This document shows, one piece after another, positions 1-64,000 of a stretch of DNA of 64,000 nucleotides. The DNA comes from Asterias rubens (lineage: Eukaryota). The position numbers were made by a program, and so were the translations under genes. Every line of letters starts with the position of its first letter. Position 1 is the stretch's first letter. The notes under the pieces were generated by a model that searched no databases, had not been told where the DNA came from, and worked only from the letters and a program-made list of their open reading frames with translations. Location of the stretch: the NCBI RefSeq assembly GCF_902459465.1, contig NC_047063.1, positions 2,542,001 through 2,606,000 on the forward strand, read 5' to 3'.

Positions 1-15
1 AATAATTGCCTTATA

Positions 16-428
16 GGGTACATGTACTTTTTCCTAACAAAAAACACAATGTCCACAGATATACATTAAACTTACACAGTTTGAAGATTATGATAGTAGA
101 AAGCTTCCCTTGACATTTTACTTACTGAGGTGCTGTAGTTTTTGAGAAATGAGTAAAAGTAATAATTTTCGTCTCAGTTTTAGCATGTAAAAACGTATAA
201 ACCAGTTATGCTATGGTTTTGGTATAATATCATAACTGGTTAAGGGGATTTTACATGCTAAAATAATTTTGGTCTCATGAGACCAAAACCATTGTGTGAC
301 TTGTTTTACTCATTTCTCAAAAACTACACAACCTTAGTTAGTAATATTTGAAGGGAAGCTTTCCACTATCATTATCTTCAAACCCTGTAAGTTTAATGTA
401 AATCTGTGGACATTTTGAAAAAGTACCC
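16..428. mobile_element. Fold-back MITE with long terminal inverted repeats
   Basis: GGGTAC..AATGTCCACAGAT..TACATTAAACTTACA at the left is mirrored by TGTAAGTTTAATGTAAATCTGTGGACATT..GTACCC at the right. Confidence 0.6.
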
Positions 429-430
429 GA

Positions 431-805
431 AAAGAAACGTTACAGAATTGGTAAGAAACAAAATTGTGAAGATCAAAAATTCACATGAAACTTACACGGT
501 CTAATGATGAAAGTAGAAAACATCCCTTGAAATGTTTCTGTCTGAAAGTTCATAATTGATGAGAAGTACCTTATCTAGTTTCGCGTTTGGAGTTTATCGC
601 TCAGTGAGCATTTAATTAATTATTTTTTGCATCGATGTCATGCAAAATGTTTAATCGGTTTTTCACTATTTTCTAGTGACCCAGTTGGCTGATCGCTCTC
701 AAACTTCTCCAGGTTTGTCAGTTTATGTACATGGTGGATTACATTAAGTGCTTACACTGCCAGCAAATGTTTTGTAGCAAAACCAATTCTGTAATGTTCC
801 TTTAA
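431..805. mobile_element. Kolobok/T2-like MITE (family C)
   Basis: TIR (A)AAGGAACATTACAGAATTGGT / ACCAATTCTGTAATGTTCCTTTAA ending in TTAA; partial copy near 27807. Confidence 0.55.
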
Positions 806-1678
806 ACTTTTCACCTAAGTTTACTTTGTGTACTCAGCCAGAAAGACATTGATTGACTCTAGAGCCTCCAAAAGAAAGCAGCCTGACTTGTGTTTCCTGA
901 ACCATTAAACACTGCACTTATAATGACATCAAATGACACTCCTCATCTGGGCATTAAGTTATGGCTCTGCGTACTAAATTGACGCATGCTGGTGCAGGGA
1001 ATTCTGTGCTTACGTCAAGCGTATTTCACGGATAAGCAATGAATTTTGGCTTGTGCTTGGCATACTCCACATTACTAGGCATTCTAGGCTTACACAGCTA
1101 ACACAGAAATTTGGTGCATCAAGCGTATAGAGTTGTGATCCTCGGCGCAGAATTTGGCGATAAGCAGAGATATGAAATTGGGCCCTGTAGGGTTGCTGTT
1201 GCTGTCAGTTATTTATAGAAAATGCAAATTTCAAAACGAGAAGTTCTTAATAAATTTGTACACCTTGACTTGGGCTCAGGCTTTTGCCCTGGCTCTGGTC
1301 TCCGATTGATGTTGGAAACACACCATACAAAATGTACACTGCTCCAAAACAGATGGCGGAGCCCAAGCCGGAGTAGGAGCCCAAGCCGAGGTTTAGAAAG
1401 GCCCACAGGGCAAAGTTTGAAAAATATGTTGAAAGTAACAAAACTATTCTTCTCAGAAAAAAAAAAATCACAGGCATATTACTCGGGTGGGATTCGAACC
1501 CATGACAGTGTCATACCTACAAGACCACCAAGATTGCCAGGTAGCTAGAGGTAGTTCGAATCCTATGTTTGAGCACAGATCTCGGGAAAGTACTGAGAAC
1601 ACAGTGTTATTACACATTGGTGTACAACGATGAAACCAAAATTAGTATTTGTTATTCCTGATGCAAACTTAACATCTA

Positions 1679-2313
1679 TTAAAGGCAGTGGACACTATTG
1701 GTTATGACTCAAAACAATTATTAGCATAAAACCTTACTTGGTAACGAGTAATGGGGAGAGGTTAATAGTAAAAAACATTGTGAGAAACAGCTCCCTCTGA
1801 AGGACCTTTGTTTTCAAAATGAAGTAATTTTCCACAAATTTGATTTCAAGAACTCAGAAGTAGATTTTGAGGTCTCGAAATCAAGCATCTGAAAGCACCC
1901 AACTTCATGTGACAAGGGTGTTTTTCTTCCATTATTCTCTCGCAACTTCGTCGACCAATTGAGCTCAAATTTTCACAGGTTTGTTATTTTATGCATGTGT
2001 TGAGATACACCAAGTGAGGAGACTGGGCCCAATTTCATGGCTCTGCTTACCGCCGAATTCTGCGCTTACGACCACGATTCCCCGCTTACGTGCAAATGCC
2101 GAATTTCTGCGCTAGCCTTTTAAGCGTAGAATGCCTATTAAAGTGGAGTACGCACGCGCAGAAGCCAAAATTCGTTGCTAGCCCGTGAAACACACTTGCT
2201 GTAAGCACAGAATTCTCTGCTTCCATAAGCGCCGATTCCGTGCTTACGGTAAGCAGAGCCATGAAATTGGGCCCAGGTCTTCGACAATTACCAATGGTGT
2301 CCAGGGTCTTTAA
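1679..2313 (+). mobile_element. Kolobok/T2-like MITE family A, interrupted by a Harbinger-like MITE at 2026-2273
   Basis: TTAA|AGGCAGTGGACACTATTGG left TIR and CCAATGGTGTCCAGGGTCT|TTAA right TIR; body matches the other family A copies. Confidence 0.8.
2026..2273. mobile_element. PIF/Harbinger-like MITE
   Basis: TIR GGCCCAATTTCATGGCTCTGCTTACC / GGTAAGCAGAGCCATGAAATTGGGCC, flanked by CTG and CAG. Confidence 0.7.
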
Positions 2314-2329
2314 AACTAGTTCACTGTAC

Positions 2330-5300
2330 CTTTTTGCGAAGCTCTGTTCTATCAAGGGATATCATGGAGACCAGGACAGTGCCAGCAACAAACTCAGAAT
2401 AGTCCATCAATTCGTAGGATGTGAACGTTGAGACTGTATCCAAGAAGAACGTGGCAGCGCTCTTAAAGTCTCGCACCGACATCTTATAGATTCCTTGGTA
2501 CACTTTGAGACGATTTCTTCTGTCCCAATCACCACCTTCATCGATCATACTGGAGAGGTAGGGATCAAAGCAATGAGGACATTTAAGATTTCTTTTTCGT
2601 TGCAATCAAAGTAAACGAAGTTTGAGTGATTGTTATTTCAGTAAGATACTTCTGGTAATGAAACCAAGGATGCCTCATAAGTGAACTTAATCACAGTAGC
2701 ATGCAAGGCTGAGGAAACCTATAATGTAGGTGCTTTATATGTGGACCAGACACACCAGGGTAAACCCAGAGATGCCAAGTCCAGAGGCCAGCTATGCGTG
2801 AGATTTTTCATAGCTACCGATCCTAGCACACAGGACACGTACATGTTCGGCTTAATGTCTCCTCAAGCAATTATGGTAAAGTATTCCAAGACACAAGTGC
2901 TATGATCGGGACTCGAACCAACACTTTCACTAAAAACACCCGAGCCTGAATCTGGTGCTCTTAACTGCTCATCCACAAGGTCTTCCAATGTTATTACAGT
3001 TTCCTCCAAAATCAAGTAACTTTGCAAATACATGTATTCTGAACCCCCACTCTGCTGATCGGAAATACCAGAGCTTGGGACCAGTGAGCTTGGGACCAGT
3101 GAGCTTGAGCTCAGTGCGCTCGACTGCTCGGCCACAACATCCCTTAGAGTGCAGTATTAGTTATTATATGTGGAGTGTGCTTGTTGTTTTTGTTTTCTGA
3201 AGCTACTTACTCTTTTGCCTTGTCAATATTCCGAATGATGAGGTCATTGTCTAGCCAGAACAGGCCAACTCTTATCAGGTGGAATATGATGTCAAGCCGG
3301 TGACCCAGAGCTATGGTTTTATCAAACGCTTTTCGGAACGCTGTCAGACAAGCCTCCTATTGGAGAGGAGGGAAATCAAATCATCGAATGTTAATAACTG
3401 TAATCTTCTGCGTATAAGCTGCAACTAGTCAGTGATTTTTGCCCTCAATAAGTTTCCTGCAGCTTATACGCTAAATTTTATATTAAAGAACTAAATATAG
3501 TGAACATTTAAGCTTGGTAAAAAAAAAAGAATGTGAAAAAAAACTTTTTTTTTTAACAAAAAAAAATAAAAATCTGCAAAATCACAATATTGTGACTAGG
3601 CCTAATTGTGACGACGGGTGAGTAGTGAGACCCTAGATAGAATAATTAATGAACAAATGAAGAACGCCACCTAAATCATGGGCAAATCTTGCAGTTGTCT
3701 ATTTAGCCTGAGTAACTAACAATATCGGCCGCTTGTCTACAAATGGTCACTTTATCTATACCTAAAACTAACAGTATTAATTTTACGCCACTAGGCCTGT
3801 TGGACACCCCTATTAAACAAACTTTCAAAAGTAAACTTTTCTAATCTTGTATCTATCTACCTATCTAACCATCTATATAAAATCATTCAGTCCCAAAGGT
3901 AAATAAAACAACTTTATGAATAAAAGTTGGCAGGAACACTTTGTGAAATCATTGAGCTAGGTTGTTTGTGTACGTAGCAATAAATCATTTTAATGACACA
4001 ATTAATGCAATGAATGTAAAACAATTGTTATATGAACTACGGATGATTAAGAAGTGTAAAGTAAAAGACAAGAAAGTTCAACACATGTTTGCAAATAAAG
4101 GTAACATTTAGCACTTCGTAATTATATACAATGAGTAGAACGAAGATTGACCACAGGGATTCACTTTTAAATAAACAACAACATTTACTAGAACTTAAAC
4201 ATATGAAAACAATAAGCCAGCCAATCACTTGTATGGCTGTCGTGTTTTGCATCTGAAACAAGCAAACAAACATGACCAACAACATCATCAGAAAATGATC
4301 AAATCTCATGAATCAAAAGTACAGCAAGAAGAAAAATAGCAAGACAAGTTCTCAAAAACAAATATATACACACATCTTTGTTGGGCAAAGTTATATACAC
4401 ACTGTGATATCACAAAATAAATATGCAAACAACAAGGCAATTATTTCATAAACAATATCATATTCAACATTACATACAATAAAATATTCAAAAGACAATT
4501 CTTGAAAATTATAGCATTTCAAATGACAACGATGCTTTTAGATAATTCCTTCGCATGCAGGCATGAGAGTAACTATCCATGAAAGAAGAAGAAGAGAAAA
4601 CCGGGCAAGAAAAAAAGAGAAAAAGATAACTTTCCTTTACTTTTGTACACAGAAAGTAAAGAAATAAGTGGGGAAATCAAAACCAAAAGAGAGGAAATCA
4701 GCGGATTGTCTTAAAATACATTAGAAAATCTCACATGCCTGCACATGGTACATGTCCACTACAAGCAATCAGCAAGTCTGTTTTTTTTTCTAACAAGAAT
4801 AAACCACAAGGGAAACTGACTGGGTTTATTATTTTAAACAATACAGGGTCGACCAAAGACAACTTTACTAGAGTGGGATTTGAACCAACAACGTCAGGAT
4901 AAACTTGCCGACGCTCTACCAACCGAGCTATACTAGCCCTCCTACATGTATAAACACGTCTCTTTGCTCCTACAAAAGGGAGACTACCAACAAAGGGCTA
5001 GATAGCTCAGTTAATCCCCCAATTGTTTTCTTGTAAGAAAGGAACAATACACTGAAGTAAACCTACTTTTTCTCCAATGCGACACAGGTGCTCTGCTTTT
5101 CTCAAGAAGGCATCTCGGACCTCTGTCTCTCCCAGGTTTTGTTCTGCATCTTCAAGAGTAGCATCTAGTTTCTTCAGCTCCTCAGCATTGACCTCTTTCA
5201 TCTTCTTCAGGAGGGCAGCATCGGGCTTCCAGTTCAGCTCTTTACAAACCTCTTCATAGTATGGGGCCATGTCTGTGAGAAAGAAAAAAAAGACATTACG

Positions 5301-8046
5301 TTAACTTAATTCTACAAATAAGATGATATTTTGTTGGGATCTTTATGATATGAGGCATCGATAAGATATCAAGATATTGAAAGGCCTTGATAAGTTGGAC
5401 AACAGAAAATTCTTCAGAACATCAGACATAACCACAACAAGACGTCACTCTCTCAACCTCTTCAAGCCATCCCTGAAGAAAAACATTGGATGCAGGAAAA
5501 AATTTCTTCAAGGCAGTGCGGGCGCGCTGCGTTTACATTGCCCGCCGTCTGTTCACTCATCATGGCATGGCCCGCTCGCTAAGCTTGGGCGATATGACGA
5601 TATTATCGAATATCGCGATATTAATTTGGAAACGATTTCGATATCGGATGGATTTGGTTTTAATCGAAGTATCGATATCGCGATATCGATTAAATATCGC
5701 GATGTATTTCCTAGCTGAGACATCTTGCACCCCATAGGTTTGGAGTCAAACCAGAAGAATATGTCTTTAGAACACCTCTCCTATGCTATGACTGTCTCTT
5801 CTACAACTTTCACTTGGAGTTTGAAGACTGATGATGTCAAATTTCATTAATCGCGATTATATCGAATATCACGATATATTGTCGGCGATATACATGTATC
5901 GTGAATAAAATAAATCGATATCGCCCAAGCTTAGCGCTCGCGCTGCAGCACTGCAACATTGTAACACCCCTTTCACCCCTGGCGGCGTCGGGAGGAGGGT
6001 TAGTTATCGCAACTACTGCTAGCATGTGATGTGAGTACTTCTAGAAACTATAAGGCTCCCCTGTGAGCCTTTTAGGGGTCTCATATTTAGGGCCTCCTTA
6101 ACGCTATACGTTTTTCAAATCAGCGTTGATGGGTGAAAGTTTTATGACCGTTAGCCAGCCAGAACTGACTGAAGTTTCCTGTGTACTGTACACCTAAAGC
6201 TTTCCCCAAACTACTCAATATACATTCATAATGCGTGCATTTCCTTTTTGTTGAGTGAAATTAAAAAACATCGTCAAAAAAAAAAAAATTCTGCTCGGTA
6301 CTCACTGTTGTTTTTCTCCCGTTTTTCTTTTACTCACATGTTCCTTGTAGTTGGAAATCAAAGTTCGCATTATTTAAAATTGTTGAATTTTCTCCTTTGG
6401 TGTTAATATTTTGTGAAAAGAAAATTGAAATTAGCGTGTTCCGATCCCACGTCGTGCACTAACTTCCGTGTAAACACTTTCTTGCACTGATCACTGGCGG
6501 CCTACTATTTGCAGCCAAATCGCTGTCAACCTGCGTTAACCAAACACTGAGCAGATGGATAATAGTCAGTGAGCAATTTACACAAAGCGCAGAACTATGC
6601 GATACCGAGCATTGACGTCTTGTGCTAAGACTACATGAGCCGGAAGTGTTTTTTTTTCCTAGGACAAATGAGGCCACTTTTTACCATAAATTAGCGCATG
6701 CTAACCATCCCAAGAAAAAAAATATACGCACGCAGGAAGCACCGTGAAAAAGCAAGACAGCGGCAGACGATTTTGCTGCACGAATTATTATTATTTTTTT
6801 TCACAAGAAAAAAAAGTTGATATTTGTAACCGAAATTCAACCTGAAAATTATAAAAATTCTATTTGAGCTGGAATATTTTATGCCTCCTGGATTTAAAAA
6901 TGTATATTGGAGGAGTTGAAGGCGAGTTAACGGCACCTACCCTGTTTTGACGGCGAATAGCGGCAAGATAATGCACTGTACTCAAAGCCATGCGCACTTG
7001 GGCTCACACTATCAAGTGGTACACGATGATCAACATCGCCAGTGCAGAACTTCGACATATTTTCGGATATAATTTCTTCAATGGATATATTTGTTAGCTG
7101 TGAACTCGTTGAGAATATAGTGAGGGACACTATGAATATATGAACAGAATTTCAGCTTCTCAATTCAGGTAAAAAATAAAGAAAATTGTAGTCAAACTTG
7201 CGTTCGCATTGTAAAGAACCTTTATACCCAGGACGTCAGTGCAGCTGCACCGACGTCCTGGCAGTGGCACTGACTGACGTCCTACCAGGGCTAGAAACTT
7301 CAGTCAGTTCTGGCTGGCTAACGGTTGTAAAACTTTCACCCATCAACGCTGATTCGAAAAACAAATAGCGTCAAAAAGGCCCTAAATATGAGACCCCTAA
7401 TTTCTAAAGGCTCACAGGTGAGCCTTTTTGTAGTTTCTAGAAGTAGTGAGTAACTATCCATGAAAAAAGAGGAAAAGAGAAAACTGGAACGAGGAAAAGA
7501 TACTATGCCTATACTTTTGTACACAGAAAGTGAAGAATAAAAGAGGAAAGTCAACTCAAAACCAAAAAAGGGGAAATCTTCTGAAAAGATCTCACATCAT
7601 GATTACAATTACATAAATACATGCCTGAAAAAGTACGAGAATTTGGGTCTCAATTCAGCAGAACTGTGCAACAGGGTTAAATACAACTCTTTGCAACAGG
7701 GTTAAATACAACTCTTTGACATGTTTGAAAACATGTAAAACTTAAATTCAAATTGGAACACTTACAAGCAAAACAAATAAAATTGAAAGAGTATTTTTTT
7801 ATCACGAAATTGGTTATGGACTTTCTAATGAGAATGACTCAACGTTAACGCACGACTTACAAAAGAGAAATGAAAACATGTGTCATAAAACTTACTGTTA
7901 CGTTTGATACCATCCATGAGAGATTTCGCTTCCTTCGAGTTAGCATCATTTTTGAACTCGTCTAATGTGAGAAGAAATTTCAACTGAGCAAGACTTAAAT
8001 CTGGGTTCTTTTCCAGCCCTTGCTCTTCCAAGTTGTCGGACGGCAT
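2330..8046 (-). CDS. PSMD6: 26S proteasome non-ATPase regulatory subunit 6 (Rpn7), 5' part, 4 exons; 3' exons outside the window
   Basis: Exons 8046-7896, 5272-5067, 3356-3211, 2549-2330 with GT-AG sites and matching phases. Spliced protein [84 protein letters not shown] closely follows the recalled vertebrate PSMD6 sequence. Confidence 0.97.
4850..4940 (-). mobile_element. tRNA-derived SINE head (family 2); similar copies at 27012-27105 and 37118-37205
   Basis: A box TAGCTCGGTTGGTAGAGCG and B box GGTTCAAATCCC followed by the shared non-tRNA tail ACTCTAGTAAA.TT.TCTTTG; no acceptor stem. Confidence 0.6.
5580..5933. mobile_element. hAT-like MITE
   Basis: TIR TAAGCTTGGGCGATAT / ATATCGCCCAAGCTTA, ATCG-rich subterminal repeats, 8 bp TSD CCGCTCGC/GCGCTCGC (7/8 match). 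Confidence 0.75.
6036..7445. mobile_element. Unclassified 1.4 kb non-autonomous TIR element
   Basis: About 145 bp inverted arms (6036-6179 and 7292-7445) beginning TACTTCTAGAAACTA; direct repeat GTGAG at 6031-6035 and 7446-7450. Confidence 0.7.
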
Positions 8047-8110
8047 TTTAATGTCTTGCGAATTCAATGGCGGTGCGCGTGCGTATAGCGAGTGTTAACC
8101 TTGTTCCCCA
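8047..8110 (-). promoter_or_regulatory. PSMD6 5' UTR/core promoter region
   Basis: CpG-containing stretch just upstream of the ATG with a YY1-like AATGGCGG and an NRF1-like TGCGCGTGCGTA; motif match only. Confidence 0.4.
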
Positions 8111-9508
8111 AAACATTGCGGCTTGTCACAGACGGCATTACATTTTGGTTATGGGGTCGAACATGTAGGTAGCACCGTCCAACATTTTGAAAACGAAGTT
8201 GTGTTCTTTGTGGCCGATGGCGTCAGTAATACGACGACTGTTTTGTGCAATTTAATTTAGAGTTTGTGATTTCCATTTTACTTTTAGAGAACTGCATTTT
8301 CCAACAATTAGGATTTTTAACAATTCATTTTTAGGTGAGTAGTTTGGTTTTGATTCAGCGCCGAAAGTAGGGTTGCATTTTAGAGAGGGGGGGGGGGGCA
8401 TTTCATTATTATCTCGCAATTTCGACTACCAATTGAGCTCAAATTTTCACAGGTTTGTTATTTTATGCATATGTTGAGATACACCACTCTATGGATACAC
8501 CAACTGTGAAGACTGATCTTTGACAATTACCAATAGTGTCCAGGGTCTTTAAACCCTATTCATAAATTGCCATTTCCTAATCTGCCCTGGAGATTAAAAA
8601 AAAGCACTGTCTGCATAAAGATAACCAACAATTATTTAAAAACAAGGAAAATGCTGCATAAAAGCTCAGAAATTTTATTTTTTAATTACACCACTGACAC
8701 AAGTATTGATCCAAGAATACCCTGAAACAAAAACCCTGAACTAACACAAGAAATAAGTGGTCAGCAAAGTTAACATGTACAGTAACATTGAAGTCCGCAC
8801 TTTAATGGTTGATTCAATGTATTTTTTAAACAAGATGAATGAGTACACTTAACAACATCTTGAAAATGAAGGTTTCAATATCACAAATTCTGCATCAATT
8901 ATCTTGGAATTATGCTCCTCTTTCAGGCATGCAACTGCTTGTGAAAAAAAAAGAGGACAATTTTCAAAGGCACAACTCGAGTACGGAGCGAGGCAGCCGA
9001 AACGCCATGGGACATGATACCCACAATGGTACCCTAGAAAATGTTGAGGTTTATTATGCTCTTATAGGTGCATTGTTAGCATGTACTAGGCTTATTTTAC
9101 ATGATTTTAGTTGTACACTGTTGTTGCCAGGCATATATTAGGCACAACAAAATCTGATTTTTTTTTTTTCACGTTTACAAAAACCACAAAAACGTGGAAT
9201 TCCGCGGAAACGCAGAAGAGTTGCATGCCTGATATTTGAAGACATGGGCGTATCCGAATATACAGTTACGGCTACGACTATATTTTTCTCGTCCTCATGT
9301 GTTGAGATTAGAGTACATCCTTAGATCATAGATGTAGCCACCGGTTCGGAAGCACTCCGTTCACACAACGTTGTTGTTCGTTCACACAACAACGACAATT
9401 AGAAAATTATTATCTTTTCACACATTGAAACAATGATTACTGCAGGTAGGCATGTACTTAAACAAAAAAATTTAAATGATATAAAGATTTAATTTAGAGT
9501 CTATCATG

Positions 9509-12312
9509 CTACGAGTCTGGTAACACGCCCCTAGGAGGTTTTAATGAGCGGTCACATATGTCTCTGAATTTGCCTCGGAGTTCCTGTGGAAGGGGTACCA
9601 GTCCAGGGCAGGGTACTTGGCCAGGGATCTCACATATGCACTTTCTCAGATAGCCATCTCCAAAGTGGGCTGGATTGGATCGACTCTCTTGGGCTTTGCG
9701 TTCTCTTTCTAACACCTCCCTGTGAAGAACAAACATAACATTTGATACAATGAGAAGGTATGAATGAGGTTAGGTTTGCGCAAATCAACTAAACGAGTGT
9801 GAAAGAGTGCGAAGTCTCCTTGAATACATACATTTATCTTTCGCTGTGATCTGGGTTGTTAAAGGCAGAGGACACTATTGGTAACTACTCAAAATAATTA
9901 TTAGCATAAAACCTTACTTGGTAACGAGTAATGGGGCGAGGTTGATAGTATAAAATCTTGTAAGAAACGGCTCCCTCTGAATGTGTTTGAGAAAGAAGAA
10001 ATTTTCCACGAATTTGATTTCGAGACCTCAGATTTAGAATTAGGGGTCTCGAAATCAAGCATCTGAAAGCACACATCTTCATGTGACTGACAATGGTGTT
10101 TTTTCTTTCCTTATTATCTCTTAACTTCGAAGACCAATTGAGCTCAAATTTCCACAGGTTTGTTATTTTATGCATATGTTGAGATACACCAAGTGAGAAG
10201 ACTTGTTTTTGACAATAACCAATAGTGTCCAGTGTCGTTAAATATGGTTTTTATCTTCATTTTCTCTAATATGAATTTGATCTAAGTTATAAAATACTGG
10301 TAAAGGGCACCCGTTGCGGAAATTGTAAATTTCTACCAGAGCATTTCAAGGGCATCAAGGCAATAACCAGGGGGCATATAGGCAATCAACTTCATTGCCT
10401 CAATGAAGTATCAGGCTTGCTGACAGTTTACTTTCATAGCCAAGGCGAATAATAATTTAACAATATAAAAGGTAGATATTTATATAAATAAAAATATAAA
10501 AGGTAGAAATTTGGGAATGATTTATAAAAAAAAAAAAACAGAACAAAATAATCTTGAGCGACAAATCTACCCCAAAATAGTGAACTGTTGTAGTTTGTAG
10601 TCCTACTTAGTACTTACTCAGATTTTCCAAGTACTTTATTGAGGTGTTCAATGATTTCTAGGTTGCTTTTACTGTCTGTGTCTATCAACACTTCACCATC
10701 TTCACCTGAAGAAAACAAAAACCATAAACCTTCAGAAAAATTTAAGTTCAAAGCTATATGATAAGAAACCATACGTGTAAACTACACAAATGGTAAGAGT
10801 ACGTCACCAGTGTTGTAGCCACAATGGGCGATGCTGGGCAGCCCTGCCATAGACTCAAAAGTTTTGCCCAGCCGTCTCCGCAAAATATATTGTGCCGCCC
10901 AGCACAAAATTAAAAATATTGTCCACTGTGTGCATTGATCTGAGACACAGCTAGCGATAAGGAGTATCAAATATCACAGAGAAAGATACACAGTCAAAAG
11001 GCCTCTCAACTTTGTGTATGGCCCAATACACAAACAGTTGCCCATGGTCTTGACCTTGGTGCCCCTTAAAAAAATCTACCCCATTGACTTCCCAAGATTT
11101 TCCAATGGAAGTGCCCTTTTGCTAAATGAAAATGGCCTAGCTCTTTTGAAGATGGAATTCCAGGCCTGGGCCAGTCACTGAAAAAGTTAAAACAGGGATC
11201 ATTTTTCTTTTGGTTTGTGTTTTACCTAGAAAACATCTGATGAAAGGCGATGGTGTGATATTCTTGAAAGTTTTCATTTGAATGGAAGGATTCTTGAACT
11301 GGAGCTGAGGTAGATTGTAGAATACGAAGTCTCTGAAAACAAGAAAGAAAACAATATTTTAGAAGGAAATATACTGAATCTGACCTTTACTTTTTTATTT
11401 TTACTGACCGAAATTTATTGTGACAAACAAATTAAAAGTAATTATAAATAGGGGCTAGTAATATAGACTGTGTTCCAATATTAACCAAAATATTAAGAAG
11501 ATTGCCGCTTTTGGTCCGATCCTGACCTAACCCTCAATCCTCCGTTCCAATGAGACAGTGAGGGGGATACAGGGTGGCCATAATATCACGACTACTTTTA
11601 ATCATAATTTTTTTTTTTACCAGAATAAAATTTAGCAAACATCAAATAAGCGGTTTTGTTCTAATTGCAAAGAACATAACCTAAACCATCCTCCCAATGG
11701 TCGCAGAGGAGGATGGAGGATAATCAGATTCACAATTATCACACCTTATTATCGGAAAAGTAAATGCTGCGGTATATTTTAATAGTTGTTAACAACAAAT
11801 ACACCAAAAAATTGTAGTAAGTTGTTTATGCTGCGGTATATTTTAATAGTTGTTAACATCAAACACACTGAAAATCTGTAGTGTAAAGAAAAAAAAGTGG
11901 CTTATGCTAGCTGGATACAGCCTAACTTTTTCTATCCTGTATTACAGGATAGAAAAAGTTTGTGCAACCATTTTTATTTTTCCATTTATGAAGAAGGAAC
12001 CAACTTACAACAAACAAACGTAACGGTAATGAAAAATCATATGTAAATAATGTAAATGAAGACTTAAGAGCCAAGTACCCTAAGAATGAACCATATAATA
12101 ACAACATTTGAAAAACACATAAAGGGCAAACATGAAAATACTGAGGGGAAAAAAATGAAATTTTGAAAAACTACTAACCTTGTTCCTTTACTCGGCATTC
12201 CAAATGTGTTAAAGTTTATAATCAGGATTTTTACATCGTCCTTCAAGTAGACACTGCCTTGCTTAAGATATCTTAATGTCCGCCTCAGCGGAAAGCGACC
12301 TTTCATCGGCAT
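9509..12312 (-). CDS. MRPS25: Mitochondrial small ribosomal subunit protein mS25, 4 exons
   Basis: Exons 12312-12179, 11332-11226, 10705-10618, 9719-9509 (phases 2,1,2). Protein starts [16 protein letters not shown], contains [15 protein letters not shown] and ends with [30 protein letters not shown], the MRPS25 signature. Confidence 0.96.
9859..10241 (+). mobile_element. Kolobok/T2-like MITE family A
   Basis: TTAA-flanked, about 380 bp, TIR AGGCAG.GGACACTATTGGTAA. Confidence 0.8.
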
Positions 12313-12605
12313 TTTGAGAGCGTGTTTTGAGTAACTTTGGCCTACACTTGCTCCTTTTTTTATACATACAGTGCGCATGCGCTTTGTAAAGTTTTTATCA
12401 GTCCAATTCAATAACTTATTTTACATTAACTCAATGTTGTTTTATTAATTCCAATTTAATAATTTATGAAAAATTTAAAACAAACAAGATCAAATTTAAT
12501 ATTTGGTGGAATCTTAAAATGAAAAATTAATGTAAATTTAGATTTAAACGTAAACTAATAATTTATTGAATCGTGAAATGATCATTGAAGTTACAAGATG
12601 GCGGC
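12313..12605. promoter_or_regulatory. Bidirectional promoter shared by MRPS25 and ARMC10
   Basis: Divergent ATGs 285 bp apart; NRF1-type TGCGCATGCGC at 12372-12382; YY1 consensus CAAGATGGCGGC at 12594-12605 overlapping the ARMC10 ATG. Confidence 0.7.
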
Positions 12606-15600
12606 GCCCATGAGCTTCTTTCCTCGAATGATCGTAGGGGGAACAACATTTATTGTTGTAGTTGCTGGGGCGTTTTATATCTACTATAAAACGAGATACA
12701 TATTTGATGATAAGACATCGGATGATGAGGCGGGTGAAAAGAATGTCAGTAAAAATGAAGATCTAACAGGCAAGTGTCAGCGTCACACTGGTATCGATAA
12801 TTTGTCTAGTTTCCGGACAAAAGTTATGGTAATTTTTGTAGTAGTACAGTCACAGTGCTACACTCCTTCATCATCACTAGCACTACACTGTTAGCACTAG
12901 TAGCACTGTGTTTTATGTCAGATGAAACTTCGTGTGAGGGGTGTGTGAAGGGGGCGGGGTTTATTTAGGGTTATTTAACTTAATAGTGAGTTTTTGAATT
13001 GAACACATCATCATCACTTAATTAAGGATAGATTAAGAAAGGGGCGGGGCCCAGGAGTATATCTAAGGTGCTGGTAGACCTAGCTAGACCCAGTAACTAG
13101 GGCGCTGTACTCCTGTCTTCATAATGTTGTCATGATCGGTAGTATGCTAGTACTACCGATAATGACAAAGTTTTGAAAAAGGGAGTACAGCACCCTACTC
13201 CTATTATTAGAACTATATGATTATGAGGATCGTTCCGCTATCGCCTCCACGAACGATAGCAGAACGAACCTATACATTGTAGTTCAAGGAATAACAGCAC
13301 CCCAGTCATGTCTGGGTGCGCGCTGGTCTGGAGGTGTGGAGGGCCGCAGGCAGGCCTCAAGTCGTTGGGATAGGCATTCTACTTCAACAAGTCATTAGGA
13401 GGAGCCTGATACTAGAAGTAGTTTGTACGAACACCACGTTTTTAATATTATCAATTCTTCATACATCACCAATCAGTGACTAAATGTTTCTGCATACTTA
13501 AATAAGTATTACATTTCTTCTTTTTTCACCAGATGAACCGGAACACAGAAAAGAAGATTCACGATCAGATTCTTCAAGCATTGATCCCGAGGCTGCTGAT
13601 TTCACTACCATCAATTTGATCAAGTTACTACAGTGTGATCAGGATGATAGTCAGCTATGCAAAGTTTTGACAACTCTCGCAAACAAAGCGGCATTCACAC
13701 AGGGACAGGTAAAACAAGGGAGGTAGTGGACCAATTTGATGTGATTGTTTTTGTGTGGGTATGGGTAGCTGCGTAAGCGTAACCCTCCTCCCTCCCTCGC
13801 CATCGGGAGGAGGGTTACGTTATCGCAACTAGGGTATGGGCACTCCCTAACACAAGCTGCTGTGCTTACTTGGCTGTGCCCCCGATTCCTAAAATTCTTG
13901 TACCACTTTGTTTACATTGAATTTATATTGATTGAAGATTTTGGAAATAAATGTTGTTGAATTGGGTCAACAGCCATTTGTTATTATTGTTTAAAAGGAC
14001 AGGTAGAATTTAGCAATAAAATGAAGAGATGATGCGACACAAAAACACCAATTGCAAAAGATTAAATTGAATTGATGTTTGATTGATGAACAAATAAAAT
14101 TACATTTGGTGTACTGTCTTTCTCTCTACAGAATGCTGTGCGCCTTGCTGGGGGTCTACCAGTTATCGTAAAACAACTCGAGAGAGATGGGGAAAGTGTG
14201 AAAACAAGCGCTGCCAGCTGTGTTGCAAATCTGTCTCTAAATAATCGTAATCAGCCCATACTACTCAAGGTAAAAATAATAATAATAATAGCCTACTACA
14301 TGTTGGTTCGTATATAGCCCTTTGCAACATCCCTAGGGGCGTATCAAAGCATAACGCTCCGTATTTTGTTTTCGAAGACAGTATGTGGAGCTACATTTTG
14401 AAGTTCATAGCAAGAGAATGGCTTGAATGAATAGAGGACAGGATTACTTCCTCTTTCAAAAATACGTTTTTTTTCGTTGTGTTCCTACAGTCTTGCAGTC
14501 AAACTCTTCTCCAGTTAAGCTCCGACCAGAATCACAGCGATGATCTTCGCTTAGCCTGTATACAAGCACTGGTCAACTTGTCGGTTAGTGGTCAATGCGG
14601 GGATTGCTTTGGGCCGCTAGCTTTGCATAGTCTCTTCAAGCTTCTTGGAGACGGTTCGACACCTTTAGGACAGCAAGCACTACGTGTGTTAGTCAATCTG
14701 TCCGCTGACGGCACGGTGTCACCAGCCCTGCTCCAATATGAGGTGAGAAAACGTTAGCGGTGTGTGTAAAAGCATTTTCGCACTACTCCACACCTCGGAG
14801 GGAAACCCGGGGAAAAACAGCCAGCCCTATCGGCTGGATTGCATCATTGTGTTCAATTACTGGAGCAATCGTTACACGAGTGAATACTCGCAATGCATTT
14901 TCAACGTTCCAATGCAACATTCCGGCAGTCCAATGGAACGGTCCATGAGCACACACATACTTATCCGATCCAATTACAATGTTCAACTGCTCTTGACTTT
15001 TGAGACGCTCCCTAAAGGAAGCAAAGTTCCACATGGGGCATGCCATTTTTATTCAAGAAAGTAAACCAAAGCATTTTTCGAGCGACCCCTACAAGTTCAA
15101 GATACAAGTACCACAAGAAAAGTGTTACAATGCTGATTATTCATGTGTCAGGCTTGTATGCCTCATTTTTGAAAGGGCACCAAGGCATTTTCTCCTTGGT
15201 AAAGGGCACTCTTTGAGGAAATTGTAAATTTCTACCAGATCATTTGAAGGGCACCAAGGCAGGGGGCATGGAGGCAATTGCCTTCAATGTTCTCCGTGAA
15301 GTGTCAGGCCTGACGTGTAACAACTATTTAATAGTATTTTCTTTTTGGTTTAGACACTAATACATGTAGTACTGTATTTCTTGAGCGGAAAAGTTTCAAA
15401 GATTTTTGTTATTTTCTCTCACTGTAAAGGTTACAGAGAGTTTCCTGGGTCTCCTTCAGCCGCATCACACTGACGAATCCCTTCTCAGGACGCTATCATT
15501 TCTTCTGAACCTTAAACGAGAAAGCCTTACCGCCACCGGGACCACCATCGGTGGCGCCGTCCCGAGGGACAGTTTCTCAAACTACTTTTCCCAAAGGGCA

Positions 15601-15699
15601 GATGAGTTGACTGTTGTTATCAAAGTCTTGATGGACCATGGCAACACAGACGTGAGGCAACAGGCGGGGAGGCTGCTGGTGTTATTGTCTGCGCCATAA
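12598..15699 (+). CDS. ARMC10: Armadillo repeat-containing protein 10-like (N-terminal transmembrane anchor plus ARM repeats), 5 exons
   Basis: Exons 12598-12769 (GC donor), 13533-13708, 14132-14269, 14491-14742, 15430-15699. N-terminal hydrophobic stretch IVGGTTFIVVVAGAFYIYY. LANKAAFTQGQNAVRLAGGLPVI, ALVNLSV, ALRVLVNLS and ESLLRTLSFLLNL match the ARMC10/Armcx pattern. Confidence 0.88.
15149..15312. mobile_element. hAT-like MITE with CAGGCCTG-type ends; fragments also near 10290-10420, 11040-11168, 16490-16600, 22090-22210, 41497-41625, 56870-57035
   Basis: Recurrent AAGGGCACCAAGGCA / TTTCAAGGGCA internal motifs and CAGGC(C/T)TG ends; superfamily call tentative. Confidence 0.45.
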
Positions 15700-16951
15700 A
15701 ATATCAAGATTGTTATCTCGTATCCAGCATTGTGTGACCAAATTTGCTTAGCGTGAAATTTCTTCCTTGATAAAAACAGGATTACCAACTGCTCATTGGC
15801 ATATTTTACAACTTCTACTCATTTTTACTCTAACATTCTAAAAACAAAATACTTAGCTCTTATTCTTTCAAACTTTCTCAAGATACATATATGCAACTCC
15901 AAATCATGTTTAAATCTCAACAGATTTATTTAAACTGTAACACTTGCATTATTATGTACAGTAATTGCATATGTACAAAACCACTGCATAAATTTGTCTG
16001 CATGTATGTACACCTTTCCATGTTCCAAAAACGAAGCTAACTTAATTTAAACAAACCTGTACAGTTATAATTTAACTTTATAAATTAACCTTGTGGATCT
16101 ATTATACAGGTAGAACATGTATATATATACAGGTAGCAAATTTATAATAGAAATGTTTTCCAATTAAAGTATTCCTTAATCCAAAGACCCAAACAAAAAG
16201 AGTTCTGTTTACAGTTTCTTGTGTTGCTTGACCGGCAAAACTACTTTTTCCAAGCTGTTCATTGGTTTTGTAAATGAGATATTGTACATTTACTTTCTCA
16301 CATTTGCAGTAAACATGAGAAAATTTTATTTCTTTCTGAAAGCGAAAACAGCTATTTTATCTGGGGTAACCAATTTACAAGGTGCCGTGGCACAATCCAG
16401 GGGTTGATTTCACAAAGAGTTAGGACTAGTCCTAACTTAGGACTAGTCTTAGGAGATACTAATAATGTATGGCTAGTCCTGTTGCCCTGGTTTTGGCCTT
16501 GGTGTCCTCAACCGACTTCAGATTTTCCAATGGAAGTGCCCTTTGCAAAATAAAAATGGCGTTGCCCTTTCAACATGTTCAAAAATAAAGTTCCAGGCTT
16601 GCAATCAACCATACCAGAAAGCACCACGGTGAACCTCGTCTAATAAAGATAAGTGTCATTTTTATGTGCACTTCACAACAGACAGGACTTACAACTATAC
16701 ATCCCCTAAGGATGAAGCAATGGTTAAGGTTCTTCCTACAGGACACAAGTGTCCTAACCTGGACTGGAACCCCCACTCTGCTGACCAGAAACACCACAGT
16801 CTCAAGTCCAGTGCGCTTGACCGATCAGCCGAAACAGGAATGTCTTTACTCAAGTAGACACAAACAATTCTAGGATACCAAACTGTAGCGCAGTGTATAC
16901 TACCATCTCTTATTATACTGGCTGTACACTCACTGTGTGCACATCTTATAG

Positions 16952-18438
16952 TTTTTAGGTGTTCGGCTTTTAGCCGAAAACCTATTGTTATTGTTAAGTT
17001 TTTTTTTTTTTTTTTTTTTTTTCTCCGTCTTCTTCTTCTGCCTGAACGTTCTCCGCCAATTTTGAGAAAAACTGAAACTTGTATGAACTTGAAACTTCTC
17101 ATGAACATCAACCTCGGTGAGTAGACGGCACCGCAACTTTTTTGGAATGGTGACGTCATTACGTTAAATAAACGTTAAATAAACCTTAAATAATTAGAAA
17201 AATCATATCTTCAAAACCAAAAGAGCTACGTTCAAGATTCTTTTTTTACATAAAACCTCTTATAAAGATCTACAAATGCGGTGCACAACGTGACCCCATT
17301 TGACCTTTACTTCCGGTCGAAACCGGAAGTTAAAGTAACAAATCATGTTATTTTGGGCTCTAGAGCCTAAGTGAATAAAAATATGAAAAAATGTCCAATG
17401 CATAAAAATTTTTTAAACTCAAGAGCATTCTAAAAATATAATGTGTGACGTCATAGCTACGTCACAACGAAAATGGTACACGAGGTCGAAAAAAAAATTA
17501 TTTTGCTATCTCAAAAAATACAGCATGTACGGACTTGAAACTTACCACGTACTTAGACCAAAGCGTGTATATGACAAAGAACAAAATTTGGAATGATGAC
17601 GTCATCGATGACGTCATTATATTAAATTGAAGTTTTTTATTAAAATACTCATATCTCCAGAATCAGATATGCTACATACGTGATCTTTACACCATATGAA
17701 AGGTCATGAAGTATTAAACAAATCTTACACAGGGTGTGACCCCATTTGACCTTTACTTCCGGTCGAAACCGGAAGTAGTAGTTTGTTTTATAAAAATCGT
17801 ATCTGAATAATATTTTTTTGTGTATTAATATAATAACTTAATTTTAAGGCCCTTCGACGATTCTACAAATGTTTACAATGTGTGACCTCATTTGACCTTC
17901 ATTTCCGGTCGAACCCGGAAGTATAAGTTTGTACATACAAAATTGTGTATCTTATTAATGAAACGTGGTACATTAATAATCATTACATCAATTTTGAGCT
18001 CTCTGGCAATTCTATATGTTTTGCACAAAGTGTGACCCCATTTGACCTTTAAATCCTGTCAAACCGGAAGCTGAAGTTTAATATGACAAACCTTCATTTC
18101 TCCGTCTTCTTCTGCCTGAACGTTCTCCGCCAATTTTGAGAAAAACTGAAACTTGTATGAACTTGAAACTTCTCATGAACATCAACCTCGGTGAGTAGAC
18201 GGCACCGCAACTTTTTTGGAATGGTGACGTCATTACGTTAAATAAACGTTAAATAAACCTTAAATAATTTGAAAAATCATATCTTCAAAACCAAAAGAGC
18301 TACGTTCAAGATTCTTTTTGTACATGAAACCTCTTATAAAGATCTACAAATGCGGTGCACAACGTGACCCCATTTGACCTTTACTTCAGAAATCCGAACA
18401 CCTCGAATTTGTTATCAAACAAATTCTTATGTCTAGTT
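16952..18438 (+). mobile_element. Helentron-associated non-autonomous element (HINE/DINE-1-like) with internal tandem repeats
   Basis: T-run start; 5' subTIR AGGTGTTCGG (16957-16966) within a hairpin; matching 3' subTIR CCGAACACCT (18394-18403); 3' stem-loop GAATTTGT..ACAAATTC (18405-18426); CTAGTT end; poly-T tract; about 290 bp direct repeat (17021-17312 / 18098-18386). Confidence 0.75.
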
Positions 18439-19092
18439 GTTCTGGTGGCTGTTCCTTTTTGCAACTTGCGCCTGGGTCATTATGTTAAAATGCACTTTGG
18501 GAAGGGTACTTAATGCACTTGAGACCAACCCAAGAACTGACTCAGCGGTAGTACAGTTAATTAGGATCCTATAAGCTAAAGTAGTAGTCCCAGCCTAATT
18601 CTATACTATCCGCCAAGGTAAGAGTTAATAAGCAGGACAGTTTTTTCCAGAACCGAGAAGTCTCCCGAACAATCTACTCCGCGGTAGTAGAATTAAGCAA
18701 GACAGTTTTCTAAGAACAAACTCTACCTGGCAAGTAGATACACACATGGTGTTACCGCAAACCAAATATATATTGATACCTCACCGTGCAATGCCTCAAA
18801 TCCTATATAATGCACTTTAGTTATCACACAAGATCACAAGGGCAAATACCGAAAACGGAAAAAAAAAACATAAAGTGCTTCAGCATCGCATATCCTACAA
18901 GGCCGAGTTGGATATGGGATGCAGAAGCGCCATTTTTTTTTTCCAGTATTCCAAAATGCGAATGGGATACCGAATTTATCACCAAGCAGACTCGACATGT
19001 ACACCTCTTAAAATAACGCAATATACAGTAGTAGAGTTAGAACACAGCGGGCTGGAAAACGATTTGATATTGGATGGGACATGCAATAGTAT

Positions 19093-19279
19093 ACACATAT
19101 TGACTGGCAACGAGGTAACTAGTATACGTCTATTCCCACGAGGGACTTTGAGTGACCAGAAGAGCGACCTATTTCCCGAGGCCGAAGACCGAGGGAAATA
19201 GGCCCCTCTTCTGGTCACTCACAGGCCCGAGGGGGAATATACATACACTAGTTACCGAATTATGCCAGTCGATATGTGT
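19093..19279. mobile_element. Palindromic repeat with GAGGCCGAAGACCGAGG centre (possibly Crypton-derived); relatives near 18815-18990, 26025-26185, 27890-28185
   Basis: Long imperfect palindrome ACACATATTGACTGGCA..TGCCAGTCGATATGTGT around a GGCC-rich centre; no TSD seen. Confidence 0.45.
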
Positions 19280-19843
19280 TTTATAACACAGCTCGGTCTT
19301 AAAATGTCAAGCAAGAACAGAAAAAGGAAATCTGTAGTTGTTGTTCACGGTTCAAGTCAAGAGAGGGCGCTGTTACCGCGGGCACTATATTCAAAGACTA
19401 TTGCCCGCTCTGGTACTATTCCCGCAAAACGCGCGCGCGATCACTAGCCTATATTAGTTCATCCCGGCTGACCGTGTTTCAGCCAACCAGAATACAAAAC
19501 AAGCAAGAGGTGTGTTAAAAAGGTTAATACAACACTCTTATTGCTATGGATTGACCAAATCAAAAAATCAAAAGTTTGCTTTAAGATAAACATGTAGGCC
19601 TATCTAGAATGCAGATGACTGTTGATGTATGGGTCGTGTCCACCATTGCTGCAGTACTAATGCATCAAACACAAGTGCATCTACGAACAGTTCTTACTGC
19701 TTCTAACTTGACCAGCTTGGGGAGTCAGCTCAGGCTCACCTAACATGAAGCTGTGCATGTCAACTTGTGAGGACAGACTTTTGACCTCCTCAGCAGATAA
19801 TGATTAACTGCTCCAATCACCAAGATTTATAACGTCAACATGT

Positions 19844-22800
19844 TCATTCAGATGGGATTACCTCCGCATGATCATCAACGATTTTTCTTGTGTCAGTGCC
19901 ATCAGTCAACTCCCCCTGGGGTGTCGGCCCACTCCCCGACTCCCCAACAACTCCGCCCTCAGATGGTACATCTCCATCTTTCACTCCCAGTGTGCTTTCA
20001 TTCTCCTTTCCTTCAGCAGAAAAGGACACCTTAATGCTATCTTTGTACTCCTGTGGCTCCCCCTCGGCAATCTTCTCTTTGTCCGATGGGACTTCCTCAC
20101 CCCCTGCGGGTTTGACGTTGTCCTCGTCTGCATTGTTCTTCTCGTTCATGTCACCTTCTCCTTTTCCCTTCGCCTTCTCTTTTTCCTTCTCTTTGTCCTT
20201 TTTCTTCTTGTCTGCCTCTGCTTTCTGCATAGCTGCGAGGTAGTCAAAGCCTGGGCCGAAACTGGACGGCACCGGGTCGTCATTCCACCGTACTGTTTCC
20301 ACTTTTGCAGCAAGCTTCATATAGGACGCTCTTTCAAAGGAAATAGGGACAAGAAAATGTCATTGGATAAATAAATAAAAGTGTTTATTTCTGAGTATTA
20401 AAAACTACTCTTGAGCTTCATGTAGAATGCTCTTTCAAAGGAAATTGGGACAAGAACATTTGGTTGGTCAAATCAATACATACGTTTATTTCTGAATAAT
20501 ATAAAAAAGTACATGTGATGTTTAAATTTATGGCACAAAAATAATTTCAGGTAAACTTATTTCTCAAGATAACTGAAACTATTTTAATAAACTTTTTTTT
20601 GATAACCCCTAGAGTTGTAGATCCAATGAGCTTTTGGGAACGGTATCCTCAGTGGTAGAGAAGCAGATCAAAGAGCATGACTTATTTTATTTGAAGACAA
20701 AAACAACATTAGTAAAACAAATCTGAAATATCTCAACCATGTCCAATTGAGTCTGTATTTAGTTATATTAATAATAATTTATTGAATTAATATTGCGCTC
20801 TGTCCAGGACCAGCTTGTTTGAGGGCGCATAACAATTTAAAAATACCATTAGAAAATTACACACAAACAGTTCGAGAATAAGTACACCAATATTAGAAGA
20901 AAAAAAGTATTTTTTAAAGAAAACTTCCACTCACTTGCTGATGTTCTTGCAATACAGCATAAACAGCAAGCGTAGACGTCTACAACCTTTGCGTAGAAAC
21001 CTGATGGACTTATCACTGACATGGACACAGCCAGAGAGGTCTAGACTGATGAGATAGTGACAGACCCCTGACAGGTACTGTATGCTTAGGTCTGTAAGCT
21101 GTGGGAGTGAGGGAACAAACAGTCACTGAATGAGCATCGCTAAATTTGCGAGTTAAAGGCAGTGGACACTATTGGTAACTACTCAAAATAATTATTATCA
21201 TAAAACCTTTCTGGATAACGAGTAATGGGGAGAGGTTGATAGTATAAAACATTGTGAGAAACGGCTCCCTCTGAAGTGACGTAGTTTTCGAGAAAGAAGT
21301 AATTTTCCTCGAATTTGATTTCGAGACCTCAGATTTAGAACTTGAGGTCTGGAAATCAAGCATGTAAAAGCCAAAACTTTGTGCGACAAGGGTGTTTTTA
21401 CTTTCATTATCACTCGCAACTTCGACAACCAATTGAGCTCAAATTTTCACAGGTTTGTTATTTTATGTATATGTTGAGATACACCAAGTGAGAAGACTAG
21501 TCTTTGACAGTAACCAATAGTGTCCAGTGTCTTTAAATTTGAATAATAGGGACTTTTCGTTTTCGACGACGGATGGTTCTGCGACGGTAAAGATGACATT
21601 TGGCGTCATCTGCGCATGCTTCGGCTTTGAGGACGGTCGTCCCTCAATTTCTACGACAGTACTTGGGATGCATCTTCGTTGTGCTGAAAACGACAACGTT
21701 TAGCTGAACAACCGTCGCAGAACCATCCGTCGCCGAAAACGAAAAGTCCCTAATGTCTGGTACAATGACTTGCTTAGTTACAATGCGCCCTTTACATTTG
21801 AATTCCTCAGACTATCGAGACAGTTGGTACGCCACGTGATTCGGTGCAAGCTTTTGTATAGCAACCTCCAGGATGAGCAAACCCTGGTAACATTGTGCAA
21901 TACACATCCATTCAGAATTGTGTGTGGGTGTTCACCGTCTCTTATGTAACTACGCAAAAGCTTGCCCCTAATCACATGGCGAAGCAGCTGTCACCGAGTG
22001 AGCGCCGTTAGAAAGTACCATTTGGCAAGGGATCCTTTTATATTGTAGGTAAACCATCAGGTTTAGAGACAGTCGCAACAGATAATAAATGGCCCGACAG
22101 GCTTTGAACTTAGCTCTTGAAGGGGCACAGCGATTTTTCTCTGGTAAGGGGCACTTGTATATGTGTAGAATGTAAACTTGTAATGGAACTTTGCAAAGGG
22201 CACCAGAGCAACAGCAAATACAAATGTATACGTGTATAATAATAATATCAATTATTTANNNNNNNNNNNNNNNNNNNNNNNNNNNNNNNNNNNNNNNNNN
22301 NNNNNNNNNNNNNNNNNNNNNNNNNNNNNNNNNNNNNNNNNNNNNNNNNNNNNNNNNNNNNNNNNNNNNNNNNNNNNNNNNNNNNNNNNNNNNNNNGAGA
22401 AACCACATGTATTTAACCCAAGGTAGCAAACTTACATTCTTACAGCCAGCAATGTTTAGCACAGTCAGTCGCCTACAGCAGAAGGCCAGATTTTTGATGG
22501 CTCCGTCAGTCAGTTGGGTACAATGAGAGAGGTCCAGCCTCTCAAGATCCTTGCACTGTTGGGCAAACTTCTGCACCCCGAGATCAGTGATCTGGTAGCA
22601 CTCGGACAGGGTCACATCGCGTAGACGAGGGTTGTTCCCTAGCGCTCCGAGACCCTTTAATTTAATCAAAATAAACATGTGAATATTAATAATAGTGGCC
22701 CAGAACACGTATCGTAAAACAAGCACCCTTGTTTACAGGTTTCGTCAGACTTGCCAGCTACAGTGATTAAAATCACCTATGAGGCATCCTTAAAGACACT

Positions 22801-25800
22801 GGACACTATTGGTAATTGTCAAAGACCAATCATCTCACTTGGTGTATCTCAACATATGCATAAATTAACAAACCTGTGAAAATTTGAGCTCAATTGGTCA
22901 TCGGAGTTGCGAGATAATAATGAAAGAAAAAACACCCTTGTCACACAAACTTGTGTGCTTTCAGATTCTTGATTTTGAGACCAAAAATTCTAAACTCGAG
23001 GTCTCGAAATCAAATTCACGGAAAATTACTTCTTATTCGAAAACTATGTCACTTCAGAGGGAGCCATTTCTCACAATGTTTTATACCATCAACCTCTCCC
23101 CATTACTCGTTACCAAGTAGGGTTTTATGCGAATAATTATTTTGAGTAATTACCAATAGTGTACACTGTCTTTAATTTCATTACCAGAATAAAAATGCTG
23201 TTGATACTTTCAAGATTATTTTGAAAACTATCTTGTCTAAGTTGGCTTATCTGTCATGTCTGTAATTGTTTTTTGTCCGAGTTTCCTTTTTCTTTACTGT
23301 GTGAGGATTCACTCTCGTGCGCCTTGGGCAACTTAAGTGGGTGGATTTTGGCGCCTTACAAATACTCTAATATTATTATTACTATTTACGATTTAAACTC
23401 ACCGTATCAGTAATGCTACAGCCGGATATATCTAGAGATGAGAGAGCAGGAAGATTGCCAAGCATCTCTGCACCACCATCGGTGATGTGCTCACTGAAGC
23501 AAAATGTCCCATACACCAGACTGTAACATCTGTCATGGACGGAGGAATAGACATTCATTTATTATTTGATAATAAAAATAATACTACTACTACTAATAAT
23601 AATAATCATAATGACCAATAGTGACTTTACTGCTGCACAGTCGTAGGCCTACGTCCCTGTCTTATGTCCTAGTCCCCTGTTTTGTGTGTCTTGTTATTAT
23701 ATTATTAGTGTGTAATATACAAACTCAAATTCTGTATACAATAAATATCTCTAAGCTTACGTCATGGGGGTCTCTACTCGACAAGCTATGCTTTTTGGAG
23801 ACCTCCACTTAATCACCTATTCTATATTTAACCATGAATGTTGTTTAATTGAGTTGAAATAAAGTATTTTGAATTGAACAATAAATTATTCTTATAAAAC
23901 ACCTTATGACTGGACCCTAAGGTGCTGCACAAATTAAGATAGAACCAAACAAGAGAAAATAAAAGTAACCAGCTAAAAAAAAAAAACTACACACCACGGA
24001 AGTTAAAAAAGTTATAAAAAGTGCCCCACAAAAAAAAAACCTTAACCAGTTTAAATTACAATTACGTAATGTTTTTCAGAAATTACACTAAAAAAATATC
24101 AGGAAAAGTGACAATGTACTTGTCAATAAAAACAACACACACGGAAAGTCAAAAAGATATAAAAAAGTACCCCACAAATGACTAGAAACCTTTGTTTTAG
24201 TTACCATTACATAAAAAGTAAATGTCAATTTATGAATTGGTTTTATTTAAAGTTATGTGTCCTCAGAACCAACAACAAATATCATAGAGCTTCCTTCAAG
24301 CACAAAAAGCAGCTTCGCATGGCAAAATTGAGCTGAACAGCATACGGTTACCAGTCAAAATACCAAATCCCATGTACCACTTGTGCCAGGGCCCAATTTA
24401 ATAGAGCTGCTTTAGCACAACATTTTGCTTAAGCGAAAAAAATCCTTATTATGCTAAGTAAACAACAGCTAAATACCAGTCACAAGCAATGTATATGGCA
24501 TGAAATTTTGGCCAGTAATAATGTGTAAAATAAGCGAGCTATTTTCGTGCTTCAGCAAATATTTTGCTTAAGCAGAAATTGGCCCCTGGTATCATGCAAG
24601 TCATTTCTGCTAAGCACAAACTTGTCAGCAACAGTTTCTGCTTTAGCAGCGCTATGAACTTAAGCCCTGAACTGCTGCTAACAATTACATAGCATGCAGT
24701 TATATTTTCAACGTGGACACAGTACATAAAAGTCCAGTTATGAAAGACACAATCAAGAGCACAATCATATAGTCTTCCCACGTCAATGACATCAAATTAC
24801 TGCCTCGCTGATTGTAGACAGGAAGTTAATTCATTCTCTCACAAGAAACTCTTTGAGAAGTTTAACACAAACTTTTCAGGAGTAATTGAAAATGGAATGA
24901 AGAGAATTTACACAAAAAAAGAGGAATTTTCCCTGCACAGGAACACAACAAACTTGTTTTACCGCAACCCAAATTAATAAACACACAGGGAAGTGGTTTC
25001 CCCAGATGGTGCGAGCAAGATATATCATGCAATTGACATCAGGTGAGTTTGGTCAATAACAGAAAACCACATCAAGGTATATATAAAAAAATTGATCATC
25101 TGTTAGGTTAGTTTATTTTATTTTTTAACATTTATTGCACAAACATCGTAATACAGTACATTGTGGACCAAAAGGGAAACCCTGAACAGGTCCCCGCAGG
25201 CCCACTAGACGTGCTCCCTTAATCACACATAATAATAAAACAAACAGAGATAACAGAAATTATGGAACTATATCTATAGCCAAACAAAAGGTGACAAAAA
25301 TCACTTTAAAAATATACAAAATATGTAAACATTATAGACAATTAAAGATACAATATTAGCTACGATAAAATTTGCAAAAGCATAATGGTAAATGATAATA
25401 ATTGAGGAAATAATTTCCAAACTGAAGTCAGAATAATAATATTGAATTAAAATGACTCACTTCTGCATGATCTTGATGATGGAGACATCACTGACTCGGA
25501 CACAGTTTGTCAGATTCATTTCTCTGATCTTTGGACCCGACGGGCCCTCCACTAGGCTGCGCACTCCATTGTCACTGATCCTGAAACATATTAATGATTC
25601 AGTAGATACTTTACAAATGTTAATCATAAATACCTCAGACAGTTTCGATATTCCTATTGGTGGAGAGCGCGTCACGTGGGTGTGTATAAACCTTTGTTTA
25701 TGACCGGTAAAAAGTGTTAATTCATGGGCGTGACACGCGACCTTGCACCTGTTCCTATAAGAAAGTTTCTTCATTCCTATTGGTCGAGAGCAATGGCTGA

Positions 25801-28800
25801 AACAGTTGTGCCACATCACGCGATACGCGCAACGCCCACAGCATTCCCTTATAAGGAGTTGTTTACCCCAGGGCGACGGAGGACTTTATCATTTCATAGC
25901 TGGAGGGGTGTTGTGTTGAAAGAAATCATTTAACAAGTATAATTTTTGCATTTATTTTACTTTTTGACCAAAAAGTGATGATGTTTTTGACCGAAACGGT
26001 ATTTTGTCGGTATTTATGAATGGGAATCAAAGTGTGTTGAATCTGTTTTCAACTAGTGGTTTAAACCCGCAGAGGCCTTTATAATTTACCTCGACTTTGC
26101 CTCGGTAAAATTATCAAGAACCACGCCTCGTTGGGATTAAACCACTAGTTGAAAACCTCTTCACCACACACTGATTCCCTTATTTAGATTTGGTGTGCCT
26201 CGGCCGAGCGTTCAAAAATAAAAAATTATAAACAGCATTTATAAAGCACATTATCAATCACAGATTCCTCAATGTGACTAACAATAGGAACAGAAGCTAA
26301 AAACATGAACAAATTTAAATATAGGCCAAAAATACTACAATATAAAATACCACACAGAAAAGATTATAAAATATACATTCAAACACGTAGTTAAAAATTA
26401 AAAACATTAGAAAATACAGACATGTATACATATAAAAACACATACAAATTTATTAACAATTCAATAAAGAGAAAACCCCTCCAATAATTGTTACCATAAA
26501 AACTGACTTGGTAATGAGCAATGGAGAGGGGTTGATAGAATAAAACATTGTGACAAAAGGCTCCCTCTGAAGTAATGTAGTTTTTGAGAAAAAAAGTAAT
26601 TTCTCCATAAAATATTTGAATTATCTGAATGCACATGGTGTTGTTTCCTCCTTTATTCAATCGCAACTTTGACGTCCAATTGAGTGCAATTTTTCACAGG
26701 TTTGTTATGCATTAGCTGAGATAAACCAAGTGAGAAGACTGGTCTAATTACCAACGGTGTCCAGTGCCTTTACTGACAAACAGATAGAATAAAATAGATT
26801 CAACATTAAGCTCTGGTGTTTCTGCGTTAGGGTCTCAGTCTTGACACTTGTGTCCTAAAGCAAGACACTTGCTCTTTGGATGGGACAGAATTATCTGTTG
26901 ATCTTGTGTTTTGTGTAATGCCATAAAAGATCCAGGTAGAGTTAGGATAATAAGAAGGCTTTCACTAGCACCCCCATACAATGTTATTGACAAAACAAGG
27001 AGACCGCTAACATAGGGCTAGACAGCTCAGTTGAAAGAGCGCTTACATGTCACTCCAGGGGTCCAGGTTCGAATTCCGCTTTAGTAAAAATTTCTTTGTT
27101 CAAAATAACATTTTTAAAATAATAAGTAGGATTTGCAAATGTTTTATGTCTGGTCCAGACTTTTATTTTGTTACTTTTCCAGAGCCTTGAGGAGTTGTTC
27201 TGCTATTGTTTTGCGCTTTATAAATTGTCCTTTATTATTATTATTATTATTATTTTTTAATAAGGTTGACAATTTGAAGGGGTTAATACTCTGTGGGTGT
27301 TCTCCCTATTTGAAACACTTACCTGATACAGTCTGCTACATTAAGCACGTTGATGTTACGACACTGAGCCAACGACTTCAGACTTGCGTCTGTCACACGA
27401 GGGCAGTCTATCACAAAGACGTGCCTGAGATCTGCGCAGTATCTACCGATGTACTTAAATGTTGCGTCGCTCAACTTGGTGTTCCCTAATTGAAGATAAA
27501 CATTTTGAATATTTATTAATGACAAGAGTTGGAACTTATCAAGTGTTACACTTTTTTGATGATAATATCATTTTTATAAACGAATTAAATGATTTATTTC
27601 ACTATCAAAGCCAACTCGACTAAACCTTCATACTAATTTCTGGTCCCATTTTCATAGAGCTGCGTATGGACCCGATAAAAAACACAAGTATTCTTAATAG
27701 AATAAGGCCACCAGCCAAAAATAACATGTTACAAGTATAGTTTGTGACTTCATGGTATCCTGCTTATTATGGCTATGCAGAAATTTTTGAAGAATTTTGT
27801 TTGCTTAAAGGAACATTACAGAATTGGTTTTTGCTAACCAAACAGTTGCTGGTTGTGTAAGTATTATGTGACTCGCTCTATCCTAATGTATTTTATCTTC
27901 AAGTACGCGCTAACTGGCTAATCCTCCAATCAGATTCCCAGAATGGAGTGGTGATCAAAACCAATATTGCACGGCTAATATCACTACCATGCGTCTTGTG
28001 TGTTCTATGTCACGCGCCAAGTTTGCTTGAAGATAAATATGTTATCACTCGCGCGCTCGTGAAAATACAAAAAACATAGTGCGTCTGCGTCCCATATCCA
28101 ACTCGACCTTCGGCCTTGTTAGATATGGGACGCAGAAGCACTATATTTTTCCGTATTCCACTCGCGCTTGTGTGATAACTTATAGTATCATTACCTTCCA
28201 CACGTATTGTCTGTAATTTCCGATGCTGTGCGATTGCCTTGAAGGCTACGTCGGTGATGTTGGGCGTCAACAGGAAAGAGATATTTCTGATATTGTGGCA
28301 CTTTGAGGCGATAGCCACTATGCTTTCATCTTTGAGTGTAGCACAGTCATTCACACAAAGCGACTGGATGTTGGAGCAGCCATTGGCAATATTCTTGTAA
28401 CCTGTGACTGTGATCTGGTAAAACCAAAGTGTCAAAAGAAGATGTCAGAAAATCCAGGTTTGTGTATAAATTATTATAATAATAATAAATAATAATCTAA
28501 GCATTTATATAGCGTTCTTACACAAAAAAAAAGTACCACAACGCTTAACAACAAAATAACAAGCAATCAAAAATTAACAATACAAAGCAATGAGAAATCA
28601 ATAAATAGTCTAAGAAGTGAAATAAGTATAGAAAAGGTGTGTTTTGAGTGATGTTTTGAAATCTGAAAGTGAATTAGCATGACGTATTTGATAAGGAAGA
28701 GTGTTCCAAAGGTTTGGTGCTGCTGCATACAAACCTTTGGAGGATGAAGAGTATCTGGTTTTAGAATACATCCTGGGAAGCTGCAGCCAGGGAATATGAA

Positions 28801-31800
28801 CCGATCCGGCCTGTCAATCAAACTGTGCGCGTTCACCCATTTGACCAATCACAGCAATGACTGTGGTCAGACAAACTCGGTCATGCGTGCGCGTATATTT
28901 GGCACGCGCGGCAGAATCGTGCAGAATGTCATTGGGAGTGCTCGTACACACGTCTTGCTCACGTGCGCGGTGGGTGGAGCTTAGTGGAAAGCCGAAACGG
29001 TCCATTACCTTTGAAGAAAACTATTACAATATTTGAAATACTGACAATTGTGTTACAACAATCCCTTCACTCCACATAGAATCTGTTATTTTTGTAAAAG
29101 AAAATTGATGCTTTGGAACTTTACCCACCTGTGGGCATCCAGATAGGTCCAGATAAACCAGTTTCCGACAGCCTCTACCGTTTGCCAGGTATTGTAACCC
29201 TTTGTCACTGAAGCGTCTGCAGTATGCCAAGCTCATATACTGCAGGTTGCGGGACCATCTAAAAAATATCACAAATCAAAAACAGGGTTAAAAAAATAAT
29301 CCCTCTGAGCTGAGAACAGGGGATCCATAGAGAAGGTTCAAGGTTAGCCTGAACATCGGACGTCACACTTCGAGGCTCGTGAATTATGCAACCAACACAC
29401 ATAATCACCTTTGACCTCGGATCATTTCACTAAGTCTTCATGATTCTGGAGATTCACAGTTCAATGCGATGTACATGTGTATACATATAAACCAATACCT
29501 CTCCTCATCCCTGGAATTGGCAAATTTAAATGTGCTATATGCTAGCACATTTAAACGAGCCATAAATGAGCGTACATATTCATTATTCAATGTTTTCTAC
29601 GCGTGCACACACGTCTTTCGTCTTAAAGAATCACTTTGTTTTTGTTTTTTAAAAACGTGTTGTCATAAAACTACGCGCGCACGCATTTTCTGAGTCAATC
29701 AGCGTTATTTCCCAGTACATCCCATAGTGATGATAGGTATTGATACAGCGCGCTGCCCATGGTAGCGAGGCTGGGAGATATCAAATTTAATAAAAAATTA
29801 TAAAGTGAGGTTGGCTATACATCTGGTTCGACAAAGCCTGATGAAACAATACAATTAACACAATTATTAGAGTGCTCTTTCTCATCAAAGATGGTTACAC
29901 AGCGCTGATGAACAGAGTCAAGAGAACTAACTAAATAATACAGTTAGACGCGTTGGTCATTGTTCAAATCAATAAGCATTCTTAAAGCCATTGGACACTT
30001 TCGGAAAACAGTATTGTCCAAGGCCCACTCTTCGTGTTTATCACAACTTATATATAAAATAACAAACCTGTGAAAATTTAGGCTCATACACTCATCGGAG
30101 TCGGGAGAAAATAACGGGAAAACCCACCCTTGTTTCCGCATGTTTCGCCGTGTCATGACATGTGTTTAAAATAAATCCGTAAATTTCGATATCGAGAATT
30201 GATATTGGTTTAATGTTTTCTCAAAAAGTAAAGCATTTCATGGAATAATATTTCAAAAGAAACCTTTCACCATTACCTTCTGTATACCCTGCAAGTTATT
30301 TGTAAATCTGTGAACTTTTTTTTTCTTTTCTGAAAGTGTCCAATGGCTTTAAAATCATCCTAAAACTGTACTGTACTTTGAAATTGTGTTGTCATGAATG
30401 ATAAAGAAAAGTAATTACTTATAAGAGAGTAAAATCATGGAAGTCTACCGAGAGAAAAGAAACAACTTAAGACCAAGTCACACTGCAGCGATAACGATAA
30501 CGATCAAGACGCAAAGAGAACTCATTCTATTGGTTGAATGAGTGTGTGCGTATTCTGTGTGGAGCAATTCAACCAATAGTATGCGTTAACTCTTTGCGTC
30601 TTGATCGTTATCGTTATCGCTGCAGTGTGACTCGGCCTTTGAAGACAGTGGACACTATTGGTAATTGTCAAAGACTAGTCTTCTCATTTGGTGTATCTCA
30701 ACATTTGCATAAAACAAATCTGTGAAAATTTGAGCTCAATCGGTCGTCGAAGTTGCGAGATATTAATGAAAGAAAAAAACACCATTGTCACACGAAGTTG
30801 TGTGCTTTCAGATGCTTGATTTCGAGACCTCAAATTCTAAATCTGAGGTCTCGAAAGCAAATTCTGGGAAAATTACATCTTTCTTGAAAATTACTTCACT
30901 TTAGAGGGAGCCGTTTCTCACAATGTTTTATACTATCAACCTCTCCCCATTACTCGTCACCAAGTAAGGTTTTGTGATAATAATCATTTGAGTAATTACC
31001 AATAGTGTCCACTGCCTTTAAGCAGAACAAACAAAACCATGCACGTTTTACTTGTTACACCTACCTTCCAAGAAGCCTTAGCGTAGCATCGGTGATGTTG
31101 GTATGAGAGATGTTGAGATACAGCAAGGTCTGGCATCCCTCTGCAATGTCCTTCATCATGTCATCATTCACACCTCCACATTCAGATAGATTCAGATCTT
31201 GCAGGTTCCTACACTGACCTGCCGAGAACAATCAGAGCCAATGCTTACTAAAATGTCTGAAACCATTGCTTACTAAAATGTCTGAAACCATTGCTTACTA
31301 AAATGTCCGAAACCATACTTCAAATGTTAGGACCACACTCGGATAGATTCAGGTCTTCTGCAGGTTCCTACATTGACATGTCGAGAACAATCAGAGCCAA
31401 TGGTTACTAAAATGTCTAAACCCATTGCTTACTAAAATGTCTGAAACCATTGCTTACTAAAATGTCTGAAACCATACTTCAAATATTAGGACCACACGTA
31501 GATAGATTCAGATCTTGCAGATTCCTACACTGACCTGCATGGAACAATGACAACCAGGGCCCAATTTCATAGCGCTGCTTAGCGGCCGATTTTGTGCTTA
31601 CTGTGCAATTTCTATTTCATAGCGCTGCTAACCGTAAGCACACGAAAAGGCATGCTAACCTTCCGGTGCTTACCGCACAAAAATAAATGACGTCACAATG
31701 CAAATCCACGGTAAACACGAAATATGGCCACCCAATTTTCCTGCTAACCTGTGAAATACGATGACACACGCTGTAAAAAAAATCTTCTGAATTCAGATAA

Positions 31801-34800
31801 AAGTCTGAACAATTCTGTAATCATAGCCAAAGGACCCACATCACCACCCAAAGATTTCTTCTAACATTCTAACCCTCTTCTAAAATTGGTATTCTGACTC
31901 TTACCTATAGCAACGTAGCTTGGTTTGGTCAGACTGTCACACCCTCGTAAGTTGAGATGGAGGAGGTATGGTCGACACGTCTGCAGCAGCTTACACACAA
32001 ATCTGTCAGTAGCCCTGGAAATAAAATAAAAATAATAATAATAATAATAAGATTTGTGATGCCCACATATCCACCCTGCTGGGTGTTTAAGGCGTAGTAA
32101 ACCAAAAACAAACAAAAGAAAACAGACACGTTGCAACCTTTCGGTTCCATTCCATTTCACAGGGGAGAAGATACTATCTCGACGAAACTCACAAACACTG
32201 AGAGACAGAACACTTTTACTCTTTATTACTCTTGCTCGACATGCTCAAGAACACAAGTGTCACTTTTGAACCCCCAACCTGGGCCCAATTTCATAGAGCT
32301 GCTAAGCCCAAAAATTTCCTTAGCATGAAATTTCTTCCTTGATAAAAACAGGATTACCAAATTTCTATCGTGATTTTCAGGATGAGCAAACAACAGCTGA
32401 ATACCAATAACAAGCGATATGCAACAATTGGAAATCTAGTCGGTAATCCTGTTTTTATCAAGGAAGAAATTTCATGCAGCTCTATGAAATTGGGCCCTAA
32501 TGACTAATCAGCCATCAAAACTTAAGTCTGACGTCTTTAACGCTTTGGCCTTGACGTGTACAGAGCCCCACCCGACCACTAGTCCTAATAAGTTCAGAGC
32601 ATACCACAATTCTGCTTACTTACCTGTTCTTTATTGATGACAAGTTGACCTGAAATTAAAAAATGAAAAACAAAGTAAGTTAGTTTAGTTCAATGCCCAG
32701 AGGCAGAGTTATGGATACTATCTGTGACAGTTGCCCAAACCTTATTAAGCAAGTAGGTTGCAACCCAAAATGTTATGTTGCATCTGAATGGAACCTGGGC
32801 CCAATATGATGGCTCTGTCGAATTCAATCACCAATCTTTTGCCCTTGCCAATCACCAATCCTTTGCCTTTGCCATGCTGGCAGGGCAAGGCCTGAATGTC
32901 TTCGCTACTTGTGTAAGCGTATGAATGCCATGTAAAAAAAAAAACAGGTGTAGAAGCCAAAATGTCCCGCTAACTCGTATAATATGCTTGACATAAGGAC
33001 ATAAATCCCTGCTTCCGCAAGCGCCGATTCTTTTCTTATGATAAGCAGAGCCATGAAATTGGGCCCTGGTGTTCATGCCAAAAAAGGTCTGCTGCTAAAC
33101 AGTGTCCATTGATTACTCTAGTGTGTAGTACGGTGTATAATTTTGAGATACAGGCATGATGTCACAGGTTAACTATACTCCACGTAAACCGCAGGACACC
33201 GACTGCTGTGTTAAGTTAGCTCCAGCGTTCCACATGGCCCAATTTCATAGCGCTGACTACTCAGAAAACATTGCTTAACAAATTTCTGCTTAGCAGATTT
33301 TAAACCAAGATAAACAACATGGTAGAAAAGCATTCCAGAGACCTCATTTCAATTCAGCGTACTTTGGACAAACTTCCCAAATTTTGGTCAAGAATGCCCC
33401 CCCCCCCCAGTGTCAAGGAATCCCTCGGAGAACCCTGACCAGGGATGTTTAATTCTATGAGAAAGTGCTCTTACCCTGCTCCACAGCGAGCTTGTACCGG
33501 TGATCATCTTCCATTGCCGGCATACCTGGGCACATCGACTCACATCGGCCAAGTCAAGATAACTGAAAATCTGCACGATCGCAATAACAATATATGTGAC
33601 ATTACATTTCAAGAGAGATAATTAACGTACTTACTCCATGCTTTTATAATAATTGGCTATTCAATCGCCAACCCCTTCCCCAAACCTCCGCCAGTGAATG
33701 ACCAAAATAATTAAGGCAGCATCTTTTTTAGTGTCTGGATTGTCGTATTGTCATTTTGACACACACCGTCAACGACAGAAGTGTAGGTACGTTTTTAAAA
33801 ACATTGAGGTTTGGGCCCAAGCTTTTGATTGATAATTACCAAAAAAGTGTCACAGTATCAGTTGAGGCGTTGCATGGGGCAATATCAATGTATATTTGTT
33901 TTCTTAGAAACACCATGATGATTTTGTTCTTAAGAGATCTTGTTTTGCTATATTTTCTACTACCGAGGAGTAGACTTTACAAAATTCGGGAGACTTCTCT
34001 ACTACAATTAAATGATATACAAACACATTTTAGCCGGATAAAAAAAGACATCAATAAACAAAACACATTCAACAAAAATTAAAATTCCTGTCAACAAAGT
34101 TCTTGCTCAAGAAGCTGCTGCAGTGAAAAATGCTGGGAAAGATATATTCCAGTGTACTGTAAATAAAAACAGACGATAACCATCATCTTTGCTTCCCTTG
34201 ATCCCTCTACTCACCTTAATGGCTAGTTTTCTTGGGAGTAGAGAGATGTCGTCTCTTGCCTCGCCTCGAGGAAACATCATCTCATCCTCACCATCCATCT
34301 CTCCTCTTTCCAATCTCTATTAAATAAAAATTATAAAAATAAAAAGTATTTGTAAGGTGCCAGAATCCACCAAATTAAGATCCTCACACAGTAAAGAGGA
34401 AAATCAGACAAAGAACAACATACACAAGCCAAATTAAGCTACAGTCCCGGCCATATTTCGTTAGGCCCTCGCACCACGGCCCCCGTGCCCCCTTTCAATG
34501 TTGGCTCACAGTCTCATTGCGCGGTCGGCGCTGCCATCGACATTGAGCGGGGGAGAGGGGAGGGCGAGAATATTTGAATTGATATCAGTGAAACCTTTCC
34601 GCAGTCAAACATTTTGGAAGTCAAATACAAAGTTTACAAAGCAGATGTACAGTTGTTCAAATAAGAAATAATTCTTCATTGTTCCCTCCAGCTTTTGTTT
34701 CAAACAAAAGCTGGAAATCGACCAACAGTGAGAACTATCAAGGTAATGTACATCGGTAAACAAAACTCATGATTTACCTGCGCGCTGTGCATTACGCCTA

Positions 34801-37800
34801 GTGCACATCCTACGCCATGGAACATGCGTCTTTGTATCACATCACATGATTGGTTCTCGACCAATAAAACTTCACAATCTGCTACCGGGGTATAACAATG
34901 AAGTATGTTACTAAGGACATCTTGTACTTTGGAACAGGCTAACACATCAGTTACAAAATAATGGATATCAACTATATGGTACAATGACTAATTGTTGACC
35001 TCTGACATGAACTACGCGACTGTAAACATTCAAGTGGGACATGTGACTAACCTTGACTTGGGCATACTGGGATACCTTCCAAGATGGAAGAAAGATAATC
35101 TTGTGATTTTAGTGATTTAGTTACCCAAATACATCATCATATAGTTCAAGTATTCTATTGAAACTACCAATTCAGACACAAACTTATGTTCATTTTAAAT
35201 ACTGGTCTATTGCAAATGTTTCCTTTTTTTCAACTAGACGTTTCAATTCAAAAATCATACGGCACTACAATATACAATTAACATCTCAGTCTTAGTCTTT
35301 CCTTAAAGGGAAGGTACATGTTTGGTAATTGTCAAAGACCAGTCTTCTCACTTGGTGTATCCCATCATGTGCATAAAATCACAAGCCTGTGAAAATTTGG
35401 GCTCAATCGGTCATCGAAGTTACGAGAAAATGATGAAAGAAAAAAACACCCTTGTTGGACGAATTTGTGTGCTTTCAGATAGAATAAAAGACTTCTAGCT
35501 AGAAGTCTTTTATTATTTTAGTGAGAAACTAACTCTTTCTCAAAATCTATGCTACTTCAGAGGGAGCAGTTTCTCACAATGTTTTATACCATCAACCTCT
35601 CCCCATTACTCGTTACCAAGTAAGGTTTTATGCTAATAATTATTTTGAGTAATTACCAATAGTGTCCACTTCCTTTAAAATTAAACCAAGGGAGCCCCTT
35701 GTAAATTGCTGCCATGTGAAAAGATCTTCAGTCTCAAATCCGACCAACATCCATAAATCCAGCTAGAATCTCACCTCAAAGTATTCCCTGGTCCGTCTTG
35801 CTTCCAGCATTACGTTGTGCCACGCCTCAAACACAAGCCGAGATAAAGACATGTCGTACACATTCTTTATGATATTGTACGCACCTGCAATAGATAAATA
35901 AAAAGGGCAGTAAAGTTTATGGGATTGATGCGTAGATTTTTGGATTTCTGGAGACTTCTCAGTTCTGAAAAGAACTGTCCTGCTTTTAAACTACTACCTG
36001 GGCGGAAGTTAGAAAAACATCTGGGACTACTACTTTAGATTCTAAGTGGATTGAGGTGACTTTTCGTTGTTAACTTCACTGGCACAGAGTGAGTTCTTGA
36101 TTGGTCTTGAACTGTTTGGACTAGCATGCTCTAATGAACGCACTGAATTTAACTTTTTGACTGTCACAAAAATTCCTCTTTGGACAGTACATACCTATTT
36201 GTCTGGGTATCCGATGACGTTATATGTTTCAAGTTAGCTTAGATATCTAAAGAGTATCTATAAAAATGGCATTTAAAAAAAACAGATCTTATATTCTTTA
36301 TCCCAATGCAAATTTAACCGCGTAATTGAAAACATGGTAGTCGCGACTCGACTAAGGAATCAATAGCCGCAGCTATTACACTAGTTACACTAATCACCCA
36401 GGCTTACTCGAGAGAACACCTTGCTTACACGTACCGCTGTATACATGTAGGATAAACCAGATACTATTCTTTATTACCGATGCAAACTTACCATCTACTC
36501 AAAGAGGTTTCAGTTACATTTAACAGAAGGGACGCAGGTAGAAACAGGGTGAAAGGATAGAAGCAGATTGCAGGCAGAAGAACAAAGCAAGAGAAGAATA
36601 AAACAAAAAGCAAAATAATAGAGACCTCATTATTTACAAGAAGTTAAGTGAGAATATGCAATACATTTTAAAGGAAAGAATTTTAGTTCTGACTGGCAGT
36701 GCCCAAAACAAACATATTGCCAAAATAGGGAGATCGCCATCAACATGTACATAAACATGTATAAGGCTAGATAATAATAATAATGGCTTCTTATACAGCG
36801 CTCAGGTCCGTCACGCAGTGACACTCATGGGGCTTCAACATTATTACCCCTGGTTACTGGGCCTTAAATCATCTCAGCTCCCTGGGGAGTATACAGCCTG
36901 TGCCGCCAAATATGTAGCGCAATCAAGGCTAATCAATCACAAGAACCAACTCTGCCCTCACAGGTACCCATTTACCCCTGGGTGGAGAGAAGCAATTATA
37001 GTGAAGTGTCTTGCTCAAGGACACAAGTGTCACGACCGGGATTCGAATCCACACTCCACTGAACAGAATCCCCAGAGCTTGAATTCGGTGCTGTCATCCG
37101 CTCGGCCCTGACACCCCAAGGTAGACTCAGTTGGTAGAGTGACAGCTTGCAAAGAGGTTGTTGGTTCATATCCCACTCTAGTAAATTTTTCTTTGTTCAG
37201 TCCCAAATTAAAAATTAAAAACACAGCTTTCTGGACATTAGATATCTTCTGGGTACAAAAAGAGAGAAATTTGCGGTTCCGTCCGTTTTGGAAAGAACAC
37301 GTGTACAGGAAAAAATATGAGAGATTTTTTGTTTTGTCCCTCCCCAATATTTTATTGGTTTATTTTATTGGTTTATAGAAAGATTCAAACATAGCAGCCC
37401 AAGAGCCGACTTATGTTTAAACATAAAGAAAAAGAGCAAAACAAGAATTAAAACATAAACATGTGTACTGGTAAGAATTTTATTACTAAAAATAACAAAA
37501 TGGCAGCTGTTTAGACACCAATTATCTTCTGAGTAAATTTCTCAGACCTTGAAGGGGGAAACTCCTTAATTGTGACAAATGGCCCGATGGTGACTTACTT
37601 TCCTGGCGGTCTTTGCGGAAGCGATACCACTGCATCCAATACTGCAGGTGCACCCGTTGTTTGCGCATGTCGTAGTACTCAGCGGCTTGGACCATTTTAC
37701 GAGCCATCATGAGACGACGACGCTTCTTCCTCTCGTGGTACAACAGCCAGGCACTGGATTGGGGGAGAGGAGTCAAATGAGCAGGAATTAGCAAACATCA

Positions 37801-40800
37801 CTAAGACAGTGCGGTAAGTACACTATTTGAATTATGAGAAGTAACTGGAGATATTTTTTTTTTGACAGGGCTCGGGAAAGTACCGAGTATACAGTGCTAG
37901 CACACATTGTGTATAATGGGTATAACCAAAATTAATGTGAACTTTATCCCCTATGCAAATTTCCAACTAGAGATAGTAATTTTGCGGGTGCAACAATGTA
38001 TAAAATATCTTTCGTGGGAGTGTTGACTCTGAAAAGAGTCGGTGTGATCTCGACACTTCGGACAGTAAATGTGCAGTAAGTACACTCTTCAAATGATAAG
38101 AGGTATCTAAAAAATAGTAAACTTGCGGGTACAACAATGTATTAAGTCTCTTTTGAAGGAGTGTTGGCTCTGAAAAGAGTCGGTGAACGCTTCTCCTGCG
38201 TTTGAAATGTCCGAATTAAAGCAATTAGAATGGCTCTTTGTTCTATATACTTGAACACCTCTGCAAAGTAGAGTATAGGTCTTTATGAGTGAGAGCAAGC
38301 TGGAAGCCTGGGCCCAATTTCATAGAGCTGCTAAGCACAAAAATGTGCTTAGCATGAAATGTCTTTCTTGATAAAAACAGGATTACCAACCAACTTTCCT
38401 ATCGTTGCATATTGCTTGTTACATGTATTCAGCTGTTGTTTGCTTATAAATCCTGAAAATCACGTGGAAATTTGGTTGGCAATCCTGTTTTTATCAAGGC
38501 AAAAAATTTCATGCTAAGCAAATTTGTTTGTGTTTAGTAGCTCAAACACCCTGATAGGAAAAACCAGGTCGGACACCTACCTGAACGTCATGGTGACGAG
38601 TTTGTTATTGTAGCACTGATATGCCTTCTGGTACATGATAGGAGTAGGCTGAAAAACAACAAATAAAGAGTAGGCTTTTATTTATTTTTTAAAACAGCTT
38701 GGCATTTAAACACAAGTGGCAGAGGAAAGAGATATAATGCACATCACACACACACATGCAGGTGGAATGCGTTAGATTAGTCAAACTGAAAACACTGCAA
38801 ATTCAGAGCACAAATGTGTGGATGGTTCAGTTTATTGACTCGTGTTGCATTTAAAGGGCTAAAAATACCACTCTGTCAACACCAATATGTATTTCAGACA
38901 AAACATGAGTTCATAATGGATATATTAATGAATTTACATGTAACATGGATATTTTGAGACATCTGAATTAACCAGCTCTCTTTATAAACCCACGAGGAAT
39001 AATTTCAATCAAAACGCAGCTTCTTTTAATTGACATAATTGCTCAGACTAACACTCATAGAAGTGCTTAGACCCTTCAAGATGAAAACTATAGTGCAAGC
39101 ACAGCAAGAGAAATCAGTGAACATTTTATAAAAGTTCTTTTGTTATAAAAGTCTAAAACTCTCAGTCCAGCTTTACAAAAACTAATAGGAGACTTTCCAA
39201 CGCTAGGTGGCAGCAGACATACCGGGTAAATTTCCATTGTTTACGTAGTTCTGAACATGCGCATAATTCTGAGAACAATGGATTTACCCGGTAAGTCTGC
39301 TGCCCTCTATCGTCCCAGAAAGTCTCCCATTGTTTGTCAATAATAAATATTCAGAAACTGTAGAATGTTTCTTCCATCATCTTAAGAACCTTGTAAGAGG
39401 TAAGAGAGAGTCTCTATGATGCCTTAATATAAAAGATGTTTAAATTGGAACCGTTACACTAAAGGGAAATACTGTACGAGTATTTATTTTAGCAATATGC
39501 GTGTAGTACATCAAAGTGAACAATTTCCCTTGTAGTATGTGTAGCAGAGTAAAATTACACATGTTTTGATTGCGACTCAAAAAAAACACAATTGCCAACT
39601 CAATGTTAGCATTCTGTGTGCACAAATTAAGTTCAGTCTAAATTTCTTGCTATGTAAAATTGCCAGACAAAATTGTTTCCTGCAACACAGATTGTAAAAG
39701 AGTGTCAGAGAGAAAGCTAGCCAGTTGTTGTACATGTACAATGTGCTTATCGGCAGGAAGTCATCATTTTGATGTCAGTCTGTGCAGGTGTTTACCGCAG
39801 CATCATCAATAAAAGTGATTCAAGCAAACATGGTGCTTATAAATCAGGGTGCATTTGGTTTCTTTCTTACCATCTACTATTTATTTTTTATTACTACAAC
39901 AAATTTCAAAAAGTTGTGGATTTTTTATTTATTTTTAGGTTTATACATGAACAATGGGAAACTTATTTGGAAAATACTTGGCACTCTACCAACTGAGCTA
40001 TTAATATTGGCGGTCTCCCTTATTAAGAGTCGGTAGAGAGCTGGTGTCCCAGGGAATTCTGTACGCCAGGGATCTGTCCGCCATATGGGAAATTATCATA
40101 GGCTGAAGGAGAAAGATTCAAACGAGGGCGCTATCAGAAGAAGTTTGTACACAGTTTGCCATATGGGGGACACAATCTCCAGGGGGGGGGGGGGGGGGGC
40201 GACATTATCTTATGTCATAATGGCATGTTAATCCATAGGACATCGCAGGTACAAGTCCTGCTTGAGTCATTTTTTCTTTGTCCAAACCAAATTTATTACA
40301 TTATCAGTATACGGATCAAAAACAAGTTGGTTCCACATTAAGCCTTGGGTAAGATTGGCAACCCCCCACCAAATCTGATGAGAACATTACTCAATTTACT
40401 TGAGGGAGCGGGGGTTGGGGAATTACCAACTTGGGGTGACAAGTATTTGAGTATTAATTAAATCAGGGATAAAGAAAAACTGGACACCTGTAGTTTGTAC
40501 ATGTGCAATACTGAATCACCGACTTCAAAGAGATGGCACAACATTGGTTTTTGTTCGCTTACATTATTGAAATTTTAGCTTTGTCTTAAGTTTAAAGAAG
40601 TCACATGAGTTTTTGTTAACTGCCTTTCGGAGCAGACTTTGTGCCTAGGTTTTGCATTGATGAACCAGTCATTATTGCAGGCTGAAGTAACAGACTGTGG
40701 GAAGTCTTGCACGTATTGAAAACGAGGAAACAACGTGTGGACATTACAAGACAGTTAGGTTTTGTAAGTTCGATCAAACAGGTACAGTAACAATGTTGTG

Positions 40801-43800
40801 CTATTTCTTTAAGGGAAGGTACACGTTTGGTAATTACTCAAAACAAATATTAACTTAAAAACTGACTAGGTAACTAGTGTTGGAGAGCTGTTGATAGTAT
40901 AAAACATTGTGGGAAACGACTCCCTCTAAAGTAACTAAAGTAGTTATTGAGAAAGAGGTAATTTCTCACTAAAATAAAAAAAGACTTCTAGCTAGAAGTC
41001 TTTTATTCCTATCTGAAAGCACACAGATTCGTCCAACAAGGGTGTTTTTCTTTCATCATTTTCTCCCAACTCCGATGACCAAGTGAGCTCAAATTTTCAC
41101 AGGTTTGTTATTTTATGCATATGTTGAGATACACCAAGTGAGAACACTGGTCTTTGACAATTACCAATAGTGTACCTTCCCTTTAAAAGTTGCTGTCACG
41201 AAGAAGGTCTGAAACGTAGGATGAGTGTGAATGGGATTGGTCCAGAGTTTGTAATGTTACAATGGATTCAAATGAAAACTGAACACAATCCTTGTCAAGA
41301 AAACAGATGGAGAAAACTGATGTATAAAAAGAGAGGAATCACAACTTGATAGTATTTAACTATTTATTACCCTCCATTCCCATGGCTGTTTGGCAACAAA
41401 GAAGAAACAAAAATGGGTTAACATTGCCTGGCGTCATTATAGTCATGGATAGAAATATATAGCACTCTAGCAATATAGCACAAGATACATTAGGTGTTGC
41501 AGGTCTGTATGCTTCATTTTTGAAGGGCAAGGGCACCAAGGCATTTTCTCCCTGGTAAAGTGCACCCTATGAGGAAATTGCAAGTTTCTACTTGGAGCAT
41601 TTCAAGGGCACCAAGGCTATGACCTGGGCCATATATATATACAGGCAGTGAGCGCCAAGACCGCTAGAGGGCGCTGTTTGTTTGTGATCATTCATTTGTG
41701 AATAAGCTCTTGACCCATTGACTTGTGTGTCAGGAAATCGGGTGACGTACATGTATGGGCGGATTGATATTAGTTTTAGACAGTGTCACTCGGTTCATTC
41801 ATAAAAAGAACCGGATCTAAATTAAAGATTCTTTTGATATAGTGATTGACTCTACATGTAGAAGGAAAACTTTCAAAATCTTTCAACAAAAATTGTCAGA
41901 GTTGTCATTGTTTTAACTCTTTACAGAGGTGAGCACAGTTCAATACTTATTTTATGCTGTCTTAATAGAAGTTTCCGACAATCGCTGATAATAGGAATCC
42001 GGTTACTTGGTTGTAGTTAGAGGACTATCCTGTTTATTAATAGGTATCGGCGCCCCTTGCGGATATCCGGTTAGGTCAAAAACATTATACACGGTTACTG
42101 TTAGGAAAAGCTATTCACCATAAATAATAATAATATCTGTGGTTTCTTATAAAGCACACATGTCTGTCACCCAGTGACGCTCCTGGCGCTGTAACATATA
42201 GTATTTCCTGCCAGATGTGGGACTACGTTTGAATTATGAGACCTAATTCTGATAGCACCATGTAATGCTTTACATGGTGCTGTGGCAAAATTTGCTGCCG
42301 ATCGGACCAGGAACACCGGGGCAAACCCCTTCTCTTTTCGATAAGTGCACTGGGCTCTTTTACATGCGTTACAGACCAACGGTTTACAGACCAAGGGTTT
42401 AACGTCCCATCTGAAGGACGAAACAATGGTTAAGTGTCATGCTTAAGGACACAAGTGTCACGGCTGGGGCCAATTTCATAGAGCTGCTTAAGCAAAAAAT
42501 TTGCTTAAGCACGAAAATAGCTCGCTTATTTTTCACATGTTACTGGCAAAAAATGTCATGCCATATACATTGCTTGTGACTGGTATTTAGCTGTGGTTTA
42601 CTTAGCATAACAATCGAGTGGAGTCTTGGCCAGTAATCTGATTTTACTAAGCAAGGATTTTTTTGCTTAAGCAAAATTTTGTGCTTAAGCAGCTCTATGA
42701 AATTGGGCCCTGGAGATTAACCGGATATTTGATTTATTCGCCAAGGCCTAGAAGTTGCAAACAAGTCTAGTAGAACTGTTGCAACATTCTGAAGAAAAAA
42801 CCAAAATACACCAAATCAGAGTAAATAATGGCACGTACCTGCAGATTTTCTTCGTCGAACATGAAGAGAGCATCCAGGTAGTTTGCACTGAGACGCTTTC
42901 TTGGTTTAGCATGCCGGGGAATTAACGTGTCCCTACATACAGAGACAAAAGAAGAAAAGAAAAAATGTGTATTGTTAAAGCCATTGGACACTTTCGGTAA
43001 ACAGCATTGTCCAAGGCCCACACTTCGTGCATCACAACTTCTACATAAAATAACAAACCTGTGAAAATTTAGGCTCAACCAATCATCGGAGTCGGGAGAA
43101 AATAACGGGAAAAACCCACCCTTGTTTCTGCACGTGTGTTTAAAATAAATCTGTAAATCTTGATATCGAGAATTGATATTGTTTTAATGTTTTCTCAACA
43201 AGTAAAGCATTTCATGGAATAATATTTCAAGAGAAGTCTTTCACCACTACCTTCTGTAAACCCTGTAATTTGTAAATCTGTGAACTTTTAATTTTTTTTT
43301 TGTTCGGAAAGTGTCCAATGGCTTTAAGCCTAAACAAAAATTTGGGTTTTTGGGGGAGGGGTGGGGAAGCAAGGGCAAAAACAAATTGAGGGGATGGATT
43401 TGTAATGTATCGCATGCATTGGTGTTTTTAGGGGGCAAGAGGGGGGTGGAGGGGTTCTGAGTTCAGGGGAAGGGGCGGGGCTGGCTTCAGCGAAGTTAAT
43501 GCAGCCAGCCATGCCAGAAACACCTTCTCTTGACAGGCAAGTGAACTGGGTTCTATTGTTTTTTAGAACTTTCTCTTTTTGATAAACAAACCGTCTTGGT
43601 TGGCATGGTCGGCCAAATGCTAGTAAAACAAATGTATTAACAAAGTTCAACATTTTCTGCAAACTTTCAGTTAAATAAAATACCTCTCATAATTAGTTGT
43701 TCTGTATTAAACAAAATCAACAAATTTGTTAAATTGCTACAAAAAAAATAATGATCTTTTCTTGATTTGCACTCATGGCTTTCCATTGTTTTCCAATCTG

Positions 43801-46418
43801 GGTTGGCAAAAACTCGGGCTGTGACTCAGGACCTACCCACCTGACTACTCCCATTAAAGTGTCAAGACTGGGACTCGAACCAACCTTCCATGACCAATTA
43901 TTATTATTATTATTATTAATATTATTATGATTAGTATTGTTTTATTAAAAATCAAACATAACAGCCAAAAGGCTGAATTGTGTTTAGGTTTGCACTATAA
44001 AAATACATTCAAACATCAAAAACCAGCAAATATACAATAAGAGATTATAAAAATAGAGTAGATTTGAATATAAAATTTAAAAATTGTAAGAAGATATACA
44101 ATACAAATATATTTACACAATGAAAACAAGATATCTACAGGCCAGTAAAATTATTGGTGATTGAGCAGCTCAACTAGGGAGGGGATACAACTGTTTTTGA
44201 AACGGTTAGTCCTACATTTAACTGAGCAAAGTTTATTGGAATTTCTAATTGAGCCCAAATTTTCACAGGTTTGTTATTTCATGCATATGTTAGGATACAC
44301 CAAGTGAGAAGATTGGTCTTTGACAATTACTAAACATGACCAGTGCTTTTGAATAAGTATTTCATAAACTACTCACCACTTGAGAGCTTCCAGTCCATGG
44401 ACAGTCTCTAATCTCATTTTCATCAGCTCCTTCAGCTTGGTAATGATGTATTCCATCGGATCATCGGGACACAAAACGGCTAGTCCGGTCAGGATGGCCT
44501 ACAAATATTCACAAAAACAGAACGTTTGTTTAAAGGCAGTGGACACTATTGGTAATTACTCAAAATAATTATTAGCATAAAACCTTTCTTGGTGACGAGT
44601 AATGGGGAGAGGTTGATGGTATAAAACCTTGTGAGAAACGGCTCCCTCTGAAGTGCCATAGTTTTCGAGAAAGAAGTAATTTTTCCACAAATTTGATTTC
44701 GAGACCTCAGATTTAGAACTTGAGGTCTTGAAATCAAGCATCCAAACTCACACAACTTTGTGTGACAAGGGTGTTTTTTTCTTTCATTATTATCTCGCAA
44801 GTTCAATGACCGATTGAGCTCAAATTTTCACAGGTTTGTTATTTTATGCATATGTTGAGATACACCAACTGTGAAGGCTAGTCTTTGACAATTACCAATA
44901 GTGTCCACTGCCTTTAAAGCCATTATACACTTTCAGTAAACAGTATTGTCCAAGTCCCACACTTATATACTTATATACTTATAACTTATATATAAAATAA
45001 CAATCCTGTGGAAATTTAGGCTCAATCGGACATCGGAGTCGGGAGAAAATAATGGGAAAACCCACTCCTGTTTTCGCGCGTTTCGCCGTGTCATGACATG
45101 TGTTTATAACAAATCCGTAATTCTCGCTACCGAGAATTTATATTGTTTTATCGTTTTCTCAAAAAGTAAAGCATTTCATGGACTAATATTTCAAGAGAAG
45201 TCTTTCACTATTACCTTCTGTAAACCCTGTAAATTATTTGTAAATCTGTGAACTTTTTATTTTATTTTTTTACCGAAAGGGTCCAATGGCTTTAAGGGAA
45301 AGTATACCTCGATATATGATAAAACTAATGTGATAAGTTAACTTCAAAAGGATGTCACACTTTTGAGTTGCAACAGAAAATTCAGAATGAGTACCATGTC
45401 CAAGCAGATAGAGTAATCCGAAACACAATTTCAGAAGCGTTAACAAAATTTGCTGGCATAAAAACTTATACAAATCTTTTTACATACCCAATCTTCAAAG
45501 TGACCTGGGCCCAATTTCATAGAGCTGCTAAGCACAAAAATTTGCTTAGCATGAAATTTCTTCCTTGATAAATACAGGTTTAACAACCAAATTTCAATGT
45601 GATTTTCAGGATAAGCAAACAAAAGCTGAATACCAGTAACAAGCACTTATGTAACAAATGGAAATTTGGCTGGTAATCCTGTTTTTATCTGCCAGGAAGA
45701 AATTTCATGCTTAGCAAATTTTGTGTGCTTAGCAGCTCTATGAAATTGGGCCGAGGCCAGGGGGCATTGAGGCAATCATCCTCATTGCCTCCGTGAGCAA
45801 GCCGAGTTGAAACACAGTCCTCAGTATGTTTCTACTTGGTGTTTATACTTGCTTTAAAAAGCCCTTCTGTACAATCTGTGGCATTCTAAAATGGTTTTAT
45901 ATTCATAGCTATGATATTCATTATATTAAAGGCAGTGGACACTATCGGTATTACTCGAAACAATTACTAATATTAGCATACATGTAAAACCTTACTTGGT
46001 AACGAGTAATGGGGAGCTGTTGATAGTATAAAACATTCTGAGAAACGGCTCCCTCTGAAGACACGTACTTCCGAGAAAGAAGCAATTTTCCACGTATTTG
46101 ATTTCAAGATTTCAGAATTAGATTTTGTGGTCTCAAAGTTAAGCACCTGAAAGCACACAACTTCATGTAACAAAGCTGTTTGTTCTTTCATTATTATCTT
46201 GCAACTTCGATGACTAAGTTGAGCTCAAATTTTCACAGGTTTGTTTTTGTGTGCATATATTGAGATACACCAAGTTAGAAGACTGGTCTTTGACAATTAC
46301 CAATAGTGTCCGGTGTCTTTAAAGATTGCTGATTCATTCTTACCTCATACACATCAGGAACTTTGTGAAGCCGAAGATATTTCCGAATCTCAGGATCTAC
46401 ACCTTTTAATGAGGCCAT
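19844..46418 (-). CDS. FBXL13: F-box and leucine-rich repeat protein 13 (dynein regulatory complex subunit 6), 19 coding exons, about 913 aa
   Basis: Exons 46418-46344, 44498-44377, 42932-42839, 38648-38581, 37753-37599, 35884-35775, 34316-34215, 33570-33475, 32649-32624, 32014-31905, 31218-31065, 29258-29129, 28414-28195, 27485-27323, 25580-25461, 23529-23403, 22654-22436, 21098-20935, 20330-19844; all GT-AG, phases consistent, 2742 nt in total. N-terminus MASLKGVDPEIRKYL..ILTGLAVLCPDDP; F-box DISLLPRKLAIKIFSYLDL..W; LRRs such as NLQYMSLAYCRRFSDKGLQYL..KLVYLDLSGC typical of FBXL13. Confidence 0.95.
20321..20500. repeat. About 101 bp tandem duplication of the FBXL13 terminal-exon acceptor
   Basis: GCTCTTTCAAAGGAAAT.GGGACAAGAA occurs twice, 101 bp apart. 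Confidence 0.85.
21153..21536 (+). mobile_element. Kolobok/T2-like MITE family A
   Basis: TTAA TSDs, full TIRs and the conserved body. Confidence 0.85.
21548..21751. mobile_element. MITE with about 40 bp TIRs (Harbinger/ISL2EU-like)
   Basis: AGGGACTTTTCGTTTTCGACGACGGATGGTTCTGCGACGG mirrored at the right end. Confidence 0.7.
22259..22396. other. Assembly gap (138 N) in FBXL13 intron 17
   Basis: Run of N characters. Confidence 1.
22790..23175 (-). mobile_element. Kolobok/T2-like MITE family A (reverse orientation)
   Basis: TTAA TSDs; body is the reverse complement of family A. Confidence 0.85.
24390..24585. mobile_element. PIF/Harbinger-like MITE
   Basis: GGCCCAATTT.ATAGAGCTGCT left TIR, GAAATTGGCCC right TIR, CWG flanks. 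Confidence 0.6.
28798..29003 (+). mobile_element. AT-flanked MITE (ISL2EU/Harbinger-like); second copy at 55560-55765
   Basis: Two highly similar 200 bp copies, AT|GGACCGATCCGGC..GCCGGAACGGTCC|AT. Confidence 0.7.
29982..30352. mobile_element. Kolobok/T2-like MITE family B
   Basis: TTAA|AGCCATTGGACACTTTCG..GAAAGTGTCCAATGGCT|TTAA. Confidence 0.85.
30469..30638. mobile_element. Short palindromic MITE
   Basis: GTCACACTGCAGCGATAACGATAACGATCAAGACGCAAAGAG mirrored almost perfectly at the right end. Confidence 0.7.
30638..31021 (-). mobile_element. Kolobok/T2-like MITE family A
   Basis: Family A body and TIRs; right TTAA intact. Confidence 0.8.
31181..31555. repeat. About 158 bp triplication of the FBXL13 exon 11 acceptor and exon start, with an internal 24-25 bp minisatellite
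   Basis: GATAGATTCAG.TCTT..GCAG.TTCCTACA.TGAC occurs three times; CCATTGCTTACTAAAATGTCTGAAA units repeat between the copies. Confidence 0.9.
32282..32496. mobile_element. PIF/Harbinger-like MITE; related copies at 32798-33065, 38311-38542, 42467-42709, 45508-45752
   Basis: TIR GGCCCAATTTCATAGAGCTGCT; identical CTG/CTG 3 bp flanks at the 32798 and 42467 copies. Confidence 0.75.
35303..35678 (-). mobile_element. Kolobok/T2-like MITE family A variant
   Basis: TTAA TSDs; TIR variant AGGGAAGGTACA. Confidence 0.8.
36770..37115 (-). mobile_element. Near full-length tRNA-Leu-derived SINE with (TTA)n tail; other copies near 2690-2985, 3040-3140, 16600-16830, 42190-42466, 47995-48150, 57682-57780, 59960-60220
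   Basis: Head resembling tRNA-Leu (GGCCGAGCGG..GTGGATTCGAATCCC), central GTGTCCTTGAGCAAGACACTT..CTCCACCCAGGGGTAAATGGGTACC, 3' GCGCTGTATAAGAAGCC(ATT)n tail like L2/CR1 LINE ends. Confidence 0.75.
39187..39328. mobile_element. AT-flanked MITE carrying two CTCF-like motifs
   Basis: AT|AGGAGACTTTC..GAAAGTCTCCC|AT with inverted arms. Confidence 0.65.
40809..41186 (+). mobile_element. Kolobok/T2-like MITE family A variant
   Basis: TTAA|GGGAAGGTACAC..GTACCTTCCCT|TTAA. Confidence 0.8.
42975..43327. mobile_element. Kolobok/T2-like MITE family B
   Basis: TTAA TSDs and AGCCATTGGACACTTTC TIRs. Confidence 0.85.
44530..45295. mobile_element. Back-to-back Kolobok-like MITEs: family A (44530-44917) and family B (44914-45295) sharing one TTAA
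   Basis: Junction CCACTGCCT|TTAA|AGCCATT; outer TTAA sites intact. Confidence 0.8.
45926..46322 (+). mobile_element. Kolobok/T2-like MITE family A
   Basis: TTAA TSDs; ends 21 bp from the FBXL13 first coding exon donor. Confidence 0.8.
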
Positions 46419-46523
46419 TTTTACTTCAGGAGGCTATTGTACTTCTAACCAGTGCCGACTCCTTTCGCTATAACCTCAGGTCATTGCAGCTTCAAACATC
46501 AACCCCTGTAAGAAATAAACGTT

Positions 46524-46829
46524 TTAAAGCCATTGGACACTTTCAGTACAGAAAAAAAAAAAAGTTCACAGATTTACAAATAACTTACAGGGTTTACAGA
46601 AGGTAATGGTGAAAGATTTCTCTTGAAATATTATTCCATGAAATGCTTTACTTTTTGAAAAAAACATAAAAAACAATTATCAATTCTCGATATCGAGAAT
46701 TACGAATTTATTTTAAACACATGTCATGACATGGCAAAACGTTGTCCTATTGTTATTTTATATACCAGTTGTGATACTCGAAGTGTAGGCCTTGGACAAT
46801 ACTTTACCCAAAGTGTCCAATGACTTTAA
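46524..46829. mobile_element. Kolobok/T2-like MITE family B
   Basis: TTAA TSDs and family B TIRs. Confidence 0.8.
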
Positions 46830-46883
46830 AATAAGGCTTTCATTAACAGATCAAAGAACTTCTTTGTAATTGTATGTTCTGCA

Positions 46884-47092
46884 GGGTACCGGTCACTTCG
46901 GCACCTTGCAAACTTGGCACCTGTAAACCTCGGCACCTTGCAAACTCGGCACCTTGCAAACTTGGCACCTGTAAACCTCGGCACCTTGAAACTCGGCACC
47001 TTGCAAACTCGGCACCTTGCAAACACGGCACCTTGCAAACTCGGCACCTACAACATCAGCATCTTGCAAACTCAGCACCCACAAACTCGGCT
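46884..47092. repeat. Minisatellite of about 16 bp units (TCGGCACCTTGCAAAC / TTGGCACCTGTAAACC), about 12 copies
   Basis: Visible tandem array that degenerates to the right. Confidence 0.85.
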
Positions 47093-47696
47093 CATGTACA
47101 AATACAAACACGCACCCAGCTGAAAAATCTTGATTTTTACTACACTGCGTGGTAGGCCTCATTTTTGACGCAAAAGTTCAGTCCCACCATAGTCCCATAA
47201 AAAGCTTGATCCTGTTACAAAGTATTATTTTTTAATTAATAATTAATGGTTAAAAAAAAGGACCAACAAAACGACGCAATAAAAAAATGCCAATACAAAC
47301 AATAGTACAGTAGTGAGTAGTAATATATAATAGTATACACAGTAACAATACAATACAATTACAAATGTCAAGTGTCTTGCAATCAATGCAAGGCCAGCTA
47401 AACTACAAACAAAAGGCAACATGGCCAACAATCCCCCAACATAGTTAACACATTATTAGCCCGTTTACTAAGCCCCCTAATAAGACCCCAAGGCCTAACT
47501 AAGTAATTAATTTCATTTTAATTTTGATTTGACAGCACGCGACGTCCCGCTCCTCGGCGCTATTCTAAAAAAAAAAACATAATTAATTGCAACCATTAAA
47601 AAGCTGTAATTTCACAGTTTTACGTTTGCCAATCCTTTCGTAGCTGAAGTGGAAAAGCATTGTTCACTTCCAATGTCATACATTTTCTATACTTAC

Positions 47697-47860
47697 TTAA
47701 ATTCAAAGTAATGTTTTTCATGCTAAACTGCTGATTTTCTGCCGAAAGTGGTGGTGTCGTTTTGTGTGTGTATGGCGCTAGCAACGACCTGACCCGGATG
47801 TGAACAGCGCCACCAATAGTCTTCAAAATTACCATCCCATGCCAACTAAGCCCCGCCCCT
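47697..47860 (-). promoter_or_regulatory. Probable FBXL13 promoter and non-coding first exon
   Basis: Minus-strand GTAAGT donor at 47696 could join the acceptor at 46506. Upstream cluster: RFX half-site CTAGCAAC (47778-47785), ETS CCGGATGT (47794-47801), GC box CCCCGCCCC (47851-47859). Confidence 0.5.
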
Positions 47861-48804
47861 TTACTAATCGGGGGGGGGGGTCACCGATATAAACCTACGT
47901 TCACACTCGACCAGCTCCGATCATGGAAAGAGGCGATATCTCCAGTCTAACTCAGATTGTTTTGACCTGGATTTAGAGTCCGATCCCATGGGGCCTGAGG
48001 CATTGGGGTGGTTTTTGCTGCAGTGGGATCTAGTTCGGAGGACCTCAAGCTTAATTTCATTGTGTTCGGCAGCAGTGTGGGTTCGAATCCACGGGTCATG
48101 GTACAAATGATGTGCCCTTGAGAAATGCACTTAACCATTGCTTCGTTAAAGTTTGGAAGATAGCGCATTCTGCTCCACAATCGGCTTTCACAAAGAGCTA
48201 GTTATGGAATAGTCCTAACTTAGGACTAGTCAGTCCCATAGATAATTATTAAAAACTTAAGGCTGGCCCTGACTCGTTCTGACTCGGAAGTTTTTGGAGT
48301 TGTGGTTTATTCCACAGTAGGCTATTGAACTAAAACACGAATAGAAAGAACACACAACGGTTCGGGGTCCACAAAACAAGTTGAAAGGAAGGCGGGAAAA
48401 GTACAGAAGTTAGTATGATGACCAACATGCCTCAAAAGGCAACTCCACAATGTGTCCGAAGCCTAAATTAGTTTAGGTAACGGAAGAAAAACTCAGTCCG
48501 CGGTAATCAAAACAAAATTTGAAATCACCAGAAGCCAAAATCCCATTACAAAATAGAACATGTGGCACGGCTTTCGAAAATGTAAGATGATTGCAGATGC
48601 AAGATTAAAAACAATAATTTGTTCAGGTTTTTAAAAGCGAAGGTTCTTAAAAGCGACTCTAAAGTCTACTGGGATGAAGGCAACGGTGAATGCAGTATAT
48701 AAGTTTCTAAACACTCTTGATAAAAACAGACTCCGGCAGACTTTTATTAGGCCAAGCCGAAAAGAACTCTGAGATTCTCTGCTGATCGACCATGTCTTGG
48801 GCCT

Positions 48805-49010
48805 ATGTGCTTGCAAATATTATACTCTCGTGGTTTCTCATCTGTAAACTATTGTGTTGCTCGCCTTGTTCAGTTTTGAGACAATACATTGCGTTAAGAA
48901 CATGGATTGTCCAAACGACTGGACGCCGTTCGGCAAGCAATATTTGTTCTGTTAATCAATATGCCACTGTCGTAATGCTTTTCAATAGGGAGATTTGTTC
49001 TTCTAAATCG
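48805..49010 (+). pseudogene. Possible decayed signal peptide plus C-type lectin domain fragment
   Basis: Frame 48848-48955 reads TIVLLALFSFETIHCVKNMDCPNDWTPFGKQYLF; a neighbouring frame continues VNQYAT..C. Resembles the CPxxWxxFxxxCYxF start of CTLDs, but frameshifts are needed. Confidence 0.25.
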
Positions 49011-49264
49011 AATAAAAAAGGGAATCCTTGAAAACAAATCGGGATTTTTTTTTTAGCATGGCAATATTAAAAATGTTTTCTTCAAGTCTTTCTACCAGGT
49101 GTCCACACTTCTGTAGGACGAGGTTCAAAGGGGGGCCTTGTGTAATTTTCCGGTAATTTGAAGTTACTTCGTAGTTTATGTTAGTATTTTTGACATTATT
49201 TTGTCTTCTTATTGTTAACATCTTACAACTTCATCAAGGTGCTTGAAAAGTTGGTGGATGGATC

Positions 49265-49630
49265 CACCAGCGATCCGCGCGCGCTCTGCTGACGCAAGGG
49301 TGCGTTTTGCGTTTTCCCCTCACATAGATATGGAATGTTGTGGGTTAGGTGATTTTTGCGCGTCTTAAAAAGTTTCCAACTACGTCACACTCATTAACCA
49401 AAAAAAAGAAGCGTACCCATTAATACGTCATCGATATCTCTCACGCGGAAGAAGCCAAAGACATGGTAACAGCTATGTTTGTTTATGTTTGGCAATGAGT
49501 TCAAGTTTGCTTTTCAAGGTGTGAACACGAACTTTACTTTCGCGGCGTTTTTCAATGCAACTTAAGTGCGATATTTCTGCAAAGAACAATTTTCAGAAAG
49601 TGTTTTCAAGGATTTTAAGAATTCAGCAAG
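49265..49630 (+). promoter_or_regulatory. Probable promoter/5' UTR of the kinase gene
   Basis: Local CpG enrichment (CCGCGCGCG), CRE-like TGACG/TACGTCA, RFX-like half-site CATGGTAAC (49462-49470) and forkhead-like TGTTTGTTTA, ahead of the ATG at 49631 (A at -3) and the CG|GTAAGT donor. Confidence 0.45.
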
Positions 49631-52600
49631 ATGTTTCGTTTTGCTTCAGAATATGCTTCGGTGAAATTCCGGTAAGTCCCGTTTGAGTGTATTAATATTC
49701 ACACTTTTACATAGGTGTATCTTTTTTAATTCGACCTTGCAACTACATGTATATTGTCGATCAACTGCATGACGAAAACCTCCTCAGAAAATGTCTCTAT
49801 TTTGTGCTTGCTTTTCCCAAGCAAATTGTTGCTGCTCATCTTTCCGCCTTTTTTTTCGTTGGCATCGGCCAACCTTAAAGTATCAACTTTATTTTTTTAT
49901 TTAGACCTATCCCTACAGTATAAAATAAACAGCATATCCAAATGGCAAATGCTGTAAAAAAAAATGTTACAATTAATGTTATCAACTATGTCTCGTTTTG
50001 ACATAAACGCACTGTGCGTGATCTTGCTATCAAGCGTTATAGGGTCATGTTATACCTGCTAATTTACACGAAACCAGTTCCATGCCATCTCCGAAAAGAA
50101 AAGACATTTACATTTGAGTTGACATTTTTTTAGCGTGGATCGAAAGACACTGTTTGAGATATTACTGATGTGCTACAAAAGTTGGCATAGCTTGAACTGT
50201 AGCTCCAGTTTCCACCAAGATGCCTGTAAACGTTGCTTAGTGTGACAAAGCCCTTATTATTGTAGGGTAAAAGTATACTCGGCGATTTCAACTTTTTGGG
50301 GGACAATATAATAATCAGTAAATGCTCATCCTAACCATATAGATCCCTCAGTGGTCATCGCTTGGCAGGGTCCAAGCTGGGGTCACTGCCCCTTCCCCAA
50401 GAACCATCCCGGTTTCTGCCCGCCGTAATATCCCAGTCGGCATCAGCTAGTCAGAGTGAGACAGAAGTCCGAGAGGACCAATGTCTCCCGCCGCAAGCAG
50501 CACCAAGCTACCGGGTAGATCCCAAGTCGGTTAGACTGGTGGTAGAAAGCGGACAACAGCTACCTCAACTAACCCGATCGCTGTTCGACAGGTTGCGAAC
50601 AAGGTAAGAATCGTTTTGATAAAGAATCTAATCTCGCCATACTCAAAGAGTTGTGTGCCATTGAACTTTTCCCCGCGTTTTACATCACGGTCGCGGAAAG
50701 TTGACAACTTGGTCAGTTCACCATGCTTCCCCATTGGATTAAAATTGTGTCATTCTACAGAAAAGTTGCGGTACTTCTACCCCAACAAAAGTTGCGGTAC
50801 TTCTACCCCAACAAGTCCAATGGGAAAAAGAGCAGTTCACAAGAACAAATCAAAAGAATTACCACGGATAAAATAATGCGAGTCTCATGTTTACGAGAAT
50901 ATTAAGCGTCTTATTTGGGCGCAGTTAATGCAGTTCAAAAAACGGTGAAACAATACGGCGTTTGACGGGCATATTTTTTTTTTTTTTTTAAAGGGGGGTG
51001 GGGGGGGGGGGGGGACTTCTGAAACCCTGTTTCAGCCCCATGAGTAGGTAGCAATGGCAAAAGTTGATTGTAGCCCACGACTTAACTATGTATAGGCCTT
51101 GTGTGTCAGGCGACTTGCATAAAAAGTAATACATGTACATTCTAACCCCTGGACCACTAAGAAAATGTCTTTTTTTTCTTGCTCACAAATCCAGATTGTT
51201 CGGCAACCACAAAGTGGTTCCACTACCAGCGCTGACTGAGACTAGGTCCAGCGATTCGCTAGCCCGAGTTGTTAAGCACAAATCAGTGAAATGGAATTTG
51301 GTTCCAAACCAAAAGAGCCTCTCCAAATCTCCAAGGACATCATCCCTCCACAGGTAAGTCACTTAAATTTCATTTAGGAAAAAGAGAAAAAAACAGAAAA
51401 AAACTTTGACCACAGCATAAACTTTTTTTGTAACTCTAAAATGTTCAGATTTTTTGTTATCAAACATAAGAAGAAAAACTTATATAGCGCAATTCAGTCC
51501 TGCAAGACCTCTCAATGCGCTTTACAAAACAAAAGAACACACAAAACCTTTTGTTTATTTGAGAAAAAGTATTACAACAAATTACAACGATTTGCAATAT
51601 TTTTGACCCATGTGGACCTGTGTGAATACCAAACAAGTAAAATAGACTGTTTCTTCCATTATTGCTTTAATTAATATTCATTTGGTCATCGACACAAGAT
51701 ACAACAACGCCTACAGACAGTCAACATAACATGACATTGTAATAGTGATGCAAGGAAATTCACTGTTGAAAGCTCAAAAGTTGTTTTAGGTCCTTTTGAT
51801 TTTGATTCCGTGTTTTTAAATATTTTGGTTACAACTATTTTTCTTTTTTCTTTTTTCTTTTTAGCTCACAGGAGCAAAAAGTTTCTGGACGACCAGAAAG
51901 GGAAGGTCTCGAGAGAGGAGAGCAGGATGGGCGTAAAAGGCCAAAGAAAAGAAGATGTCGAGTGACTTCATCAGCCAAAGCAGTCTCTGTACGAGGATCA
52001 GTTGCTCCTCCTCAAGACGATAAGAAGATTAAAGATGAGAGGGAGGAGTTTGAAGAAGGAGTGCAGGATGAAGACCAAGACACCAGGATGGATCAAATGA
52101 TTCAAGACATGAGCAGCCCAGAGGTAAACAGTTTGGGAGTTGTTGATGTTATGTCTCCGAAAAGACGGAGGGTGTACAGTCTGTCACCATCACTCAACCA
52201 AACGAGCTTGTGCAGTCTGTCACCATCACTCAACCAAACGAGCTTGTGCAGTGTGTCACAAACACTCAACCAGTTGAGCCCGAGCTTTGGCAGCACACAA
52301 GCTCTTCATAATCAGACACCACTAGTCCTCACCTCAGCTTATACAGCTCCTCAGTGTGTCGACTTGCTCCCAAGAATCGACACACGCGACCTAGATCTCG
52401 TCTTCCGACAGAAGGGGTCATCCTACTCGCCAGTCACGCTCGGACAGGGCGCCAACGGCCAGGTTATCCTGATGCAGAGGCGCTCTGACAACAGTCTCGT
52501 CGCCGTCAAGCATCTAACCCACACGGGAAACCAATATGCAGCCAACGAAGAATTGACCAGGGAGACACAGGCAATGAGCGCCGTCTCCTCCAGTACAGCC

Positions 52601-53245
52601 TTTCCAAAACTTTTAGGAGTCGTGAACCGCAACTCATTCGCCATGGAGTTCATTGGCACCCTCGATCAAAAGACATCTTGGAGTGTGCTTGAAGCTTTCA
52701 GCCCTCCGAGACTATTGAAGTCACAGGATTGGTTGAAAGTGTGTATTGACATCACCAAAGGTCTCATGGATATGCATGCTGCAGGCTGGACCCACAATGA
52801 TTTGCATAATGCAAACGTCATGGTGTTGCGTGACACCCCAGACCAATCAGGAACATGGGAGGGCAAGATCATCGATCTTGGGTGTGCATCTCGCATAAAC
52901 GACCCTCCCCCTGTAAGATACCTCAGTGCAGAAGACCAAAAACACTGCTTCAAGTACTGCGGCCAGCTGGCACCTGAGATCGTCGAAGGCAGAGCCACAT
53001 TCAGTCCCCTATCGGATGTCTTTAGTCTAGGGGTGGTTTTCAGAGACATAGCTCGATCGAGCAGACATCTTTCTCATTTGAAGTCCTTGGGTAAACGATG
53101 CAGTCATCCGTTGCCAAAGACGAGACCAGCAATGGGACAAGTGTTGCAAGAACTCACATCGATGTTGAAGAGCCACAAAAACACTCCTCCCAAATCACGC
53201 ATAGGAAGTCTCTACCAAGCTGTAAAGCACCACATTCGACCATGA
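49631..53245 (+). CDS. Atypical non-RD protein kinase (TKL-like fold) with long low-complexity N-terminus, 4 exons, about 613 aa
   Basis: Exons 49631-49671, 50343-50603, 51195-51353, 51865-53245; three GTAAG..AG introns, all phase 2, open frame throughout (1842 nt). Kinase motifs in the last exon: LGQGANGQV, VAVK, alphaC Glu (EELTRE), HNDLHNAN, KIIDLG, LAPE, SDVFSLG, RPAMGQV. The kinase exon is secure; the 5' exons are inferred from splice signals and phase only. Confidence 0.85.
52177..52284 (+). repeat. 36 bp coding tandem repeat (SLSPSLNQTSLC x2 plus a degenerate third copy)
   Basis: CAGTCTGTCACCATCACTCAACCAAACGAGCTTGTG repeated exactly twice. Confidence 0.9.
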
Positions 53246-56020
53246 ATCTATATTCACAGACAATAATGATGGTAAATTTATGTTAGCATAATTAGTCAAC
53301 AAAAAGACTGGATGAAGGGGGGAAGCTCTGCGTTTACAAAACTAAAAGCCACAATCATGTTGTAGTTTTTTCTGAGCAACCAAAATTCCAGTTGCGGTAT
53401 GAAATACAAATTATTGCCAACAATTTAAACCCCAGAGTTTGCAGGGTTTTTTTTTGTATGGGAGTCGACTTGAAGACTATAATCACTCAAAATAATTATA
53501 AGTTATCTTTCTGTGATACTAATTTATTCAGCCTTTTGTCAGTGATTCGATTCGATAAAAAAACGCCACTAACCAAATCATTTCTTTAAAATATATCTTT
53601 TTATTTCAATCTAAATTTGCTTGTTACTTTATGCATCAATTCAAGTGAAAATAACTATAACTGGTTTAGCATTGACAAAATGATATCACTCACCCGGAAG
53701 ATTTGTTTAAAAAAATAAGGATATAAAAAAAACAATAAGCAACAGAGATCATTTCCTCTTAACAAAAACTACTTGTTGCTATTAGGAAAAAAAAGAGTTA
53801 AGGTTAAAAGCATTTTCGAAATCAAGGCTTAGTTTCTGGTTAGGTCACTCTGCCATTTTGAAACCGTGTGTCTACAGCACATGGCATCAAAATGGCTAAA
53901 AGTGACGCAGCCGATCTAAAACTCATGGTTTCCAAAATGCCTGCATGGGTCTAGCGGAGCTTGTCAAAGCTAAGCCACAACAGTTAAACACAAAACAATA
54001 AACTTATTATATATTAAGTAATTTTTTAAGAAAGTTTTATACAAAAAAATGATTGTTATTTCACTTAAATTGTTTTCAATAAAAGAGTTGTTCATAAATT
54101 TTGGACGCTGATTGAAATAAAATTACAATTATTACTAAATTGAATGTCTCTTTTGAAAATTTCTTTCATGACAAATCTTTTGCTTTCAAGGGTATCGAAA
54201 TGTCCCTAATATCGATAGAACAAGGGCCTCATTATTTTTTATGTTTCGTCTTTGTAGTCTTTAATTTCATAATCTTACGCAAAAAATCATTAATGTCACA
54301 AGAACTGTGTCGACTGGTGTAAGTGCCGCCTACCTCTTAGACATTTTTCAATGGGCCAACGGAGGCAAAGACTTTTGGTTTGCTTTTTAGCTCATTTGGG
54401 GGGGGGGGGCATTCGCAAGAAAGAGGGGAAAGGGTTCAGAGTAAAGGAGGGGAGGGTCAAGGCACCCCCTTCCCAACCCTTATACACCACTGATACATAT
54501 TTAACCGAGGACCTTAACAAAAGCGAACAATGTCAACGTTTGGCAGGTGATCTGCAGTTTGTTTTTCATGTACAAAACACGTGGGAACATCCCTCAAAAA
54601 ACCTAACAAATAGGATGTAGGGACATTGCTAAAAAAAACTGTTTGATCTTGTGAACAGAGACCAAAAGAGTCCATACAATGTTGGGACTTGAAACACTTG
54701 AAAAAAAAGGTTAAACGCACTTTTTCTAAAAAGAACATTTCTCTTTTATTAACTGCAAAGTGTGCCCTGTGCCGAGGTGAGCTCGTTATGCAAAACCAAA
54801 ATAAACCTACTTTGCAACTTATTGCGACCGATGGTGTTAAGCTAATTAATAAAACATGGAGTCGAATACATCTGTTTTCATTTGTAACGTGCTGGATCAA
54901 ACATTATTGAATTCATAAAATTTCAGATAACAAAACACAATGGACATGATCACTTATGGCTGATACTGTCTCAAACAGAGTCAAAGAAAAAAGGATCAGT
55001 TTCTTCTTAAAAGGAAACAGTGAATAGCAGTTACTTGTAAAATCATTTTTCAATTCAAATAAATAGAGATGATGCAGCACACGAGTAACAGGCAGGATAG
55101 TTGGTCCTTTGAAAAAAAGGAGGATCATTTAATCAAGTACAAAGCCGACCTATGATGTAGGCTGCAATAGACTTTAAGGCTACCTAATCACATCTTTTCC
55201 TATTTTTTTTTTATTTTGAAGGCAAAAAGTCGGAAATCAGACTAAACTAGGAAGATAATCATGCCAGGAGTAAGTTTCTTTCGGTAAAGTAGTCGTACCT
55301 TCATGTATAGTTTGGAAGGTAGGCATTGGTCAAACTCGCAAATTCAGCCCTTAAACCCACTTTAAAAATAGACAGTTTGGCTAGGCTAGGGCTAGGGTGT
55401 GGCTTCAGTCATCCCAGCCCGTTTGGTCATCCTGTGCCATCACACCAAAATGCAAAAAAAGCAGCAATCATGAGGGTAGTGCAGTTCCTTTTTTTTTTAA
55501 AGCCGCCAATGAGTCAAACTTCTCCGCACACAATGTCCATGCAATCAGGTTGAATGAATGGACCGATCCGGCCTGTCAATCAAACTATGCGCGTTCACCC
55601 ATTTGACCAATCACAGCAATGATTGTGGTCGGATAAACTCGGTCATGCATGCGCGTATATTTGGCACTCGCAGCAGAATCGTGCAGAATGTCATTGGGAG
55701 TGCTCGTACACATGTCTTGCTCACGTGCACTGTGGGCGGAGCTTAGTGAAAAGCCGGAACGGTCCATTGGTGTATCTTCTACAGACCAGCGTTCCCCCGT
55801 TGCCCAATTGGTAGTTAAAACACCCCGAGGACTAGTCACCATTCACTCAGTGTGGCCTGGCTGGCTAGTTCAGTGTTGAAAAGCATCCCTATTTCATTAG
55901 GAACTATGAACTTTTGTAAAAGTTTGCCTGGTAGAGAAGCCCAAGAATGATGGCCACACCTGTAAACAACATGCTCTACATCCATACATTTATCCTTCCC
56001 CTCCAAAACAATCTCACAAT

Positions 56021-56221
56021 AGACCCTTCCCATGAAATATGTAAACTGCACATAGCGCGTGCGCACTAACGTTTTGGTTGGCAAAATGAGGGAACATCGC
56101 GCCGTTTTGTACACGGCTAATGGGTGCGTGACGCCGACGCAATTGCGCGTCTGCTTAGTGCCAACCAACAGGGTCTGTACGCATGCGTGAATGTGATTAG
56201 CATATTCCATGGGAAGGGTCC
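56021..56221. mobile_element. AT-flanked MITE downstream of the IMMP2L stop
   Basis: AT|AGACCCTTCCCATG..CATGGGAAGGGTCC|AT. Confidence 0.7.
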
Positions 56222-56314
56222 ATTGAAGCATAGTTTTACAATTAGTTATAACTTACACAATCTGTGGGATCTTTTCTTTGCGTGGTGATTGCACGGTTAA
56301 GCACATGGGGACAC

Positions 56315-59300
56315 TCATACTTCATCCACTTCCTGGTACCCGAACAACTCTTCCTCCAGTGAGGTTGACAGGCTGATTGGCTGACGGTCTTTGGGGAGTC
56401 TGGCTACCAGACGCTGTTGACGATGTGGTGGCCAAATGATATGAGAGGCACGAGCATGCACAAGTCCAAGCGCAACCTACAAATCAAAGAAACAGTCATT
56501 AAAATACAAATCTGTAAATTAGTTCCTATGTAGGATTTGACAGTTGGCATGGTATAATGGAAAGTATAATTAGGTGTTATTTACGGTAGTACCACGAGTC
56601 AATCTCTTTTGAGTAGTGTTGGTTCTGAAAAGAACCGTTGGCTGACAGCTCTACATTATGTTTGATCAGTATGCTCTTATCTTTCTCCTGAAGACGATAA
56701 GCATTGAAATACACTTACTCACAAGACAAACGACAATAAGCGCTCATTCAAATAAATACTATCTTACAGCCCTGAAATTCATCTTTGAGAGGGAAAGGCC
56801 ATTTTCACTTTGGATAGGGATAGATAGATAGATAGATAGATAGTTTATTTCTTGTTACATTCGTGGGCAACGGCCAAATTCCTGCAAGTTTATATAAAAA
56901 ATATATCGCCATTGGAGGCTATATTAAAATTTACAAAGAGGGGGCATTTCCATTGTAAATATTTGAAAGTTTACGGGACACTTTTGAAGGGGCACCAAGG
57001 CCGCGGCCTCTTTGGCCTCTGTGTATTCCAGGCCTGATCTCAACATGTGTAAAGAGTTTGTTCTCATTTTGATTCAGTTCTTATAACAACATGGACAAAG
57101 TGTTGAGGGGTCCATTTTCACAAAGAGCCTAGGAGTTATACAAAACGTATGGCTCCTCCCAATTTAGGACGATTAACTCGTCCTAACTCAAGATGAAATT
57201 AATCTTAACTCTTTGTGAAATCCACCCCAGGGGCCAGCCGTCGATTTCACAAAACTCTTCCTAACTTAAGACTAATCTTAGGACTTAAGGACGAGTCCCA
57301 ACCCTGCACTGTAGCATGCAGCCCTTAACATTAATCCTAAGTTAGGACGAGTTACTCATCCTAACTCGAGATAAGACGAGTCCTAACTCTTTGTGAAATC
57401 GACCCCAGGTCCCATAAAACCCCCCCTTTTTTTCCTCAAACATTTGAGCCCCGCCCCTTGCTAAGAAGTTATACAATGCATGTAGGAACTCACTGGTCCA
57501 AAATAGTTACTGTCTAGACTGACACTATGATGGTCGCCCTCTATCCAACAATGGCCCTCAGGTACCGTCACGTAACGATTCTTGTAGCTTAACGTTCTAA
57601 TAAAACAAACAAAGAAAAACACGGCGAACTAAATTAAAGCTACCAAGTACCAGGGTAATTATTTCAAAGATTTCAAGTGGGGTGTCATGGTCAAGCAGTT
57701 CAGAATATCAGGTTCAAGTTATGGTGGTTAAGACACTGGGGTGTGGGTTCGAATCCCGATTAAGATCATGACACTTGTTTATGTTTTAAATCTTCAAACC
57801 CATAGCACACAATATATACTGAAAAAGTCACAATCATAGTATAATTACATTACACAATGCACAGTGAAAAAAAGTCACAAAAAGGTCAGCACACACGAGG
57901 CTAAGAGTAGCTACACGCCCACACATGATGCTGCCTAGCAATACACAAAATGACATGGTTTACAATTCGATCAAACTAGAGCCTTAGAAATCACAGTACT
58001 TAAAGTCAGTGGACACTATTGGTAATTTCTCAAAATAATTATTTACATAAAACCTTTCTTGGTGACGAGTAATGGGGAGAGGTTGATGGTATAAAACATT
58101 GTGAGAAACGGCTCCATCTGAAGTGCCATAGTTTTCGAGAAAGAAGTAATTTTCCATGAATTTGATTTCGAGACCTCAGGTTTAAAACTTGAGGTCTCAA
58201 AATCAACCATCTAAACGCACACAACTTCGTGTGACAAGGGTGTTTTTTCTTTCATTATTATCTCGCAAGTTCGATGACCGATTGAGCTCAAATTTTCACA
58301 GGTTTGTTATTTTATGCATACGTGTATGTTGAGATACACCAACTGTGAAAGCTAGTCTTTGGCAATTACCAATAGTGCCCACTGCCTTTAAGAGATAATA
58401 TTAGAGCTCCAACACAAAAACAATACTCACAGATAGACCAATGAACTTATCCCTCCCAGATAAATAGATTTATACACAAATATAGAGCATAAACGGACCA
58501 AATAAGGTTCTTTCTAAAAGACGAATGGGAAATTGTCATGTGACAACCCCAAAGTTAACTTTTTAAAAGTTCAACACTGAGGGCGTAATTTGGATCCCTA
58601 CAATAACAACAAATAAACCACTAAACAGATGTTAAGATGACACACCGTATCGTATCACCTTCCAGTCCTATCACTCTCTTTACAAGAACTTCATCCGGGT
58701 GATTGGGGGATCTGAGAACAAAAGTTCAAATTGAAACTAAAGTTAGTAAACAACACCACATAAACCCAACTCCAATGGGAAAGGGATAATATGACATTGA
58801 ATAGTACTGTCGACAGCTGGTAAACATAATAATAATAAGTACTTATTAAGCGCAGCAGTGGTGCAAAACGGCCTTAAAGCGCTGGATACGAAATTAAGTA
58901 AATAAAAAAGACAAAAGCAAATAGTTATTAAAAAAACATTACATATAAGGCCTACACAAGAATATACACCCACTCAAAGGCAACTAAGAGGTAAAATACT
59001 AGTAAACAGAAAAGGCAGAATACAATATCAGGAAGTTATTTTAAAAATTAAAAATTACATCCAAATACAAGATAAAAATAAGCAGTTTGGGGGGGGGGGG
59101 GCACTCCCCACCCCACCACACTTGTTTAGGGTCCCCAAGGTGACCCCACAACAAAATCCAAATACACATGTGGTACTGCCCAAAAAAAAGAAAATAGCAT
59201 AGCCCCTAATGAGACCCCCACTGGAGATCAAGAGCAATACCACCAACCTAAATAGTGAAGGGAAGGGACTATTGCAACAGTGCCTCCCCTTCACCCAGTT

Positions 59301-60379
59301 TCGTCAGTTATCCTTAAATAAAAAAATTAAAAAAAAACAATAACAACCAGCTCAAACTCACGCTAAAGAGACGATATCACCTCGTTGAACATTGTAGTCT
59401 TTGAGTGCCCAGTGATTCAGGAAAATTACGTCTCTTCGCTGCTCATGGTCGGGATTGAAGACAGGCTGAATTCACACAATAAAAAAAACTCACTAATTTA
59501 TAAAAACAAGGATTAAAGGCAGTGGACACTATTGGCTACTGGGCCATATACATGAACTTCATTCCTTAAAGGCAGTGGACACTATTGGTAGTTACTCAAA
59601 ATAATTATTAGCATAAAAACCTTACTTGGTAACGAGTAATGGGGAGAGGTTGATAGTATAAACCATTGTGAGAAACAGCTCCCTCTGAAGTGGAGTAGTT
59701 TTCGAGAAAGAAGTATTTTTTCACATATTTGATTTGGAGACCTCAAGTTTAGAATTTGAGGTCTCGAAATCAAGCATCTGAAAGCACACAACTTCGTGTG
59801 ACAAGGGTGTTTTTTTTCTTTCATAGTTATCTCGCAACTCCAACGACCGATCAAGCTCAAATTTTCACAGGTTTGTTATTTTATGCATATGTTGAGATAC
59901 AGCAAGTGAGAAGACTGGTCTTTGACATTTACCAATAGTGTCCACTGGCTTTAAACCATCTCAGCTCGAGGGGCGGGGAGGGGGTAGGGGGGAGCATACA
60001 GACGGTGCTGCGAGTTACCGCGCTCCAAGCTAATCATTCACATAAACCATCTCTGCCCGGCCTCACCAGTTACCCATTTTACCCCTGGGTGGAGACAAGC
60101 TTATTGGTTAAGTGTCTTGCTCAAGGACACAAGTGTCACAACCGGGATTCAAACCCACATCCCGATCACTAAACCACCAGAACTTGAGTCCGATGCTCTT
60201 ATCCGCTCAGCCACAACACCACAATACAAAATGAAATTGACCTTTGTTTTATTTACCTGCATCGACTTGCCATCAACGGTTGCAAAATAGCCGACCTTGT
60301 CGAAGAATGTTAGAGAGCCACCTACTCCCAACGTGAACCCGCCGAGAAATATCTTAAGCGCCTTTCTTGCTGTGGTCAT
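56315..60379 (-). CDS. IMMP2L: Mitochondrial inner membrane protease subunit 2, 5 coding exons, 185 aa
   Basis: Exons 60379-60257, 59465-59362, 58711-58646, 57596-57494, 56476-56315. Catalytic Ser in GKSMQP and Lys in [11 protein letters not shown]; [41 protein letters not shown] matches IMMP2L. Confidence 0.96.
56819..56843. repeat. (GATA)n microsatellite
   Basis: About six GATA units. Confidence 0.9.
57107..57406. mobile_element. Two adjacent Harbinger-like MITEs (GGGGTCGATTTCACAAAG termini)
   Basis: TIR pairs ending CTTTGTGAAATC.ACCCC at 57228 and 57406; fragment also near 16400. Confidence 0.65.
58000..58391 (+). mobile_element. Kolobok/T2-like MITE family A
   Basis: TTAA TSDs, full body. 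Confidence 0.85.
59513..59954 (+). mobile_element. Kolobok/T2-like MITE family A preceded by an orphan left TIR
   Basis: TTAAAGGCAGTGGACACTATTGG at 59513 and again at 59566; right TIR ends at 59954. Confidence 0.8.
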
Positions 60380-62106
60380 CTTTGGTATTCAAACTACATC
60401 AGACCGGACTTGCTCAACAAGCGGTCATTGTGCTGAAAATGCTGAAGCACTCTATCTAAACATGGATTAAAACCAGATTGTGATTTTTATATTAGCCGTT
60501 TTAAAGCATTTAGTATTTATAAATTAAACAGAACGTTTATTTTACGTAGGCCTACCGTGGGGAAAACTTTCAGTGAGAACACTGATGCCAATTCAATTCC
60601 ATTAAATTCAAAGGTGCCAAGCAATAAATCAATCATCTAAACATTTATAAATATAGCTACAATGATAAAATTACAATTAGATTTACACATACGGCAGTCA
60701 ATATTGACACTACATCTTAATATAATAAATGGTGTTTATGTTTCTGGTGATGAGTTTTTTTAAAGTCAGTATTACTATTTTTATTACATTAATCCTGTGG
60801 TGGTATACTAAATATATTTTAGAAATACCAATCAATGCTATTCAAAGAGAACTATGTTCAGGTTTAAAGATATATTTACATACTAGCCTAAGGTAAGGTA
60901 AGGTTGTACTATGTAAGTAGTAAAAATAAAGAATTTATTGGAGTCTTGACGCCAGAGAGTGTTCAAGTAAAAATGCAACATAACTATTTAAGTAACTACT
61001 TCTACTTTAATACTGGGTAGAATAGAACCCATAGGTCCCTAGGGCCTATGACTTTTTAAACAAGAGGTGAAACGGTGATTGTATTTTTTAAAAACCCTTC
61101 CGTCGCACTCAGCTCAGTCAGTGAGGGTGTGCTGATGAGTGTGTGTACTCTCGCTTTCTGGGCCCTGGTGGGGCCTTGGGTACTCCTAGAACTATTTTGG
61201 TTTCGTCCGCTTTCGTCCGCTTTCGGACGAAACCGAAATAGTTCTAGGTTGGGAGTAGGCCTGGGGCTGTCTGTGTACATGTCACATTGCCATAAAACAA
61301 ATGTTTACTTTGCATTTTCATGTGACCCTCTTGTCAATGTCACTTGTGCGTCACATACCGCGACTGATGCCACGCTCACCATGTTGGTGGTCATTACGTG
61401 TAAACGCCGCGTCGCCTAAAATGCGCACTTCACTGAATAACATTAACATACGTTCTATTTCTATGGTCAATACGCACAAATTTACCACAATTACAGTGTT
61501 GTAGCATTGTGTCTGCCACCTCAAAAAGGCTTAAATCATGGGAAAAGTTTCTGCATGGCGCCACCACTTTTTCATTCGATAGAAATAATTCAGTATCTAA
61601 TTTACCTCAATGAGATATCCCTTTTTGTCAAAATGAGTGAAAAAGTGGTGGCGCCATACGGAAAGTTATCCATGTCATGTCCAGGATCATGTGTGGCATG
61701 TATAATAATATTATAAGTGGAGAAATGTGACACCTTACCTGGACCAATTCAACCTCCAAAACCAAAACTTAGAAACTTAGATAGTCAAAGTCTAGCCCAC
61801 CTTGTTGAGCTAAGTAATATGGCTCCCTTTTAACATCGGTCTCTTCACAGTCGCCATGAGACCGACAGTTCAACAAGTACAAGTTGGGCTTGTCTAACTA
61901 TCGTCCCACCATTATTTGAACTGGACCATGCACGTAGACAATGATAATTTTGTATGCGACATGAAACTCACCGACTCAGTCGAAGTCACGGAGGTAGAGT
62001 ATTGAAATAGCTGTTGTTGTTTTATCACATGCAAGTGTAATTTGCGAAGCCCTTATCATGCAATAATAAGAAGAATGTCAACAATTTAAGAAGTTACAAA
62101 CATTAC

Positions 62107-62340
62107 CTTTCCGCAACACGACCACTACTAGTCTACCGGCTAGCAGAAGCGCGCACATAATCTGTTTTTAATTTTCGTCTGCTCGATGTTTTTACGTGCG
62201 GTCCGGTCAACTTCGTTCCCAGGAGTGATCGATCTCGCCGCGCCATTTTTTCCTAGAGACGTACGCAGAGCACGCGGGTGGTACGGCGCGCTGCCCATGC
62301 ATGGCAGCGAGGTTGCGGTCCGGTTCCCTTGCACCGAGTA
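62107..62340 (-). promoter_or_regulatory. Probable IMMP2L promoter and non-coding first exon
   Basis: CpG-rich island, YY1-type AAAATGGCGC (minus strand, 62240-62249), AAG|GTAATG donor at 62106 and TTTAG acceptor at 60456 before the coding exon. Confidence 0.5.
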
Positions 62341-64000
62341 AAATGTATGGAACGCACAAAAGCACAAACTCCTCTCAAAACATCGATCGGTCTTTTTGGA
62401 CCGATCGATTGTAATTAATGCATCACTCGATCCCTCTAGTTTTGATATAATTAAAAATGTTCTCTCACAGAGCTGGGAGCCATTTTGTAAAAGACCCCAC
62501 AATGGCACTCCCATAAGCCCACCTGTTGTATGTAAGGTTCTTTTATTTGATGTCACTGGCGGCCTATATACAAAGGATCACAAATACAAATACAAGCTAC
62601 TAGTAATGATGGATGATAATACAGCTTTTGGTCGCAAAACTTATGTCTTTATTGATTGTTATAACATAGGATGCATTTGTTAATTCTATTTGAACAATCA
62701 ACAGTCATTGATTATTGCACTAAACATATGTATCAATTTTTTTTGTTTTTCTTATACAAAAACAAAGAACGCTTTTTAAATTTTCGAAAAAGTAATGTTT
62801 TCATGTGTATTAAAAATATACAACCTATTTTATGCATTTTACGTATGAAAAGCTTACCACTGGCATTATTGGAATGTGAAATACTTAGCGAAAGATTACG
62901 AGGTTTGTTAATGCAGAGATCTTTGCAAGAAAAGAAAGATGTTACTTCATCAATCATAACATCTGCAGCGCCCTCTGTTGTCCAAACACTGCAAAAACAT
63001 TAACTTGATAAAGTCGTTTCGTTTACATCCAGTGATGTAGGCATGATTTCAATATTATACCTGATAACATTCTACCCTCTGAAATAATAACGTTTCTGTA
63101 GAAAACACTGGTCATACATTGCTTCCTTAATTTTTGCTCTTGGTATTAGGTATTATAGTCAAAACTCACAGTGATTCCCATGAAGAAAGTAATGGTAATC
63201 AAGGATTTCTTTTATAGTAAGTAAGTTATTTAAGTATTTACCAACAGTGCCTTTAACAAACAGAATAAAGGACATGAGGCTTAGCAAACAGGAAGAGCAT
63301 CATGCATGTTGTGCTGGTAAACAAATCCTGCCGAGCTAGATTTATGTGCTAAGCAAACAGATGACTTTCTAGCAGTTTCAGGAAACTTGCCCCAGACACG
63401 CTTGGGTTTTTTACTCAGCATGCCACTTTTTTCCCTGTAAACTTTACAAAAATAAAAAGTGCAAGGAAGTGTAGTTTACAGAAAACATTTTATGAACATA
63501 AAGCCTAGCCTCGGTGGACGTTAACGAAAAGGTGGAGAGTGAAACTAGAATAGAAAATAATAAATCAAGCATTTTTTAAATGGTGGATTGAATATAATGG
63601 AATGACTTTTAAAACATATTTTAAACACATTTTATAAAAGAAAACATGCACAAAGAATAAAAGATAGAAGTATTAATGTTTTGATATATTTCTGTATGTG
63701 TTTGAAGAAATGGCACTTCCAATCTGAGAGATCAAAGGTGTGTAATGTATTTTTTTTTTAGGAGACTGATTAAGTTAAAATGCCTGTGACTTCACAGCAT
63801 TTTTAGCCCTAATTTAAAGGACTTTGGTTTTGGGCACTCAAAAGCTGTAAAATGCAAATATTGTGGGGAAAAAAATGGTCGGAGAGATAATTTTGAAAAG
63901 TAGACTGCCCTGACAAATATTCCTTTACATTCTGTGGTTTTCCTTTTACTTCTTGCGGTCTGCCATTTTGTGGAGTCAAAACATTAGGTTCACCAAAATG

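What the first reader, a model, noticed from the sequence alone, without database searches (positions are those of the whole stretch)
49631..53245. Orphan-looking non-RD kinase with an HNDLHNAN catalytic loop and shortened C-lobe, set among conserved single-copy genes
Seen: an intact kinase domain (about 52439-53160) keeps VAVK, the alphaC Glu, the catalytic Asp/Asn, APE and the alphaF Asp. It reads HNDLHNAN (52793-52816) instead of HRDLKxxN, DLG instead of DFG and GQGANG in the Gly loop, and only about 20 residues lie between DVFSLGVVF and the CxxxxPxxRP motif, so alphaG is largely missing. Established: WLKVCIDITKGL..MH and RPxMxxV resemble the TKL/Pelle-IRAK-RLK group; non-RD kinases in that group (IRAK1, RIPKs, plant PRR kinases) are enriched in innate immune signalling; the loop Lys normally contacts the gamma-phosphate and marks Ser/Thr specificity. 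Inference: a lineage-specific or captured kinase with unusual substrate chemistry, or a pseudokinase. I cannot assign it to a named family.
Basis: partly seen in the sequence, partly recalled or inferred. Interest (0 to 1): 0.8.

Follow-up and report, generated by a model that had tools for sequence, protein, structure and literature searches.

The report
Sea-star kinase with histidine catalytic loop
This is a real sea-star gene, seen spliced as RNA in a close relative, for a protein kinase that has a histidine where nearly all kinases have a lysine and that lacks one helix; it is not an orphan but one member of a large, unnamed kinase family found across echinoderms.

Summary
A four-exon gene on the + strand (CDS 49631-53245, 613 aa) ends in an intact protein-kinase domain that reads HNDLHNAN, DLG and GQGANG. 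Only 36 residues separate the alphaF Asp from the RP Arg. A spliced RNA contig from a close relative joins exactly these exons.

The "orphan" reading does not hold. One-to-one orthologues with the same HNDLH loop exist in Asterias amurensis, Patiria and Acanthaster. Several paralogous HNDLH or HCDLH lineages occur in sea stars, and brittle stars carry H[GA]DLH. The wider family carries HNDLK, or HNDLAxRN in crinoids, and also occurs in sea urchins, cnidarians and a shrimp.

The non-RD HND/HCD triplet and the missing alphaG are traits of the whole family. Lys-to-His is a trait of a sea-star and brittle-star subclade.

In all 26 His-bearing sequences examined, the beta3 Lys, alphaC Glu, catalytic Asp and Asn, alphaF Asp and RP Arg are kept. 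The DxG Asp is kept in 25. dN/dS for the kinase part is 0.22.

Most likely it is an active kinase that needs no activation-loop phosphorylation, with His doing the Lys job, as has been suggested for haspin. A pseudokinase role is the main rival. No named family claims it: TK and TKL kinases all score alike. Substrate and biological role are unknown. It is a moderately interesting unnamed family, not an isolated oddity.

The parts
49552..49671 (+). Exon 1: 5' UTR of at least 79 nt, then the start codon at 49631 and the first 13.7 codons (MFRFASEYASVKFR), a start motif conserved in asteroid orthologues
   Evidence: The RNA contig of run X1 begins at 49552 and joins 49671 to 50343. The N-terminus is identical or near-identical in P0002, P0003 and P0005.
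50343..50603 (+). Exon 2, coding, low-complexity N-terminal region
   Evidence: GT..AG joints are present in the X1 RNA contig. The in-phase translation matches P0002.
51195..51353 (+). Exon 3, coding, low-complexity N-terminal region
   Evidence: The joints 50603>51195 and 51353>51865 are present in the X1 RNA contig and in the tblastn comparison.
51865..53445 (+). Exon 4: the rest of the N-terminal region, the whole kinase domain, the stop at 53243-53245, and at least 200 nt of 3' UTR
   Evidence: An open frame runs from 51866 to 53242. The RNA contig runs on to 53445.
51932..51961 (+). Basic patch RKRPKKRRCR, which looks like a nuclear localisation signal; present in Asterias, not evident in Patiria or Acanthaster
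   Evidence: Translation and comparison with P0002, P0003 and P0005. The function is inferred from composition only.
52177..52212 (+). 36-bp in-frame tandem duplication (SLSPSLNQTSLC twice), polymorphic
   Evidence: Contigs of runs X1, X5 and X7 skip it, and it is absent from P0001.
52439..53160 (+). Protein kinase domain
   Evidence: Pfam Pkinase 8.1e-22. AlphaFold model with pLDDT 93.8 and pTM 0.90. Z about 26 to SYK, FES, JAK3 and BRAF.
52439..52459 (+). Gly-rich loop LGQGANG (canonical GxGxxG spacing)
   Evidence: G1 and G2 are kept in 25 of 26 His-bearing relatives.
52508..52510 (+). beta3 Lys (VAVK)
   Evidence: Invariant in 71 of 71 family rows.
52562..52564 (+). alphaC Glu (TRETQAM)
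   Evidence: Invariant in 71 of 71 family rows.
52793..52816 (+). Catalytic loop HNDLHNAN: non-RD (Asn for Arg) and His (52805-52807) for the usual Lys; catalytic Asp and Asn kept
   Evidence: The His is shared by 26 of 71 family rows, which are from sea stars and brittle stars wherever the source is named. Asp and Asn are invariant.
52874..52978 (+). Activation segment from DLG to APE, with 32 residues from the DLG Asp to the APE Ala; it contains a conserved PPP turn and a predicted helix and has no GT motif
   Evidence: The helix lies at domain residues 187-196 in the model.
53015..53128 (+). Shortened C-lobe: the alphaF Asp (DVFSLG) to the RP Arg is only 36 residues, and alphaG is missing
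   Evidence: The spacing is 35-36 in 69 of 89 family sequences measured, against 61-78 in ordinary kinases. Profile alignments to JAK1 and EGFR skip the alphaG stretch. The model has alphaF at 213-228 followed by helices at 232-244 and 255-271.
53198..53236 (+). Conserved C-terminal tail helix (RIGSLYQAVKHHIRP region) after alphaI
   Evidence: It is conserved in all six asteroid orthologues. A helix is predicted at 277-289 with lower confidence.

Best explanation
SHOWN: The interval holds a real gene under purifying selection; its spliced RNA was seen in a close relative. It encodes a 613-aa protein with about 320 residues of low-complexity N-terminal sequence followed by a C-terminal eukaryotic protein kinase domain. 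The kinase belongs to an unnamed family with a TK/TKL-like fold. That family is present in sea stars, brittle stars, sea urchins and crinoids, and more distantly in cnidarians and a shrimp. The family hallmarks are an HND or HCD triplet (non-RD), a long activation segment with an internal helix and no GT or obvious phospho-acceptor motif, a normal APE, and a deletion of about 25 residues that removes alphaG. Within the family, a sea-star and brittle-star subclade with several paralogous lineages has replaced the catalytic-loop Lys with His, and the window's gene is one orthogroup of that subclade.

INFERRED: It is most likely an active phosphotransferase that needs no activation-loop phosphorylation. 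The beta3 Lys and alphaC Glu would hold ATP, the DLG Asp and catalytic Asn would hold Mg, and the HND Asp would act as base. The His, possibly protonated, would contact the gamma-phosphate in place of the Lys. Loss of alphaG and the odd P+1 region would mean that substrates dock in an unusual way. Substrate and pathway are unknown. The confidence given (0.6) is for the inferred part; the shown part I hold at above 0.9.
For: - Gene model and transcription: the spliced 2073-nt RNA contig and the in-phase 613-aa translation.
- Kinase identity: Pfam 8.1e-22, a model with pLDDT 93.8, and Z about 26 to SYK, FES, JAK3 and BRAF.
- Orthologues carrying an invariant HNDLH.
- Size and taxa of the family.
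- Tree: the window gene sits in a 7-row orthogroup (support 99), sister to a second asteroid paralogue group (97), inside a 20-row asteroid His clade (94).
- Catalytic residues in the 26 His-bearing rows: beta3 Lys, alphaC Glu, the HxD His and Asp, the catalytic Asn, the alphaF Asp and the RP Arg are kept in 26 of 26; the DxG Asp is kept in 25 of 26.
- Selection: dN/dS against A. amurensis is 0.22 for the kinase part and 0.49 for the N-terminal part of exon 4. Indels between relatives are multiples of three (12 and 36 nt).
- The alphaG deletion is family-wide.
- Precedent: haspin is described as a constitutively active kinase with alphaG deleted, in which ATP may be recognised by the HRD Asp and a nearby histidine (PMC3513839).
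Against: - No biochemical data exist for any member of the family.
- The Lys position changes state at least 7 times on the 71-row tree (K, H, Q, A, C). This could mean relaxed need for phosphotransfer.
- The dN/dS estimate rests on only 13 synonymous and 10 non-synonymous differences.
- The role of the His is argued from position in the sequence and from the haspin analogy. No model coordinates were available to measure its geometry.
- Spliced RNA was seen only in a close relative. Three RNA runs labelled with the likely source species held none of the sampled words.
Confidence: 0.6

Rival explanations
1. Pseudokinase or scaffold: the fold, and perhaps nucleotide binding, are kept, but phosphotransfer was lost when the catalytic-loop Lys went. 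The protein would act by binding partners through its kinase fold and its long disordered N-terminus.
For: The catalytic-loop Lys contributes strongly to catalysis in canonical kinases (established knowledge). The position is evolutionarily labile in this clade, taking H, Q and C. The alphaG docking site and the GT motif are missing.
Against: The three residues whose loss usually defines a pseudokinase (the beta3 Lys, the HxD Asp and the DxG Asp) are kept, as are the alphaC Glu, the catalytic Asn and the Gly loop, in essentially all 26 His-bearing sequences across sea stars and brittle stars. Such complete retention is not expected if catalysis were dispensable. Haspin is reported to work with a His near the catalytic Asp and without alphaG.
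Confidence: 0.25
2. A kinase with changed acceptor chemistry: tyrosine or dual specificity, or a non-protein substrate. On this view the Lys-to-His change marks a change in what is phosphorylated, not merely how.
For: Tyrosine kinases also lack the loop Lys (HRDLAARN). Crinoid members of this same family carry HNDLA(S/L/A)RN. The nearest solved folds are tyrosine kinases. There are weak sub-threshold Pfam matches of the catalytic-loop stretch to APH and Kdo small-molecule kinases. From my own recollection, the HxDxxxxN loops of choline and aminoglycoside kinases also lack the Lys.
Against: The window protein has no Arg two or four residues after the Asp-Leu, as tyrosine kinases do, and no P-x-x-W before APE. 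APE, alphaF, alphaH and alphaI are typical of protein kinases. The APH and Kdo matches are below the curated cut-offs.
Confidence: 0.1
3. A decaying, recently captured or transposon- or virus-derived kinase copy with no host function.
For: No named family claims it. Dispersed repeats are abundant around the gene.
Against: The 613-codon frame is intact across four exons with canonical introns. The RNA is spliced. The locus is collinear with the orthologous A. amurensis locus. Orthologues keep 54-57% identity with Patiria and Acanthaster. dN/dS is 0.22. The window holds no second copy of the kinase. The family is animal-wide.
Confidence: 0.02

Closest known systems
Haspin (GSG2), an atypical mitotic Ser/Thr kinase
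   Same: Haspin has a histidine close to the catalytic Asp that has been suggested to help recognise ATP. Its alphaG is deleted. It is described as constitutively active without activation-loop phosphorylation (PMC3513839). It is the best functional analogy for how a kinase with His for Lys and no alphaG could work.
   Different: It is not a relative. No Haspin_kinase Pfam match appears even at E up to 1. Haspin lacks APE and has DYT in place of DFG, plus N-lobe and C-lobe insertions. This protein has a normal APE, a DLG and an ordinary N-lobe.
TKL-group kinases (IRAK4, RIPK1, LIMK/TESK, RAF/CTR1, Dictyostelium TKLs)
   Same: These give the best profile-to-sequence matches among solved structures: IRAK4 106.7 bits, with CTR1, LIMK1, BRAF and RIPK1 at 102-104. 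They are also the best reviewed-protein fold matches (Dictyostelium TKLs, TESK2, LIMK1). The alphaH signature C-x(4)-P-x-x-R-P is shared. IRAK1 and the RIPKs are likewise non-RD (established knowledge).
   Different: No TKL family stands out, and BMX, TNIK and KIT score equally. There is no death, CARD, LIM or other accessory domain. alphaG is missing, the GT motif is missing, and His replaces the loop Lys.
Cytoplasmic tyrosine kinases (SYK, FES, JAK3, LCK)
   Same: These are the nearest solved folds: Z 25-26 with 230-240 residues aligned at about 2.2 A. Foldseek gives E about 1e-13. Like them, this protein lacks the catalytic-loop Lys.
   Different: There is no HRDLAARN or HRDLRAAN arginine and no P-x-x-W-x-APE P+1 loop. 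The triplet is HND, not HRD. There are no SH2 or SH3 domains. About 25 residues, including alphaG, are missing.
Uncharacterised echinoderm 'HNDLK' kinases, auto-named for example 'probable serine/threonine-protein kinase DDB_G0281745', 'RIPK1-like', 'mos-like' or 'LIM domain kinase 1-like'
   Same: These are true relatives. They share the HND/HCD triplet, the long activation segment with a helix and x-[LI]-APE, the 35-36 residue spacing from alphaF to RP, and a kinase domain at the C-terminus behind a long low-complexity region.
   Different: They keep the catalytic-loop Lys (or A-x-R in crinoids). They mostly have DFG or DMG and HLAPE, where the sea-star and brittle-star His clade has DLG and QLAPE.

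Membership tests
Eukaryotic protein kinase superfamily (Pfam PF00069/PF07714) | Significant match to the Pkinase profile over the whole domain | tested here: met
   PF00069 scores 8.1e-22 and 78.3 bits (cut-off 31.7) over profile positions 6-260 of 263. PF07714 scores 1.3e-16.
Eukaryotic protein kinase superfamily (Pfam PF00069/PF07714) | Bilobal kinase fold | tested here: met
   The AlphaFold model has pLDDT 93.8 and pTM 0.90. Z is about 26 at about 2.2 A to SYK, FES, JAK3 and BRAF.
Catalytically competent kinase (not a pseudokinase by the usual sequence rule) | beta3 Lys, HxD Asp and DxG Asp all present | tested here: met
   K47, D144 and D169 are present in the window protein and in 26, 26 and 25 of the 26 His-bearing relatives.
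Catalytically competent kinase (not a pseudokinase by the usual sequence rule) | Catalytic-loop Lys (HRDLKxxN), which contacts the gamma-phosphate | tested here: not met
   His stands at this position (52805-52807) and is invariant in the orthogroup.
Catalytically competent kinase (not a pseudokinase by the usual sequence rule) | Measured phosphotransfer activity | not testable with these tools
   This needs recombinant protein and an assay.
RD kinases | Arg before the catalytic Asp (HRD) | tested here: not met
   The window protein has HND. HND or HCD runs through the family.
TKL group | Kinase domain closer to TKL families than to other groups | tested here: inconclusive
   IRAK4, CTR1, LIMK1, BRAF and RIPK1 score 102-107 bits, but so do BMX, KIT and FGFR (TK group) and TNIK (STE group). 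Fold matches mix TK and TKL kinases.
IRAK/Pelle | N-terminal death domain before the kinase | tested here: not met
   Full-length orthologues P0002, P0003 and P0005 carry no Pfam domain other than the kinase at E up to 0.1.
RIPK | Death, CARD or ankyrin accessory domain, and specific kinase-domain affinity | tested here: not met
   No accessory domain is present. RIPK1 scores 102 bits, no better than unrelated kinases.
Haspin | Match to the Haspin_kinase profile; DYT in place of DFG; no APE | tested here: not met
   There is no such Pfam match at E up to 1. DLG and APE are present.
Tyrosine kinases | HRDLAARN or HRDLRAAN catalytic loop and a P-x-x-W-x-APE P+1 loop | tested here: not met
   The catalytic loop is HNDLHNAN and the P+1 region is KYCGQLAPE.
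Unnamed echinoderm/cnidarian HND kinase family without alphaG (defined here) | HND/HCD triplet, 31-35 residue activation segment ending x-[LIMV]-APE without GT, and 35-36 residues from the alphaF Asp to the RP Arg | tested here: met
   All three features are present in the window protein and in most of the 149 sequences extracted with the family profile. The tree places the window gene inside the family with starred support.

The most novel reading that the evidence does not exclude
The sea-star and brittle-star His clade would be a new working class of protein kinase. A histidine would replace the universal catalytic-loop lysine in catalysis, which could make the enzyme pH-sensitive or change what it phosphorylates, and substrates would dock without alphaG. 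The same family has also produced tyrosine-kinase-like HNDLAxRN loops in crinoids and Gln versions in sea stars. It would then be a natural series for studying how the catalytic loop, and with it substrate specificity, evolves.
Probability: 0.15. Interest if true: 0.6.

Novelty: new variant of a known kind. Interest (0 to 1): 0.4.

Why it matters
The catalytic-loop Lys is one of the most conserved residues in Ser/Thr kinases, and alphaG is a standard docking surface. Here a whole clade has lost both yet keeps every other catalytic residue, and it has done so in several paralogues across sea stars and brittle stars. That argues these kinases still work, by a slightly different route. This would add a second natural example beside haspin. 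It would also give kinase biochemists a family in which Lys, His, Gln and Ala-x-Arg versions of the same loop can be compared directly. For genome annotation, the family is currently given a scatter of misleading automatic names, such as RIPK1-like, mos-like, LIMK1-like and plant receptor-like kinase, and it deserves a family of its own. No function, immune or otherwise, can yet be assigned.

Tried and rejected
1. A single-sequence search of solved structures gave only weak, unspecific kinase matches: CDK8 at 1.7e-05 and RIPK1 at 3e-04.
2. The first AlphaFold run, with six sequences, was too poor to use (pLDDT 58). It was repeated with 62 family sequences.
3. The word-indexed homologue search found only the asteroid orthologues and suggested an orphan. 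The exhaustive profile search overturned this.
4. The second kinase gene 6 kb downstream of the Patiria orthologue is not a paralogue of this family by tblastn.
5. Microsynteny with Patiria: tblastx of the 22-kb Patiria locus against the whole window matches only the kinase exon. Neighbours are therefore not conserved at this scale, although the locus is collinear with A. amurensis.
6. Literature searches for the sea urchin kinome, for echinoderm TKL expansions and for the string HNDLK found no description of this family. The original sea-urchin kinome paper was not available to read.
7. Earlier notes of this scan hold nothing on this gene or on this kinase family.
9. A horizontal-transfer or bacterial origin was considered because bacterial Hanks kinases appear. 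It was rejected: they share 22-30% identity and score far below the animal family members.
Full report
**1. What is in the sequence**

The + strand between 49631 and 53245 carries a four-exon coding sequence. The exons are 49631-49671, 50343-50603, 51195-51353 and 51865-53245. All introns are GT..AG and the phases are consistent, giving 613 codons plus a stop.

- **Run X1.** Contigs of four public runs were laid on the region. Run X1 is an RNA run of a species about 97% identical to the window. It contains one 2073-nt contig, at depth about 75, that starts at 49552, joins exactly these four exons, and runs to 53445.
- **The other three runs.** They cover introns as well and behave as DNA.
- **Differences between relatives.** The X1 contig lacks 12 nt at 52050 and 36 nt at 52177-52212. 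Both are multiples of three.
- **The 36-nt piece.** It is a tandem duplication (SLSPSLNQTSLC twice). It is also absent from the DNA contigs of X5 and X7 and from protein P0001, so it is polymorphic.

**2. The kinase domain and the reported oddities**

The last exon holds a complete protein kinase domain (Pfam Pkinase 8.1e-22).

| Motif | Window coordinates |
|---|---|
| LGQGANG (Gly loop) | 52439-52459 |
| VAVK Lys | 52508-52510 |
| alphaC Glu | 52562-52564 |
| HNDLHNAN (catalytic loop) | 52793-52816 |
| DLG | 52874-52882 |
| APE | 52970-52978 |
| DVFSLG (alphaF) | 53015-53032 |
| RP | 53123-53128 |

The distance from the alphaF Asp to the RP Arg is 36 residues. Ordinary kinases that turned up in the same searches have 61-78.

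An AlphaFold model built on a 62-sequence family alignment is confident (mean pLDDT 93.8, pTM 0.90).

- Its N-lobe is normal.
- alphaC lies at domain residues 55-71 and alphaE at 118-137.
- A helix lies inside the activation segment at 187-196.
- alphaF lies at 213-228 and is followed directly by helices at 232-244 and 255-271, which correspond to alphaH and alphaI.
- A further tail helix lies at 277-289.

When the family profile is aligned to JAK1 and EGFR, it stops after alphaF and resumes at the alphaH 'C...P..RP' stretch, skipping about 45 residues of the target.

**3. It is not an orphan**

The quick word-indexed search found only sea-star proteins:

- a 91% identical protein of Asterias amurensis over the searched exon-4 protein (97% over the kinase part);
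- orthologues of Patiria miniata (57%) and Acanthaster planci (54%);
- three unnamed ENA proteins.

All six carry HNDLH(N/S)xN, and 118 columns of the kinase part are invariant.

An exhaustive profile search of 1.84 billion representative proteins then found 45 relatives below 1e-30 and 651 below 1e-10. Looking up names and catalytic loops gives this picture:

| Taxon | Species or sequences | Catalytic loop |
|---|---|---|
| Sea stars | Acanthaster, Patiria and A. amurensis each have several further paralogues (P0010/P0157, P0012, P0013, P0014, P0015/16/18, P0017) | HNDLH or HCDLH; one group has HCDLQ |
| Brittle star | Amphiura | HGDLH and HADLH |
| Crinoids | Antedon, Anneissia | HNDLK, and a clade with HNDLA(S/L/A)RN |
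| Sea urchins | Diadema, Lytechinus, Strongylocentrotus | many HNDLK members |
| Cnidarians | Paramuricea, Actinia | HNDIK (weaker members, 150-165 bits) |
| Shrimp | Palaemon | four tandem HNDLY domains |

Fold-cluster matches point the same way, though the organisms of those entries were not shown.

A maximum-likelihood tree of 71 domains places the window gene as follows:

- in a 7-row orthogroup (support 99);
- sister to the P0010/P0157 asteroid paralogue group (97);
- inside a 20-row asteroid His clade (94);
- that clade lies within a larger clade holding the brittle-star His sequences and a few Lys, Gln and Cys members.

The residue at the Lys position changes at least seven times on this tree.

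The family-wide traits are the HND/HCD triplet, the long activation segment ending x-[LIMV]-APE without a GT motif, and the 35-36 residue spacing from alphaF to RP. The Lys-to-His change is a subclade trait. None of these is private to this gene.

**4. Context**

The 23-kb A. amurensis locus is collinear with the window from about 37.9 kb to 62.7 kb. There the gene lies between an F-box/LRR gene and a Peptidase_S26 gene. The Patiria orthologue has different neighbours, SIR2 and DnaJ, and shares nothing else with the window. The window holds no second copy. Full-length orthologues carry no Pfam domain other than the kinase.

The N-terminal half is low-complexity and poorly conserved, with two exceptions:

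- the first 20 or so residues (MFRFASEYASVKFRSLSG), which recur in altered form at the start of some paralogues;
- a basic RKRPKKRRCR patch specific to Asterias.

**5. Is it under constraint, and is it likely to work?**

Against A. amurensis, dN/dS is 0.22 for the kinase part (13 synonymous and 10 non-synonymous differences) and 0.49 for the N-terminal part of exon 4. These counts are small.

The deeper comparison is more telling. In all 26 His-bearing sequences of the tree, the following are kept in 26 of 26:

- the beta3 Lys;
- the alphaC Glu;
- the HxD His and Asp;
- the catalytic Asn;
- the alphaF Asp;
- the RP Arg.

The DxG Asp and the first two Gly-loop glycines are kept in 25 of 26, and the APE Glu in 24 of 26.

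A fold kept only as a scaffold would be expected to lose some of these. The usual sequence rule for a pseudokinase (loss of the beta3 Lys, the HxD Asp or the DxG Asp) is not met.

Haspin offers a precedent. A review describes it as a constitutively active kinase whose alphaG is deleted and in which ATP may be recognised by the catalytic Asp and a nearby histidine (PMC3513839). Haspin is not a relative, however: there is no Haspin profile match, and this protein has a normal APE and a DLG.

I therefore judge an active kinase that needs no activation-loop phosphorylation, with His doing the Lys job, the most likely reading (about 0.6). A pseudokinase or scaffold role is the main rival (about 0.25). 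A change of acceptor chemistry is a minor rival (about 0.1).

Four columns track the Lys-to-His change: Lys166, three residues before DLG; Gln199, in QLAPE against HLAPE; DLG against DFG; and Trp140. Kinship was not corrected for, so these are leads only.

**6. Comparison with known families**

Profile-to-sequence scores against solved structures are flat: IRAK4 106.7 bits; BMX 105.9; TNIK 105.5; KIT 105.4; a plant lectin receptor kinase and CTR1 103.9; LIMK1 102.5; BRAF 102.4; RIPK1 102.1.

Fold searches give tyrosine kinases and TKL kinases side by side:

- FGFR, LCK, JAK3, IRAK4 and LIMK1;
- Dictyostelium TKLs, TESK and LIMK;
- SYK, FES, JAK3 and BRAF at Z about 26.

The family thus sits in the TK/TKL neighbourhood but belongs to no named family. 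Database names for relatives are a scatter of automatic guesses: 'DDB_G0281745', 'RIPK1-like', 'mos-like', 'LIM domain kinase 1-like' and 'cysteine-rich receptor-like protein kinase 5'. I found no paper describing the family.

**7. Verdict**

- **Observation:** confirmed.
- **Interpretation:** partly supported.
- **Refutation condition:** This is half met: the orthologues exist, but the family has no name.
- **Novelty:** a new variant of a known kind. This is an undescribed kinase family whose sea-star and brittle-star branch swaps the catalytic Lys for His.
- **Interest:** moderate (0.4). It is a useful natural series for kinase mechanism and a correction for annotation, but no function is known and the gene is an ordinary member of its family.

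Noticed in passing
window 52177-52212: A 36-bp in-frame tandem duplication doubles SLSPSLNQTSLC in the disordered region. It is absent from contigs of three other runs and from protein P0001, so it is polymorphic or assembly-individual-specific.
   Followed up: partly
window 51094-51129 (intron 2): A short stretch with summed contig depth of about 10,000-39,000 in the DNA runs and many loose ends on both sides: a very high-copy short repeat.
   Followed up: no
window, e.g. 21153-21536, 22788-23175, 30636-31024, 44530-44917, 58000-58400, 59552-59955: A dispersed repeat of about 390 bp is present in at least ten copies in the window, on both strands, and also in the A. amurensis locus L002, at 72-93% identity. 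It is probably a SINE- or MITE-like element.
   Followed up: no
relatives P0059, P0079, P0085, P0093, P0137 (crinoids Antedon and Anneissia where named): A well-supported clade of the same kinase family carries tyrosine-kinase-like catalytic loops, HNDLA(S/L/A)RN, though without a tyrosine-kinase-type P+1 loop. This may be an independent move towards TK-like chemistry.
   Followed up: partly
relatives P0060 (shrimp Palaemon carinicauda, 2846 aa), P0062, P0107, P0123: These are proteins with three to four tandem kinase domains. Several of those domains also have the short spacing of 35-39 residues from alphaF to RP, so kinases without alphaG may be more widespread than this family.
   Followed up: no
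L001 17733-20816 (Patiria miniata): A second, unrelated 307-aa kinase gene lies 6 kb downstream of the Patiria orthologue. tblastn with the window protein does not detect it.
   Followed up: partly
window 49631-49671 plus 50343-50365; relatives P0157, P0016, P0018: The first 20 or so residues (MFRFASEYASVKFRSLSG) are conserved among asteroid orthologues. They recur in altered form (MFRYGRELI.., MYNYARAYA..) at the start of paralogues whose N-terminal regions are otherwise unrelated. This may be a shared targeting or regulatory motif.
   Followed up: no
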